A stretch of 64,000 nucleotides of DNA from Dictyostelium discoideum (taxonomy: Eukaryota): positions 3,008,001-3,072,000 of the forward strand of contig CM000152.2 in NCBI GenBank assembly GCA_000004695.1, written 5' to 3'. The notes below the pieces were generated by a model. The model was not told the DNA's origin. It saw only the letters and a program-made list of their open reading frames with translations, and searched no databases. A program made the translations under genes and the position numbers. Shown one piece after another: positions 1-64,000 of the stretch (positions are counted from its first letter, which is position 1; the number at the start of each line of letters is the position of its first letter).

Positions 1-1141
1 TATCTTGTACACTCTTTGCCAAATCCTCAATCTCTTGACTACTCTCTGCAATACCCATATTATCAATCAACCAACGTACACCAGAACCTGCCACAGCTAC
101 ACCACCCTCCAATGCATAAATTGGTGGTGAATCTTTACCAAATTGATAACAAACCGTAGTTAACAACCCATTTCTTGAATGTACTATATCATTACCAGTA
201 TTATATAACAAGAAACAGCCAGTACCATATGTATTTTTAGCTTGACCCTTCTCAAAACACATTTGACCAACCATTGCAGCTTGTTGGTCACCTAAAACAC
301 CTGCAATTGGTATACCATGTAATGGATGCTGCTGCTGCTGCTGCTCATCATCACCCATTGTCACATGACCATATATTTCTGAAGAACTATGAATGTTTGG
401 TAAAATCTCTATTGGTACTTCTAAGAAATCACATAATTCTTTATCCCATGATAAAGTTTTCAAATTCATTAACATGGTTCTACTTGCATTGGTAACATCT
501 GTAATATGACATTTACCACCTGTTAAATTCCAAACCAACCAACTATCAATGGTACCCATTAAACAATCACCACGTCCATATGCCTCTCTAACCGATTCAC
601 AATTGTCAAATAACCATTTCAATTTCAATCCACTAAAATAAGAACTTAATGGTAATCCACATTTTTCACGTAAATAATTCTTACTCTCTAATTTACATTC
701 TCCTTGAGCACCATCAACTACTGTAGTTGATTTACTATTATTATCTATTATATTATTATCATCAATTAATTTCTTTGCTTTATTATTAAAATAGTTTACT
801 AAATCTTTAGTACGTGTATCACACCAAACTATGGCATTGTTTAATGGCTTCGATGTCTTCTTATCCCATACGATAGTTGTCTCCCTTTGATTGGTTATAC
901 CAATTGCTTTAATATCTTCTTTTGTACCAAAATTATTTTCATAGTATTGTTTCATTACAACTTGAATACATTTATTAACAGATTCTAATATTTCATTACC
1001 ATCATGTTCAACCCATCCTGGATGTGGATGATGTTGTGTTAATAATATTTGATGTGATAATACTATATCTCCATTCTTATCGAAAAGTATAAATCTTGTA
1101 CTTGATGTACCTTGATCAATTGCTCCAATATATGGTTTCAT
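1..1141 (-). CDS. Glycerol kinase (FGGY family), N-terminal ~380 aa; 3' end runs off the window
   Basis: Minus-strand ATG at 1141..1139. Translation starts MKPYIGAIDQGTSSTRFILFDKNGD, the classic glycerol-kinase N-terminal ATP motif, and continues ...WLIDNMGIAESSQEIEDLAKSV with no stop or intron inside the window. Missing from the ORF track only because it is open at the window edge. The track ORF 274..495(+) is antisense noise. Confidence 0.9.
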   Translation of the reverse strand, partial: MKPYIGAIDQGTSSTRFILFDKNGDIVLSHQILLTQHHPHPGWVEHDGNEILESVNKCIQVVMKQYYENNFGTKEDIKAIGITNQRETTIVWDKKTSKPLNNAIVWCDTRTKDLVNYFNNKAKKLIDDNNIIDNNSKSTTVVDGAQGECKLESKNYLREKCGLPLSSYFSGLKLKWLFDNCESVREAYGRGDCLMGTIDSWLVWNLTGGKCHITDVTNASRTMLMNLKTLSWDKELCDFLEVPIEILPNIHSSSEIYGHVTMGDDEQQQQQHPLHGIPIAGVLGDQQAAMVGQMCFEKGQAKNTYGTGCFLLYNTGNDIVHSRNGLLTTVCYQFGKDSPPIYALEGGVAVAGSGVRWLIDNMGIAESSQEIEDLAKSVQD

Positions 1142-1654
1142 AAATTCTATTTTATTATTATTATTATTTTTATTTCTAAAAGTTGTTGAAGTACTATTAA
1201 ATCTAAAGCTATTATTGAAAATAAAATTATCAAAAATTAAAAAAGTTTTATTTAAATTATTATTATTATTATTTTTATTATTATTTTTATTATTATTATA
1301 ATTGTCTAATTTAATGGTATTATTGATATTAATATTTTTATTTATTATAAAGTTCCTTTTTTTAATTTGATGTGTAAAATTTCTAAATAATTGATTCATT
1401 AACTTTTTTTTTTTTTTTTTATATCAGGGAAAAAACAAAAAAGTGGAAAAAAAATAAAAAATAAAAAAATAAAAATTAAAAAATTTTAAAAAAAAAAATA
1501 AAATAAAATAATAAAATAACTGAAATTCGGTAAAAAAAAATACAATTATAGATATTTAATAATATCTGTATTGAAAATATTATGTAATCGATTAGTTATT
1601 TTTACAAAATTTTTTTATTTTTTTTTTTATTAACACTTTTTTTCCAAACACTAA

Positions 1655-2347
1655 TTAATAACAACAATTACAATCAAATGGACATTCAGAAGTTTCTATT
1701 TTTTTTTTTTTTTTTTTATGAAAATATAAAAAAAAAAAAAAAAAAAAAAAAAAATTAGTATAAAATTTTAAACATATGTTTAAAAGAATATAAAAAAAAT
1801 ATTTATGAAACATACCACCATCAGCATATGGTTTATTTAAACCTAATTCTTCTTCACTAAAAACTGGTAAACCATCTATTATTTTTCTTTCTTTGAAATT
1901 AACACCTCTACTATCAAAAAAGTCATCTTTATCATCTACATTTTTCTTTTTCTTTGAAATCTTTGTGGTTGCTTCCTCAATTTCTTTTTCTTTTAATTCT
2001 TGTTGTTTAATAACTTTATTTTCTTTTCTTTTTTGTTTTTTTAAATCAAATAATGAATCTAAATCTATATCTTCTGATGCAGGTGATAATGGTTTTTCAT
2101 CTTTTGTTAATTTATTTGATTTTGTTATTTTTGTTTCTGTTTCTGTTGGTGTTGTTGTTGTTGTAGTAGTAGTAGTAGTAGTTTTTGTGGTTCCTTTTTT
2201 TTTTGATTTTAATGTTTCTGATACAGGTGATAATGGTTTTTCATCTTTTGTTAATTTATTTGATTTTGTTATTTTTTTGATTTCTGTTGGTGCACCTTTT
2301 GAAATGGTTTTAGAAACTTTTTTTGCTTGTTCATTTCCTGTGCTCAT
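1655..2347 (-). CDS. Hypothetical low-complexity protein with a poly-Thr tract and a duplicated 20-aa unit (KITKSNKLTKDEKPLSPxSE). Probable GTATGT intron after codon ~177, so the 3' end is uncertain
   Basis: ATG at 2347. Translates MSTGNEQAKKVSK...TTTTTTTTTTTP...RGVNFKERKIIDGLPVFSEEELGLNKPYADGG, followed directly by GTATGTTTCAT (donor at ~1818). The tail of the track ORF (FHKYFFYILL...) is intronic read-through. Acceptor candidates are at ~1700 (aaatag) and ~1653 (aattag), giving a short terminal exon either way. Confidence 0.4.
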   Translation of the reverse strand: MSTGNEQAKKVSKTISKGAPTEIKKITKSNKLTKDEKPLSPVSETLKSKKKGTTKTTTTTTTTTTTPTETETKITKSNKLTKDEKPLSPASEDIDLDSLFDLKKQKRKENKVIKQQELKEKEIEEATTKISKKKKNVDDKDDFFDSRGVNFKERKIIDGLPVFSEEELGLNKPYADGGMFHKYFFYILLNICLKFYTNFFFFFFFFLYFHKKKKKKIETSECPFDCNCCY

Positions 2348-2630
2348 TTTTTTTTTTTTTTTCTGTCCTATTCGATTTTAAGATTGGTTTTTTTTTTTTT
2401 AATTATTTTTTTTTTTTTTTTTTTTTTTTATTTTTTGAAATAATTTAATTACGCCGTTTTAATCGTTCGGCAAATTTTAAAAAATTTATTTTTTTTTTAT
2501 TTTTATTTTTTTTTTACTTTTTTTTTTTTTTACGGAAAAATGGAATTAAAAATAAAAAAAAAAAATAAAAAAAATTAAAACTCGTTGTGTGTGTGTTTGA
2601 AAATAATAAATAAATAAATAAATAAATAAA

Positions 2631-4067
2631 ATGAATATTAAAGAATTAGTATTAAAATTAAATGAAATTGATGCAATTAAATTAGGAGAATTTAAATTAA
2701 AGAGTGGTATTATTTCACCAATTTATATTGATCTTAGAGTTACAGTATCATCACCACCATTGTTAGCAGCAATTGCAGAGATGATGTATCAAAAGGTTTA
2801 TAAATCTGGTAATGCACAAGAGACACCAGCATTAGTATGTGGTGTACCATATACAGCATTACCAATTGCAACAGGTATGTCAATTGCCAACAATATTCCA
2901 ATGGTAGTACGTAGAAAAGAAGCCAAAGCATATGGTACCAAACAATTGATTGAAGGTCGTTTCAAAGAGGGTGACAATGTATTGGTTGTTGAAGATTTAG
3001 TAACAAGTGGTGCAAGTGTACTTGAAACAGTTAGAGATTTAAATTCAGTTGGTTTAAAAGTTACAGACGTAGTCGTGTTATTAGATCGTCAACAAGGTGC
3101 CAGACAAGCACTTGAGAAACAAGGCTACCGTCTTCACTCAGTCTTTACAATGGAAGAGTTAATCAACACCTTAATCGAAGCTGGTAAATTAACCGGCCGT
3201 ACTTTAGAGTTGGTTCAATCATTCTTAGACGCCAATCGTAATGTAGTAGTACCATTACCACCAACCCTTGCCCCACCAGCACCAGCACCAATTGTTATTA
3301 ATAAACCATTTGAAGAGAGAGCTAAACTTGCATCAAATCCAATGGCATCTAAATTATTCACATTAATGTCAAGCAAGAAGACCAATCTTGCAGTTGCAGC
3401 TGATTTAACTGATAAACAACAACTTTTAGATTTAGCAGAATCAATTGGTTCAGAAATTTGTGTTTTGAAGACCCATGTTGATATCATTGATAATTATGAT
3501 GAAGAGTTTATTAAATCATTGAAATGCATAGCAGCAAAACATAATTTCTTGATTTTTGAAGATAGAAAATTCGCAGATATTGGAAACACTGTGAAATATC
3601 AATTTGAGAATGGTGTTTATAAAATCTCAAAATGGGCAGACATGGTCACCGTACATGGTGTCGCAGGTTCATCCATTGTCGATGGTTTCAAATCAGGTTT
3701 GAAAGAGTATGGTTCAGGTTTATTATTATTGGCTCAAATGTCATCAAAAGGTTCTTTGTGTGTTGGTGATTATACAACTCAAATGATTGAAATGGCAAAT
3801 AATAACAAAGAGGAGGTTATGGGTTTAATTTGTCAAGAACGATTACCATCAATGACTGATGGTTTGGTTTTAATGACTCCAGGTGTTCAATTCAATTCAA
3901 CTGGTGATGCTATGGGTCAACAATATAATACTCCAGAATATATCATTAAAGAAAAGAATACTGATGTTATCATTGTTGGTAGAGGTATTTATCAAAGTAA
4001 TGATCCAAAATCTGTTGCAAATAAATATAGAACTGCTGCTTGGGAAACTTATCAATCAAAATTTTAA
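2631..4067 (+). CDS. pyr56: UMP synthase: bifunctional orotate phosphoribosyltransferase plus orotidine-5'-phosphate decarboxylase
   Basis: Single 478-aa ORF. N-terminal half is an OPRTase fold with the PRPP motif ([18 protein letters not shown]). C-terminal half is ODCase ([34 protein letters not shown]...[13 protein letters not shown]...IIVGRGI). Domain order matches Dictyostelium pyr5-6. Confidence 0.95.
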
Positions 4068-4280
4068 ATTAAAAAAATAAATAAATAAATAAATAAATAA
4101 AAATAAAACAAAATTAAAAAAAAAAAATCTCTGGAAAAAAAAAAAAAAAAAATCTCTGGAAAAAAAAAAAAAAAAACCAGTCGAATGACTTTCAGACCAA
4201 AAAAAAAACCTTTTTTTGATATTTTTTTTTTTTTAAAAAAATGTATTCGAAACTGGTTGCATAATGATGACAAAAATGTC

Positions 4281-4311
<31 letters not shown>

Positions 4312-4332
4312 AACTTTTTTTTTATTTTATAT

Positions 4333-4334
<2 letters not shown>

Positions 4335-4387
<53 letters not shown>
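4335..4387. repeat. poly(T) ~53 homopolymer; the pyr56-glucosidase spacer (4100..4830) is almost entirely homopolymer and (A5-7T)n microsatellite
   Basis: Direct reading of the sequence. Confidence 0.9.
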
Positions 4388-4863
4388 CTTCATATCTTAT
4401 CTTACTTTCATTCTTTTTTTTTTTTTTTTTTTTATCATTTTCAAATTTTAATTTTCGAATAATTTTTTCAAATTCATATATTAAATTCAAATAATTCGAG
4501 TCTTTATCTACCAGCCGGAAAAAAAAAAAAATAAAAAATAAAAAATAAAAAATAAAAAATAAAAAAAAAAAAATAAAAATAAAAAAAATAAAAATAAAAA
4601 TAAAAAACACATTAAAGTTTTTTTATTGATTTCACAAACCCGCGCCTCAAGTGTTTCATCATTAAATTTTTATTTTTATTTTTATTTTTTTCAAATTCAA
4701 AAAAAAATAAAAAAATAAAAAATAAAAAAAATAAAAAATAAAAAAAATAAAAAAAAAGTTTTTTGTGAAAAAAAAAAAAAAAAAAAAAAATAAAATAAAA
4801 AAACAAAAAGGTTAATCATCTTAATGTGTCATTTAGTGAAAATATAAAAAACCAAATTATAGA

Positions 4864-5560
4864 ATGAAAAAAATTAATATAATAACATCATCTTTATTAT
4901 TATTAATTTTAATTACATTTTCATCATTAATTAAATCAGATGAAACAACAACAGTGGAGAGTGAAAGAGATGAATCAACAAAAAAAAAAACAGAATCATT
5001 AGATCAAATTCCTATAGGGTTAAATGGTTTAAATGATACATTATACTGGGGTACCTATAGACCTCATACTTATTTTGGTATGAAATCAAGATCAACTTTA
5101 CCAATTAATACAGGTTTAATTTGGTCAACACCAAATATTGGAATGGGAACCTATAATAAATTTCATTATAAAGTAGTTCAAGGTGGTGATAATGGTATCA
5201 AAAGTTATACATGGACAAAACATGATGGTAAAAACTTTGGTTCTCAAGAAATTATTGATGTTCAAGGTCATTTAAATTTAACAACTTCATTTATTAAAAA
5301 TTCTGGTCAAAAAGGTAAAAAAAAAAAAAAAAAAATATTTCCAATTTTATTTTTTTAATTTTCAAAATAATCCAATTCCAATACTAATAATATAACAATT
5401 TCTATATAATTTTTAAAAGGTGGTGATTGGTCAGTTAGAATTAGTGGTAAATCAAATTATACAAATAAAGGAGGAGTACCATTGGTCTCATTAATTTATT
5501 ATATACATGATGAAAGTTTAAAGAAATCATCAGAAAATGGATTAAATATTAATATAGCAG

Positions 5561-5650
<90 letters not shown>

Positions 5651-6030
5651 TACATATAAAAGGTGAACATCCAGAAATTGGAAAATACACTTTACATTTT
5701 AAAGATATAAAATCATCAAATGATAATGATGATAATAATAATAATAATTGTTTAGAAGAAATGAGAAAAGAAGAATATAATTTAGTAGATAGTCAAAAAG
5801 ATTTATGTGATTGGAGATTCTATGGTTCATCAAACTATGATTTAAATTCAAATTGGAATGTTTTTAATAATATTTTTGACCAAGATTTTAATCAACACAA
5901 TGAAGCTGTCTTCCGTACTTGGCATACTCAAAGATTTAAACATTTTATTCCAACTTTACCAAATAAACTTAAACAAAATTCAAATGTTATTGCAGTTCAA
6001 AGAGTTTTAACTGTACCATTTAATGTAAAG

Positions 6031-6061
<31 letters not shown>

Positions 6062-7761
6062 GATATATATAAATATATGTACTAATTTTTATTTTTTATT
6101 TTTATATAGATTGAAATTTCATTTATTTCACATGAATTTCATAATGAAAAAGAATTATCAGAAGAAAAAGTTGAAGAAATTGTTAAATCAATTTTAACAG
6201 GTTCAGAATTTGATAAAACATATTCAAAATTTGAAAAACAATTTGATGATAAATTTAATAAGAAATTCCTTGGTGAAAAATTAAAAAAACATAAACCAGA
6301 AATTTATAAAGTATCAAAAGAGTCACTAAGTAATTTATTAGGTGGTTTCGGTTATTGGTATGGTAGTGGTATTACAAAGAAATCTTTAAAATCTGATAAA
6401 ATTATTAAATCTAAACCAGTTGTAAGTTTAATATTTATTATAAATTAATCAATATATATTAATATATTAATATATTAATTATTTTTATTATTTTAAAAAA
6501 ACAAAATAAAATTAAAAAAAAGGCATTATTTTCAGCAACACCATCAAGACCAGCATTTCCAAGAGGATTTTTATGGGATGAAGGATTTCAACAATTATTA
6601 GCATCAACATTTGATGTTGAATTAACAATTGAATCATTATCACATTGGTTAAATATTATGGATGAAAATGGTTGGATACCAAGAGAACAAATTCTTGGAC
6701 TTGAAGCAGCATCAATGGTACCAGAGGAATTTAGATTACAATTACCAAATATTGCAAATCCACCATCAATCATATTAGCAATTAATAAATTATTAGAGAT
6801 TTCACAAGCATATAAAGAGAGAACAACAACTAATAATAATAATAATAATAATGTTGATAGTAATAATTTTAAAATTAATATGATTAGAGATCTTTCAGTT
6901 ATTATTGAAAATAATAAAGAGTATGATTCAATTCAAAGATTTTTACATTCAGCATTACCAAGAATTGAAAGATTTTATCAATATTATTGGAATACTCAAT
7001 CATCAGGTTTAATTGAAAATTCATTCCGTTGGAGAGGTAGAAAGGTTAATCATACATTGGCATCTGGATTAGATGATTATCCAAGAGCATTGGAACCATC
7101 GACTTCAGAGATACATGTGGATTTAAATAGTTGGGTTGCTTTCTTTGCAAAATCATTATCAACTCTTACAAAATATTTAGGTGGTAGTGATAATAAGAAT
7201 CAAGAGAAATCTGAACTTTATTTCAAACAATTTACATTGATTCGATCAAATATTGAGCAAATGCATTGGGATGAGGAAGAGAATCTTTTCCATGACATTT
7301 TAATTCACAAGAATGGTAGTAAACAGTTTATTAGAACTTATGGTTACATGAATTATTTCCCAATGTTATTGGGTGTGTTGGATGTTGATTCTGCAAAACT
7401 TTCACCACTCTTAACCACTCTCAAAGATGTTAATGGAATTTGGTCAAGATGGGGTATTCGTTCAATGTCTTTAAAGGATAAGAATTTCGGTACTCATGAA
7501 AACTATTGGAAAGGTCCAATTTGGATCAATATCAATTATCTCTTTGTTCATTCTATGAATAAATTCTATACAAAAACTCCTTCAATCAATGAATGTTATC
7601 AAACACTCAGATTCAATCTCATCAATAACATTGGTAATATTTACTCTGAAACTGGTAATATCTATGAACAATATGATCCAATAACTGGTTTAGGTACAAG
7701 AAATCGTCCATTTAATGGTTGGACTGCTTTAGTTTCTTTAATTTCTTCTGAACAATATTAA
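4864..7761 (+). CDS. Mannosyl-oligosaccharide glucosidase (processing alpha-glucosidase I, GH63), 4 exons, with an in-frame poly-Asn insert
   Basis: Exons 4864..5314, 5420..6024, 6110..6421, 6523..7761; donors GTAAAA/GTAAAG/GTAAGT and acceptors ...AAAAG/TATAG/AAAAG. Signal peptide MKKINIITSSLLLLILITFSSLIKS. GH63 catalytic-domain motifs: GFLWDEGFQQLL, HWLNIMDENGWIPREQILG, GLDDYPRA, GPIWININYLFVHS, YEQYDPITGLGTRNRPFNGWTALV. Confidence 0.85.
5562..5650. repeat. (AAT)~29, coding poly-Asn inside exon 2 of the glucosidase I gene
   Basis: Uninterrupted AAT run, in frame with flanking GH63 coding sequence. Confidence 0.9.
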
Positions 7762-7955
7762 AAAAAAAAAAAAAATTTTAAAAAAAATAAAAATAAAAAA
7801 AAGAAAAAAAAATAAAAAATAAAAATAGTAATAATAAAAAAAAAAATAAATAAATAAAATATATATATTTAATTAATTTTTATTTTCTTTGTTTTTTTTT
7901 TACCATATTCCATTATTGAATAGATTGATAAATTTTTTTTTATTTTTTTTATTTT

Positions 7956-9596
7956 TTAATACTTTTTCTTTTTATGAACTTTTTTAATAACTTTTCTTTT
8001 ATTTATATCAATTGAACCTTCAGAATCACCAGAATGTCTATCAGAAGAACTTGAATAATTTTTATCTTTTAATTCATTTGTTGCAATTCTATGAGCTTCT
8101 TGAACTCTTTCTAAAAAGATTAAAACTGTTTCTTCTTGACATGGGAAAGAATCCAACTTTTTCTTTAAAACAAATTCAATACGTTGATACATTTCAACAT
8201 CGTATTGAGTGACGATAGTGATGGCACGACCAGAATTACCAGCACGAGCAGTTCTACCAACTCTGTGAACGTACTCTTTTGAATTGGTTGGTACATCATA
8301 ATTGATGACTAAATCAACTGATGGGATATCTAAACCTCTAGCAGCAACATCGGTTGCCACTAGAATTGATTTTGTACCTTGTTTAAATTTATTTAAAGAT
8401 GCTAAACGTTTACCTTGATCCATATCACCATTGATTGGAATTGCACCAAATCCTAAATTTCTTAACATCATTGCAATCTTTGTGGATGATGCGCAAGTCG
8501 ATGTGAAAATAATGGTTAAATTACCCGCCAATTCATTTAAAATGTATGCTAAATAACAATCTTTATATTTAAATGGTACGAAAAGGTATTGTTGAAGTAA
8601 TGTATCTACAGTTTGATATTTTGATGCAACTTGAACTTTCACTGGATTAACCAATGATGCTCTTTGAAGTTTTGCAACTTTTGATGTCATTGTAGCAGAG
8701 AAAAGGTATGTGTTTCTCTCTTTTGGTATCACTTTTAGAATGTTGTTAACTTCCTCTTCGAAATCTGCAGAGAATAAACGATCGGCTTCATCCATAATAA
8801 AGTATTTAATAGAACGTAAATTGAAACCTTTTGTATGCTCCAAATGATGTAAAACTCTACCTGGTGAACCTACGACCACATGTGGTTTCTTTGCCAATGC
8901 CAATGATTGTGACATTGAATCAATACCACCAACTAATACACAAGTTTTCACACCAATCGTTGAACCGATTGCATTGAATTGATCGGCAATTTGATATGCT
9001 AATTCTCTAGTGGGTGCCAATGCTAAACAGAATAAACCTTGTGGTGCTTCCAATAGCTTTTGTAATACTGGAATTACGAATGCTGCTGTTTTACCAGAAC
9101 CAGTTTGTGCCAACCCAATAATATCTCTACCTTTTAATGCCCATGGAATAGATTCCCTTTGAATCTCTTTTGGTTTATTAAATCCTAATTTATTACATGC
9201 ATCAATAATTTGTGGGTGAACTCCCAATGATTCAAATGTAACATTCTCATATTTCTTTTCCTCTTCTTCTGATTTCTTTTGATTTGTATTATTTATAAAT
9301 TCTTCAATCTCTTTTTCTTCTTCTTCTTTTTCTAATAATGAATCTTCATCTAATTCTTCATTTTTAATTTCTTTTTTAATTTCTTTTTTAATTTCTTCTT
9401 TAACTTCTTCTTCTTCTTCTTCTTTAACTTCTTTTTCCTCTTGTTTTTTAATTACTTTTTTTACAATTTGTTTTGGTTTTTCTGTCAATGTCGATTTCTT
9501 TGGTGCTGCTGCTATTGATGTTGTAGTTGTTTTTTTTACAACTGCACTACCATTACTTTTTAATGTTGGTTTTTTTTTTATGTCTGTGATTGCCAT
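7956..9596 (-). CDS. ddx47: ATP-dependent DEAD-box RNA helicase, DDX47/Rrp3 orthologue
   Basis: Single 546-aa ORF. Q-motif and motif I ([13 protein letters not shown]), Ia (PTRELA), DEAD box (MDEADRL), SAT (LFSATMT), motif VI ([10 protein letters not shown]). N-terminal acidic/lysine-rich extension and C-terminal basic tail typical of Rrp3/DDX47. Confidence 0.9.
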
Positions 9597-10895
9597 TGTT
9601 TTATATTAATAAATAAAAAAAAAAATAAAAAATAAATAAAAAAAAAAAATTTCTCGTTTCATTCGGTTTTTAATTTTTTTTTTTTTTTTTTATTTTTTTT
9701 TTTATTTTTTTATTTTTTTTTTTTTTATTTTTTTATAATTTTTTTAAATAAACATGGATGTGAACAAAAATAGTTTAAGTTAAAATTAAATTGATAATCA
9801 AAACCAAAATAAAATAAAATAATAATAAATTTAAAGGAATTTAAAAAAGAAATAATTAAATATTGATGAAATTATTATTACATATATTAAAGATTAAAGA
9901 GAATCAATTAACAAACTTGGAATAAATTGAAAATGGATGTCCACCTTCAAAAAATTATTCGCTTCACAAAAAAGGAATTAAAATAAAAATAAAATAAAAA
10001 TAAAAATAAAAATAAATAATTGTTCCAATTTTCAAAAAAAAGTTATTAAATGCTCAGGTCATGGTCATTTTCAAGGTGAAACATACAATAAACAAATTAT
10101 ATCTTCCACATTTGTCATTTAAAAATGAAAAAATGTGAAAATCACTGACCAAGTTAGAAGCTACCAAAGTTCAGTTGGCCTTAGCTACAGTTCATCTGTT
10201 GGAATTGCAATTGGAAGTTGCCATTCACTATGCCATTAACTAAACTAATTAATTAATTAATTCAACCAAGGAAATTATTTCCTTCGTCATTTCAAATTGT
10301 ATCAATAAAAAAAATAAATAAATATTACCAATGTAAAATTGTTTAAATTAAATTCAAAAAATAAAAAACACTAAATGGTGTTTTTTATTATTTTTTTTGT
10401 TGGAGCATTAATAAAATTCGTCTTTAGACTTTGATGCCTAAGGTGAATATTTGCAAACAGAGCTCTCACTCCTGCTTTCAATTTTTTTTTTTTTAATTTT
10501 TTTTTTTTTTAAATTAAATTTGTTTAGAAACAAAATGAAAAAAGATTTATTATTTTTCGCACAATAATACATGAAGGGATCATTAACATCAAAACTTGGT
10601 TAGGTTTAATAATATTAGAGGGGTGATTGTAATAGAAATATATGAATAATTAAAAGAATAGGATATTTTGAACAGTTTAGATAAAAAAAATTTAAATAAC
10701 TATTAGTCTGGGAAATCATTGTAGAATTTAAATTTTCACTCTATTACTAAATTTTTTTTTTCAATATTCAAAGAATCAATTGTAAATTTTCAAAGTAATA
10801 GATTGGAAAAAAAAAACGATAAAATTATAAAAAAGAGTGATATTTATGAACTTCCAATTATTTTTTTATTTTAAGATTTAACAGAATTTTTTTTT

Positions 10896-12988
10896 TTAAT
10901 TTTCAGACATTGGTTTTAATTTTGCTGAAAATGTTTTCATTTGTTTAGCAATGACCTTCTTTTTATATATTGTAACAATAGTAGCAAAAGTTATTGCAAT
11001 AGCAGCAACAGAACAACCAACGATAATTCCAGCCAATTGTGCTTTTGATAATCCAGATGATGGTTTTGGTGAGCATATTGAATTTTCATTATCATTTGTT
11101 GTTGATGGATTTGAATTGAGAAGTAATGAGAAATCTGGATCAATTATTACATTTTTGTTATAGATTGGTACATTAATACCAATAAATGATTGAGATGTGT
11201 GCGAATCACTAATTGCACCTAATGATTTATCTAATAATTCATTTGAAATTGTAATTGGAACTGAATCAACCAATGCTCTTTTAATTAATCTACCATATAA
11301 ACTTTTATTTGATATTGATAATTTAATAAAATCTGAACCTTGACTCGTTGTGCTATCAAATTCTTTATTTGAACATGAATCTGAATCTGAATTAATTATA
11401 GCAGTTGCTGATAAAATTAATTGCAATTGGCTCAATCTAGTTGAAAATGGATATTTCTCAATATAAATTGTATATTTAATTGATGATGGTTTCATTTTAA
11501 TTTCTTGACCTGCAAATTCAATTTTTCTTTCATTTTCAAAGTATTCAATACTAACTGAAATTGGTGTTGTTGTTCCATTTTTATTTATAATATTGGATGA
11601 ATATGTTGATAATTTAGAATTATTTGAAATATAATCCCATTTATCAAATGAATACATATGTAAAACTTTATTATTATAATCGATCTCTCTAATTGCTACA
11701 ACACTTACTAAAGCAACAATGCTTGATTCTGAATTGTCTGATGTACCATTTAATATAATTGTTGGAGATGTATTATTGAATTCTGGTTGAGGCACAACAA
11801 TAACTTTAGAATTACAATCTACACCAACCCATGGAGAATTACAAATACAACCTAATACATCATCGCAGGTACCCTGGGTTGGACCACCACAAATTGGTGT
11901 ACCTCTACATTTGGATGTTAAAATTGGTCTAAAGTATTTAATTCTGTATGGTGTGATTGTGTACATGTTTGATCTTGAATTTCCATTTTTAATTGAAATT
12001 GTAAATGGATCATTTGATGGTTTTACATCATCGACTTTAATAATTGAACCAGATTTCTTTGAAGGTGTTAATGAATAACCTTGACTGAATTCAACATTAA
12101 AATCACCATTTATTGGGAATTTACCATATATCAATAATGAACCACCTTCTGTTGATATTAGACTTGTACCTGTAATTAATCCAGGACTCTGAGAATCCAT
12201 TACAGTGAAGCTTGTTTCAATTAAAAATGGATATCCCATGGTTCTTAATGTAGGCGATGAGTAACCAAAGTATTCACCAAATCCAATTAAACCATAAAGA
12301 TTAACCATAATATCTTGTGGTAATCCAAATCCATACGGTATTGTTAATGTACATTTGTATTGGTTGAATGTTGAATTTACTTGTGTCGTAATTACATCAT
12401 TACATTTAATTTTTTGGAAAGTTGCACTTGTTAAATAAACAATTGGATATTCTTTAATACCTGATCCAATTGAAATTTCATATGTAAATGTTACATCTCT
12501 ATTTAATGATCCAACATTAATACTTTTTGGTTCAAAATCAAATGATTTTAATTCTGGTTGAGTGAAAACACCACCTGGACATTCAGTTTCAATTGAGAAA
12601 AAACTTTTATCTTTAATTGGATATAATGGATTGATATTTGGAGTATAATCTATAGCTTTATTCATAAAGAAAGTTGAATTTAAACCATATCTATCATACA
12701 ATACCATTTCTGCAATTGAGTATGTTTGAGACGTACATGTATTATTATTTAATGTTATATTGATTTGATATGTAAGTTCATTTGAATATTCAATTGGTGA
12801 AACAATTGAAACATTATAAAGAATATTATCAATTGAACCAATAACAACAACATAACCATTATTGAAACCTGAATAATCATTAATTGTAACTACCCAACTA
12901 ATATTATAATTTTCATTATCTATTAATGCCACACCTAAACTTGGATTTTTATTCATTGTTGTTACAATTGGTCCCATTAAATCAATAC
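10896..12988 (-). CDS. Terminal (largest) exon of tgr-like paralog 1
   Basis: Acceptor TTTTAG at 12990..12989, then open frame to TAA at 10896. Contains the IPT-like, EGF and TM segments. Confidence 0.7.
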
Positions 12989-15239
12989 CTAAAATTTTGT
13001 TAAAAATAAAAAATTAATTAATATTGTTTTAATATTGATTAAATAAAATAGGTTTTACATACGATCACATATTACATTCAATTGGTATTCATAAGGTAAT
13101 TCAGTATTTAAAATATAATGTAAACCTGGTGTTCTAATTGCATATTCAAAATCACCTGGAACAATATTTGGAGGCATAAAAAATTTAAATTCATATCTTG
13201 AATTAATCCATTCACCATTAATTGTTATATTATCCCATTGAGGTATTATTTGAAGATATGGATCAAATGACAATGGAGAATCATTTGTTTCAAGATACAT
13301 AATATTATAACCATATGAGTTTGTTAAATTAACATCATTAAATAAGAAACTTATATTTGATATTGATTCAACATTAAATCCTATAAAATATAATTACTAC
13401 GATTAATAAATAAATAAAAAAACAAAAAATAAATATTGTATGTTACATACCAAAATTATTTAAAACAGGATAAGATAGCAATAGTTCGGTGGAAATAGAA
13501 TTTGTATCAGTTAGCAAAATTTCAAAATCAGGTCCACTCATTATATTATATTGATAGAAAAACTCCAATTCACCATTTTTTAAATCACCACTTAATATAT
13601 TGAAATCTGTTGAATAATATTGATAAATACCATTTGATTTATAACCCCCACTATAACTATTTAATATTATACTTGAAATACTAAATTGGGTCGAATATTT
13701 CAAATAAACCCTTCTAACATTGAAAAAATAATCTTGTTCTCTATACTCTAAAATTGTTGGGCCTGATGAATCTTTGTATAATTGTGGTTAGTTAATAAAA
13801 TAAACAATAAAGGGATATAATAATATGTGATAACATACTTGTATTGGGACCATTAAAATTTATTGTTTCTCCACCAATATCAAATGTATATCCTTGATCA
13901 GATAAATTTAATGTTGTTAAAACTGAAAAATCCATTATAAATTCATTATTATTTCCACTACCATATCCAAATGGAAAACCAGCAACTGATGTGGTATCCC
14001 AAAGAAATCTTTTCCAAGTATATTCAATTTCTTTTCTATTTATTTGGTTCTTTATAAAACAATTAATATTAAATAATCTATTATTGTTCAAAACAATTTC
14101 ATTGGTTGTTATATTTGAAATATTTAATAGAAAATCTAAAGTTTTTTATTTGTTAGTTTTTTTTTTTTTTTTTTTTGTTTTTATATTTCAAAACTTACAA
14201 GTATTATTATATATTTTTTTAATTTTTGATAATTTTGAATAATTTTGATACTGTAATTTAAAGTTTAGACTCCCATAATAAATTGATTTTAGATTTATGA
14301 AATAGTTAAAGGTTCCATCAATATTACTCGAGACTACCTTTGGTTTAAATGGAGATTCCATCACATTGATATATGGATATCTTTCAATTGGTTTAAAAGT
14401 GAACCAGTATTGGGGATAGTCAAAAGAGGAAATCATTTCAAATTCGCTTGGTTCATAATGAAGTATTGTCATATTATCGTAACTAATTGAACCTATGTTT
14501 TATTTATTAGTTTGAAATCCACTACGAATATTGAAAAATATTTTTTTAAATATACATACTTTTTTTTGGGGATGGGAGATCATATTGTTCAGATCCTATA
14601 AATATACTCCAAATTGGTGAAAAATCATCTGGTGCACCCCTAAATGTTAGTTTATATTTATTAAAATCAAAAGAAAGAGATGCACTAAAAACATCAACAT
14701 TAAATGTTGATAACCATGGTGGGTCTGTATTATCTTCCAAACCTGTAATATTAACATATAAACTATATGTTGATTTAAAAAAATTAAATGTATAATTGGA
14801 AATTGGTACAAATTTTAGATTTTTAGGAGTATCTGATATTTTTTATTTTGTTAGTAAATTTTTTATTATTTTTTATTATTTTTTATTAATATTTACCATA
14901 ACATATAATTTTTTGAGGAAATATTTGGGAAGAGCTTGGATTTTTAGAAGTAACATTGACATAAAAAATTATATCTCCAATATTTGCTGAAAAATATACA
15001 GGTGAAGTGATTGTACCACTAAATTTCTCTAACTGGTATTGGAAAATAGTTGTAGTATTATCCAGGGCGACCCAATCAATGTTTTCAATTTCTTCACTGT
15101 CAATGACTATTGAAGTTTCAAAATTACATCCCCCAAATGTTGCATATTTATTTTTAAAATTTGTTTGTAAAACAAAAATTGATAAAGTAAAATTTAAATA
15201 TAAAATAATAATAACAGTACAAATAAAAAATTTATTCAT
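10896..15239 (-). CDS. Large multi-exon type-I membrane glycoprotein (~1150-1250 aa): signal peptide, IPT/TIG-like module, tenascin-type EGF module, C-terminal TM plus short basic tail. Candidate member of the Tgr/Lag (tiger) cell-surface family. Paralog 1 of a tandem array
   Basis: Exon 1 15239..14897 (MNKFFICTVIIILYLNFTLS signal peptide; donor GTAAAT). Exon 2 from 14742 (acceptor ATTACAG). Further exons correspond to minus-strand track ORFs 14546..14740, 14188..14472, 13792..14091, 13443..13703, 13055..13300; precise splice sites not all resolved. Terminal exon 12988..10896. IPT/TIG-like signature ...ISTEGGSLLIYGKFPINGDFNVEF...; EGF CRGTPICGGPTQGTCDDVLGCICNSPWVGVDCNSK; TM LAGIIVGCSVAAIAITFATIVTIY then KKKVIAKQMKTFSAKLKPMSEN*. 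Many N-x-S/T sequons. Confidence 0.65.
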
Positions 15240-16153
15240 TTTGTTACTGAAACAAATGAAAAAAAAAAAAAAAAAAAAAAAGAAAGAAAAAAAATAAAAC
15301 TTAAGAATAAAGAAATTAAAATTTTAGTGGCTTGAAAAGTTCTTTTATTGGTTTTCTAATGTTGTTCTTAGTTTTTAATAATCAATTTAAAAAAATGGGT
15401 TTCAAAAAAAAGATTCAAATAAAAGTATATAAATATTGGAGTAGTAGGCTAAAGTCTTTCCGAAAAATATAAAATAAACATAATGCTCTTAAATAGTTGA
15501 TGGGTGGGATGATTAAAAATACTTTCCTAATAATTTAGTTGGATATTTTAAAAACCAAAAAAATTAAAATCAACCCACTTTTTTCAAATAAACTTTTTCC
15601 AATTTTTTTTTTTTTTTCCCACAAGCCCAATTATTTCAATTTCATTTTAATCTTTTTTTATTAATGTTATCTGAATGTTTTTTTTTTATTGTTCATTTGT
15701 TGTTTGTGATAAATGTGTAGATGATTGTGGTGTTTGTGTTTGTATAATCTTTTCAAATTGTACTCTTTTAGATTGTGGTAATTCAAAATTAATAAATAAA
15801 AATTTTAATGGTTTTTCAACTTGACTCATTATTAATTATTTATTATTATTTATGCACTGTGTTATTGTGTTACTACTATTATAATATTATGGATTTGAAT
15901 TGGATCAATTATTTATTTGAAAAGGAATCTAAATCTGAATCTGAATTTGAATTAATTGAAATTGATTTAATCTTGTTGAAAATGGATATAAATTACATAT
16001 GCTTCAGTTTGTAAAAAAAAAAAAAAAAAATAAAAAAAATTTAAAAATATCAATAATATTGTTTTTTTAATTTTTTTTTTAATTTTTTTTTTTTTTAAAA
16101 TGATTTTTCATAATAAAAAGTGGAACGTTTTCTTGCATTAACGAAAATTTTTT

Positions 16154-16193
<40 letters not shown>

Positions 16194-16228
16194 ATTATCC
16201 TTTTCTGACCCATTTACATTCCAGTAAA

Positions 16229-16918
<690 letters not shown>

Positions 16919-17069
16919 TAGTAAAAATCTTTCATATAATTAATAATTTACAAATGATAATCCTTAGAAAATAATAAAATAAATAATAATATTGGTTATT
17001 TAAAAATTGTTTTATAATAAATAGAAATATTTATTTAATTATTTTTTTTATTTTAGAAATTCCTTTTTA

Positions 17070-18710
17070 TTATTTCATTGCTATTAATTTATTACTAAAA
17101 ACTTTCATTTTTTTTTTAAGATTTCTTTTCTTTTTGGTTGTAACAACAGTTGCAACAGTTATTGCAATAGCGACAACACAACAACCTATGATTATTCCAG
17201 CTAATTGTGCTTTTGATAATCCAGATGATGACGATGGTTTTGGTGAACATATTGAATTATAATTTGTTGTCGATGGATTTGAGTTGACCTGCAAATTCAA
17301 TTGTTCTTTCATTTCAAAGTATTCAATACTATATTAGATGAATATGTTGATAATTTATAATTATTTGAATTATAAATCCATTTATCGAATGAATACATAT
17401 GTAAAACTTTATTATTATAAACGATCTCTCTAATTGCTACTATATTTATTAATGCTACTATATTTGTTTCTGAATTATCTGATGTTGTTGTTTCGTTTAA
17501 AACAATTGTTGGAGAAGTTGTATTAAATTCTGGTTGAGGTACTATAATAACTTTAGAATTACAATCTACACCAACCCATGGTGAATTACAAATACAACCT
17601 AATAAATTATCACATGTACCATGAGTTGCACCACCACAAATTGGAGTTCCTTTACATTTTGATGGTTGAGGCTTGGTAATAACTTTAAAATTACAATCTT
17701 CGCCATCCCATTGCCAATTACAAATACAACCTAATACATGATTACATGTACCATGAGTTGGACCACCACAAACTGGTGTACCTCTACAGTTTGATCTAAA
17801 ATATTTAATTATGAATGGTGTAACTGTGTACATGTATGATTTTGAATTTCCATTTTTAATCGAAATTGTAAATGGATCATTTGATGGTTTCGCGCCATCT
17901 ACTTTAATAATTAAGCCAGATTTCGTTGAAGGTTTTAATGAATATCCTTGGCTGAATTCAACAGTAAAATCTGCATCTGGTGGGAATCTACCATAAATAA
18001 ATAGTGAACCACCTTCTGATGATATTGGACTTGTACCTGTAATTAATCCAGGGCTTTGAGAATCCAATACTGTGAAACTTGTTTCAATTAAAAATGGATA
18101 TCCATTGTTTCTTAATGTTATTGATGAATAACCAAAGTAAGCTCCAAATCCAATTAAACCATAAAGATTGACTAAAATATCTTGTGGTAATCCAAATCCA
18201 TATGGTAATGTTAATTTACATTTGTATTGGTTGAATGTTGAATTTGTTTGTGTTGTAATTACATCATTACACTTCAATGCTTGAAAGAGCTGCGCTTGTT
18301 AAATAAACAATTGGATATTCTTTAATACCTGATCCAATTGAAATTCCATATGTAAATGTTACATCTCTATTTAAAGATCCAACATTAATACTTTTTGGTT
18401 CAAAATCAAATGATTTTAATTCTGGTTGAATAAAGCTTCTTCCACTTGGACATTCAGTTTCAATTGAGAATAAACTTTTATCTTCAATTGGATATAGCGG
18501 ATTGATATTTGGAGTATAGTCTAAACCTTTATTCATAAAGAAAGTTGAATTTAAACCATATCTAACATATAATACCATTTCTGCAATTGAGTATGTTTGA
18601 GATATACATATGCATTATTATTTAATGTTATATTGATTCGATATGTAAATTCATTTGAATATTCAATTGGTGAAATAATTGAAACATTATAAAGAATATT
18701 TTAAATCAAA
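17070..18710 (-). pseudogene. Decayed, 5'-truncated paralog of the flanking tgr-like genes. Mosaic of the two intact copies, with tandem EGF modules, frameshifts and internal deletions
   Basis: Homology to the copy-1 terminal exon begins abruptly at ~18710. Frameshift near 18270-18300. Two EGF modules at 17309..18277 (CRGTPVCGGPTHGTC..., copy-1-like, then CKGTPICGGATHGTC...NSPWVGVDCNSK, copy-3-like). Sequence corresponding to copy-1 11141..11508 and ~35 bp near copy-1 11560 is deleted. The last 80 codons (17070..17312) keep the TM and tail. Confidence 0.75.
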
Positions 18711-19045
18711 AATAGAGATCACATGAAAAAATAAAAAAAAAAAAAAAAAAGGAAAAAAAAAAAAAGGAAAAAAAAAAATTATGATCCACATAGAAAATAA
18801 AAGTACATTATTTTATTTCTTATTTTTAATTATTTAATTAATTTACTTTTTTTTTATTTTTTTTTATTTTTTATTTTATTTTATTTCTTTTTTTTTAATA
18901 TTCTTAATAAATTTTATTAAATTGTTGTTGTTAAATTGGAAGATGGTTTTAAATTATTATTATTATTTTTTTTTTTTTTTTTTTTTTCCATTTAATAGAT
19001 GAGGAAAAATTTTAAAATGTCGATTTGATTTTTAAAGACAATTTA

Positions 19046-22000
19046 TTAATTATTTATTGCTTGCATTTTTTTCCCAAACACCTTCATTTCTTTTTTTAGA
19101 GCTTTTTTTCTTTTTATTGTGACAACAGTGGCAAAAACAATTGCAATAGCACCAACGGAACCAACAATTATCCCTGCTAACTGGGCTGTTGTTAAACCAG
19201 ATTTGGATTTTGTTGATTTTGCAGAACAAATTGAATTTTCATTTGTTGTTGTTGATGGATTTGAATTGAGAATTAATGAGAAATCTGGATCAATTTTAAC
19301 ATTTTTATTATAGATTGGTATATTAATACCAATAAATGATTGGGATGTGTGAGAATCACTAATTGCACCTAATGATTTATCTAATAATTCATTTGAAATT
19401 GTAATTGGAGTTGAATCAACCAACGCTCTCCTTATGAATCTACCATATAAACTTTTACCTGATATTGATAATTTAACATAATCTGAACTTTCACTTGTTG
19501 TATTATCAAATTCTTTATTTGAACATGAATCTGAATTTGAATTAATTATTGCAGTGGCTGATATAATTAATTGTAATTGACTCAATTTTGTTGAAAATGG
19601 ATATTGATCAATATAAATTGTATATTTAATTGATGATGGTTTCATTATAATTTCTTGACCTGCAAATTCAATTTTTCTTTCATTTTCAAAGTATTCAATC
19701 TCTACTGAAATTGGTGTCATTGATCCATTTTTATTTATAATATTAGATGAATATATTGAAACATTTGAATTAATTGAATTATAAATCCATTTATCGAATG
19801 AATACATATGTAAAACTTTATTATTATAATCGATCTCTCTAATTGCAACTACATTTATTAATGCTACTATATTAGTTTCTGAATTATCTGATGTCGTTTC
19901 ATTTAATATAATTGTTGGTGAACTTGTATTAAATACTGGTTGAGGTACAACAATAACTTTAGAATTACAATCTACACCAACCCATGGTGAATTGCAAATA
20001 CAACCTAATACATCATCACATGTACCATGAGTTGCACCACCACAAATTGGTGTTCCTTTACATTTTGATGGTAATGTTGTTTTAATAAATCCTCTTTTAT
20101 ATGGTTTAATTATATATGGATTTGATTTTGAATTACCATTTTTGATCCAAATTGTAAGTGGACCACTTGATGGTTTTACATCATCGACTTTAATAATTGA
20201 ACCAGACTTCTCTAGAGGTAGTAATGAATAACCTTGACTGAACTCAACAGTATAATAAACATCTGGTGGGAATCTACCATAAATAAATAATAAACCACCT
20301 TCTGTTGATATTGAACTTGTACCTGTAATTATTCCTCCACTATTTGAGTTTATGACTGTGAAACTTGTTTCTATTAAAAATGGATATCCCAATTGCTGTA
20401 ATGAATATGATGAATAACCAAAGTAAGCTCCAAATCCTATTAAACCATAAAGATTAACGATTATATCCTTTGGTAATCCAAATCCATATGGTATTGTTAA
20501 TGTACATTTGTATTCGTTGAATGTTGAATTTGTTTTTGTTGTAATTACATCAATACATTTCAATATTTGAAGAGTTGAACTAGTTAAATAAACAATTGGA
20601 TATTCTTTAATACCTGATCCAATTGAAATTCCATATGTAAATGTTACATTTCTATTTAATGATCCAACATCAATATTTTTTGGTTCAAAATCAAATGATT
20701 TTAATTCTGGTTGAATGAAACTACCACTTGGGCATTCAGTTTGAATTGAATGTAAATTCCTATCACTTATTTTAAATAATGGATTGATATTTGGAGTAAA
20801 ATCTACTGCTTTATTTATATAAAAAGTTGAATTTAAACCATATCTATCATATAATACCATTTCTGCAATTGAGTATGTTTGAGATATACATGTATTATTA
20901 TTTAATGTTATATTGATTTGATATGTAAATTCATTTGAAAATTTAATTGGTGAAATAATTGAAACATTATAAAGAATATTATCAATTGAACCAATAACAA
21001 CAACATAACCATTATTGAAACCATTATAATCCTTAACTGTAAATGTCCAACTAATATTATAATTTTCATTATCTATTAGTGCCACACCTAAACTTGGTTC
21101 TTTATTCATTGTTGTTACAATTGGTCCCATTAAATCAATATCTAAAAACATATGTTTTTTAAAATAAAATTAATAAAACTATAATTAAAAAAATTAAATA
21201 AACAATTTAAAGATACATACGATCACTAATTATATTCAATTGGAATTCATCAGGTAATTCAGTATTTAAAATATATTGTAAATTTGGAGTTTTTATAGCA
21301 TATTCAAAAGCTCCTGGAACAATATTTGGAGGCATGTAAAATATAAATTCATAACGAGAATTTACCCATTCACCTTTAATTGTTATATTATCCCATTGAG
21401 GTATAATTTGAAGACATGGATTAAATGGTAATGGAGTATCATATGTTTCAAGGTACATTATATTATAACCATATGAATTTGTTAAATTTACGTCATTATA
21501 AAAGAAACTAATTTTTGATATATTCTCTGCATTAAAATCTATTAATTTATAATATTAAAAATTAGGAAAAAAGACTTTAAAAATTAATATAAAATAAAAT
21601 TAAAATAATAAACATACCATAATTTTGATCATATAGTTGTGGAAATGAAAGGGTATCTAAAAATGATTGATAATAACTATTTTGTTCTAAAATTGTATAT
21701 TCTGAATTTGAATCATAGATATTTAAAACTATAAAATCATTCTTTAGTAATCCATAAGTATAAATAAATTCAATAATACCATTATTAAGACTACCACTGA
21801 TAATGTTAAAATCTGTTGAAAGATAAACATAGGAATTCTGGAAAGCATTATTGATACTAAAATGGAATAATTCAATTTTAGAAATTCCATTTGGTGTTGA
21901 ATAATTAAATCTAAATAAAAGTTTGTTATCATCTTCTGAAAAAGTATCTAAAATATTAAATTTGGTAATTAATGGTGCTGAAAGATCTATAAATTAATTT

Positions 22001-23543
22001 TATAATTAGGTTAATAATAATTTAAATAAATAATATTAGAAATTTGTAAAAATATAATTTGTTACTTTTAAAATTAGGACCAGAGAATGAATATGAATAA
22101 CTTCCAACTGAAAATGAGTATGAACTATTTGATACATCCAACATTGTAAAAATTGAAATATCTAAATTAAAATTTTTATTATTTCCAGAACCAAAACCAA
22201 AAGGAAATGATTCATAATTTGTTTTACCACCTTCCCAATTATATTCAATTTCATTTCTACTTGTTAAATTCTCTCCTTTATAATTTAAGAATGTTAATAA
22301 ATCATCTAAATTAACTATATTTTTTGAACTTTGTAAATCTGTTGGTTCAAATTTAAAATCTTGATCTATATTTTTAATTAAAATGTTAGAAAAATAATAA
22401 AAATAAAAAAACAAAATTATAATTCTAATTCTTACATTTATAACTATTTTTATCTTGATATACATCTGAATAATTTTGAAGTGATAATGTACATAATACT
22501 TCACCAATAGAAATAATAAGTCTTGCATTAATAAAGTAGTTAAGAGATCCATCATCATAACTTGATACTATCTTTGGTAAGAAAAAAGAATCTCTTAAAT
22601 TAATATATGGATATCTTTCATTTGTTTTAATATTAATCCAAAATTGAGGATAATCAAATTTTGAATTCATATTATGATTAATATTATAGTAATCAATTAC
22701 TGCAGAATTTACATAACTAATTGAACCTTTTTTTTTTTTTAATTAATTATTAATTAACATTAATATTGTAAAGATAATCAAAATGTAAATTATTATTAAA
22801 ACTTACTATTAAATGGTGATGATATATTAAATTTTGGTGAACCATCAATGTATTCAAAAGACCATGTTTTTGGAGCAACGGTTTTTGGTGTACCGAAAAA
22901 TGTTAATTTGTATCTTCCATCATATTCATAGTCAATAGAAACTGAAAAAATACCACTCTCTGAAGTAGTAAGTCTGGGAACATATGAGACATCATCAATT
23001 AACCCACTCACATTAACATAACATGAATATGCTGATGTGAAATAATTATATGAATAACCAGATATTTGTTCAATTGTGAAATCAGTTGGAATTTCTATAT
23101 AATATAAATAAATAGATTTTTTTTTTTTTTTAATAAATGTTTAAAAAAAGGAAAATATATATATATATATTTTAATTACCCTGACACATAGGATAAGTTG
23201 TATGATATAAAAAACCACCATTTTTTGAATATGCTTTAACTCCAATTTCACATTGATTTATTGGACAATATACTCTCGCAGAAAATAACTGTGCTGTTTC
23301 ATTGTGAAAAATAACATTTACATCATTATAAGTTGTGAAAGCATTGAAACCACCCCAAGTTACATTATCCAATCCATTTAAATCTGAAACCAAAATTGAA
23401 AAACTGAATTCACATGAACCACCTATTGCATAAAAAGAAGATCCAAGTGAAAATTTAAATTCTTCAAATTTTAAATCTGAAATAACAAATTGAACAATAA
23501 ATCCAAACACCAATAAAAAATAAAAGTAAATATTAATTTTCAT
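19046..23543 (-). CDS. Tgr/Lag-like type-I membrane glycoprotein, paralog 2 of the tandem array, same architecture as 10896..15239
   Basis: Exon 1 from ATG 23543 (MKINIYFYFLLVFGFIVQFVISD signal peptide). Internal exons correspond to minus-strand ORFs 22796..23011, 22425..22670, 22022..22558 (part), 21207..21458. Terminal exon ~21163..19046. EGF CKGTPICGGATHGTCDDVLGCICNSPWVGVDCNSK; TM LAGIIVGSVGAIAIVFATVVTI then KRKKALKKEMKVFGKKMQAINN*. 3' two-thirds ~75-85% aa identical to copy 1; N-terminal exons strongly diverged. Confidence 0.65.
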
Positions 23544-23950
23544 TATTCTTTTTTTTTTTTTTTATTCCTTTTTTTTTTTTTTTAATAATAAAAAAAAAAA
23601 AAAAAAAAAAGAAACCAATTATCAAGGGAAATTAAAGGTGTTTAACAAAAACCATTTTGTGGATCAAAAAGATATTATTAAACAATTTTATTTGAAAAAA
23701 TGTTTAAAATGGTTCAAACGATTCTTATAACCAATCTTTAGATTTTTTCTTTTTAAAATTTCCATTTGTTTTTATCGGTTTTTTTTTTTTTTATTTTTAA
23801 AAAAATAAAAATATCTTCCTCTTTCAAAAATCTTAGGGTTTTTTTTTTGTCCATGCATTACAGTTTTTTTTTTTTTTTTTATCATTTTTTAATTTTTTTA
23901 TTGTTAGAGAATTTCTGATTTGTAAAAACCATCCTTAAAATCTTGATTAT

Positions 23951-23993
<43 letters not shown>

Positions 23994-26836
23994 CTATTCA
24001 TTTAAAATTGAAGTTATATAAGAAAGGTCAGATAGTTGCCAATTATTATCCCAAAATCCAAGAGCATTAGCACCCGATACACCTTGATAACCAAAATTTG
24101 GACCTAATATCATGAAATCTGGCATTGGGAAAGATGATTTAGTTGGGAAATTGAAAAGACTATTTTGGAAACCAATAGTATCAGTACCCTCAATAACTGT
24201 AAGCATACAACCTTGTCTAGCTTGAGTATAACGTTCTTTTGGTGTAATTTTCATAATGGCCTCTGGTGAATAACATGATGATAAAAACAATAAACCAACA
24301 GAAGGACCTGAAAACATATTTGAATCATCATTTAAAGAGAATGACATATTATCACTTGAACCATGGAAACCAATTGGTGATGGTAAAACTGATTGAATTG
24401 AGTAAACTGCTTTATTTGTTTGTGGGCCTCCCATAAATATTACATTATAAGTTGTGAATAAGTCATTTGTGAATTGAGTATCCTCTAAAACATTTATTGA
24501 ATATCTCATTTGATACATTAAAACATTTGATAAATAAACTGCAGATTGTTGACGTTGATTGGTTTGTTGTTCACTTCCAATTGTACCATAAACAATTAAA
24601 ATTGGATAATCTAATATTTGTACCATTGGACCAGAATTTAATGGTGATCTTTCACTCCACATCCAATCATTACCATCATTACAAATTGACCAAACTACAC
24701 TTGAACCACTCTTTTTATTATTTTTAACCTTTGTACCATCGGTACAATAATGTGATGGTAGTTGAATATAATTAAATTTTTGACCATCGATAATGACTTG
24801 ATTTGGTTTCTCATTGAATGAATTGAAACCAAATCTTTTTACATTCTCTGTTTGTAGTGACCAAATACCACTTGATAAAGAGTTTGTTTTATCAACACGA
24901 ATTTTTGAAGCTTTGAAATTATTAATGGCTTGTTGAATTGAAACACCACCTTTGCCTTGGAAAGAGCCAGGATTTAAACAATTGATTAAAAATCTGTCCG
25001 GTAATAATGGTATACCAGAGATTGCATATTTGCTAAGGAATGCTTGCATGATTGCATCATCAACCACACCATTGAACCAATGATTTTCTCCTGGGATTTC
25101 ACTAATTAACCCAATACTTGTATTATGTGTTAACTGATCATATAGACGTAGCATACGTCTAAGATGATAGGGTGGCACATTATCATCATCTGAACCCATA
25201 CGAACTATCATTGGTATATTGATTAAATGTGGTGAGTGGAAATCTGCATCATTTTGACTAACTACTGAATCTAGAATAAATCTTATCATTGGATTACTCC
25301 AAGAATAACCAACTCTAAGGAAATTTGGTGAATATAATTTCATATCAATCCAACCTGCTGCAATTGATAATGATACCACTCTATCTGGTGAAATTGCTGT
25401 TGCGAAATGTTCACTACCATGTCCACCCATACTATGACCTAGTACTTGAAGTTGATATGGATCACATTGATATTTGGTTTTCAAATTGTTTGGCACACCA
25501 GGTAATGAATTACATAAATAATCCAATGCCATCAATCCATTCTTTATACCACCCTCTTCCCAATCGAATCCATAATTGGCTCTATTTGTTGGTAATAATA
25601 TCCATGTATAATTTTGAACTTGAAATGCGCCTGTCCACGCCGATGATTTTGCATCAACACCTGCACCATGTAATGCAAATAAAACTGGTGTTGGTGATAT
25701 ACCTCCTTCTATATCATTTGGTGGTATTGCATCAGCATATTGAATTGATAAATCAAAATCTTGAAATGTAAATGTAAATGGTTCACCAAATGATTTACAT
25801 GTAAAATTTAATGTTATTAATTCACCTTTTGATTGTGGGGATTGAGGATAAACCATCATACTAAATGCATAGGTTGTACCTGAAGGACAATTAATAAGAC
25901 CACTACCATTACTAGTTTTAACAATGAAATTGACAGGAATTAATTGACCAGGACCAATGTAATTAATTTCTTGAGGTAATGGTGATTCAATTAATGAAAC
26001 TTGAAACTCATCAGTTAATGGCTCTAATGATATCATGCCACTGATTGGTTGATTCAATATATTCAAAACTGAAATTGAGATAAAAGGTGATGAAAATTCA
26101 TTATCAACTATATCTGGTACAATCGTATTTTCATAGACTATGAAAATTGATTGCTCCTCTTTGGTTGTTATGATTTCACATTGATAACTTGCTGCCTCTG
26201 ATCCAATGATTCTAACTTTTAATTGATGTGTACCACTTGATAATTGAATTGAATTAAATTGTAATCCCAATCCATATGAATCACCTTGCATCACTGTTGA
26301 ATCTATCCAAAACTTTGCAATACCTGAACATGTAACTAAAATGGTTTCACTAGTATTCAATGAAAATGTTGAAATTCCCCAACCACTAAAATATGTGCCA
26401 CTTGATCCTGCCCAATTATTTATTAAATCCCAATTTACATTATTTGAAAAATTTAAATTAACCATACCATCAACATTTGTTGTATAATGATTCCATCCAA
26501 CTCTAAATTTTTATTTATATATAATAAATATAATAAACAAATAAATAAAACAAATAAAAAAAATAAAAAAAATTAATACATTATATATGTTTTTATATTA
26601 ATTTAAAAAAACACATACCTTGCTCCATTAACTAATTCACTAATATATGTTGAATTATCACCTATTGGTATATTATCAATTCCACCATAACAATTTAATA
26701 CATCAACATCTTCTCTTGGTGCACTTGGAAATGGTGCTAATATATCCCATTCTGTTAAATAATAATTTTCACAATTAACTAGGTTTTGGGATATTAAAAT
26801 AATAAATAATGAAAGTAAATATAATAACAATTTCAT
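23994..26836 (-). CDS. Secreted alpha/beta-hydrolase-fold protein (~908 aa), GHSMGG nucleophile elbow, lipase/PGAP1-like; 2 exons
   Basis: Exon 1 26836..26619 (MKLLLYLLSLFIILISQNLVNC signal peptide, donor GTATGT). Exon 2 26502..23994 (acceptor AAATTTAG). Motifs YQLQVLGHSMGGHGSEHFA (GxSxG) and a downstream MGSDDDNVPPYHLRRM acid/His region. Specific substrate unknown. Confidence 0.7.
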
Positions 26837-27183
26837 TATTTATTTGTAACTATAAAAAAATTAAAAAAAATAAAAAATAAAAAAATTATTGAAAAAGTCA
26901 TTTTTTGTGGTTTGATCTACAATTTAATAACCCCAACACAACTAAAAAAAAAAAAAAAAAATTTATTTTTTATTTTTTATTAATTTCCCAACTTTTTTTT
27001 TTTTAACCCAATATCGGGGTGACAAATAACATTCCCAATATTAAAAAAAAAGGTAATTACTTTTTTTTTTTTTTTTTTATTTCTTATTTATTATCTATTT
27101 TTTTTTTTTAATTTGATAAAAACATTCAAATCTGGTATTAAAAAAAAAAAATAATAATAAAACAATTATTTATTATTTTTTTA

Positions 27184-27458
27184 TCATTGTTTATTTAATA
27201 ATATTCTTTTAGATTGTTCAAAAAATGTAAAAGATAAAGCAGCAGCCAAACCTGCTTTCACAATTCCAGGTGTACCACCTTTAAAGAAAGCTTTTACACC
27301 TCCTTCATTAAAATATAAATCTCTAAAACATGATTTCATTCCATATCCAACTTTTTCATTCACTTGTAATCTCTTTTTAACTACATCAAATGGTAATACT
27401 AAAAACTATAATTAATAATTAATAATTAATAATTAATAAATATATTAGTATTTGATTA

Positions 27459-27499
<41 letters not shown>

Positions 27500-28248
27500 T
27501 TTGAAATTGCACCAGAAAGTAAACCACAAGTAAATTGATTTAAAGGATTATTATTATTATTATTTACAGAAGAAGTATATTTATTTGAAATGAATTTAAA
27601 AGTTTCATAAAATGTGAATTGAAAACCCATTTGTGGTACAATTTGGAAAAGTGATGAATTTATACCACTGAATAAATTTGAATAACCACCATTACGTGCA
27701 ATGATTGTTTTAAAAGTTTGTTTGAAATTAGTTTTGTTATGATTATTTACAATATTGGTACGAATGATATCGAATGGATATGAAACGATAGTTGATAGTA
27801 TACCAGCACTTGCGCCACCAATCATTGTAATACTAGAAGATGGTTTATAATTTGGTTTATCTTTATCAGTTCTTTGTTGATGTTTACGATATTCCGGGTC
27901 GAGAATTCCAATAATTTCATTATATGTTGAGAATTGAATTGCTGCATAGGTCACCCACAATAACTCTGCACTAAAATTACCTTTCCATAATGATCTAATA
28001 CCCTCCTCCCTTATAACCTTACTCATTGTATTAATTATACCTCTATAATTCACATTTTCTTTACCAATAATTTTATTATTATTATTACTATTATTATTTA
28101 ATTGCGTACGTTGTAATTGAAGTCTAATCTTTACAACATCCAATGGTGCAACTATAAATCTTGTAAGTGCTCCTGAAAATGATCCTGCTGCCAATTCAAC
28201 GAAAACATTTGTTTTTTTATCTTCATCATTTGATGTAGTAATTATCAT
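27184..28248 (-). CDS. Mitochondrial substrate carrier (SLC25) family protein, 2 exons, ~323 aa
   Basis: Exon 1 28248..27499, donor AAG|GTAAAAAA... Exon 2 27405..27184, acceptor TTATAG. Three Mitochondrial carrier (mitochondrial energy-transfer) signature repeats: [37 protein letters not shown]. The track ORF tail ([12 protein letters not shown]) is poly-A intronic read-through. Confidence 0.8.
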
Positions 28249-28715
28249 TTAATTAAATTATTATTTTTATTAATTATTATTATTTTTTGTGTTTATTTTT
28301 TTTTTTTTTTTTTTTGTTTGAAGAAAAAAAAATAAAATAAAAAAATAAAAAAAAAAATAAAAAAATTAAAAAAAGATTATTGATGATCGAAATGACAATA
28401 TGAGAGTGAAAATGGGTGTTCACACTCCCCAGAGTATTTTTTTATATTTTTAATTTTATAATTTTTTTTTTTTTTTATTTTTTTTTTTTTTTTTTTTTTT
28501 TAATTAAATTTAACAATTATTAATCAAAAATACATTTTTTTTTTTTTTAATATTGATTAATTTAATTTAATTTTAATTTTAATATTTTTTTTTTTATTTT
28601 TAAATTTTTCCAAAAAAACCGAACGACGATTTTTTTTTTTATTTTTTTTTTTTTTTATTTTTTTATTTCCCCAACATAATTACAAATATTAAAATAAAAA
28701 TAAAAATAAAAAAAG

Positions 28716-28951
28716 ATGGAAGGATTAGAAAAAGAAGTTATTGAATTTTTAAAAAAACATGATAAAGATTTTGAATACCAAGAATCAATAAAAAGAATAA
28801 AATGTACAGTAACCAACCATGAAATGTTACCAAGAATAGATATTTTAAAAATTCATTTAGAATCAAAGAAATTTAAAAATGAAAAATCAAAACAATTTGA
28901 TTTTAAAATTTATGAAGAAAAACAAATATATCAATCTAAAAAACCGTATGT

Positions 28952-28989
<38 letters not shown>

Positions 28990-30045
28990 TTTTAATTTTA
29001 ATATTAATATTAATTTATTATTTTTATTATTTTTTTTTTTTTATAAATAATAAATTAAAGAAATAAATTATTTTGTTCAATAACACAAACAGAATTAAAT
29101 AAAGATAGGGATGAAATTGAAAAACACATAAATGGTAGAAAATTTAAATTGGCATTAGAGAAAAAAGATGTAAATAAAAGTAGAAAGAAGAAGAAACAAC
29201 CAGATTATCTTGTTGATGATAATGATGAAAATGATGAAAATGATGAAAATGATGAAAATGATGAAAATGATGAAAATGATTTTATCCCAAATGAAGATGA
29301 AAATGCTGATGAGCAAGATAATGAAAATGAAGATGAAGGTGAAGACGATGATGAAGATGAAGCTAATTTAGATGAAGATGAAAGAGACTTTAGAAAAATT
29401 AGATTTATTGATGAAACTATTAGTACTGATGAAGAACTTTTAGATGATGATGATAATGATGATGATGGTGATGACAACGATGATGATCAAGAAGGTGGTG
29501 ATGATGATTTCGATTTCGAAGGTGAAGGTGAATTTGATGAGGAAGATGATGATCTCATGGAAGATGATGATGATGATGATGATTTTGAAGGTTTTGATCA
29601 TGAAGTTGATGGTATTAGTAGTGATGATGAAGTTAATCAAGAGGAGGAAAAGGAAGAGGAAAAGGAAGAAAAAGTTAAACCAAACCAAAAACAACCAAAA
29701 AATGTTGAAAATCAAAAAAAAGTTGAAACTCAAAAACAAACAAAAGTTGATCAACCAAAACAAACTAAAGTTGATCAACCAAAACAAACAAAAGCTGAAC
29801 AACCAAAACAAACAAAAGTTGAACAACCAAAACAAAATAAAGTTGATCAACCAAAACAAATTAAAAAAGTTGATCAACCAAAAAAAGTTGAACAACCAAA
29901 AAAAGTTGAGCAACCAAAAAAAGTTGAACAACCAAATAAAGAGGAAAAAACAATCAAACAAAAATCTGTTGAGCCAGCCCAAAAAACCCAAAAAAGAAAA
30001 CTTGAAGATATCCAAAATAATCCAAATAAAAAAAATAAAAAATAA
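28716..30045 (+). CDS. Hypothetical highly acidic protein with a (DEN)6 repeat, long D/E tract and a K/Q/P-rich 8-9-aa C-terminal repeat (QPKQTKVDQ)n; 2 exons
   Basis: Exon 1 28716..28945 (MEGLEKEVIEFLKKHDKDFEYQESIKRIK..., donor CC|GTATGT). Exon 2 ~29061..30045 (acceptor TTAAAG; P-NKLFCSITQTELNKDRDEIEKHINGRKFKLALEKK...). The track start at 29149 is a TTG pseudo-start inside exon 2. Confidence 0.55.
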
Positions 30046-30933
30046 TAAAAAACTAAAATAGAAAAATATATATATATTTTTTATACTATTTTTTATTTAT
30101 AAAATAAAAAAATGAATGTAATCATTCTATTTATTTTTTTATTTTTTTTTTTTATCAGTTGATATTGACTTAAGTCAATATTTTATTATTATTTTTTTTT
30201 TTTTTTTTGATCAAAATTAAAGCGATGCTGATTTTTTTGATTTTTTTAATTTTTTTTGTTAATATTTTATTATTATTGTTTTTTTTGATCAAAATTAAAG
30301 CATGTTGATTTTTTTTTATTTTTTTAATTTTTTTTTTTTTTATTTTTTTTTTTAATTTTTTTTTTATTTTTTATTTTTTTTATTTTTTATTTTTTTTTAT
30401 TTTTATTTTTTTTTTTTCAAAACCCAGTTTTTGTTTATTTATTTATTCATTTCATCCCACAAAAAAAAAAAAAGCCCCAAACTTAAACACACTTTTTTTT
30501 TTTGAAATAAAAAAAAAAAGAAAATAAAAAAAAAAAAAATAAAAAGAACACTGTTTTTTTTTTTTTTTTTTTTTATACCACTTTACTAAAATTAATCTAA
30601 TAATCATATTTATTTATAAAAACATAAACTCAAATAAACACTTATTACAATAACATTAACATTATTTATTCACCCACTTTGAAATTTTTTTTTTTTTATT
30701 CCCAAAAATAAAAAATTCAAAAACATTTGTATATATCAAAAAAAAAAAAAAAAAAAAAAATTCTATTAAAAATATTCAATGAATAAGAATTAACCAAAAA
30801 AAAAAAAATAATAAAAAAAAAAAAAAAAAATAAAAACAAAATAAAAAAAAAAAACAAATTCATTGTTATCAAAAAAAAAAAAAAAAAGAAGGAAAGAAGA
30901 ATATTTCTAAGAGAGAGAGAGAGAGAGAAGAAA

Positions 30934-30970
<37 letters not shown>

Positions 30971-30984
30971 ATAAATTAAAAATA

Positions 30985-33507
<2,523 letters not shown>

Positions 33508-33997
33508 AAAAATAAAAAAAAAACTACCAAAACAATAAAAATAGTTTTTTTAAAAAAAGAATTAAAAAAATTAAAAAAAAAAAAATAGAATTAAGAATAT
33601 TATTAAAATAATTTGTTCATCTAATTTTCTTTTATAATAGATTTTGTTTTTTTTTTTTATGGTTCAAATTAATTTAGAAAGATTTTTTCAAAAATTTTTT
33701 TTTTTGGCTTGAACCATTTTTTTTATTTTAAAGAATTCAACATTTTTTTTCTTTTTTTTTTTTCTTTTTTTTATTGATGGCTTTAAAATAAGAAAAGATT
33801 AGAAAAAGATGGTTTTTTTTAGAAATTTACAAAGAAATAGAGTATTGTAGAGTTTTTTGGGTTTTATTAATTTTGTTTTTTTTTGATTTTTTTGATTTTT
33901 TTTTTTTTTTGTTTAAAAAGGTTCTTTTTAAATTTTAAAATTCATTTTTATTCTTGTAGACTTTATTTTTATTGAAATAGTATTTAAAAAAAAAAAA

Positions 33998-36830
33998 ATG
34001 AAAGAAAAAATTAAATTAAGTTTATTAATTTTAACCTCAATTATTTTGGCTGTAGCCAATTCTCAAACACAACCAAGTAATTATCTTTAAAATTAATTTT
34101 ACATTTTAATTTAAATAAAAAAATATTAATATAAATAAAATTAATAATAATAATAGAAACTTTGGCAATGACAGCTACTGTTTATGACCAACATACATTT
34201 TACAACGACAATTTTGAGAACCAAGGACCGGCTTATTTAACGAAAAACATGGTTGTTAGTAAACTTGATAAAACTTTAAAGATTCCACAATTAGTGAGCT
34301 TAGATATTAATGTGGAAGGAAAAACTGGTGTAAATTATTTTGGAACAATGTATAATCCAAAACTCTTTAAATATTTTTTCTCAGAAAATACAAATGCTTC
34401 TCCAGATGATAAAAACTCTGGTAAAAACTTTCCATTATTGATGGATTTAATTCTTACATTAAATGAAACAAGTGGAGCTTATGAATTCTCTAAACAAGGT
34501 AATTTTTTAAAATTATTATTATTTCATTTTTTAAAAAAATAATAAAATGAAAAATAAAGTTATTTACCAACAGTAATATCCTATAAAATTAAAAAAAGAA
34601 TACTTTCCAATTAATGGTAAAGGATTTAATGATCCATCATACAAAGTACCACCAAAATATAAAGCAGATTCTCCAAATGTGGATTGGTTTAAAATGGCTG
34701 GCGGAGGATATTCTCAAAACAATTATAATTATTGTATTAAGGTAATTAATTAAATTAATAAACAATTAAAAAAATTTTAAATTATTAACTCTTGTTTTAT
34801 TTTGGGAAATGCATTAAAATAAAAAAATAAAAAAAATAAAAAAAAAAAGTTAAATTCCAAATTCACATATTTCAACAAAGGTGAAGTATTTAATTTTAGA
34901 GGTGATGATGATGTATGGGTATTTATAGATAATAGACTTGTTGTTGATTTAGGTGGTTTACATACAGCTGAAACCGCAAATATTAAATTGAAGGATATTA
35001 CAAATCCCCCATTACAAACTAATAAAATCTACGATTTAGATTTCTTTTATTGTGAAAGAAGAGCAACTGGATCATCAATTCAACTATCCACAACTCTCGA
35101 AATTTTCTGTGTAGATGATTATTGTGGTAAGTTTTTTTTTTAATTTTAGAATATTATAAATACATATATTAATTATATAATATAATGATGTGTATTTTAA
35201 CTTTTTTTTTTTAATATTTTTTTTTTTTTTTAAAAAAAATTATTTATTTAAGGTGTTTGTAATGGTGATGGTACAAGTTGTTGTACTTCATCAACTTGTG
35301 AAGATAATAATGCATGTACAATTGATAAGTAAGTGTTTTATAATAAATTGAAAACTTTAATTGGAAAAAATTATTAATATTTGATTATTATAAAGGTGTC
35401 CAAAACTTGGATCAGTTGCACCAGGAAAATTCACAAAGGATGACTGTGTATATTCAGAGGTCGTTTGCCCAATTGAATCTAACCAATGCTTAAGACCATA
35501 TTGTGATCCAAAAGAAGGTTGTAAAACTTCACCAGTTGAATGTGTAAATGGTAATATTGATAAATGTTTTGAACAATTCGGTAGTTGTGACTCTTCTCTA
35601 GGTTGTCAATATAATTATAAATGTAATGCCTATGGTAAATGTAATTTGGGATGTAGTGGTGGTCAATGTAAAGTTAAAACCTCAGAACAATGTTCAGAAG
35701 AATTTGGAAATGATCCATGTTACACTTACAGTTGTGACGTAGAACTTGGTTGTGTGAGAACTGAAAAATGTTCACAAGAAGATGCCAAACTATGTACCAT
35801 CAATACTTGCTTAAAAAATGTAACAAGAGAAGATGATAGATGCGAACTTGTAAGTATTCAAGAAGAATGTAATTGTTGCGCAGGTCATACAGTTGATCCT
35901 TGCCAATTGCCAGGTTGTGGTGAACCAGGTGAATGTAAACCAGTTGATAAAATCATTGATGATAATAATTTATGTACAATTGATAAATGTGAAAATGGTA
36001 CAATTACACATACTCCTGTAAAATGTGGTGGTTGTTCAATATGTGATTCGAAAACAGGTCAATGTGTTATAAATCCACCCATCTGTGATGATGATAATGT
36101 TTGCACAATTGATACATGTTCACTTGTTGAAAATCCAAATGGCTCCATCGATGGTGTATGTTCTAATAAAATTTTTGATTGTGCTTCAAATGATACTGAT
36201 TTATGTAATATTTGGACATGTGATGCAAATAATGGTGGTTGTCAATCGATAAAAAAGGTTTGTGATGATCCTTCTCCATGTCTTGTAAGTAAATGCGAAC
36301 CATCAACTGGTCAATGTGTGGACAGTCCAAGAACATGTGATCATGGTGGTGCTTTTTGTTTAATTTCAGAGTGTGATGAAAGACTTGGTTGTATCGTTTA
36401 CAATAGACAATGTGCATCTGATAATAGAAAATGTCAAGCTGGTGTTTGTGTTAATGGCACTAGCTCTGAGGAAGGTCATTGTACATCTGTAGACTATGAT
36501 CCATTACCATTTGGTTGTAATACGGCTGCTGTTGTTTCAACTGCTGTTATTGCTGGTGTTACTGTTGCTGCTGTTGTTGGTCTTGGTATTTTCCTTGTAA
36601 GTCTTTCACAAACTCTTTTATTTTATTTATTTATTTTTTTTTTTTTAAACATTGAATTGATTTTATACTAACATTAATTTATTATTTATCAACAGTATGG
36701 AGGTAAAAAAGGTTATGATTATTATCAAGATAATAAAAGTAAAGGAATGACTGGTGCAAATTCAAACCCATTATATAAGGAATCAGGTAATGCTGGGCAA
36801 AATCCATTATATAATGATAATAATTTATAA
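33998..36830 (+). CDS. Psi-family (PsiA-like) protein: signal peptide, PA14 domain, Dictyostelium Cys-rich CTDC/EGF-like repeats, C-terminal TM, NPxY-type tail; 7 exons, ~750 aa
   Basis: Exons 33998..34076, 34157..34498, 34599..34741, 34850..35126, 35253..35328, 35396..36596, 36696..36830, all with GTAAGT/GTAATT donors and T-rich...AG acceptors. PA14 core GDDDVWVFIDNRLVVDLGGLH...YDLDFFYCERRATGSSIQL. More than 12 repeats of the C-x-I-D-x-C type (NLCTIDKCENG..., NVCTIDTCSL...). TM AVVSTAVIAGVTVAAVVGLGIFLV then YGGKKGYDYYQDNKSKGMTGANSNPLYKESGNAGQNPLYNDNNL*. Confidence 0.8.
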
Positions 36831-37169
36831 AAAATAAATTCGGTTTTATATTAGTGATTAATAATTTATAAATTTTTATCATTATATAATGGATTTTATT
36901 TAGATTAAAATTTTCATATTAAAATTTTTTTTTTTGACATTTTGTTTTGGTTTGACACTTGGTTTGACAATTAGGTGTAATATGGATGTTTTTGGTTGTT
37001 TTAAAAAAAAAAAAAATGGCTTTTTTTGAAAAAAAAAAAAGTTTAAAAAAATAAAAAACTCTAAAAAAATGTTTTCAAAAGAAGAAAAAGGTGTAATAAT
37101 ATTTAAATTTATTAATTTATTTTTTTTTTTTTTTTTTTTAAGAAAACTATAAATTAACAATTTTTTGTG

Positions 37170-37293
37170 GAAATTATAATATTATTTTATGTATAATAAT
37201 TTTATCCAAAATTGTTTTGGCCAATGCACAATCTCCACCAAGTAATTATCTTTCAATAAATTTTTAAATATTAAATAAACTAAATAATATTAA

Positions 37294-37337
<44 letters not shown>

Positions 37338-37510
37338 TAATAGAAAATTTGAATATGAGGGTTACTGTTTATGACCAACATTTCTTTTATAATAACAATT
37401 TTGAAACAGTAGGAGTTGCTTATGTGACTAAGGGCTTAACAATAACGATGAATATAATAATATAATTGATATTGTTATATTACAAAATCCATTATATAAC
37501 AATATCAAGG
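37170..37510 (+). pseudogene. Remnant of a third psi-family gene: signal-peptide exon (no in-frame ATG), intron, ~45 codons of exon 2, then fused directly to a tail-like segment
   Basis: 37200..37255 aligns to exon 1 of 33998 (..ILSKIVLANAQSPP|GTAATTATCTTTC). After ATAATAG, 37346..37440 aligns to exon 2 (VTVYDQHFFYNNNFETVGVAYVTKGL) then hits a stop. 37470..37500 (AAAATCCATTATATAACAAT) resembles the QNPLYNDNN tail codons. The PA14 and Cys-repeat exons are absent. Confidence 0.55.
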
Positions 37511-38315
37511 TATAAAATTATATTTCTTTTAAAAAAAAAAAATGAAAAAAAAAAATTTTAAAAAATATATAATTTTACATAAATTAATTTTTTATAAATA
37601 TTATTATTATCAATTATAATAATATTATAAAAATAAACTTTTTTAAAATAAAAAAAAAAAATAAAAAATTAAAAAAAAAATAAACAAATAAAAAAAAAAA
37701 TTTTATTTTTAAACTAATTATTATTTTATTTATAAAACTAACTAAAAAAAAAAAAAAAAAAAAATTTGGAAGATATAAAGAAAAAATAAAGAAATATAGA
37801 AAATAAAAAAAAATAATATTAAATAAAACTAAAATTTAAGCACTATTAAAAAATTATATTGGAAATAGTAATAAAATTGAGAAAAATATTGATTTTTAAA
37901 TTTTTTTTTTGTCCAACCCAATTTTTTTGATCATCATGATTATTTTAAAAATCATTGAAAAAAAAAAAATAAATAAAAATACATGAAGTTTCTGCCCCCT
38001 ATTTTTTTTTTTGTGTGTGTCACTAAGTTTAAACACAGTTTTTTTTTATTTTTCACTTTTTTTTGCGGATCTTTTGTTTTTCAAATAAATAAATCAAAAA
38101 AAAAAAGATATTTTTAATCTCAAAAAATTGTAACAAATTTCTCAAGAGTTAATTTTGAAAAAAAAAAAAAAAAAAAAAATTAACAAAGCGTAAAAAAAAA
38201 AAAAAAAACCATTACCATTATTTTACCACTCATCAAAAAACAACAAATAAAAAATAAGAAAGTCTAAAATATTAAAAGAATAAAAAAAATATATACAATA
38301 AAATAAAAAAACAAA

Positions 38316-38446
38316 ATGTTCATTCAAAGAACATTTTTAAAAGTTCTTACTCTTTTGAGTATAGTAACAGTTTTGGTCCATGGACAAACTCAACCAAAAG
38401 GTAAGCCATAAAAAAAAAATTAAATAAAAATAGAAAAATAAAAAAA

Positions 38447-38487
<41 letters not shown>

Positions 38488-38579
38488 AATAAATAAATAA
38501 ATTTAAATGAAGAAAATCTTTTAAATTTTTATATAAATAAATTTAATTTTTATAAATAATAAGAAATTAATAAAATTAA

Positions 38580-38616
<37 letters not shown>

Positions 38617-38956
38617 TAAAATTACATTGAAGGCCGTAATTTATGATCAACACAAGTTTTATAATCCAAATTTCCAACCAAAAAATGAGGGAGAATTTGT
38701 TTTAACTAAGGGAATTGTCAAATCAGATATTGATCAAGAAAAAAGAATTCCAGTTTTAAATAGTATGGATGCCAATGATTCTATAAATAAAAAGGCAAGA
38801 ATTAGTTGGCCAGATGGTTTTAAGTATTTTTTTGTAGATAACCAAGCTGGTGATTCAAAATCTGCCAAATCTGGTAAAAATCTTCCAATTCAAAGAGATA
38901 TCGAGTTAAATTGGAATGGAGAAGCATATGAATATAGTAATTCAAGTGAGTATTTG

Positions 38957-38996
<40 letters not shown>

Positions 38997-39046
38997 AAAT
39001 TTAATATTAAAATAGTTTCTAATTAAAAATTTTATTTTTATTTTTT

Positions 39047-39079
<33 letters not shown>

Positions 39080-39637
39080 ATTTGTGTAATTAAGATTACT
39101 TCCCAATTAACGGACAAGGTTTCAATGATGTAAGCTATCCAGTTCCAAGAGGTTATGTACCAATTTCTGGAGAATCCTGGACATCAATGTCAACTTCAAC
39201 TTCATTAAAGGGTAATAACTATAATTTTTGTTTAAAAGTAAGTTTTAGTTTTTATTTTATTTTATTTTTATAATTTTCCTCTCCACATATTAATATTTTT
39301 TATTATAATTATTTTTATTATTTTTAAAATAATTTCTTTTAAAATAGTTAAACTCTAAATTTACATACAACGGAAACGAAGTCTTTAAATTCACTGGTGA
39401 TGATGATGTATGGGTATATATTAATAATAAGTTGGTTGTTGATATTGGTGGTATCCATTCACAAGTAAGTGCTTCAGTAGATGTTACTAAACTTGGTCTC
39501 ACTGTAGGAACCATTTATAACTTTGATTTCTTTTATTGTGAAAGAAAAACAAGTGAGTCTAATATCAAAATTCAAACAACAATTGAAACTTATTGTGCCT
39601 ATGTTGATTACTGTGGTGGTAAGTTTTATTTTTATTT

Positions 39638-39687
<50 letters not shown>

Positions 39688-39867
39688 AAATTTATCATTT
39701 AAATTAACTTATTATTATTATTATCATTTGAAATTATTATAATTATTATATATAGTTTGTGAAGGAGATGGTTCAACATGTTGCAATCCAGCTACTACTT
39801 GTAATGATGGTAAAAGATGTACTAATGATTTGTAAGTATTTTATTTTTTTTTTTAAAAAAAAATTTC

Positions 39868-39903
<36 letters not shown>

Positions 39904-41419
39904 AATTTACCAATCAAATTTACTAATATTATAAAACTTAATAGTTGTCCAGATCCAAAATCCCCATTAGCTGGAAAAGATATTAGCAAATATTGTGACC
40001 ATATTCCAGTTAAAACTTGCTCAAGTAAAGATACATTATGTAAACAATATACTTGTAGTGATGATCTTAAAGGTGATATGTGTGTTATCAAAAATACTGT
40101 CACCTGCCCAGGCAATCAAACAAACTGTGAAGCCTCTGGTTATTGTGATGATAAATTTGGTTGTATTAATCCATCAAAATGTACAGATTACATTGGTCAA
40201 TGCTTTTCTGGTAAATGTGTAAATGGTGAATGTGCAAAGGTTACAGCAGACGATTGCGAAAAAATAATTGGAGGTGTATGTAGATCAGACTATGTTTGTG
40301 AACCAGGTCTCGGCTGCAAATCATCAGAGAGATGTAGACAAGGTAGTGATATTTGTGATCTTGTAACTTGTGATCCAAAAGCAACTGACGAATCAAAGAG
40401 ATGTATTACCACTGTTTTAACTGACGAAGAATGTAGATGTTGTGAATATGATACATTGAGATTCTGTGAACAAGCTGCATGTAGTAATAAAACCGGTCTT
40501 TGTCAACCAATTCCAAAGAATGTAGATGATGGTAATTTATGTACAATCGACGCCTGTAATGAAGATGAAAAAACCATCACCCACGTTCAAGTTACATGTG
40601 GTGGTTGTGAAACCTGTTCATACGCTACCGGTAAATGTGAACCAGATAGTTCACTTTGTAATGATAACAATATTTGTACCATTGATATTTGTGTCCATGA
40701 AGGTATTCTCGATGGTCTACCACAAGGTAATTGTTCAAATACTCCAGTTGATTGTGGTGCCAATGATGAAGATAAATGTAAAACTTGGTCTTGTGATCCA
40801 ACTAAAGGTGGCTGTCAATCAACCCCAGTCGTTTGTGAAGATAAAGGTAAATGTTTAGTTGGTACTTGTCAACCATCCACTGGTCAATGTGAATACTCTG
40901 ATAGAGTTTGTGATAATGGTGGTGCTTTCTGTGTTATTGGCCAATGTGATCAAAGACTTGGTTGTTTAGTTTTCGATAGAGTTTGTTCATCTGATAATAG
41001 TAGATGTGAAGAAGGTGTTTGTGTAAATGGTACTGAATCTGAAGAAGGTCATTGTAAATCTGTTAAATATGACCCATTACCATTCAATTGTAATACTGGT
41101 GCTGTTGTTTCAACTGCTGTTATTGCTGGTTCTACTGTCGCTGGTGCTGTTGCTCTTGGTATTTTCCTTGTAAGTTTTTTTTTTTTTTTTTTTTAATAAT
41201 AATTATACACACACACACAATTTGTATTAAAACTAATTTTTTTTTTTTTTCCAAAATTTATTTTATTCTTATAAATAGTATGGTGGTAAAAAAGGTTATG
41301 ACTATTGGAAAGACTCAAGAAATATTTCAATGGGCTCATCAAATAGTAATCCATTGTATGAAGAACAACAAACTGGAAGAGGTGTCAACCCAATGTATGA
41401 CGATCCAGCTGCTAATTAA
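38316..41419 (+). CDS. Psi-family protein, paralog of 33998..36830 with the same 7-exon structure, ~756 aa
   Basis: Exons 38316..38400, 38616..38945, 39095..39237, 39348..39618, 39756..39831, 39945..41169, 41279..41419. PA14 core GDDDVWVYINNKLVVDIGGIH...YNFDFFYCERKTSESNI. CTDC repeats (NLCTIDACNED..., NICTIDICVHEG...). TM VVSTAVIAGSTVAGAVALGIFLV. Tail YGGKKGYDYWKDSRNISMGSSNSNPLYEEQQTGRGVNPMYDDPAAN*. Intron phases identical to paralog 1. Confidence 0.8.
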
Positions 41420-41431
41420 ACAAATTAAACA

Positions 41432-41467
<36 letters not shown>

Positions 41468-41931
41468 AATATTTGTATTATTTATTATCAATTTTTTTTT
41501 GGATTTTTTTTTTTCTTGTATATATATTAAAAAAAAAAAAACAATTATCTATTTATCTTTCCGCTCAATAAAATAAAATTAAATAATATTATTATATTCA
41601 TTTAAATTTAGATTTTTTTATTTTTATTTTTTTCAAAAATTAAAATTGTATATATATATCTATTTTTGGTGTAATTATTTCCAAAAAAAATTAATAATGA
41701 TTTTTTTTTTTTTTTGTTTTTTTGTTTTTTTTTTTTTTTTTTTTAAATGAAAATATATTCAAATCGAAAGATGTTCTAAAAAATTTTTATTAAAATTTGG
41801 AAATATTAATATTAAGATGACATAATTTTGATGGTGTTTCGTTTTATTTATTTTTTTTATTTTTTTTATTTTTTATTTTTGTTTTTTTTTATTTTTTAAA
41901 AAAAAAAAAAAATAAAAAAAAAAATAAAATT

Positions 41932-41973
<42 letters not shown>

Positions 41974-42098
41974 TGTACAATAATCGAACAATATTAGATA
42001 TTTTTTTTTATTTAATATAAAAAAAAGTATTTGTGTAAATAAATAAATAAATTATAAATCAATAAAACAAAAAAAAAACAATATATACAAAATAATAA

Positions 42099-42441
42099 AT
42101 GTCAATTTCAGGTGTCGTAAAATTGGGAAAGCCTTCAAAAAAGGCAATTTTTTCAATGGTAAGCGAATTCTTTGAAATTTTTTTAATTATTATAAAAAAA
42201 CAAAAAATAAAAAAATAAAAAAAAAGTATGAAATACTAATTTAAAAATTATAGACAGACTCTGCATTAAAAAGAGTGAAAGAGATTATGAATGATAAGAA
42301 AATAGATAATTGTATTGGTCTTAGATTAGGTATTAAAGAAAGAGGTTGCTCTGGTATGTCATACACCTTAGACTTTGCAACTCAAAAGAATAAATTTGAT
42401 GAAACTGTTGTTGCTGACAAAGGTAATTAACACAAAATAAA

Positions 42442-42528
<87 letters not shown>

Positions 42529-42794
42529 GTAATAATAGTAATATTAACAATATATTTATATTTATAATGATAATAATAAATAATAATAATAATATAATAA
42601 TAGATATCAATATTATAGTAGATTCAAAAGCATTATTATCAGTTATAGGTACAGAGATGGATTACATTGAAGAACCAATTAAAAAAGAATTTATATTTAT
42701 TAATCCAAATGCAACAAATACATGTGGTTGTGGAGAATCCTTTACCACTAAAGATTTTTCAATACCTGACTTAAAACTACCAAAAAAGAATTAA
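42099..42794 (+). CDS. Iron-sulfur cluster assembly protein, IscA/HesB family (ISCA1-like), 3 exons, ~139 aa
   Basis: Exons 42099..42158, 42254..42422, 42604..42794. Sequence RLGIKERGCSGMSYTLDF...VDSKALLSVIGTEMDYIEE...FIFINPNATNTCGCGESF is the HesB signature with the three conserved Cys. Intron 2 carries a long (ATA)n microsatellite. Confidence 0.85.
42444..42540. repeat. (ATA)n microsatellite inside intron 2 of the IscA gene
   Basis: ~30 ATA units with two AGT interruptions. Confidence 0.9.
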
Positions 42795-42940
42795 TATTAA
42801 AAGATAAATTAAACAAAATTTTATATATTTATAGTGTTATTTTTAAAAAACACTCGAAACAAAAAACAAAAAAAAAAACTATTACTGTGTCTCCTCTTCT
42901 TTTTTTTTTTTATATTTTTTTTTTATTTATTTATTATTTA

Positions 42941-44942
42941 TTAAAGTTCGGCATTTGAAAATTTATCTGATGGTATATCAAATAATATTTTTAATAGTGT
43001 TTTTTGGGATGAACTTGATTCAGGAATTGTACCACTAGATCCCAATCCTCCTGATGAAGTTGTTGTTGCTGCTGCTTCTGCTGCGTTTGGACCACTTGTA
43101 TTATTGGTAGTGGTAGATTTTAAAGAAAATTCAACTACAATAGTAAACTAAAAATAAATAAAATAAAATTAATATTAATAAATGATTTTCAAATTATATT
43201 ATTCTTTTTTTTTTTTTAAAAAAACTTACCTTAATTGAAGAGAATTTTGATTTAAATTTAGGTGGATCAACTTCATTATTATTAATACTATTTAAAGATA
43301 ATTGATCAGGTAAATGAATGATTAAATGAGTTACTTCATCTGTATTGTTATTATAATTTGAGAATAAAGCATCTTCAACACCAACTTTACCAATGAAACC
43401 TAAAGTGAGTTTATTACCATTTCTATAATTATTACTAGTACTTCCATTTGTGAAATATCTTTTATTTTGTTCTTCAAAAGTTTTTAATTGATCGATTATT
43501 GCTTCTTTTTCATTATCATCAATTTCATCCAATAGACCACTGATAAAGGTTTCATTAGTGTAAAGATCAACCAATTGAGAATTGTCTTCCAATGATACCA
43601 TTGAACCTTTAATTTCCATTGGAAAAGACATAAAGATATAAGAGTGTAATGGATTGGTGAATGTTAGAAACACTTGAAATAGATCTTGATCAATCCATTG
43701 AATCTTTGAGATTGTAACACGTGGAATATAAGAGTATGCGAAATGAGATCTCTTAAATTCTATCTTTCCTGGATTTATATCTGGTTTCACCAATAATCTA
43801 TCACATCTCTTACATCTCTTTGATCTACGAGTTAACAATTGTCTATGTTGTGGTATCAATCCTTTCAATTCTTTACATTGATTTGAAACTTGATGATATC
43901 TTTGCATTAAATTACTAATTTCATCACAATCTTTAATTTTATTAATTTCTTCTAAATCAATATCATCATCATATAATTCATCATCACCATCACCACCACC
44001 ATCACCATCATCATTTGTTTTTTTAAATACCCTTGAGTCAATTCTCTTTTGTTGCATATCTTCAATATCTTGTGTTGTAATTGGTTGTGATTGTATTGAT
44101 TTCTTTATCATTTGATTTGTTAATAATAATGTTGATGATGATGATGATGTTGTTGTTGATGCTAATGGTGAAGTTGGTATTAATTTATTGTCAGGTAATG
44201 GGTGTGGTGTACTTGATTGAATCCAACGTTGATTTTCATCAGGTTTTAAAAAGTTTTTTCTTTGATTATATTTTTGATGTTTTGATTGTTGACCAAGGAA
44301 TTGTTTCATTGCTTGTGCTATTTTAATTCTTGTTAATGTTTTCTTATCTTTTAATGATGTTAACTCTATTGATTCCTTATTAACAACTTCCAATACTTTA
44401 TTGAATTGTAATTGTGATTCAGAGGATTCTTTACTATTCTTTATACTATGTGAATCGAATCTAAACTCTTTTTCACCCGAATTTATTGAATTCCATTTAC
44501 AAAATGCACAATTTAAAAAAAAAGTTTCATTACCAGTCGTTGCATTGGTACTTGCTGAATATGTTAAAATATTAAAACAAATTGGACAATCAAAACATTT
44601 TTTACATCTTTTTAAAAAAATAAATAAAAAAAATAAAAAAAATAAAAAGTTAATTTATATTTGTATATATATGTGTGTATGTTGTATGTTGTTTATTATT
44701 ACATACCTATTACCATTTAAATTTGCTTCTACGGATGAAACATGTTCTAAACAATTTGGACAATAAAAACAATCAATTTCTTCTGTGATACAAAATTTGC
44801 AATTTGTTTTTAAGCAACCACTGCAATAATATAATTCTGATACGTGATATGCCTTACCACAATTACAACTATACTTGATTATATTGTTATTTAAAAGGTC
44901 TTTATTAAACTGAAATGAATTTTCAACTCTTTTAGAATACAT
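42941..44942 (-). CDS. Dynactin subunit 4 (p62, DCTN4) orthologue, 3 exons, ~606 aa (possibly the gene dictyBase calls dynD; symbol not verified)
   Basis: Exons 44942..44707, 44607..43230, 43147..42941. N-terminal zinc-binding region ELYYCSGCLKTNCKFCITEEIDCFYCPNCLEHVSSVEANLNGNR-CKKCFDCPICFNILTYSASTN...CAFCKWNS aligns residue-for-residue with human DCTN4 (LYFCRYC...HYCPSCLEN...KNRCANCFDCPGC). Also RSKRCKRCDRLLVKPDINPGKIEFK matches RSLRCRKCEHNLSKPEFNP. The GTATGT donor sits at the same Arg codon as the conserved NR-C junction. Confidence 0.85.
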
Positions 44943-44987
44943 TTTAAAACTTTTTGAGAATCTTACAGTGGCGACACTCTCATAGAG

Positions 44988-45027
<40 letters not shown>

Positions 45028-45116
45028 AGTTCAAAACATTATTTTTATTTTTTTATTTTTTTTCAAATTTTAATTTTTTTTTTAATTTTTAATTTTTTTT
45101 AATTTTAATTTTTTTT

Positions 45117-45152
<36 letters not shown>

Positions 45153-45702
45153 CTTTTTTCATTTATTTATTCATTTACTTATTGTATATATTACAGATAA
45201 TAAAAATAAATATATATGAAATAAGTAAAAGGTAGAGGGATATAGAGATTGAGATTGAGAATTAGAGAATTAGAGAATTAGAGAATAAAAATAGAGATAA
45301 ATATAATTAAAAGAAATCTATAGATAGGTGTGGTAGAGAGAGAGAGAGATAGAGAAGAGAGGAAGATTCCCTCCCCCCTTTTTAAATTAAAGAGAGAGAG
45401 AAAAGAGGATCAAGGTAAATTAATAATTTTTTTTTTTTTTTTCTTTAAATTTCTTGGGGAAAAAAAAAAAAAAAAACATATATATTTATATGTGTATGCA
45501 TAAAAGTAAGTGATAACAATTTTTCTTTATATTTTATAACCAATCATTTTTTTATTTTTTTATTATCATTTAAAAATTCAACCCCACAATAAATAACTTG
45601 TTAGTTATCATCATATAAATAATTTTAGTTGTGGTGAATGGATATTATTAGTAATAATAACAAAATTAATTTTGTTTTTTTTTTTAACCACTCCTTGCTT
45701 TC

Positions 45703-45747
<45 letters not shown>

Positions 45748-46032
45748 TTTCAATTTTTTTTTTTTTTTTTTTTATTTTTATTTTTTTACTTTCTTTTTCA
45801 ATACAAATTAATACACATAAAACAATAATTCTAATTCTTAAATTTTTATTTTTTTTTATTCTCTAATTAGAGTAGAGAAAAAAAAAAAAAGAAAAAAAAA
45901 AACATTTATAGAAAATAAAAAGAGATAGTAGTTACCAAAAAAACAAGAAAAAAAAAAAAGAAATCAAGGTTTTAAGAGGAAAGAAAAAAAAGAGAAAAGA
46001 AAAAAAAAAGAAAAACAAAAGAAATCTATAGG

Positions 46033-46281
46033 ATGAAGGAAGATAAGAAAAGCACAAATGGTGAATATGTAGCAGGTACAAATTTTAGATATGGTCAGGT
46101 GGTTTATGGAAGAATGCCAGGATATCCTCAATGGCCAGCTAGAGTTCATGATCCAAGTAAATCAATTTCTTCTGCTGTTAGAAAAGCTCAACCAAAAAGT
46201 AGTCCTATTATATTGCTTCATTTCTTTTCGAGTAATGATTAGTAGGTATTTACTTTTATTATTTATTTTGTTTTTTCACTT

Positions 46282-46318
<37 letters not shown>

Positions 46319-49300
46319 AAAAAAAAAAACAAAAAAAACAAAAAAAAAAAACCAAAAACCAAAAAACAAATACTAACTTTTTTAAAATTTTTCTTTTTAA
46401 ATTTTATTATTGTTTTTAAGTGCATGGTTAACACCAGATTCAGTAACAGATTTTTTAGAAAACCACCCACATAAGAATCAACCAAAGAGTAAACAATGGC
46501 AAAAAGCATATAATGCAGCAATCAAATATTTAAAAAATTCAGAGAGTGAACCAGATAGTGATTCTGATGGAGATTATTCTGGTTCGGATGATTCAAATAT
46601 AGAGAGCGCATCCTCAAGTAGTGAGTCTGAGAGTGAAAAAGTTAAAACGTCGAAAAAATCAGAGAAATCAACCAGTGGTAGTAGTAGTATTATTAATAAT
46701 AGTAGTAGTAGTAGTAAATCATCAGATTCCAAAAAAAAATCATCATCATCATCATCGTCATCGTCATCATCATTATCATCAAACTTAAAATCAGAATCTA
46801 AAAAATCAACATCCTCATTAAAATCAAAATCTAATGGTAGCTCCAAAGTTAAAGCATCAAAACCAGATAAAACTCCAGAACCTATTAAAACAGAGTCTTC
46901 ATCCACAAAATCTGAAGGAAAAACGGAAAAGGCTAAATTGAAAAAAGAAACAGTATCACCAACATTGTCCTCGTCATCATCATCGTCATCAAAAAAGAAA
47001 TCAAGTACCAACAGTAGTAATGGAAAAAGAAAAATTAAAAGCATCAGTAGTGATAGTGAAAGTAGTGACAGTGATAGCGATAGTTTAAGTGATAGTGATA
47101 GTATGAGTGATTCAGATTTTAGCAGTAGTGAAGATGAGGAAAAACATAAAAAACATAAGAGGTTAAAGAAATTGGTAGATCAACCACCAAAGAAAAAAGA
47201 AAAACTTAGTAATGGTGGCAGTAAAAAAGAAATAGCAAGTAAATCTTCCAAAGTAACCACAGCCATTACTACAACAATTGCAGAGACGCCACAACAATCA
47301 ATAAAGAAATCATCCACATCATCATCATCGTCATCATCATCGTCATCACCACCCCTAAGGTCACCAATTACAACCACAACTACAACAACCACAACTACAT
47401 TAATGTCACCACCAACTCAACATCAATCCAATCAAAATTCACTCAGTAGTAGTAATAAACTTTTATCAAAATTAACAAATACAAAGATTCCAATTGTTTC
47501 ATCCTCTTCAACAACTACTACATCAAATGGAAATGGTTTGGGTAATGGTGGTTCTATAATAGGTGTCATTGGAAATAGTATAACCAACAATGGTAGTAGT
47601 GGTAATAGTAATAGTAGTAGTAATAGTATTAATAGCAGTAGCATCACCAATAGTAATAGTACAAATATCATTGATTTTTCAATAGATGATAAACCTTATT
47701 ATAAAGATCCACCCATTTATTCGACAGCAGCACCAACAAAAACAGGTAAATTAGGATCGAACCGAATTTCATCAGAACCTTCACCTTGGAGTATTGATAC
47801 CTCTGACATTAGACAGCAAAGTTCACCAACGATTCAAGCACACAACATGAGTGCTACAACCATTGGAGGAACCAGTATCAATGGAACAACTAGCAGTATT
47901 TATGACTCCTATACCAGTAAATATGGAATGGGTATCAATCCTGATCCATACACTAGTTACACAAGCAATAGCAGCGCAACTCGATATGTCGATGATTATT
48001 ATGCATCCTCATTATTTAAAGATCCATTACTTTCATCCAGTAGCACAACAACAACATCAACCACAACTACACCATTACCAAAAACCTATTACCAAACTTA
48101 CAGTGTAATAGATGTACAAAAATCACCTTACTCTTCATATAAACCAACTTCATCAATTTCATCTTCAACAACATCAACTCCCATTTCACTTTCAACTACT
48201 ACAACCACTTCTTCAACATCATCATCATCGTCATCATCAACACAACCACCACATAATCAATCATCAACCTCTTTGTATAGCCCACACAACCACCATCTAC
48301 ACCACCACAGCCATCATGATATTTTAGATAGCAGAATTTCACCTCCAAAACAGCATCCTATTGATCCTTACTATGAAGATGATTACAGAGATAGAAGGTA
48401 TAGCAGACCGCCATTACCACATCAACAACAACAACAACAGCAACAACAGCAACAACAACAGCAACAACAACAACCAATTTCACCATACTCAAATAGAAAT
48501 GATTTAGATAGAAGAGATCATTACCATGATTCATCACTTTCCCCATCACCCTATAAATCAAGAGATCAATCCCTCCCACCAAGAAGAAGGGACGATGGGT
48601 ATTTACCACCTCCATCACAAACTCAAACCAATTCTTCATCAACATTACCTCAAAACAGAGATTTAAGAATAAATGATTATAATGACAGAGATTTTAGAGA
48701 CAGCCATCCAAGAGATACCAGAACTCCAATTAGAGATTTGAGAGATCGTCCACCCCCACCTTCATCATCCTCATCATCACCTGCACCACTTGGTGGAGGC
48801 TCAAATTATAGAGATCCATATTATGATGGTAGAGGTAGAGGTTTGAGAGGAGGACCACCACCATACAGAGATAATCGTGATAACATTAGACCACCAGTAG
48901 ATAGATATAGAGATAACAACCGAGGTGGAGGTGGTGATTGGGATAGAGACCGTGATTGGGACAGAGACAGAGATAGAATTGATCATAGAGATCGTGATTG
49001 GGATAGATTGGATGACCGTGGTAGAGATAGGGATTTTAGAGATCGTGACATCAGAGACAGAGATTTCAGGGACCGTGATAGAGATTTTAGAGATATTCGT
49101 GATAGAGACCTCTGGGAGAGAGATAGATTATTGGATCGTGAAAGAGACCTCCGTGATAGAGACCTCTGGGAAAGAGATAGAATGTTGGACAGAGACAGAG
49201 AAAGAGATAGACTAGACAGACCAATCGATCATGTAAGGGATAGAGATAGACTTTTAGATGGTCGTGATGGTAGACTATCAATTGATAGTAGAGATAGAAT

Positions 49301-49688
49301 GTTGGATAGAAATGATAGAATTATTGATAATGGTAGAGATAGAGGTGATAGAATTATTGATAATGGTAGGGATAGAATATATTCATCTCAACAACAACAG
49401 CAGCAACAGCAACAACAACAACAACAACCACTTCTCCTACTTCAACATCATCAACCACAATCAAGCATTTTAACATCCTCATCCTCTTCATCTTCAACAA
49501 CTACAACCACTACAACAACAACTGTACCATCATCATCATCGTCATCCTCTTCATCTAATTTATTACCAACAACAACTTCAATAACAATAGCTTCAAACGA
49601 TATTTTATCATCGTCAAATCTTTTAAATGCTCCAATTACTCCAAGTAAAAGAGAAAGTAAATGGGATAAAGAATCAACTAATGGGTCC

Positions 49689-49719
<31 letters not shown>

Positions 49720-49739
49720 ATAATAATAATAATAATAAC

Positions 49740-49780
<41 letters not shown>

Positions 49781-49796
49781 TAATAATAATAATAAT

Positions 49797-49827
<31 letters not shown>

Positions 49828-49877
49828 GTACATCATCAGTTGGCACTACCTCAAAATCAATTACCCCAACAAAATAA
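46033..49877 (+). CDS. PWWP-domain protein with very long low-complexity regions (Ser/Thr-rich, polyQ, polyN) and an Arg-Asp dipeptide-repeat (RD/RDRDW) domain; 2 exons, ~1222 aa
   Basis: Exon 1 46033..46241 (YGQVVYGRMPGYPQWPARVHDP...ILLHFFSSND; HDGF-like PWWP, donor TA|GTAGGT). Exon 2 46421..49877 (acceptor TTTTTAAG; continues Y-AWLTPDSV, i.e. the FFxxxxxAWL part of the PWWP fold). RD domain ~48880..49380 (DRDRDWDRDRDRIDHRDRDWDRLDDRGRDRDFRDRDIRDRDFRDRDRDFRDIRDRDLWERDRLLDRERDLRDRDLWERDRMLDRDRERDRLDR). Confidence 0.75.
49690..49830. repeat. (AAT)n/(AAC) tract, coding poly-Asn at the C-terminus of the PWWP protein
   Basis: ~45 Asn codons with occasional ATT/AAC variants. Confidence 0.9.
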
Positions 49878-50312
49878 AAAAAACGATTAAATTTTTTTTT
49901 TTTAATAAAAATAATATAATATATTTATATTTATAAATTTTGTACATAAATAGAAATTTTTTTTTTTTTTTTTTTTTATTTATTATTATTTATTTTATAA
50001 TTTTCATAAAAAAAACAATTCTTTATTTTTTCCAGGTTGTAATTTTCATAAAAATAAAAAAACAGTGTTTTATAAAAAAAAAAAAAATATCTTTCCAAAA
50101 TTTTATTAATTAAGATGTTTTTGAAAACACGTTTCAAAAAAAAAAATTAAAAAACACGTTTTAAAAAAAAAAAAAAAAAAATTAAAAAAAATTAAAAAAA
50201 AAAAAATTAAAGGAAATGAAAAAATAAATTATAAATAGTAATTAAAACACAAATAAAAAAAAAAATAATTTACCACAATAGAAAAAAATAAAATAAAAAA
50301 AAGAAATCAAAA

Positions 50313-50609
50313 ATGAATTGCCCAATATTTTTATGGAGAATTTATAAATATATAGTGCATTTATTTACAGGAAGATCAGAAATTGAAAGAATATGTTACA
50401 ATATTGAATTAAAATCATTAGATAGATTAGCGTTAATTGAAACTAGTGTAGACTATTCAAAACAACTTGTTCATATAAAAAAAGATATGAAATCAGAATT
50501 TGATCCAGGTGATGTTGCAATTAAAATAGTAGAAATTAAAGGTTTTAATCAAGAATTATTAGCATTTGATTCAATGTAAAATTAATTTCACATTTTATTT
50601 AAAAAAATA

Positions 50610-50651
<42 letters not shown>

Positions 50652-51360
50652 TTTATTTTAGAATTTTACCAAATTTAATATCAGCATTGGAACCAATTAG
50701 TTTATTCCAAGGATTAAAGAAATCAATAGAAAAAAAACAAAAGATACCATATGATAATAATAATCTTGAGCATGAGGCATCATTAGAGAGATTATGGGAG
50801 GCATTATTACCAGATGTTAGAAGATCTGCTAGATTATCTAAAGAATGGGGCACTTTAGGATTTCAAGGTATGGATCCAGCTACTGATTTTAGAGGTATGG
50901 GTATATTGGGTTTAGACAATTTAATTTATTTTTCTACTCAACATTCTGAAGATGCAAGAGAAATTTTAAAAAATTCAAATTCAAAATGTTGTTATCCATT
51001 TGCAATTACTGGTATCAATATTACTGCATTAGTTTTAAATTTAATTGATAAACCTCATTTTAAAATTTACTTTTTTAAAAATGGTTCCACTCTTACTCAA
51101 TTTAATGAACTTTATTGTAAGTTTTTATAAATTTATATAAATATAAATATAAATAAATAAATATATATATATTATTTATTTACTAATTCTTTTATTATTT
51201 TTTACCTTTTTTGAAATTATTAGCTCTAGTATTTATATCATTTGACAGATTTTACCAAAGTAAAAAACCAAAATCAATTATGGAGTTTAATACAATTAAA
51301 AAAGAATTTGAAACAAAAATTAGTCAAAATTCTGATCTTGTTCAACTATTACGTAATTAA
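50313..51360 (+). CDS. ELMO/CED-12-domain (ELMOD-like) protein, 3 exons, ~284 aa
   Basis: Exons 50313..50575, 50662..51116, 51224..51360. ELMO-domain core LERLWEALLPDVRRSARLSKEWGTLGFQGMDPATDFRGMGILGLDNLIYFS and a C-terminal ...KKPKSIMEFNTIKKEFE. Phase-1 GTAAGT donor at 51117. Confidence 0.75.
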
Positions 51361-51767
51361 AAAGAAAGATAGAAAAAAAAAAAAAAAAAAAAAAAAAGAA
51401 ATAAACTTATTTTGTAAATATTTAATTTTTAAAAACAACTAAAGTCATAATATGAATGAGGTAATCATTTTTTACCAATTTTCTTGAGTTTGAATTTGGT
51501 TTAATTAAATATTGATCAATACTGGGTATTTTGGAATAATTAAAATACTTTCGTTAAAGTTTATATTTTTTATTAAAATTATTTTATTTTAATTATAATG
51601 AACATATTTTGTATAAAACTTAGATATGAAATAATCAATATATTTTCCCCATTTCTTTTCTGATTATATTATTCTTTTTCAAAAATCTTTTGAAACCCAA
51701 TAGATATTTAAATTAATTCTATTTTATTTAAATCGGGATTTGCATAAAAAAAAAATATCAAAAATGC

Positions 51768-51800
51768 CTGGATGGCTCAGTGGGTAGAGCGAGCGGCTAT
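51768..51800 (+). pseudogene. 5' half (positions 1-33) of a tRNA-Asn-like gene. Truncated in the anticodon stem and continued by unrelated sequence
   Basis: GCCTGGATGGCTCAGTGGGTAGAGCGAGCGGCT matches the intact tRNA at 52646 at 31/33 positions, including ~12 bp of upstream flank (ATCAAAAAT). It is followed by ATTAGTTATTTTT, not the anticodon loop. Confidence 0.6.
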
Positions 51801-51960
51801 TAGTTATTTTTATCATTTAATTGAAAATATTTTAATGAAATATTTAAAAATGGACTTTTTTTTTAATGGAATAACGCAATTTTTAGTTGCTTCTTCTTGA
51901 GATATGACTCATTTTATTAATTTTATTTTTAGATATTACAGGTGCCTTTTGGGGTTGTAT

Positions 51961-52009
<49 letters not shown>

Positions 52010-52631
52010 TTGGGGGGTGTAGAGTGTGTTTAGTGACGTAATATATTTGTTGAGGTTTGATGGTAGTGCTACTGTGTGTAGTGGTGAGTTCCAGTGTTTG
52101 CTAAATCTTTCGAGTTGTAGGGAGATGATGTTTTTGAATTTTTTTATTTGTTCGTTGTTGGTTGCTTTTTTTTCTTGTCTGATTAGTTTGTATATGTTGT
52201 TTTTTGTTCTTTCCCAGGCTGCTGTTTGAGTTTTCTTTAGTTCGTGTACTAGTAGTTGTTTTCTTAAGTTTTTGAGTGTTATTCCTTCGTGGATTTTCTT
52301 GTTTCTTCTTCTCCAGATGTTTTCGCAAATAATGGCTATGGCGTTGGCTGTTAATGGAATGTCTAGTCTGTTGAAGATTTCTATTCCCCAATTGATTCTG
52401 GATCCTCCAGATTTTTCTTGAATGTAGTTGATGCACTCTTGAGTTTCTTTAATGTGTGATTTGCATTTGAAGAAGATGTGTTCTGAGGTTTCCTGTTCGT
52501 TACACCAGATGCAAGGGGCGTTGTGGATCTTTGGAAGAGCTTTAAGAGCTAATCTCCATAGGAGGTCTCTTCTTTTCAAGTTGACTATTTTCCTGATTTA
52601 TTTTAAAATGGACAGGAGCAAAAAAAACGAA
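51961..52631 (-). mobile_element. 5'-truncated tRNA-gene-targeted non-LTR retrotransposon fragment (TRE-like): C-terminal ORF2 with CCHC zinc knuckle plus 3' poly(A)45
   Basis: Minus-strand ORF open from ~52600 to TAA at 52004. It encodes ...LKALPKIHNAPCIWCNEQETSEHIFFKCKSHIKETQECINYI... (C-x2-C-x8-H-x4-C, typical ORF2 C-terminus of L1-clade/TRE elements). 38-nt 3' UTR, then A45 (T45 on + strand, 51961..52005). The truncated 5' end abuts the 5' end of tRNA-Asn at 52646 (<50 bp), the characteristic Dictyostelium TRE target position. The span 51807..51960 may also belong to the element. Confidence 0.7.
52004..52600 (-). CDS. Retroelement ORF2 C-terminal fragment (no authentic start; truncated reverse-transcriptase tail with zinc knuckle)
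   Basis: Track ORF 52004..52579 (TTG pseudo-start). Upstream frame open to ~52600 with no ATG. Basic K/R-rich composition and higher GC than flanking DNA. Confidence 0.6.
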
Positions 52632-52645
52632 GTTTCATCAAAAAT

Positions 52646-52718
52646 GCCTGGATGGCTCAGTAGGCAGAGCGAGCGGCTGTTAACCGCTAGGTCCATGGTT
52701 CGATCCCATGTCTAGGCG
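52646..52718 (+). tRNA. tRNA-Asn (anticodon GUU), 73 nt, no intron, CCA not encoded
   Basis: Acceptor stem GCCTGGA/TCTAGGC (one G-U pair). D-arm GCTCAGTAGGCAGAGC. Anticodon stem-loop AGCGG-CTGTTAA-CCGCT (GTT at positions 34-36 with U33/A37). Variable loop AGGTC. T-arm CATGG-TTCGATC-CCATG. Discriminator G. Confidence 0.9.
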
Positions 52719-53340
52719 AAAATTTTGAAGCTCGAAAAAAATAAATCACAGGTTCAATTCCCGAAAAAACAGAAAACTAGAAAAAATCTCATTCAAAACT
52801 TCCATACAAACAAAAAACAATTCTCTTTATTAGATAATTTTTTAAATAAAAAATAAAAAAATAACTTTTTTAAAATTTTTTTTAAATAATGAAATTGTTA
52901 AAATGAGGGTAAAAATATTTATTTTAATATTTCAAAAGATTAAATTATTTATTTTTTCTATTTTTTTTAATTTTTTTTTTTTTTTTTTTTTTTTTTTCAA
53001 TAAAAGGTATTTTATAACATCAAGGATTAGCCACCTTTCGATATTCTTTCAATTATGTCATGTTAGTAAATTAAAAGGTTAATTTTTTATTTTATTTTAA
53101 AATTTTTAAATTTCCCAAACCCATCAAAGTATTTCATGACGAAAGCATTTAATGAAAAGTTGAATTGCTTAAAAAATTAATAAATTGATTTTCATTATTT
53201 TTTCACATTAACTAATTTTCAAAGATTAATGTGATAAAAAAAAATTATTTTTTTAATTTCCCAAACCTTTAAAAGCATTTCATGATGAAAAGTCAAATCT
53301 AACCCACCAAAACACAAATTCTTTGAAAATATTTCAAGTG

Positions 53341-53378
<38 letters not shown>

Positions 53379-53637
53379 AATAAAAAAGATTTTTATTTTT
53401 CAAAAAAAAAAAAATAAAAAAAAAAAAAAAAAAAAAAATTGAAATCAACCAACTGTTTCATTTTTTTTATAAATAAACCAATCACCAAAAAAAAATAAAA
53501 AAAATTAAAAAAATTAAAAAAATTAAAAATAGCATACATTAAATTTTAAATAATTGAAAATAAATAAATAACAACCATTGTTGTTTTTAAACAAAAAAAA
53601 AAAAAATAATAATAATAAAAAACTAAACTAAAAAGAA

Positions 53638-55720
53638 ATGGAAGGACCATTAATTTTAGTTTTAGTAAAATTTTTTTTAAAGTTTATTGCTTATTTATTT
53701 TCTTTATTAGCCATACCTATTACACTTTATTCAATAGTTTTAAATGTATTGTATCATTTTTTTAATTTTTTTTTTTTTATCCTCACAAAAACCCCACAAA
53801 AACCACTAACTTTTTTTTTTTTTTTTTTTTTTTATTTTCAGAAAATATTAAAATATGATTGTAAAGATAGTCCAGGAGGGCATTTTTTAATATTTATACC
53901 AAGAATAATTTTGGTAATACCATTTTTCTTTTCATTCCCATTATTAGCATATTTATATGGATGGCTAGTTGATAAAGCAATTCAAGGTGCAGTTTATGTA
54001 CCATTTGTAATTGCAATTGGATTTTTATTTGCAATAGTAATTGGTTATTGGTTCACAAGATCAATGAGTTTATTTAAAGATTCAATTAGTAAAATGAAAA
54101 TAACGTAAATATATATTTATAAAGAAGAAAAAAAAAAAAAAAAAAAAAGAATAATTACTAACCCATTTCAAAAATAAAGTGGAGATGAAAGTTATTTTAA
54201 AGGACTTGGAGAAAGTCTTTTAGATATTGGTGCAGTATTTGCATTTTTTATATCAATTATTACAATAGTTAGAATTCCATTCATGTTAATGGCATTAGCA
54301 AAAAGAAGTACTTTTGAGTATGATAAAAAGTCAATTAGAAAGAATTTATTCATTCATATGTTTTTAATCATTTTTGATATTTTATCATTACCTTCACTAT
54401 TAATTGTTTTATTAACAATTTTAAGAGCTGGTTCATTATTTTCAAAAATTAAAAAAGTAAGTTTTTATATTATTTTTATTTATTTATCAATTGGTTCCAA
54501 AAAAATATTATTATTATTATTATTTTTTATTTTTTTTCTAATCATTTTTTTATTAATTATCAAAAAAAGGATTATTCAACACCATGGAGAATATGTTTTA
54601 ATTTAAATCTTAGATTAGAAATTTTAAAAAATGCAATAATTGTTTTCTTAGAATTTGGAGTAATGTTATTAAGTTTTGTTTTAATTTTAGCACCATGGAG
54701 AATTCCAACTGCAATTAAAGAATTTAAAAAAGGTAAATCTCAAGGTGAAAAATTTGGACAATACTTTGTTGAAGAATTAAATGCATTAGTAGATTTAGGT
54801 GTAATTTTAATATGTACACCATTACTTGTTACTCTTTATAGAATACCTGTATTAATTCATAAATTTCGTAGAAATGATGTTGTAAGTATTAATTATTCTT
54901 ATTATTATTATTATTATTATTAAAATTTACAATAGAATTAATTTATTAATTTAACTTTTTTTATACAAAAAGACAAATGCAAGAGAAAGAAGAATTGAAG
55001 CATTATTTCAAACATTATTTATTATAGTTGATTTCTTTATATTATTATTTTCAATATTTATATTGATTACAATTTATAGAGTACCAAGAACCATTAGAAA
55101 GATTTTAGATTCACCACATAGATATTATGAAAAGATTACAATTCAATTCTTAAAGATTTGGGCAGATGTACCATTCTTGTTTATGGGATTAATTGTAACT
55201 ATTTTATTATGGAGAGCACCATTTATGTATACTCAAATGTATAGAGCAACCACTAAAAGAGATAGAAGATCAATTATTAAACGTCATTTCCTTTGGTTAT
55301 GGATTGATATTTTAGATTTACCATTTGTTTTAAGTAGTTTCATTATCTTATTAACATTATGGAGATCCTATGCATTCGTTTGTGGTTTCATTACAATGGA
55401 TACTCGTAAAAAGCAAAGAATATTCGTTATTAAACAAATCTTTTATTGGTTTATGGATATACCAACTTTTATTGGTCTATTATTAATTACTATCACAATT
55501 TATAGATTACCAAAAACCATAAAATTATTAAGAAGTTATTTTAAATATACAAATTTTGATATGGATTTATCAAAAGTTAATTCCTCCTCTTCAAATACCT
55601 CAAATACTTCTAGAAGAGATGCATATACTTTTGAAGATTCACAAATACCACCAATACCATCAGAAGAAGAAAATGAAGATAATCCAACACCAGTAATTCA
55701 AAATAATCAATCAAAATCAA

Positions 55721-55755
<35 letters not shown>

Positions 55756-58512
55756 TTAGAAATTGAAGAAGAAAGATTTTCATCTTGGCGTAAAGTTGTA
55801 TTAAGTCAATTATTTTTATTATTAATTGATATACCATTCCCAATATTAATCTTAATGACAATGTGGAGATTACCAATTTTAATTAAGAGATTAAAAGAAA
55901 TTAATGATCCAATTAGAAAATATTCATTAAGAAGATTATTAATTTTAAGATATGTTTTATTGACATTTTTAGATTTGCTTTGTTTGGTACCAACATTATT
56001 TATATTGTTAACAGGTTGGAGAATACCATCATTCATATCAATGGTAAAGCAATACCAACGTGGTGACAATGAACATAGATTACTTGGTTTACTATTTTGG
56101 GATACTCTAGTCGATATACCATTTGTATTGATGGGTTTAATTACAATACCATTCCTTTGGAGAGGTCCATTTTTAATTAAAACCATTTTCATCAAACGTG
56201 AATGTAAAACCGATAAAGAAGCAAGAATAATGGCAGCAAAATATTTGGGTGTATGTTTATTGGATTTGGTAATATTCTTGGAATTAATTATAATCACTTG
56301 TACAATGTGGAGATTTAAAACTTTTATTAAAACATTTAAAGATGAATTAAAAAGAAGAGAAACTGATAGATCATCACATAAATTCTTTCAAACTATTTGT
56401 TTCTTTTATTCAACATCAATCACTTGTATTATCATTGTAGTTGATATTTGGAAATCTATTCAAATTTTAATCATTTGTTTATTCATTAAACAAATTGCAC
56501 CACTTTATAGAGCAATTAAAACCAAAATTGCAGAAACACCAGATTTCACATTGGCTGATACTTTGAAAATTATAGATTACTATTTCCTTCATACTCTTAT
56601 GGATGTACCACATGTTTTCTTAATACCAATTAAATTATTGGCTTTCCCATTCCTACCAATTCATTTATATTTAAAGTATAGAATTAAAGCAAAACAAAAT
56701 GAACAAAGAAAATTACAATTGGAAAAGCAACGTGAAGAAATTCAAATTCATATTCAAAGACAATATGATAATTTGGATAATGATTTACCAATTATACCAA
56801 TACCAAATAATCCAACATTGGTTAAAGATGAAGATTTAATTGAAACATCTACTACAATGTCATTTATTCATTATCCAATACTTTGGTTACATGATACTTC
56901 AAAAGAATTATTAAATTATTATGAATTGGATAAATTCTTTATAATTAATATGTTTGGATTAGGTTTAATAGTAATTAATGAACTTTCATTGATTGTTGTA
57001 TTGGTAAATTGTTTATACATGTTTTTGGTTACACTTGGTTCACCAGCATGGAGAGGTACAATGGAAAAATATGGTTGGGATGCATTGGGTAAAGCTTCAG
57101 GTCCAATGGTGATTTTCGAATATATTACAGTGGTATTACAAGCTTTATTATTCCCAATATTCATTTTAATTCAAATTGCAATCGTACTATTACCAACTCT
57201 ATTGGCACTTGGTTTTTATCCATCACCAAATCTCGATTTCGTTCAATATTGGAAAGGTTTCTTTAGTGAACGTTCTTTCTGGAGAGAGGCTTCCCAATTT
57301 TCAAGTGGAGTTTGGGTGGCTCAAGCATTTTGGTTCTTGGTTTGTGTTGTATCTTGGCATGTAACATTTAAAGTCGCTAAAAAACATATACCAATTTTCT
57401 CACCATGGAAATCATATTATTGGTTAGTAAAGAAAGTATTCCATGGTAGAATTTGGTTCTGCTATAGATGGTTATTGGTTCAAGGTACTAGAGTTTGTTA
57501 TAAATTAAGAAGAGCTTGTTTAATTGGTGAATTGTTAATGTTCCCATTATTCATCATTTGGACTTGTTGGTCATTCATTATACCAATTGTAACAAAGATT
57601 TATTATATTTTCATTGCTTCTGGTATCATTTCATTAGGTTTAATAGTTATTGCTTATAAAGTTGTAAAAGAGAATTGGAATGATAAAGCTGCCAATGGTG
57701 GTCAAGATGGTGGTGCTGATAAGAATCAATTATTAATGAATCTACAATCGGTAGAATGTGAATTGCCAGAAAGTGGTGGTATAGTATTTAAATTCCAAGC
57801 TAATAAATCATATGATCAATCGTTAATTCAAATTAAAGATGCACGTCTTTCAATTGAAGGTGAATCACTTTGGGAGGCAATCTATCAAATTGTTGGTAAA
57901 ACTAAAGTTAGAGCGGCATTAATGGTAGTTGGTTATCCAATCTCTTTGGTACCAATGTTTTTAGATGTTGATCAAGTTAATCAAACTACTCAAAATTTGG
58001 ATGATTCTGGTAGAACTCAAAGAACATGTTCTTTCCAATTAAAAATTGGTATTGAAGGTAGTAAATTCTTAATGAAAAAGAAATTAATTACAAGATTATT
58101 AAATCAAATTAGAGAAATTAATAATCAACCATTCGAAATTGTAATTGAATATGGTAAAAAGAATTTTGGTTGGGAAAAACATGGAAATATACTTAAATTT
58201 AAAACTTCTGTTACAACATTATTTGATAATACAATTAATTCAATTAATAATTATGAAAGTTATTTTGATAATAATAATAATATTCGTTTAAATGATATTG
58301 GTACACCATCTTATAATAATAATAATAATAATAATAGATTATCTCCAATAGCTCCAGCCAGAAATAATACCTCATCAAGTGTTAGAAATGCAAGAAATAG
58401 TGTTGAAATTCAAAGAAGTCATTATACCATAAATAATGATGAAATTGATCCTGAACAAATTGAAATTTTAAGACAAATCCAACTTGAGAATGAAAAAAGA
58501 AAACAACAACAA

Positions 58513-58548
<36 letters not shown>

Positions 58549-58824
58549 GAAGAAAATGAAAATAAACAAGAACAAGAACAAGAACAAGAACATCAACAAG
58601 AACAAGAACATGAACAAGAACAAGGACTTGAAGAGCAAGAGCAAGAACAAATTAGTCCAGTGGTTGAATCAACATCATCATCATCATCATCCCAATCACC
58701 AATTGAATCATCAATTCAACCAGTGGTTCAAGAACAATCAATTACTATGGATGATTATATTTTAGATGATGGTCAAGATACTGAAGAATTTTATAAAAGT
58801 TTAGATAAAAGTAATAATGTGTAA
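53638..58824 (+). CDS. Large polytopic membrane protein (~1600 aa) built from at least 12 tandem 'hydrophobic helix + W-R-x-P' modules, plus a C-terminal Gln/Glu-rich tail; 4 exons (a 5th possible)
   Basis: Exons 53638..54104 (an optional in-frame 91-nt intron 53746..53836 cannot be excluded), 54180..54456, 54570..54881, 54973..58824. Recurrent unit: acidic-residue-[IVL]-P-F-(hydrophobic)n-G-L-(hydrophobic)n-[WY]-R-x-P-x-x-I. Examples: ADVPFLFMGLIVTILLWRAPFMY, LDLPFVLSSFIILLTLWRSYAFV, MDIPTFIGLLLITITIYRLPKTI, IDIPFPILILMTMWRLPILI, LDLLCLVPTLFILLTGWRIPSFI, VDIPFVLMGLITIPFLWRGPFLI, LDLVIFLELIIITCTMWRFKTFI, ILAPWRIPTAI, TLYRIPVLI, TIVRIPFML. Confidence 0.65.
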
Positions 58825-59275
58825 ATTAGTAAAAAAAAAAAAAAAAAAAAAGATAAAAAAATAATTCAAAATAACAATTTAGCTTTATATTTATTTATCT
58901 ATTTAATATATAACCATAAAAAAATAAATTATTAATACTGTTATATATTAATATTGAATTATTTTTTTTTTTTTTATAATTTTATTTTTTTAAAAACTTT
59001 TTTTTTTAGTTGATGAAGCAAATTCAAAAAAAAGAACTACATCTACAACAACAACACCTACAAAATTAAGAAAAAGAAATATGAAAAAATAACAACAATT
59101 GTTTTAAATACTCTTTATCTCTTTCTTCTGTATTTCTAAGTGTACTTAATTTTTTAAAAATTGTTTTTTTAATTTTTATTTGTTTCTTAAAAAAAAAAGA
59201 AAGAAAGAAATAAATTATATTATTTTATTGGTATATTATTATTATTTTTTTTATTTTTTTTATTTTTTTATTTTT

Positions 59276-60277
59276 TTATAAAATTGATTCAAATAATTTA
59301 ATTGCTTCTTTTGGAGCTGTTTTTTTAATTACAATTGAAAAATGACAATGATTATTAGTTTCATAACCGTTATTTGTTAAAATGATTGGCCAATTTTTTA
59401 ATTTTGATTCTAATAAAAGGTCATTTGGTGGAAGGAATCTAACTTGACCTTTAATGACTTCACAAAGGTCAAAACATTTATCAAATGATTTCATATTGAA
59501 TTTTTCGCACATAACTCTAATTATGGATTGGCAATTATCTGATGCAGTTACTTTAACAGATTTATAAGAATCATTTCTAAAATAAATTTTAATAACTTCA
59601 CTACCAGAACCGGTTAAACCTTTAATTGGACTTTCTACATATGGCGATGATTGCAATTGTACCATTTTTGAATTTGCATTTGGTTGTTGTGATATGAAAT
59701 ATTGATTGGAACTATTTTTTGATTCTTCATGGTGATGTTGTAAAATTGATTTTATAGCATGTTGATATTCTTCTTTTTTTTGATCTTGCTCTTTTTTAAC
59801 TTCTAATAGGGTAGCTTCGGAATTTGATATTCTTCCTTCTGCAACGTCAACCATTTCTTTTTGGAACCAAGATTGTGCTCTATCCAATGAAGTGAATCCA
59901 TTATTATCTTTTAAATTAATATTTGCACCTTGTCTAATTAACCAAAGTGCTAAAATATCGTATCTACCAGTTACCAATGAATGAAGTGGTGTCCAACCTC
60001 TATCGTCTTGAACATTAATATCACATCCTCTAGATACTAATAGTTCCAATACTTGTTTATGTCCTCTTGAGGATGCAATATGAATTGGACATGTACCTTT
60101 TTCATACTCTCTCATATTAATATCAACACCACAATCAATCATTTCTCTAACTTTTTTAACATCATTATTTGAAACTCCTTTAAATAAATCATAATCATAT
60201 TTTTCAATTCTATAATTACTTTTGATTTTATTAGTTGATGATGATGTCATTGGACTATAACTTGAATTACTAATCAT
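59276..60277 (-). CDS. Ankyrin-repeat plus Ras-association (RA/ubiquitin-like) domain protein, single exon, 333 aa
   Basis: ANK repeats (GTCPIHIASSRGHKQVLELLVSRGCDINVQDDRGWTPLHSLV...GANINLKDNNGFTSLDRA). C-terminal RA-like fold (SEVIKIYFRNDSYKSVKVTASDNCQSIIRVMCEKFNM...FDLCEVIKGQVRFLPPND). Confidence 0.7.
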   Translation of the reverse strand: MISNSSYSPMTSSSTNKIKSNYRIEKYDYDLFKGVSNNDVKKVREMIDCGVDINMREYEKGTCPIHIASSRGHKQVLELLVSRGCDINVQDDRGWTPLHSLVTGRYDILALWLIRQGANINLKDNNGFTSLDRAQSWFQKEMVDVAEGRISNSEATLLEVKKEQDQKKEEYQHAIKSILQHHHEESKNSSNQYFISQQPNANSKMVQLQSSPYVESPIKGLTGSGSEVIKIYFRNDSYKSVKVTASDNCQSIIRVMCEKFNMKSFDKCFDLCEVIKGQVRFLPPNDLLLESKLKNWPIILTNNGYETNNHCHFSIVIKKTAPKEAIKLFESIL

Positions 60278-60704
60278 TTTATTATTATTTATTTTTTTTT
60301 TTATTTTTTTTTTTATAACAAAAGATATATTTAATTTTATTAAAAGAAAAAAAAAAATTATTTATTTTATTTTTATTATTTATTATTTACTATTTTTTTT
60401 TATTATTTATTATTATTTTTTTTTTTTTTAAATTATTATTTTTGTTTAAAAAAAAAAAAAAAAAATTATAGTGAAATTTAATACTATTGTGTTTATATGG
60501 ATTCAATTTGAAGAAGGTGATTTAAATTTTTAAATGGTTAATTTATTTTCTTCATTCAAATAGAAAAAAAATACAAAAAAAAAATATAAATAATAAATAA
60601 TTATTTTTAATTTATTTTTGTATTTTTTTTTTTTTTTAAACATTTTGTTAAAATTTGATTATCAAAGATAAGAATTGTAGATTGAAAAAAACAACTAAAT
60701 TTGG

Positions 60705-60791
60705 ATTACATTCACACACTTTTCAAAAAATATATATAAAACAACACCAACACACAGTGATACAATAGAAACTATATGATTAATGTGTGGT

Positions 60792-60829
<38 letters not shown>

Positions 60830-60910
60830 ATTATTATTGTTATATTTACAACCCACTTCACAATTTTTTGACACAGTGGGTGTGTGTGTATGAAAGTGTG
60901 TATATATATG
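60705..60910. promoter_or_regulatory. CA-rich element (60711..60765) and G-box-like GT-rich element (60871..60905, CACAGTGGGTGTGTGTGTATGAAAGTGTGTATATATATG) in the divergent promoter between the ANK-RA gene and the S1P lyase gene
   Basis: C/A- and G/T-rich islands are rare in this ~85% AT intergenic DNA. They resemble the Dictyostelium CAE and G-box elements bound by GBF. A CCCACT...AGTGGG inverted repeat overlaps the G-box. Confidence 0.35.
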
Positions 60911-60952
60911 CTAATTGGTGTTCGGTTTAATTTTTCTTTTCTTTTTATTATA

Positions 60953-60993
<41 letters not shown>

Positions 60994-61483
60994 TTATTTG
61001 TTAAGATTATCGCCAACTGATGTTTTTACTTTATTCATTTTTCTTTAAAATGAAAAAAAAAAAATAATATTAATAATTAACTAATTTAATAATTAAACTG
61101 GGATATTTTTAGTATAATTTAATTGAATGGAGTTATTATTTTTTTTTTTTTAGCAAAGGTGACCAAAAAAAAAAAAACAAAATTAAAATCAAAACAAAGT
61201 ATGGCGTCACATTGTACATTTCACTAGATATTTTGAAAAACTGATTTTTTTTTTATTTTTTTATTTATTTTTGAATAAAAAAAAAAAAAAAAAAAGAAAA
61301 TTCATGATCAAAAAAAAAAAAAAAAAAAAAGAAAAAAGAAGAGGCACTGTTTCTTCATTCTTTTTTCTTTTATTGTTTTTATTTTAATAAAAAAAAAAAA
61401 AAGGTCAATTAATCATTTAATTTTATTAAACAATATTTACTTATATTAGAATTAAAAAAAAAAAAAAAAAAAAAATAATAAAA

Positions 61484-61854
61484 ATGAAATTTACAATTGA
61501 AATTGATGACAATTATATTAAAAATTTTATAACATTTAGTGGTTTAGCAATTGTCGCATATGCATACAAGAATTATAATAAAGAAGAATTAAATGAAAAA
61601 TTAAATAATGCAAAAACTAGTTTTTATAAGATAGCAAAAAGATATTTCCCATCAAAATTTAAATCAATTGAAAAAGAAATTAATGATGAAGTTACTGCAA
61701 TTATTGCTGAAAATTTCCCACCAATGGAAGGTGTTGAAAATCAATATGAAATTCCAAAAATTGGAAAAGATACAAAAACAATTTTAAATCATTTACAAAA
61801 AATTCATGATAAAGATATTAATCCTGGTATGTTTTTTTTTTATTTTTATTATTA

Positions 61855-61886
<32 letters not shown>

Positions 61887-63171
61887 AATAATTAAATTGA
61901 AAAAAAAAAAAAAAAAAGATGATGGTAAATTATTTGCATATTGTTATCCAACAAATAAAAAACATGAAGATGTTGTATTGAAATCATATGAGATGTTTGT
62001 GCATTTGAATGCATTAAATCCATTAGCATTTCAAAGTTTAAGAAGAATGGAAGTTGAAGTTGTACAAATGGCAATTAAAATGTTAAATGGTGGAAATGAA
62101 GCTAGAGGTACAATGACTACAGGTGGCACAGAGAGTATATTGATGGCAATGAAAGCCTATAGAGATAGAGGATATGAAGTCGATGGTATTAGAGAACCAG
62201 AGGTAGTTTTACCAATTTCAGCACATCCAGCATTTGAAAAGGCTGCAAAATATTTTGGAATTAAAACTAGATATGTTCAATCTGTGGATCCAGTGAGTGA
62301 TTTAGTGGATTTAAAAGAATATGAATCAAAAATCAATAGAAATACCATACTATTAGTTGCATCAGCTCCACAATATCCTCATGGATTAATGGATCCAATC
62401 GAGTCAATTGGTAAATTGGCAGAGAAATATAGAAAACCATTTCATGTTGATGCTTGTATTGGTGGTTTCTTTTTACCATGGTTAGAGAAATTAGGTTATC
62501 CAATTCCATGTAAATTTGATTTTCGTGTTCCATCAGTCACATCGATTAGTGCTGATATTCACAAATATGGCTATGCAACAAAGGGTTCATCAGTTTTGTT
62601 ATTCTCTTCTAATGAATATCGTAAATATCAATTCATTGCCTATACTCAATGGCCAGGTGGCTTATTCGTCTCTCCATCAATGTTGGGAACTCGTTCAGGT
62701 GGCAATATAGCAGCTGCTTGGTCATCTTTAGTCTCGATGGGTGAGAACGGATTCATGGAATATGTTGATAAAATTATGAAAACCTCAATTGCAATTCAAA
62801 AAGGTATCGTCTCATTACCATTGGGTAACGTTGAAATTATTGGTTCAAATCCTGTAATGTCAATCATTTCATTGAGATCTAAAGTTGTCAATATTCATGC
62901 GGTTGCAGACTCTATGGAAAAACATTTCTCTTGGAAACTTGAAAGACAACATAGACCAAATAGTATTCATATGACTTTAACACCATCTCATATTGGTATT
63001 GAAAAGGTTTTCTTGGAAAATTTGAAATTCTCAATTCAAGAAGTTATGGCTGATCCAAATTTAAGTAAAAAAGGTTCTGCTGCTATGTATAATGGTATCA
63101 ATAATATACCTTTAACTGCAATAGCTGATGATTTCTTAATTGAATTTTTATCAAAAACTTATTCAACTTAA
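61484..63171 (+). CDS. sglA: Sphingosine-1-phosphate lyase (PLP-dependent, group II decarboxylase fold), 2 exons, ~531 aa
   Basis: Exon 1 61484..61826 (N-terminal TM FITFSGLAIVAYAY; donor G|GTATGT). Exon 2 61919..63171. Matches SPL throughout: TMTTGGTESILMA, HVDACIGGFFLPW, FDFRVPSVTSISADIHKYGYATKGSSVLLF (PLP-binding Lys), YVSPSMLGTRSGG. Confidence 0.9.
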
Positions 63172-63597
63172 AAATAAAAAATAAAAATAATTAAATCTAT
63201 ATTAATAAATCTTATTTTTTTTAAAAAAAAAAAATCATAAAAATATTCCCTTCTCTAACAATTTGGAAAAAATTATTAAATTCTAAAAATAAACTTTTTT
63301 ATTGAAAAAAAAAAAAAATAAAATAAAAAAAAAAAAAAAAACAGAATGGTGACATTCACTTTTATTATATTTTATATCATTTTGTATATTTTTGAGTGCT
63401 ATATTTATCTATATTAAATTCATATTAAAAGTAAATCATTATTATAAATGAAAAAAAAATGAAAATTTTTTAATGCCATATTTAATATTTTTTGTGAATA
63501 AAATTGGGTTATAAAGATTTTTTTTTTTTTATTTTTTATTTTTTTTTTTTTTTTTTTTTTTTTGATTTTTGGGGTCAAAATTTTTTTTTTTTTTTTT

Positions 63598-63631
<34 letters not shown>

Positions 63632-63709
63632 CATTTATTATATAATTTGTTTATTTATAGTTATACAAATACTCTATTTTTAGTTTATTTTCTTTCTTTG
63701 CTATCTCTT

Positions 63710-63747
<38 letters not shown>

Positions 63748-63896
63748 AGTACTTTTTTAGAAAATCAAGATTAAAAAAAGAGAAAAAAAAAAAAAAAAAA
63801 AAATATAAAAAAAAACATAAAACATAAAACAAAAAAGAAACCAATATAATGAATTGAAGAAAAAAAAAAAAAAAAAAAAAAGAGATAGATAATAAA

Positions 63897-64000
63897 ATGG
63901 AAGAAAAAACTACAGTTTCAATTATAAATGAAGAAGGTGGCAATATTGACGAAAAAGAAAAATGTATTAATAATAACACAAATGATAATAAAAATAAAAA
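63897..64000 (+). CDS. Possible 5' end of a further gene (MEEKTTVSIINEEGGNIDEKEKCINNNTNDNKNK...) running off the window
   Basis: ATG at 63897 in a purine-rich context after an A-run; 34 open codons to the window edge. No recognisable domain. Confidence 0.2.
   Translation, partial: MEEKTTVSIINEEGGNIDEKEKCINNNTNDNKNK

What the first reader, a model, noticed from the sequence alone, without database searches (positions are those of the whole stretch)
10896..23543. Tandem array of Tgr/Lag-like polymorphic surface-glycoprotein genes: two intact paralogs flanking a hybrid pseudogene
Three head-to-tail minus-strand copies of a ~4.3-kb multi-exon gene encode a type-I membrane protein. It has an IPT/TIG-like beta-sandwich signature (...ISTEGG-LLIYG-FP...), a tenascin-type EGF (CxGTPICGGxTxGTCDxxLGCICNSPWVGVDC), a dense N-glycosylation pattern, a single TM and a short basic tail.

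This architecture fits the Dictyostelium Tgr (TgrB1/TgrC1, allorecognition/kin-discrimination) family. That family is known for tandem duplication, pseudogenisation and extreme polymorphism.

If correct, this locus is a candidate self/non-self recognition cassette. The two intact copies would be expected to be among the most polymorphic genes between wild isolates.
Basis: partly seen in the sequence, partly recalled or inferred. Interest (0 to 1): 0.7.

Follow-up and report, generated by a model that had tools for sequence, protein, structure and literature searches.

The report
ComC-type surface glycoprotein gene cluster
This is a real tandem cluster of two intact genes and one broken copy for large cell-surface glycoproteins of the social amoeba Dictyostelium discoideum.

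Summary
The window is D. discoideum AX4 chromosome 3. On the minus strand lie two intact 7-exon genes and a truncated, frameshifted mosaic copy between them:
- A, 10896-15239, 1312 aa, DDB_G0280149
- C, 19046-23543, 1341 aa, DDB_G0280157
- B, about 17070-18706, DDB_G0280155

A and C are type-I membrane proteins with a signal peptide, an all-beta ectodomain, one EGF module, one TM helix and a short basic tail.

The Tgr assignment does not hold. Pfam finds DUF7035, DUF7034, DUF7949 (EGF-like) and the ComC supersandwich domain, and no TIG. All 35 sampled relatives share that architecture. One domain just before the EGF module is weakly IPT/TIG-like.

Polymorphism is not extreme. Synonymous divergence between strains equals that of the neighbouring gene (about 0.09). 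dN/dS is higher (0.3 against 0.07), mostly in the N-terminal half.

Copy number and the presence of B vary between isolates. The 3' halves of the paralogues are far more alike than the 5' halves.

Verdict: these are annotated but uncharacterised ComC-family surface receptors evolving by birth and death. Interest is modest.

The parts
10896..15239 (-). Gene A = DDB_G0280149. Intact 7-exon gene of 1312 aa encoding a type-I membrane glycoprotein.
   Evidence: The splice model was built. Its translation is identical to KAM9949670.1 and clusters with XP_641272.1 / Q54VT3. dN/dS against orthologues is 0.30-0.38.
13063..15239 (-). Gene A exons 1-6: signal peptide plus the variable N-terminal 'head' (aa 1-616). 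No Pfam domain is detected. The region is predicted to be all-beta.
   Evidence: No Pfam hit. AlphaFold model mc9d753ed316f has mean pLDDT 59, with aa 30-200 at about 80-90, and is all beta-strand. Foldseek hits are Ig/FnIII arrays. This half is 43% identical to gene C, against 79% for the C-terminal half. pN/pS for exons 1-5 is mostly 0.4-1.4.
12576..12986 (-). Gene A DUF7035 domain (aa 617-753).
   Evidence: Pfam PF23034, E 4e-28.
12204..12557 (-). Gene A DUF7034 domain (aa 760-877).
   Evidence: Pfam PF23033, E 3e-27.
11937..12203 (-). Gene A IPT/TIG-like beta-sandwich (aa about 878-966, containing ISTEGGSLLIYGKFP).
   Evidence: Pfam TIG does not hit. The family profile hits CGTase domain D, plexin-A2 and Met IPT at E 0.002-0.01. 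Model pLDDT is 84-91. The positional equivalent in P0024 is Pfam TIG at 21.0 bits against a cut-off of 20.9.
11802..11909 (-). Gene A EGF-like module (aa 976-1011, six cysteines).
   Evidence: Pfam DUF7949 E 1e-12, with weak EGF_2 and teneurin-type EGF hits.
11121..11726 (-). Gene A ComC supersandwich domain (aa 1037-1238).
10965..11042 (-). Gene A transmembrane helix (aa about 1265-1290), followed by a lysine-rich tail of about 22 aa.
   Evidence: Hydropathy scan. Predicted helix in the model.
16229..16918 (+). Intervening opposite-strand ORF of 229 aa (coiled-coil plus poly-Asn). It is not a family member.
   Evidence: ORF list. No Pfam hit. A gene of 203-221 aa is called at the same place in four other genomes.
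17070..18706 (-). Copy B = DDB_G0280155. Truncated, frameshifted A/C mosaic with a duplicated EGF module and most of the supersandwich domain deleted. Probable pseudogene.
   Evidence: The body of B is absent in the two other D. discoideum isolates examined.
19046..23543 (-). Gene C = DDB_G0280157. Intact 7-exon gene of 1341 aa with the same architecture as A: DUF7035 20729-21139, DUF7034 20357-20710, TIG-like 20090-20356, EGF 19955-20062, SSD 19271-19888, TM about 19112-19189.
   Evidence: Splice model. Translation identical to XP_641276.2 / Q54VS9. Pfam domains. dN/dS 0.33-0.34 against alleles in other isolates.

Best explanation
The locus is a tandem cluster of genes from the large dictyostelid ComC-related family of type-I surface glycoproteins. 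It evolves by duplication, loss and exchange between copies.

**Protein architecture (shown)**
Each intact protein consists of, in order:
- a signal peptide
- an N-terminal 'head' of about 600 aa made of beta-sandwich domains
- a conserved membrane-proximal 'stalk': DUF7035, DUF7034, one IPT/TIG-like domain, one EGF-like module and a galactose-mutarotase-like supersandwich domain
- one TM helix and a short basic tail

**Evolution of the array (shown, except where marked)**
- It arose by tandem duplication.
- The stalk-encoding 3' halves of the paralogues are far more alike than the heads (inferred: gene conversion).
- Copies are gained, lost or broken in different isolates. B is such a casualty.

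**Function (inferred only)**
- The proteins act at the cell surface as adhesion or recognition receptors.
- The fast-evolving head binds a ligand.
- The conserved stalk and supersandwich domain couple to a partner membrane protein, because the tail is too short to signal alone.
- This is by analogy with ComC, which is needed for normal aggregation.
For: **Gene models and topology**
- Intact gene models match database proteins exactly.
- Topology was checked.

**Family assignment**
- The Pfam architecture is well above the curated cut-offs.
- 826 cluster representatives are related at E<=1e-3 and 364 at E<=1e-30. Most are about 1300-1400 aa with the match in the C-terminal half.
- Of 35 sampled: DUF7035 35, DUF7034 34, DUF7949 33, ComC_SSD 31, DUF7743 24, TIG 0.

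**Structure**
- Both models are all-beta and match Ig/FnIII/IPT arrays of receptors and adhesion molecules.

**Selection**
- The genes are under purifying selection: dN/dS is 0.30-0.38 overall, and the reading frame is intact in the A orthologue of D. cf. discoideum.
- pN/pS is 0.2-0.4 for exons 6-7 and mostly 0.4-1.4 for exons 1-5.

**Head and stalk diverge differently**
- The C-terminal halves are 73-98% identical among all clade members. The N-terminal halves fall into types only 42-49% alike.
- Between A and C, dS is about 1 in the head and 0.05-0.5 in the stalk.

**Variation between isolates**
- L003 has A duplicated and lacks the body of B.
- L004 has three full-length genes.
- L002 has a longer B, a split C and a transposase insertion.

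**ComC phenotype**
- ComC has EGF domains, a signal peptide and a TM helix, is restricted to group 4 (PMC4931340), and its mutant aggregates aberrantly (PMC2873529 Table 1).
Against: - No expression, localisation or mutant data for these three genes could be found. Function rests on architecture alone.
- A and C lack the LRR_ComC domain of ComC-type proteins. The analogy to ComC covers only the TIG-EGF-supersandwich-TM module.
- The N-terminal model has low confidence (mean pLDDT 59).
- Gene conversion is inferred from the dS profile and was not tested formally. Stronger constraint on the stalk would also raise amino-acid identity, though it would not lower dS.
- Some apparent breaks in other isolates (the split C in L002 and the split A in L005) could be long-read homopolymer errors.
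Confidence: 0.8

Rival explanations
1. One reading: the genes are members of the Tgr (TgrB1/TgrC1) family and form an allorecognition cassette.
For: - They are type-I membrane proteins made of Ig-like folds.
- They have one weakly IPT/TIG-like domain.
- They are tandemly duplicated with a pseudogene.
- The window lies on chromosome 3, as does the tgrBC locus. The latter rests on gene numbering in PMC12745789 and on my own knowledge.
Against: - Pfam TIG does not hit at E<=1. Tgr proteins are defined by repeated IPT/TIG and E-set domains (PMC12745789).
- All sampled relatives carry DUF7035, DUF7034 and ComC_SSD, and none carries TIG.
- The AX4 names are not tgr.
- dS equals that of the neighbouring gene.
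Confidence: 0.03
2. A second recognition system outside the Tgr family. The variable N-terminal heads would discriminate strains, species or prey and pathogen surfaces, and diversifying selection plus copy-number change would supply new specificities.
For: - The head evolves 2-4 times faster than the stalk relative to dS.
- Local windows have dN/dS above 1 in three contrasts: ACTFIW copy 1 against copy 2, aa 251-400, Nd 22-29 against Sd 1; C in ACTFIR against ACTFIW, aa 226-375, Nd 19 against Sd 2; A in AX4 against ACTFIW copy 1, aa 151-375.
- In ACTFIW copy 2, exons 4-5 are 87-90% identical to AX4 while the flanking introns are 94-100% identical.
- Copy number varies between isolates.
- Between the close pair ACTFIR and ACTFIW, protein divergence is 5-15 times that of flanking genes.
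Against: - No whole exon exceeds 1 after correction for multiple tests. The best case is exon 4, pN/pS 4.6, p=0.013 uncorrected among 42 tests.
- The windows were chosen after seeing the data.
- dS is not raised, so there is no sign of long-lived balanced alleles.
- Only 4-5 genomes were compared.
- A ratio near 1 fits relaxed constraint equally well.
Confidence: 0.1
3. An endolysosomal or phagosomal membrane glycoprotein. The supersandwich domain, TM helix and short tail would act like GLMP, as an accessory or protective subunit of a multi-pass membrane protein, rather than as a cell-cell receptor.
For: - Both have a supersandwich luminal domain next to one TM helix and a short tail.
Against: - GLMP has no equivalent of the additional ectodomain of about 1000 aa.
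- No sorting motif is evident in the tails (by inspection).
Confidence: 0.07

Closest known systems
ComC (communication mutant C) and ComC-type proteins of Dictyostelium, including the Pfam families ComC_SSD PF22933 and LRR_ComC PF24141
   Same: - Type-I membrane protein.
- The module order IPT/TIG-like, EGF-like, supersandwich domain, TM helix, short tail matches P0024.
- ComC has EGF domains, a signal peptide and a TM helix, and is restricted to group 4 dictyostelids (PMC4931340).
   Different: - A and C lack the N-terminal LRR_ComC domain.
- In its place they carry DUF7035, DUF7034 and an unclassified beta-rich head of about 600 aa.
- They are paralogues at family level, not ComC orthologues.
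The DUF7743-DUF7035-DUF7034-DUF7949-ComC_SSD subfamily, annotated 'EGF-like domain-containing proteins' (for example DDB_G0278531)
   Same: - Same domain order, length (about 1300-1400 aa) and topology.
- 31-35 of 35 sampled relatives share each core domain.
   Different: - DUF7743 is not detected in A or C, although the FPFGxGSGNN motif is conserved in the alignment.
- Identity to DDB_G0278531 is only 32-34%.
Tgr family (TgrB1/TgrC1 allorecognition proteins)
   Same: - Surface glycoproteins built of Ig-like folds with a single TM helix.
- Birth-and-death evolution with pseudogenes and structural variation between strains.
- From memory of Kibler et al. 2003 (PMID 14651934, cited): ComC acts in one pathway with lagC/tgrC1.
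   Different: - No repeated Pfam IPT/TIG domains.
- Different diagnostic domains.
- dS is not raised.
- Head-to-tail arrangement rather than head-to-head pairs.
- Not among the named tgr genes.
GLMP (glycosylated lysosomal membrane protein)
   Same: A galactose-mutarotase-like supersandwich domain immediately before a single TM helix and a short tail.
   Different: - 8% sequence identity.
- No further ectodomain.
- The resemblance is at fold level only.

Membership tests
Tgr (tiger) family | Repeated IPT/TIG or Ig E-set domains detectable by Pfam or InterPro (IPR002909, IPR014756), as defined in 10.1101/2025.10.22.684067 and PMC12745789. | tested here: not met
   PF01833 does not hit A, C or B at E<=1. 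Only one domain is weakly TIG-like, and only at profile level.
Tgr (tiger) family | The closest sequence relatives are Tgr proteins, and the gene is named tgrA-tgrT in AX4. | tested here: not met
   Of 35 sampled relatives, none has a TIG hit and 31-35 have each of DUF7035, DUF7034, DUF7949 and ComC_SSD. The AX4 names are DDB_G0280149/155/157, 'EGF-like domain-containing protein'. No Tgr sequence was compared directly.
Tgr (tiger) family | Signal peptide plus a single transmembrane helix (type I). | tested here: met
   Hydropathy scan and model. This feature is not specific to Tgr.
Tgr (tiger) family (tgrB1/C1 type) | Extreme polymorphism: nucleotide diversity and dS far above the genome background. 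| tested here: not met
   dS is 0.091-0.095 for A and C, and 0.086 for the adjacent hydrolase. Only 2-4 genomes per contrast were compared, and no population sample was available.
Tgr (tiger) family | Expression induced at aggregation. | not testable with these tools
   No expression data were available. The gene identifiers appear in no searchable paper.
ComC-related family | ComC supersandwich domain (PF22933) above the curated cut-off. | tested here: met
ComC-related family | EGF-like module directly N-terminal to the supersandwich domain, with a TM helix and short tail after it. | tested here: met
   DUF7949 at aa 976-1011, SSD at 1037-1238, TM helix at about 1265-1290. P0024 has the same order.
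ComC proper | N-terminal LRR_ComC domain (PF24141). | tested here: not met
   Absent from A and C and present in P0024.
DUF7035/DUF7034 subfamily of ComC-related proteins | DUF7035 followed by DUF7034, above the cut-offs. | tested here: met
   E 4e-28 to 4e-30 and 2e-27 to 3e-27.
DUF7035/DUF7034 subfamily of ComC-related proteins | DUF7743 in the N-terminal region. | tested here: inconclusive
   Not detected in A or C, but present in 24 of 35 relatives. The conserved FPFGxGSGNN motif aligns.
IPT/TIG domain (aa 878-966 of A) | Sequence or fold match to IPT/TIG. | tested here: inconclusive
   - No Pfam hit.
- hhalign to the TIG domain of P0024 gives only 10% probability.
- The 33-sequence profile puts CGTase domain D, plexin-A2, Met IPT and an 'IPT/TIG domain protein' among its top PDB hits, at E 0.002-0.27.
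- Foldseek lists Met IPT and plexin IPT arrays.
EGF-like domain | Six-cysteine pattern and a Pfam match. | tested here: met
   C976, C982, C990, C996, C998 and C1007. DUF7949 E 1e-12, with weak EGF_2 and teneurin-type EGF hits.

The most novel reading that the evidence does not exclude
The DUF7035/7034/supersandwich proteins are a second family of variable surface receptors in social amoebae, unrelated to Tgr. A rapidly diversifying N-terminal head is displayed on a conserved, homogenised stalk. Tandem copy-number change supplies new specificities for recognising strains, species or prey and pathogens.
Probability: 0.1. Interest if true: 0.65.

Novelty: already known. Interest (0 to 1): 0.27.

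Why it matters
**Correcting the family assignment**
- A reader who took the Tgr label at face value would add three genes to the kin-recognition repertoire. They belong to a different, much larger and almost unstudied family.
- That family has 826 cluster representatives at 50% identity with E<=1e-3.

**What is of some value beyond the correction**
- The head and stalk evolve very differently.
- Copy number differs between isolates.
- Both make the locus a reasonable test case for how dictyostelid surface-receptor families diversify. The public long-read assemblies (PMC12745789) now allow a proper test for selection.

**Limit**
- No function is known for any of the three genes, so the practical impact is limited at present.

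Tried and rejected
**Searches and look-ups**
- The first protein search seemed to show that A and C were missing from the databases. This was an effect of clustering at 90% identity. The exact look-up found both.
- The look-up of encoding contigs for DDB_G0280155 found nothing.
- Literature searches for the gene identifiers, and for comC together with lagC, returned nothing. One search was malformed.

**TIG-likeness of the segment before the EGF module**
- A profile of 11 sequences gave no IPT hit in the PDB.
- hhalign against the single TIG segment of P0024 gave 10% probability.
- Only the broader 33-sequence profile gave consistent, weak IPT/TIG hits.

**Whole-model Foldseek**
- It returns generic Ig-like arrays with low TM-scores because the models are flexible multi-domain strings. 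It shows the class of fold, not the family.

**Selection and polymorphism**
- I first read the 5-6% protein difference between AX4 and other 'D. discoideum' assemblies as hypervariability.
- I rejected that after finding that flanking genes differ by 1-2% and have the same dS. The paper also says these isolates are diverged from AX4 genome-wide.
- Sliding windows suggested dN/dS up to about 5-8. The by-exon re-analysis shows this does not survive correction for multiple tests.

**N-glycosylation**
- 'Dense N-glycosylation' is rejected as a signal. The sequon count matches composition.

**L001**
- It proved to be a paralogous locus, not an allele.

Full report
**Source and gene models**

The window is 22% G+C. 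It matches D. discoideum AX4 proteins exactly: DDB_G0280155 at 18578-17312, and UMP synthase, ddx47 (DDB_G0280147), DDB_G0280159 and an ankyrin protein. It is therefore AX4 chromosome 3.

I assembled the flanking copies by hand from the three-frame translations. Each has seven exons and six phase-1 GT..AG introns of 63-85 nt.
- Gene A: 10896-15239, 1312 aa.
- Gene C: 19046-23543, 1341 aa.

Both translations occur letter for letter in public protein sets.
- A equals KAM9949670.1. The older AX4 model DDB_G0280149 has 1282 aa.
- C equals DDB_G0280157.
- All three genes are named only 'EGF-like domain-containing protein'.

**The middle copy B**

- B aligns to A residues about 670-1083 and 1231-1309, in changing frames.
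- One extra base near 18290 leads to GTG TAA.
- A stop follows at 17309-17311, after which a separate 80-aa ORF carries the TM remnant.
- The EGF module is duplicated (120 bp), and most of the supersandwich domain is missing.
- At 188 sites where A and C differ, B switches between A-like and C-like runs.
- The AX4 model of 410 aa bridges the frameshift with a 34-nt 'intron', which looks like an annotation device.
- B has no signal peptide. I regard it as a pseudogene; this is an inference.

**What the proteins are**

Pfam gives the following for both A and C, and no TIG hit even at E<=1:
- DUF7035 (E about 1e-28)
- DUF7034 (about 1e-27)
- DUF7949, an EGF-like module (about 1e-12)
- ComC_SSD (1e-17 to 1e-20)

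The first 616 residues have no Pfam match. Topology is type I, with an N-terminal hydrophobic leader, one TM helix and a lysine-rich tail of about 22 residues. The 28 and 25 N-X-S/T sequons do not exceed the 22 +/- 4 expected from composition.

AlphaFold models:
- The exon-7 product has mean pLDDT 72.7 and is all-beta up to the TM helix.
- The N-terminal 657 residues have mean pLDDT 59, with aa 30-200 good, and are also all-beta.
- Foldseek matches both to strings of Ig, FnIII and IPT domains: IgE-Fc, ICAM-5, CD22, a Met IPT fragment, plexins, titin and the leptin receptor.

**Is there a TIG domain?**

The segment with ISTEGGSLLIYGKFP (aa 878-966) lies between DUF7034 and the EGF module.
- Pfam TIG does not hit it.
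- A small profile found nothing relevant in the PDB.
- hhalign to one TIG sequence was weak.
- A profile of 33 diverse family members aligns nearly end to end with CGTase domain D (E 0.004), plexin-A2 (0.005), the Met IPT region (0.011) and an 'IPT/TIG domain protein' (0.27).
- In P0024, a protein with LRR_ComC, EGF and ComC_SSD, the domain at the same position passes Pfam's TIG cut-off.

It concerns one divergent domain.

**Is it Tgr?**

No.
- Tgr proteins are defined by repeated IPT/TIG and E-set domains plus a TM helix. They comprise 38 named genes and 26 pseudogenes in AX4.
- An exhaustive HMMER search with the exon-7 product finds 826 cluster representatives at E<=1e-3 and 364 at E<=1e-30. 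Most are 1300-1400 aa and match in their C-terminal half.
- Of 35 taken across the top 150: DUF7035 35, DUF7034 34, DUF7949 33, ComC_SSD 31, DUF7743 24, TIG none.
- The family is the ComC-related one. A and C lack ComC's LRR domain, so they are family-level paralogues, not ComC orthologues.

**Polymorphism and evolution**

Syntenic loci were recovered from the assemblies of Holland et al. (PMC12745789):
- L002 and L004: D. cf. discoideum.
- L003 and L005: D. discoideum isolates that the paper says are diverged from AX4 genome-wide.

Protein identity to AX4:

| Compared with | Flanking genes | Gene A | Gene C |
|---|---|---|---|
| Other D. discoideum isolates | 98.2-99.2% | 93-94% | 93.3-93.6% |
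| D. cf. discoideum | 97-98% | 87-90.5% | not compared |
| D. citrinum | 93-96% | 77% | 63% |

Synonymous divergence is the same as next door: dS 0.091-0.095 for A and C against 0.086 for DDB_G0280159. dN/dS is 0.30-0.34 against 0.07. The genes are less constrained, not anciently polymorphic.

Constraint is uneven.
- Exons 6-7 have pN/pS 0.2-0.4.
- Exons 1-5 are mostly 0.4-1.4.
- Windows with dN/dS above 1 occur in the head in three contrasts.
- By exon, only exon 4 of the two tandem A copies in L003 stands out (4.6, p=0.013 uncorrected). Positive selection is suggested, not shown.

Between A and C, the head has dS about 1 and 43% identity. The stalk has dS 0.05-0.5 and 79% identity. This fits exchange between the 3' halves.

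Structure varies between isolates:

| Locus | State of the array |
|---|---|
| L003 | A duplicated; body of B absent |
| L005 | Body of B absent; A called in two pieces |
| L004 | Three full-length genes |
| L002 | B of 729 aa; C called in two pieces; DDE_1 transposase gene inside the array |

Some of the splits may be assembly errors.

**Mechanism**

Shown: the architecture, the family, purifying selection, the difference between head and stalk, and the copy-number variation.

Inferred:
- A cell-surface adhesion or recognition role, with the head as the binding part.
- The supersandwich, TM helix and tail coupling to a partner protein.
- This is by analogy with ComC. Its mutant aggregates aberrantly. 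From memory of Kibler et al. 2003 (cited), it acts upstream of lagC/tgrC1.

No expression or mutant data exist for these genes in the searchable literature.

**Verdict**

The Tgr interpretation fails on family membership and on the polymorphism prediction. It survives only as a loose functional analogy. The genes and their domains are already in public annotation, so interest is modest.

Noticed in passing
window 16229-16918 (+): A 229-aa ORF with a coiled-coil and a long poly-Asn tract lies inside the array on the opposite strand. It has no Pfam hit. A gene of 203-221 aa is called at the same position in four other Dictyostelium genomes. The exact AX4 sequence is not in the protein collection.
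   Followed up: partly
window 18272-18305 (-), within DDB_G0280155: The AX4 gene model joins two reading frames across a 34-nt gap. The sequence there has a +1 insertion relative to gene A. The 'intron' looks like an annotation work-around for a frameshift.
   Followed up: yes
window 10896-15239 (-): The AX4 RefSeq/UniProt model of DDB_G0280149 (Q54VT3) has 1282 aa. The newer D. discoideum annotation (KAM9949670.1) and my splice model have 1312 aa. The reference model probably misses or shortens an exon.
   Followed up: partly
L002 14159-16002: In D. cf. discoideum, a gene with DDE_1 and HTH_Tnp_Tc5 domains (a Tc5/pogo-type transposase) sits between the orthologues of A and B.
   Followed up: no
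L001 1-17906: This is a separate, non-syntenic cluster of four ComC-related genes or fragments in D. cf. discoideum. It is 83-90% identical to A, B and C at the DNA level. Next to it is a 717-aa gene with EGF_TEN and a weak TIG hit.
   Followed up: partly
L005 16211-19324: In one D. discoideum isolate, a 1037-aa gene with no Pfam hit on record occupies part of the position where AX4 has copy B. About 2.3 kb of it has no counterpart in L003.
   Followed up: no
gene A aa 1037-1238 (window 11121-11726): The best structural match of the supersandwich domain is GLMP, the single-pass accessory subunit of a lysosomal transporter. GLMP likewise has this fold directly before its TM helix.
   Followed up: partly
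window 23994-26465 (-): The neighbouring gene DDB_G0280159 (908 aa, weak alpha/beta-hydrolase and peptidase S9 hits) is highly constrained (dN/dS 0.07). It served as the local baseline.
   Followed up: yes
window 46410-49877 (+) and 55063-58824 (+): Two very long ORFs (1155 and 1253 aa) have no Pfam match at E<=0.001.
   Followed up: no
window 2631-4067 (+), 6658-7761 (+), 7956-9596 (-): The flanking genes are housekeeping genes: UMP synthase (pyr5-6), a GH63 glucosidase exon and the DEAD-box helicase ddx47. The array sits in an otherwise ordinary gene neighbourhood.
   Followed up: yes

Follow-up and report, generated by a model that had tools for sequence, protein, structure and literature searches.

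Locus organization and the tRNA-Asn gene

The locus analysed here lies on chromosome 3 of an AX4-like strain of Dictyostelium discoideum, next to the flanking gene DDB_G0280375; all positions refer to the window, i.e., the whole 64-kb stretch of DNA that was analysed. A second AX4-like assembly (GCA_054883475.1, L005) is 99.7% identical to the window across 6 kb, and the differences are homopolymer lengths only. An intact tRNA-Asn(GUU) gene, the integration target at this locus, is located on the plus strand at 52646-52718 according to its acceptor stem (52645-52719 in the ARAGORN prediction). It is the sole tRNA called by ARAGORN within the window, and the gene is 100% identical across six genomes. 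Its immediate 5' flank (-32 to -1, 52614..52645) is ancestral and has been kept in the wild D. discoideum strain ACTFIW (L002) as well as in D. cf. discoideum (L010). On the other side, an external B-box-like motif, GGTTCAATTCC, can be read from the sequence at 52751..52761 (plus strand), 33 nt 3' of the tRNA. Such ex-B boxes have been described previously (PMC5911963), and the motif is kept as GGTTCGATTCC in ACTFIW.

Upstream of the gene, a dead 5' half of tRNA-Asn and a truncated retroelement are found. The initial annotation had proposed a TRE-type retroelement fragment at this place, which is borne out: it is a TRE5-type element, with a target-site duplication (TSD) and a C-module.

Structure, integration site and family of the element

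The element occupies 744 bp after 5' truncation, and all of its modules are on the minus strand. It begins at the truncation point (~52599), where the similarity to a related copy in locus L001 starts at ...AAATCAGGAAAATAG, with the C-terminus of ORF2 (52004..52599, about 197 codons, putative zinc-knuckle region, TAA stop at 52004-52006); the APE and RT portions of ORF2 have been lost through the truncation. This is followed by an internal oligo(A) of A43 (51963..52005, T43 on the plus strand), by a 98-nt C-module forming the 3' UTR terminus (51865..51962, kept in L001 6641-6739 and L006 3731-3822), and by a terminal oligo(A) of A9 (51856..51864, T9 on the plus strand), right after which three other element copies cease to be homologous. 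The minus-strand ORF called by the program (52004-52579) ends in ...NTLYTPQL* and contains a CCHC-type CX2C...HX4C region, in agreement with the ORF2 zinc-knuckle end that had been recognized between the repeat copies. Its zf-RVT match is weak (E = 0.0036, under the Pfam cut-off); D. discoideum retroelement ORF2 fragments share 92-96% identity with the ORF and are listed by one source as "Reverse transcriptase zinc-binding domain-containing".

Other element copies were retrieved via annotated protein fragments, and related ones are present at L001 6038-6748 (94% nucleotide identity), L006 3098-3830 (80%) and L001 3698-4311 (77%). In every copy compared, the A-run after ORF2 is internal and leads to a module of ~98 nt with the conserved sequence CCATACAACC..AAAAGGCACCTGTAA...GAGTCATATCTCAAGAAGAAGCAACTAAAAATTGCGTTATTCCATT, after which a short run of A8-10 ends the homology; the internal A-run is seen in L001, L006 and L005 and also in the TRE5-A-type copy described below. 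Judged from these alignments, the A43 stretch is an internal run and not the tail of the element. The poly-A tail of T45 reported in the initial annotation does exist as a T-run, but it measures T43 and stands before the C-module. The modular 3' end of these elements (ORF2, oligo(A), C-module, oligo(A)) can thus mislead, the long A-run being mistaken for the tail. The segment 51856-51962 (C-module and A9) should be counted as element sequence because independent copies located elsewhere share it in conserved form. It matches three of them, so that the question whether 51807..51960 is element-derived is answered positively for this part. One of the options offered earlier, an internal oligo(A) with a C-module-like terminus, is accordingly right for 107 of the ~155 bases formerly left unassigned, while the rest, 51803-51855, is the only host DNA among them.

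The element ends, set independently by comparing copies, are bordered by a TSD of 14 nt, with ATTTAAAAATGGAC on the left (51842..51855) and ATTTTAAAATGGAC on the right (52600..52613). The two are identical at 13 of 14 positions, for which the chance probability is about 4e-6. The right TSD copy and the ancestral flank 52614..52645 together make up the 46 nt that separate the 5' end of the element (52599) from tRNA +1 (52646). The arrangement is head-to-head, ORF2 and both oligo(A) runs being on the minus strand and the tRNA on the plus strand. Previous studies placed TRE5 integration 47 +/- 3 upstream of the tRNA (PMC5391098), or 44-54 bp upstream of the tRNA gene in opposite orientation (PMC5911963). 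In L001, element copies upstream of tRNA-Ser genes lie at distances of 44 and 47 nt and have TSDs of 14 and 15 nt. The integration site, the orientation and the TSD of the window element are canonical for TRE5.

As to the family, the ORF2 stop is followed by A43 and then directly by the C-module, and the 3' B-module is absent from the window element. According to a previous study, the C-module is common to TRE5-A and TRE5-C and absent from TRE5-B, and TRE5-C is without a 3' B-module; the C-modules of TRE5-A and TRE5-C are 78% identical (PMC3159450). The window C-module shows about 77% identity to that of a TRE5-A-type copy at L001 ~1161-3092, which consists of ORF2, A35, B-module, A30, C-module and A27. 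The B-module of this copy contains the ORF1 start MKITNNTT..., and its C-module has T15, C26, A35 and C38, numbered from the 3' end, which are the residues mutated in the hairpin study of the TRE5-A.1 C-module (PMC3159450). We infer that the window element is TRE5-C-like, a label that draws on the architecture and on the match to the published identity figure. Two more lineages, 77-80% identical (L006; L001 3698-4311), share the ORF2-oligo(A)-C-module architecture, so more than one subfamily fits it, and TRE5-C is the probable assignment in preference to a close relative.

Compared with published descriptions of TRE5-C, an L1-clade non-LTR element, nothing contradictory was noticed. The head-to-head position 46 nt from tRNA +1, the short variable TSD, the 5' truncation, the putative zinc-finger C-terminus of ORF2 and the 3' C-module without a 3' B-module all agree, and so does a predicted three-stem fold of the terminal 51 nt of the C-module, whose energy (MFE -11.45 kcal/mol at 22 C) is near the published TRE5-C value of -12.52. 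The hairpins showed no covariation in a comparison of three sequences only, and the C-module sequence strings gave no match in a literature text search. TRE5-A (DRE) is similar in targeting, orientation and TSD, in its oligo(A)-separated modular 3' end, and in its homologous C-module and ORF2 C-terminus. It differs in the ~290-bp B-module between ORF2 and C-module (L001 2628-2922), which is missing in the window element, and at the 3' end of ORF2 the two are only about 67% identical in nucleotide sequence.

The half-tRNA, the empty allele and related species

A direct repeat of 46 nt (51757-51802 and 52637-52682) brackets the element, with 43 of 46 positions identical. It is the unique match of its kind in the 64-kb window (blastn E = 1e-14), and 43/46 in one register would arise by chance with a probability of about 3e-18. 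The repeat consists of 9 nt of 5' flank (ATCAAAAAT, -9 to -1) and tRNA-Asn positions 1-37; the initial annotation was correct in describing it as real, whereas its figures of two mismatches and the first 33 nt of the tRNA become three mismatches and positions 1-37. The left copy, on the plus strand, is a dead 5' half of tRNA-Asn in which the A box is kept, the B box is absent, and a T5 run follows directly. Neither copy abuts the element: the left one stops 53 nt short of the element 3' end, and the right one starts 37 nt past its 5' end. The host spacer between the half-tRNA and the target site of the element (51803..51841) is collinear with L002 5038-5064.

The orthologous locus of the wild strain ACTFIW was retrieved via the neighbouring gene. 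The element is absent there, and the half-tRNA (4991-5037), a 72-nt spacer and the full tRNA are all present, with the starts of the half-tRNA and the gene 110 nt apart. This empty site, which the initial annotation had suggested seeking in other strains, reads ...gaaattaaaaat-GCCTGGATGGCTAAGTAGGCAGAGCAAGTGGCTGTTAA-agttatttttatcatataattgaaaatttaaaaatggtaaggagcaaaaaaaaacgaaatttcatcaaaaat-GCCTGG...(intact tRNA), with the target TTAAAAATGG in single copy. The element is found in the second AX4-like assembly as well as in the window, and the TRE5 insertion is thus polymorphic between D. discoideum strains, with filled and empty alleles. The locus is therefore a clean polymorphic example of a canonical TRE5 in sequenced strains of this species. 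Since the empty allele carries both repeat copies, the half-tRNA predates the element and did not arise with it.

Relative to the gene, the half-tRNA alleles of the window and of ACTFIW carry three differences each, without a single one in common. The lack of a shared derived change implies that the patch would still have been identical to the gene when the D. discoideum alleles split, and that it has been drifting since. The half-tRNA is probably a neutrally drifting pseudo-copy, for which such allele differences are expected.

Orthologous intervals in four relatives, D. cf. discoideum (L010), D. citrinum (L009), D. firmibasis (L007) and D. dimigraforme (L008), were found via an upstream ELMO-domain gene. 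Each has a single tRNA-Asn downstream of the ELMO gene, 100% identical to that of the window, and no half or second tRNA-Asn copy was found at the orthologous locus in any of the four. The half-tRNA is consequently a D. discoideum-specific patch of ~47 nt. In D. cf. discoideum, the tRNA flank -45 to -1 (aaaaaacggttaggagcaaaaaaaacgaaatttcatcaaaaaa) matches the right-hand portion of the spacer in D. discoideum, which indicates that the spacer is ancestral flank. The D. firmibasis flank showed no significant similarity to either D. discoideum segment, and the -9 flank motif ATCAAAAAT is conserved in that species too.

Origin of the repeat and alternative explanations

The arrangement is very probably the product of two separate events superimposed at one locus, an older half-tRNA patch and a younger canonical insertion of a truncated TRE5-type element. 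In the older event, in the D. discoideum lineage, a patch of ~47 nt (-9 to +37/38) would have been copied from the tRNA-Asn gene into A/T-rich DNA that lies about 72 nt 5' of it. Most likely, replication or the repair of a break would have involved a templated insertion or a template switch, with an A-run as microhomology. The product would have been a dead half-tRNA comprising the 5' side of the gene, A box included and B box absent, and left to neutral drift. It is also possible that the template was a different tRNA-Asn paralogue, because the -9 flank is conserved in D. firmibasis as well. In the younger event, in the lineage leading to AX4-like strains, a TRE5-type element integrated by target-primed reverse transcription at the canonical site, 5'-truncated to 744 bp and with a normal 14-nt TSD. 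By chance it inserted between the half-tRNA and the gene, so that the old repeat seems to bracket it. The limits of the element, its TSD, spacing and orientation, the empty allele and the lack of a half copy in four outgroups are direct observations.

The patch resembles templated insertions of the TMEJ/MMBIR type in being a ~47-nt copy of a sequence ~110 bp away that sits within an A/T run and lacks any co-duplicated flank, an A-run apparently providing microhomology on its left side. It exceeds most templated insertions in length, and later indels have blurred its junctions; the patch limits relative to the outgroup are likewise blurred by further indels in the AT-rich DNA. Chimeric retro-pseudogenes of the U6/L1 type also join a fragment of a Pol III RNA gene to a non-LTR element. 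Here, in contrast to them, the fragment is at the 3' side of the element and in opposite orientation, so that both its side and its strand are wrong; the half-tRNA includes untranscribed or leader flank, and it occurs without the element in ACTFIW. A reverse-transcriptase template-switch chimera, or a 5' transduction, was rejected for the wrong side and strand and for the half-tRNA that exists without the element in ACTFIW.

The initial annotation had taken the ~50-bp repeat for the TSD of the element. An unusually long TSD of ~46-50 bp, produced by integration in or beside the tRNA body, would agree with a highly significant repeat that physically flanks the element; however, the element-free ACTFIW allele has both repeat copies, they are set apart from the element ends by 53 and 37 nt of host sequence, and the real ends carry a TSD with 13/14 identity, which makes such an origin extremely improbable. 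An aberrant integration repaired by gene conversion, offered before as one way to obtain so long a TSD, is unnecessary. A further option of the initial annotation was a tandem tRNA pair followed by deletion, in which case the half-tRNA would be the relic of a second, formerly intact tRNA-Asn gene whose 3' half was deleted. The left copy opens with the short 5' flank motif of the gene, shared with D. firmibasis, and the break of homology at 37/38 could be a deletion end-point. The orthologous locus of four relatives nevertheless contains a lone tRNA-Asn gene without remnants of another, the alleles of the half-copy share no derived change, which fits a young local copy, and the sequence after the break resembles outgroup flank and not a deletion scar; a tandem pair is therefore very doubtful. 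The initial annotation had itself named as contrary evidence a second, independently decayed tRNA gene together with an ordinary short TSD elsewhere, and of these two the short TSD was found, at the element ends.

Two further explanations address the patch itself. An earlier retro-insertion that hit the anticodon loop, with a short A-tailed insert bordered by a ~58-bp TSD (-20 to +38) and the intact gene regenerated, could be read from GGAGC-A9 in the spacer just before CGAAATTTCATCAAAAAT, from a GAAAT(T) motif ahead of both copies, and from the loop sequence TGTT/AA, which resembles an endonuclease nick site. It has almost no probability, as the single tRNA-Asn of D. cf. discoideum is preceded immediately by GGAGC-A8-CGAAATTTCATCAAAAAA, so that the supposed insert is ancestral flank, and as the spacer and the DNA 5' of the half copy are not significantly similar. 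A simple tandem duplication of 110 bp (-72 to +38) by slippage or unequal exchange, with later decay or deletion of the flank of the upstream unit, has a low probability. True tandem 39-nt units of flank and tRNA 5' end at the tRNA-Ser(GCU) genes in L001 provide a precedent for it, and a weak collinear similarity is present over the last 40 nt (p = 0.04). Against it, the flank upstream of the half-copy is not significantly similar to the spacer (p = 0.89 and 0.24), while the tRNA part is 92-94% identical, and an extra deletion event is needed. When the spacer was aligned by Smith-Waterman with the DNA preceding the half copy, the scores were no better than those of shuffles, and this dissimilarity counts against a plain 110-bp tandem duplication.

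With an older patch and a younger element as the preferred explanation, the locus is an ordinary, essentially known situation. It had been presented as informative about TRE targeting through TFIIIB/TFIIIC; it shows canonical TRE5 behaviour instead, and a false lead is removed, since the locus gives no evidence of non-canonical TRE5 integration or of unusual TFIIIB/TFIIIC-directed cleavage.

The 39-nt tandem units in L001 comprise flank and the first 17 nt of the tRNA and are located upstream of all three tRNA-Ser(GCU) genes there. These units suggest that duplication of tRNA 5' ends may recur in the Dictyostelium genome. A broader proposal is that, in the TRE5 landing zone, breaks at Pol III-bound tRNA genes recurrently leave repair scars in the form of partial tRNA 5'-end copies. 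Examples would be the 47-nt patch ~72 nt upstream of tRNA-Asn and the 39-nt tRNA-Ser(GCU) units in L001. The breaks may come, e.g., from aborted TRE5 integration or from replication-transcription conflict. We regard this proposal as unlikely; if it were true, the scars would be a genome-wide footprint of failed retrotransposition attempts.

Finally, two lineage-specific segments border the region. A segment of 124 bp (51633..51756), ending in GCAT-A10-T and directly 5' of the half-tRNA, was delimited by blastn of the window against L002 and by alignments. It is present in the AX4-like lineage (the window and L005) and missing in ACTFIW and D. cf. discoideum. An extra, lineage-specific segment of ~112 bp (52765-52876) comes after the ex-B box. 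No second copy of either (51633-51756 and 52765-52876) was found across the ~170 kb of Dictyostelium DNA examined. The left junction of the tRNA patch coincides exactly with the 124-bp AX4-lineage segment.

Length differences around the tRNA-Asn genes

A 124-bp segment (51633-51756), whose 3' end reads GCAT-A10-T, terminates precisely where the half-tRNA, the dead 5' half of tRNA-Asn, has its left junction. This segment is present in AX4-like assemblies and missing in strain ACTFIW as well as in D. cf. discoideum, and no second copy of it was found across the Dictyostelium DNA compared; it may represent a short retro-fragment or filler DNA. On the other side of the half-tRNA, the spacer at 51803-51855 includes ~15 additional nt (attttaatgaaatat) when compared with strain ACTFIW (5038-5064 of its orthologous locus, L002). 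These nucleotides have the appearance of GAAA(A)TATTT(T)AAT duplicated locally in tandem, a further sign that the AT-rich flank is indel-prone.

Downstream of the intact tRNA-Asn, an external B-box-like motif (GGTTCAATTCC, 52751-52761) is directly followed by an extra ~112 bp (52765-52876) that is also missing in strain ACTFIW (L002). Rich in A and C, it could be a further small remnant of a retroelement, lying in the landing zone of TRE3.

Orthologous tRNA-Asn genes in other species

The orthologous tRNA-Asn is targeted by retroelements in other species too, namely D. dimigraforme (L008, 6280-7695) and D. firmibasis (L007, 6964-7100). In the former, LTR-like repeats (TTGGTAAAGGG.TATTTTTCACAC) stop ~13 nt upstream of the tRNA-Asn, a positioning similar to that of DGLT-A; in the latter, non-AT-rich sequence starts right downstream of the gene.

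Tandem units upstream of tRNA-Ser(GCU)

Tandem ~39-nt units were observed immediately upstream of tRNA-Ser(GCU) genes (three of three) in L001, a D. discoideum chromosome 3 locus, at 1114-1165, 5838-5882 together with 6762-6910, 10249-10345, and 4311-4400. Such partial duplications, involving the 5' ends of tRNAs, may be recurrent. Each unit joins ~22 nt of 5' flank to tRNA nucleotides 1-17 (GACACCTTAGCAAAGTG), and one pair of units shares 25 nt without mismatch. These arrays also host TRE5 insertions, the elements being located within them.

Follow-up and report, generated by a model that had tools for sequence, protein, structure and literature searches.

Gene model and domain layout

The segment 53638-58824 on the forward strand of the window, the 64-kb stretch of DNA that was analysed, corresponds to the D. 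discoideum gene DDB_G0280375 (Q54VR7), annotated as "uncharacterized". Its five exons are joined by GT-AG splicing into a single open frame of 1,603 aa. This exon set is one of six closely similar GT..AG combinations that preserve the frame. Only the intron 1 donor and the ends of intron 4 vary among the six, and this set was preferred because of its GTATTG and GTAAGT donors. The spliced product shows 98% identity to a D. discoideum protein and is identical to the AX4 protein DDB_G0280375/Q54VR7 except at the annotated N- and C-termini; independent annotations match the exon model. A possible alternative sixth exon is situated near the low-complexity tail. A literature search for DDB_G0280375 and Q54VR7 found no paper.

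53638-53745, 53842-54104, 54180-54456, 54570-54881 and 54973-58824 (stop included), + strand: the five exons of DDB_G0280375
53638..54192 (introns included), + strand: N-terminal domain, aa 1-125, with 3-4 hydrophobic helices (hydropathy)
55543..55782, + strand: acidic low-complexity loop, aa 511-590, splitting the repeat array between units 8 and 9 (8-species alignment A2)
56830..57687, + strand: conserved Trp-rich polytopic membrane domain, aa 940-1225, roughly 8-10 helices (HMM, alignment A3, AF2)
57715..58248, + strand: conserved soluble alpha/beta domain, aa 1235-1412, with G-Y-P-I-S-L-x-P and E-Y-G motifs (HMM, AF2)
58249..58824, + strand: disordered low-complexity tail of poly-N, poly-Q, (EQ)n and poly-S, ending in EEFYKSLDKSNNV before the stop (translation)

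A tandem array of membrane-associated units

An earlier note, made from the DNA alone, had described at least 12 tandem W-R-x-P units separated by basic linkers and followed by a Q/E-rich tail. The linkers and the tail are both seen in the translation. Units 1 to 12 below were located by a six-frame hmmsearch with unit profile A1; two degenerate units come after them.

54193..54303, + strand: unit 1 (LLDIGAVFAFFISIITIVRIPFM), outside the seed
54331..54456, + strand: unit 2 (FDILSLPSLLIVLLTILRAGSLF), outside the seed
54603..54731, + strand: unit 3 (LEFGVMLLSFVLILAPWRIPTAI), D replaced by E
54747..54872, + strand: unit 4 (VDLGVILICTPLLVTLYRIPVLI)
54982..55110, + strand: unit 5 (VDFFILLFSIFILITIYRVPRTI)
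55123..55245, + strand: unit 6 (ADVPFLFMGLIVTILLWRAPFMY)
55258..55383, + strand: unit 7 (LDLPFVLSSFIILLTLWRSYAFV), outside the seed
55408..55539, + strand: unit 8 (MDIPTFIGLLLITITIYRLPKTI)
55783..55899, + strand: unit 9 (IDIPFPILILMTMWRLPILI), D-x12-R variant
55930..56052, + strand: unit 10 (LDLLCLVPTLFILLTGWRIPSFI)
56068..56190, + strand: unit 11 (VDIPFVLMGLITIPFLWRGPFLI)
56215..56343, + strand: unit 12 (LDLVIFLELIIITCTMWRFKTFI), outside the seed
56395..56688, + strand: two degenerate units, aa ~795-892 (VVDIWKSIQILIICLFIKQIAPLYRAIK, MDVPHVFLIPIKLLAFPFLPIHLYLKYRIK)

The HMM was seeded on the eight units with a strict [WY]RxP motif only and recovered four more from outside the seed (i-E 1.6e-4 to 2.5e-9). 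The resulting 12 canonical units span aa 133-775 (54193-56343), and the six-frame search located the array at no other place in the window. The two degenerate units bring the array to 12 canonical and 2 degenerate units of about 47 aa each. The periodicity proposed before is kept under objective alignment, with profile-HMM units recurring every 45-51 aa. Strict [WY]RxP motifs are spaced by 45-51 aa or multiples thereof and occur eight times in the first 900 aa, versus 0.14 expected (none of 5,000 shuffles reached eight). Judging from order and sequence, the degenerate stretch is probably the counterpart of units 13 and 14 of the Acytostelium orthologue P0007, in which the 13th and 14th profile matches score as units. 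An HMM of this region cross-matches repeat units of 60 family proteins.

The unit signature is R-x12-D-x15-[WY]R-x-P. Each unit is made up of a basic residue (R/H), an amphipathic helix of about 12 residues, Asp, 15 uncharged residues, [WY]-Arg-x-Pro and a basic amphipathic segment. In 89 aligned units, the Arg is conserved at 100%, the Asp at 98%, the aromatic residue at 82% and the Pro at 43%. The W-R-x-P motif, initially taken as the conserved core, is thus real, but Asp and Arg are better conserved than W/Y and Pro. The hydrophobic stretch had been put at 20-23 residues; from Asp to Arg it is purely hydrophobic and exactly 15 residues long in most units, with about 9-11 additional, mostly hydrophobic and amphipathic residues upstream of the Asp. 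A Pro lies within D+1 to D+7 in 71% of units. Nine of the 12 units of DDB_G0280375 are exact D-x15-R units, one is D-x12-R, and two carry E or a charged core residue. Across about 195 family proteins, D-(15 uncharged)-R occurs 1,169 times (8 times in shuffles), and the distribution of spacings peaks sharply at 15.

The locus has a GC content of 19-35% and low-complexity sequence is abundant in Dictyostelium proteins, so that a repeat produced by AT-rich codon bias (an I/F/L/K/N-rich translation) or by a wrong gene model has to be considered. The motif count is nevertheless far above that of composition-preserving shuffles, the exon model agrees with the independent annotations, and full-length orthologues with 39-90% identity to the spliced product exist in seven other dictyostelids. 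Moreover, Ala/Arg-rich P0011 and P0010 (Symbiodinium) carry the same type of unit and share its D-x15-R spacing, and the repeat is therefore not compositional chance. Together with the HMM-defined units, the 841 family representatives described below and the D-x15-R peak, these observations refute an artefact, to which we give practically no credence.

Domains outside the array

Hydropathy segments of the N-terminal domain cover aa 2-39, 47-79 and 81-111, and its HMM also matches the non-dictyostelid members P0053 (Clastostelium), P0080, P0117 and P0125. The acidic loop carries an [ED]-D-N-P-x-P motif, and D556, P558 and P560 do not vary across the 8-species alignment A2; the AF2 pLDDT of the loop is 25-36. 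The HMM of the Trp-rich membrane domain matches 25 of 198 stored proteins, including those of Mastigamoeba, Pelomyxa and Balamuthia. Its invariant columns in A3 include E58, N67, Q122, R234 and eight Trp (columns are numbered along the first row, whose first residue is protein residue 933), and AF2 predicts it to be all-helical with a pLDDT of about 60-80. For the alpha/beta domain, 31 stored proteins match, in some of which it sits mid-array. AF2 predicts beta strands and helices (pLDDT about 60-79), and a fold search with this domain gave no match. The AF2 model of the array (aa 1-905, eight sequences) is of low confidence, with a pLDDT of 47 and a pTM of 0.28.

Searches against known families and structures

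A Pfam-A hmmscan of DDB_G0280375 gave nothing above the gathering score. The sole Pfam match, PFF1_TM (16 bits versus a cut-off of 32.3), falls on the low-complexity loop and was dismissed as compositional, as was a weak match to TRAP-gamma (E 0.014). Five distant relatives have no Pfam match; among 21 long relatives, Pfam identified only F-box, F-box-like and one RanBP zinc finger. An NCBIfam search found nothing, and no PDB chain shows sequence, profile or fold similarity, the AF2 model of the array being unusable for a fold search. Without a Pfam model, a solved relative or a matching paper, the family appears to be undescribed.

A family spread across eukaryotes

At E<=1e-3, the unit profile matches 841 cluster representatives, of which 154 reach E<=1e-30; the best 150 listed contain 5-39 matched stretches per protein. 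These relatives are unnamed proteins from Amoebozoa, Metamonada, Discoba, CRuMs and dinoflagellates. The repeat thus occurs beyond Dictyostelia, and the earlier proposal of an undescribed repeat membrane protein family gains support and extends to several eukaryotic supergroups. Named members belong to Dictyostelia, Mastigamoeba, Pelomyxa, Mastigella, Balamuthia, Clastostelium, Soliformovum, Anaeramoeba, Paratrimastix, Diphylleia, the diplonemid Artemidia, Symbiodinium/Effrenium and one Tara Oceans contig. This list is based on 25 cluster look-ups because both searches of a 5.8-billion-protein word index were uninformative: the 45-column unit profile gave no match (102 candidates shared words), and a 104-protein alignment gave five matches in a search swamped by low-complexity words.

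DDB_G0280375 belongs to the family as defined by at least five tandem A1 units of about 45-50 aa with D-(15 uncharged)-R, and it contains both the Trp-rich and the alpha/beta domain downstream of the array. The HMMs of these two domains, built from dictyostelids, match proteins of Mastigamoeba, Pelomyxa, Balamuthia and Soliformovum. Family arrangements include NT-R12-TMD-SOL, Rn-FBOX-(TMD)-SOL and R5-7-SOL-R2. An F-box was identified by Pfam in 7 of the 21 long members (best E 7e-14) and by a custom HMM in 12 members, among them proteins of Balamuthia, Pelomyxa, Mastigella and Soliformovum; it usually lies between the array and the C-terminal module. Neither Pfam nor an F-box HMM iterated on family members detected an F-box in DDB_G0280375, and its dictyostelid orthologues all lack one too. 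No paper came up when the literature was searched for the phrase 'transmembrane F-box protein'.

Membrane topology of the units

We analysed 548 linkers, which carry 6.6 K+R each and a mean net charge of +3.6; 90% are net-positive. Odd and even linkers have equal mean charge, and the lag-1 correlation is positive. Since every linker is strongly basic and odd and even linkers do not alternate, all linkers are probably cytosolic, and this charge pattern favours an arrangement in which each unit would enter and leave the membrane on the cytosolic side. Each unit may then dip into the bilayer as a short kinked hairpin or wedge with Asp-Pro at the turn. The earlier suggestion of a re-entrant or interfacial motif fits these uniformly positive, non-alternating linkers, but AF2 is uninformative on this point and co-evolution provides no hairpin contacts. 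In a same-side hairpin, the invariant Asp at the buried tip would also be energetically awkward.

Alternatively, the protein could be serpentine, with each unit forming one long membrane-crossing helix, the D-x15-R core as its span and neighbouring helices antiparallel. R(n) would then be level with D(n+1), and D(n) with R(n+1), yielding ionic 'zippers' at both interfaces, and the linkers would form amphipathic helix-turn-helix elements on both membrane faces. Fifteen uncharged residues with their D and R caps measure about 25 Å, the length of a short ER-type membrane span, which suits this arrangement. Likewise, in the low-confidence AF2 model most units appear as a single long helix (roughly 30-47 residues) and not as a hairpin, with breaks in some near W-R or D-I-P. 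A mean-field direct-coupling analysis of 1,159 units (Meff 976) detected only local helical signals (i+1/3/4/7) within the unit and no coupling between helix A and helix B (maximum 0.62, mean -0.07), which counts in favour of the serpentine. Two couplings between adjacent units rise above the noise ceiling set by lags 2 and 3. One joins R+7 to D-7 of the following unit, a charge-complementary pair suggestive of a helix-turn-helix linker; the other joins R-3 to D-3. Both place R(n) near D(n+1), and the serpentine fits them at least as well. An apparent D/R 'coupling' was rejected as an artefact of invariant columns, and one of the two adjacent-unit pairs, (13,-3), owes part of its signal to pairs of orthologous units.

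Against this topology, about half of the linkers would be non-cytosolic despite their charge, breaking the positive-inside rule with no charge alternation. The two-unit super-repeat is absent (lag-1, lag-2 and lag-3 identities are equal at 27-28%), and in P0009, where consecutive single units are near-identical, neighbours would need opposite orientations. The antiparallel-register band test was not significant (permutation p = 0.22). Upstream of the F-box, the number of hydrophobic segments was odd in 10 of 11 complete proteins at one threshold, but this pattern was lost on changing thresholds (3-10 of 11 across 20 settings) and was discarded as noise. We consider the serpentine a serious contender that is nonetheless somewhat doubtful.

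A proposed membrane scaffold

Our preferred reading, to which we assign a probability of about 45%, is that DDB_G0280375 is the Dictyostelium orthologue of an ancient, undescribed family of giant membrane scaffolds whose units enter and leave the bilayer on the same side and which, in some lineages, is linked to SCF. In this view the array would be a long ribbon or scaffold embedded in the membrane, and the invariant Asp and Arg, with their fixed 16-residue spacing, may serve a structural role by anchoring neighbouring units to each other through ion pairs or at their interfaces. The functional core would lie in the C-terminal membrane and alpha/beta module, which the array would position or whose activity it would couple to the state of the membrane. 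In the F-box relatives, the in-line F-box could recruit Skp1/SCF and thereby create a membrane-resident ubiquitin-ligase adaptor; the Dictyostelium protein, which has no F-box, would perform the core membrane function only. These functional assignments are drawn solely from the co-occurrence of domains in relatives.

Every unit has invariant charges in or adjoining its hydrophobic core, and the C-terminal membrane domain combines conserved E, N, Q and R within the membrane with many Trp. Such features might also be expected of an ion- or lipid-conducting machine, in which the Asp/Arg ladder (12-39 pairs per protein) or the C-terminal polar residues would provide the hydrophilic track of a channel or scramblase. 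The array could then be a Piezo-like tension-sensing blade that gates the C-terminal module, and the overall layout does parallel that of Piezo. However, neither sequence nor fold comparisons linked the protein to a channel, transporter or scramblase, and the F-box of relatives points to a scaffolding or adaptor role; we regard a conducting machine as improbable.

Going beyond the scaffold reading, the unit might represent a new repeat fold that probably already existed in the last eukaryotic common ancestor: 12-39 short intramembrane helices stapled by invariant Asp-Arg ion pairs into a ribbon that senses or shapes the bilayer and is coupled to the C-terminal module and, in F-box lineages, directly to SCF. 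Members of those lineages would then be multi-pass F-box receptors embedded in the membrane, a type that the phrase search of the literature did not reveal. We put this extended version forward as speculative and rather unlikely to hold as a whole.

The family comprises hundreds of cluster representatives from at least five eukaryotic supergroups and has so far escaped the cataloguing of membrane-protein architectures. The unit, a hydrophobic helix of 15 residues capped by Asp and Arg, is unusual; it reaches 39 copies among the best 150 listed and should suit structure determination and topology mapping, and Dictyostelium is an easy genetic system for knockout and localisation of DDB_G0280375. 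The F-box relatives suggest a direct link between a very large intramembrane scaffold and SCF, which, if true, would be a new route of a ligase to membranes. A chain of same-side hairpins, if confirmed, would surpass in size any known tandem array of these elements and would be relevant to the bending or partitioning of membranes by cells.

Comparison with known systems

Like the hairpins of reticulon and REEP-DP1, the hydrophobic segments of DDB_G0280375 (about 28-32 residues) are too long for one span and too short for two. Both ends of the unit are predicted to be cytosolic by charge, and a role in membrane shaping or scaffolding is conceivable. Reticulons, in contrast, have two hairpins versus 12-39 tandem units and lack the invariant D-x15-R; DDB_G0280375 has no sequence match to the reticulon Pfam family, and the hairpin in the D-x15-R family is a prediction. 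The oleosin/caleosin 'proline knot' shares with our unit a Pro-containing turn in the middle of the hydrophobic stretch. The oleosin hairpin is single, about 72 residues long, contains a P-x5-S-P-x3-P knot and targets lipid-droplet monolayers, whereas the D-x15-R units are about 30 residues long, tandem and led by an invariant Asp, with no Pfam match. About a dozen family members resemble SCF substrate receptors in having a bona fide F-box; dictyostelid members differ in lacking it, and Skp1 binding by the relatives is putative. DDB_G0280375 matches none of the Piezo Pfam families and has no fold match. In both cases a giant protein has a long N-terminal array of repeated membrane units in large copy number (up to 39 in the D-x15-R family, among the best 150 listed), and the array precedes a conserved C-terminal membrane module with a soluble domain, but the Piezo repeat is a 4-helix unit, whereas the D-x15-R family has one 15-residue core per ~47 aa.

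Gene model and neighbouring loci

The locus has a GC content of 19–35%, typical of Dictyostelium DNA, and the gene contains introns. Five ORF pieces spliced across GT..AG introns (donors GTATTG, GTAAAT, GTAAGT and GTAAGT) give a single open frame of 1,603 aa.

Exons of the spliced model of DDB_G0280375
53638–53745, + strand, exon 1
53842–54104, + strand, exon 2
54180–54456, + strand, exon 3
54570–54881, + strand, exon 4
54973–58824, + strand, exon 5

The product shares 98% identity with a D. discoideum protein whose cluster contains DDB_G0280375/Q54VR7 (strain AX4); Q54VR7 carries the label 'uncharacterized'. The modelled N-terminus, MEGPLILVLV... (MEGPLILVLVKFFLKFIAYLFSLLA), matches four independent annotations in other strains and species and recurs in D. 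citrinum, D. firmibasis and Polysphondylium, whereas the AX4 database protein (P0015 in our stored set) begins MAMALAVNGMST. Since the DNA at 53638 encodes the MEGPLILVLVKFFLKFIAYLFSLLA start and the other annotations have it too, the AX4 5' exon is probably mis-annotated.

A possible alternative 3' end lies at 58811–59093 (+), with donor A|GTAATA (58811) and acceptor ...ttttttag|TTGATG (59010/59011). This splice would swap the terminal ..KSNNV* for ..K-IDEANSKKRTTSTTTTPTKLRKRNMKK*, the end used in annotations of other D. discoideum strains and D. citrinum. The unspliced ..KSNNV end is found in the D. firmibasis and D. purpureum proteins, and the AX4 annotation has a third junction.

A tRNA-Asn(GTT) gene lies at 52645–52719 (+), about 900 bp upstream of DDB_G0280375. 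Some 66 bp further upstream than the tRNA gene, the opposite strand carries a relatively GC-rich (36%) ORF at 52004–52579 (−) with a weak match to zf-RVT, the reverse-transcriptase zinc-binding domain (E 0.0036, below the Pfam cut-off); this ORF presumably marks the end of a Dictyostelium TRE-type element, a non-LTR retrotransposon targeted to tRNA genes. The convergent downstream gene at 59276–60277 (−) encodes a 333-aa protein in which a Ras-association (RA) domain (E 7.6e-10) comes after ankyrin repeats (E 5.6e-20); it appears to be unrelated to the repeat protein.

Repeat array and anatomy of the unit

The strict motif [WY]RxP occurs eight times in the first 900 aa, compared with 0.14 expected from composition-preserving shuffles, at spacings of 45–51 aa. 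An HMM built from these eight units recovered four extra units outside its seed, and after two iterations over the family the unit HMM places 12 units at aa 133–775, confirming the tandem repeats described in the earlier note. A six-frame profile search locates them at 54193–56343 and finds no further copy elsewhere in the 64-kb window. Two degenerate units follow the array (aa ~795–892), and a poorly conserved acidic loop (aa 511–590) interrupts it after unit 8. Inside this otherwise variable loop, between units 8 and 9, is the stretch E-[ED]-D-N-P-x-P (window ~55660–55700, aa ~550–562), which is invariant in 8/8 dictyostelid sequences (D556, P558, P560) and may serve in sorting or binding as a short linear motif.

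Conservation within the unit was derived from 89 aligned units of five lineages. The Arg is invariant and the Asp is 98% conserved, whereas W/Y before the Arg reaches 82%, Thr three residues earlier 56%, and Pro at Arg+2 43%. The unit profile starts with R/H, about 12 residues of amphipathic character whose one face bears K/Q, and D-[ILV]-(P), and continues with a charge-free stretch, [WY]-R-x-P and a basic amphipathic segment. The Asp–Arg distance is fixed: in ~195 family proteins, its distribution peaks sharply at 15 residues, and there are 1,169 instances of D-(15 uncharged)-R, compared with 8 in shuffles. In 71% of units, a Pro is found at one of the seven positions that follow the Asp. 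The W-R-x-P motif that had been taken as the hallmark of every helix is therefore present, but within the R-x12-D-x15-R signature it is the less conserved portion.

Distribution of the family

A first search returned full-length orthologues in eight dictyostelids and five weak matches that also visibly carry the unit (Symbiodinium, a EukProt entry and metagenomic proteins). An exhaustive search of 1.84 billion representatives with the unit profile gave 841 proteins at E≤1e-3, of which 437 reach E≤1e-10 and 154 reach E≤1e-30, with 5–39 matched stretches per protein among the best 150 of the 841.

Organism names were taken from look-ups of 25 clusters, and they extend the unit well beyond Dictyostelia. 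Amoebozoan members come from Cavenderia, Acytostelium (a second paralogue), Mastigamoeba, Pelomyxa, Mastigella, Balamuthia, Clastostelium and Soliformovum. Others are from Anaeramoeba and Paratrimastix (Metamonada), Diphylleia (CRuMs), the discoban Artemidia (Diplonemea), the dinoflagellates Symbiodinium and Effrenium, and a Tara Oceans contig. No animal, fungal or plant member is among these 25 clusters, and the looked-up members are all named 'hypothetical' or similar, or bear plainly spurious automatic names.

Domain architecture and proposed function

Two dictyostelid HMMs for the C-terminal half, one for the Trp-rich membrane domain (TMD, aa 940–1225) and one for the alpha/beta domain (SOL, aa 1235–1412), match 25 and 31 stored proteins, respectively, in both cases including non-dictyostelid Amoebozoa. 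With NT denoting the N-terminal helix domain and Rn an array of n units, three layouts recur: NT-R12-TMD-SOL, Rn-FBOX-(TMD)-SOL and R5-7-SOL-R2. Pfam detects an F-box or F-box-like domain in 7/21 long members (best E 7e-14), and an F-box HMM refined by iteration over family members detects one in 12 of them, usually after the array; neither finds an F-box in the window protein. Among other relatives, P0200, a 4,003-aa metagenomic member, has precomputed Pfam matches to a WW domain and a RanBP-type zinc finger, and the Balamuthia and Soliformovum proteins P0047 and P0051 carry a second, partial alpha/beta copy upstream of the F-box; these domains may point to additional modules for cytosolic interactions among family members.

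We propose that the array would play a structural part, as a membrane scaffold that the invariant Asp and Arg hold together, and that the functional core would consist of the alpha/beta domain and the Trp-rich domain, which has conserved E, N, Q and R residues. In the F-box-bearing relatives, the whole assembly may act as a membrane-resident SCF adaptor. That the protein is instead a channel or scramblase, or a Piezo-like tension sensor, seems to us rather improbable.

Membrane topology

The inter-unit linkers are predominantly basic (90% of 548 net-positive, mean +3.6), and odd and even linkers have equal mean charge without alternation. Unit identity is equal at lags 1, 2 and 3, and some proteins contain near-identical consecutive single units. 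These sequence features point to units that all stand in the same relation to the two sides of the membrane. Under the positive-inside rule, positively charged linkers are placed in the cytosol; we therefore favour an arrangement in which all linkers are cytosolic and every unit enters and leaves the membrane on the same side, each as a short hairpin or wedge that would turn at the Asp-Pro element. An apparent parity rule of hydrophobic segments was rejected as threshold noise.

The same-side model is contradicted in part by structure prediction and co-evolution. AF2 models the array poorly (pLDDT 47) and draws most units as one long helix, and co-evolution across 1,159 units yields local helical couplings but no contacts between helices A and B of a hairpin. 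Between adjacent units, the couplings that exceed the lag-2/3 controls all bring R(n) close to D(n+1). All three observations suit a serpentine path in which each unit crosses the membrane once and neighbours are joined by Asp-Arg zippers, although a test for the antiparallel register that it predicts was not significant. We regard the serpentine path as a tentative alternative and rank the same-side model slightly ahead of it.

Comparison with known families

Pfam and NCBIfam searches link the repeat protein to no described family, and PDB sequence and profile searches gave no match. Literature searches returned no paper mentioning DDB_G0280375. Together with the 841 proteins that carry the unit, the negative database searches bear out the earlier suggestion of an undescribed repeat family. 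The window protein belongs to a large family of membrane proteins built from repeats, which is ancient and undescribed; the mechanism proposed here for these D-x15-R repeat proteins is hypothetical.
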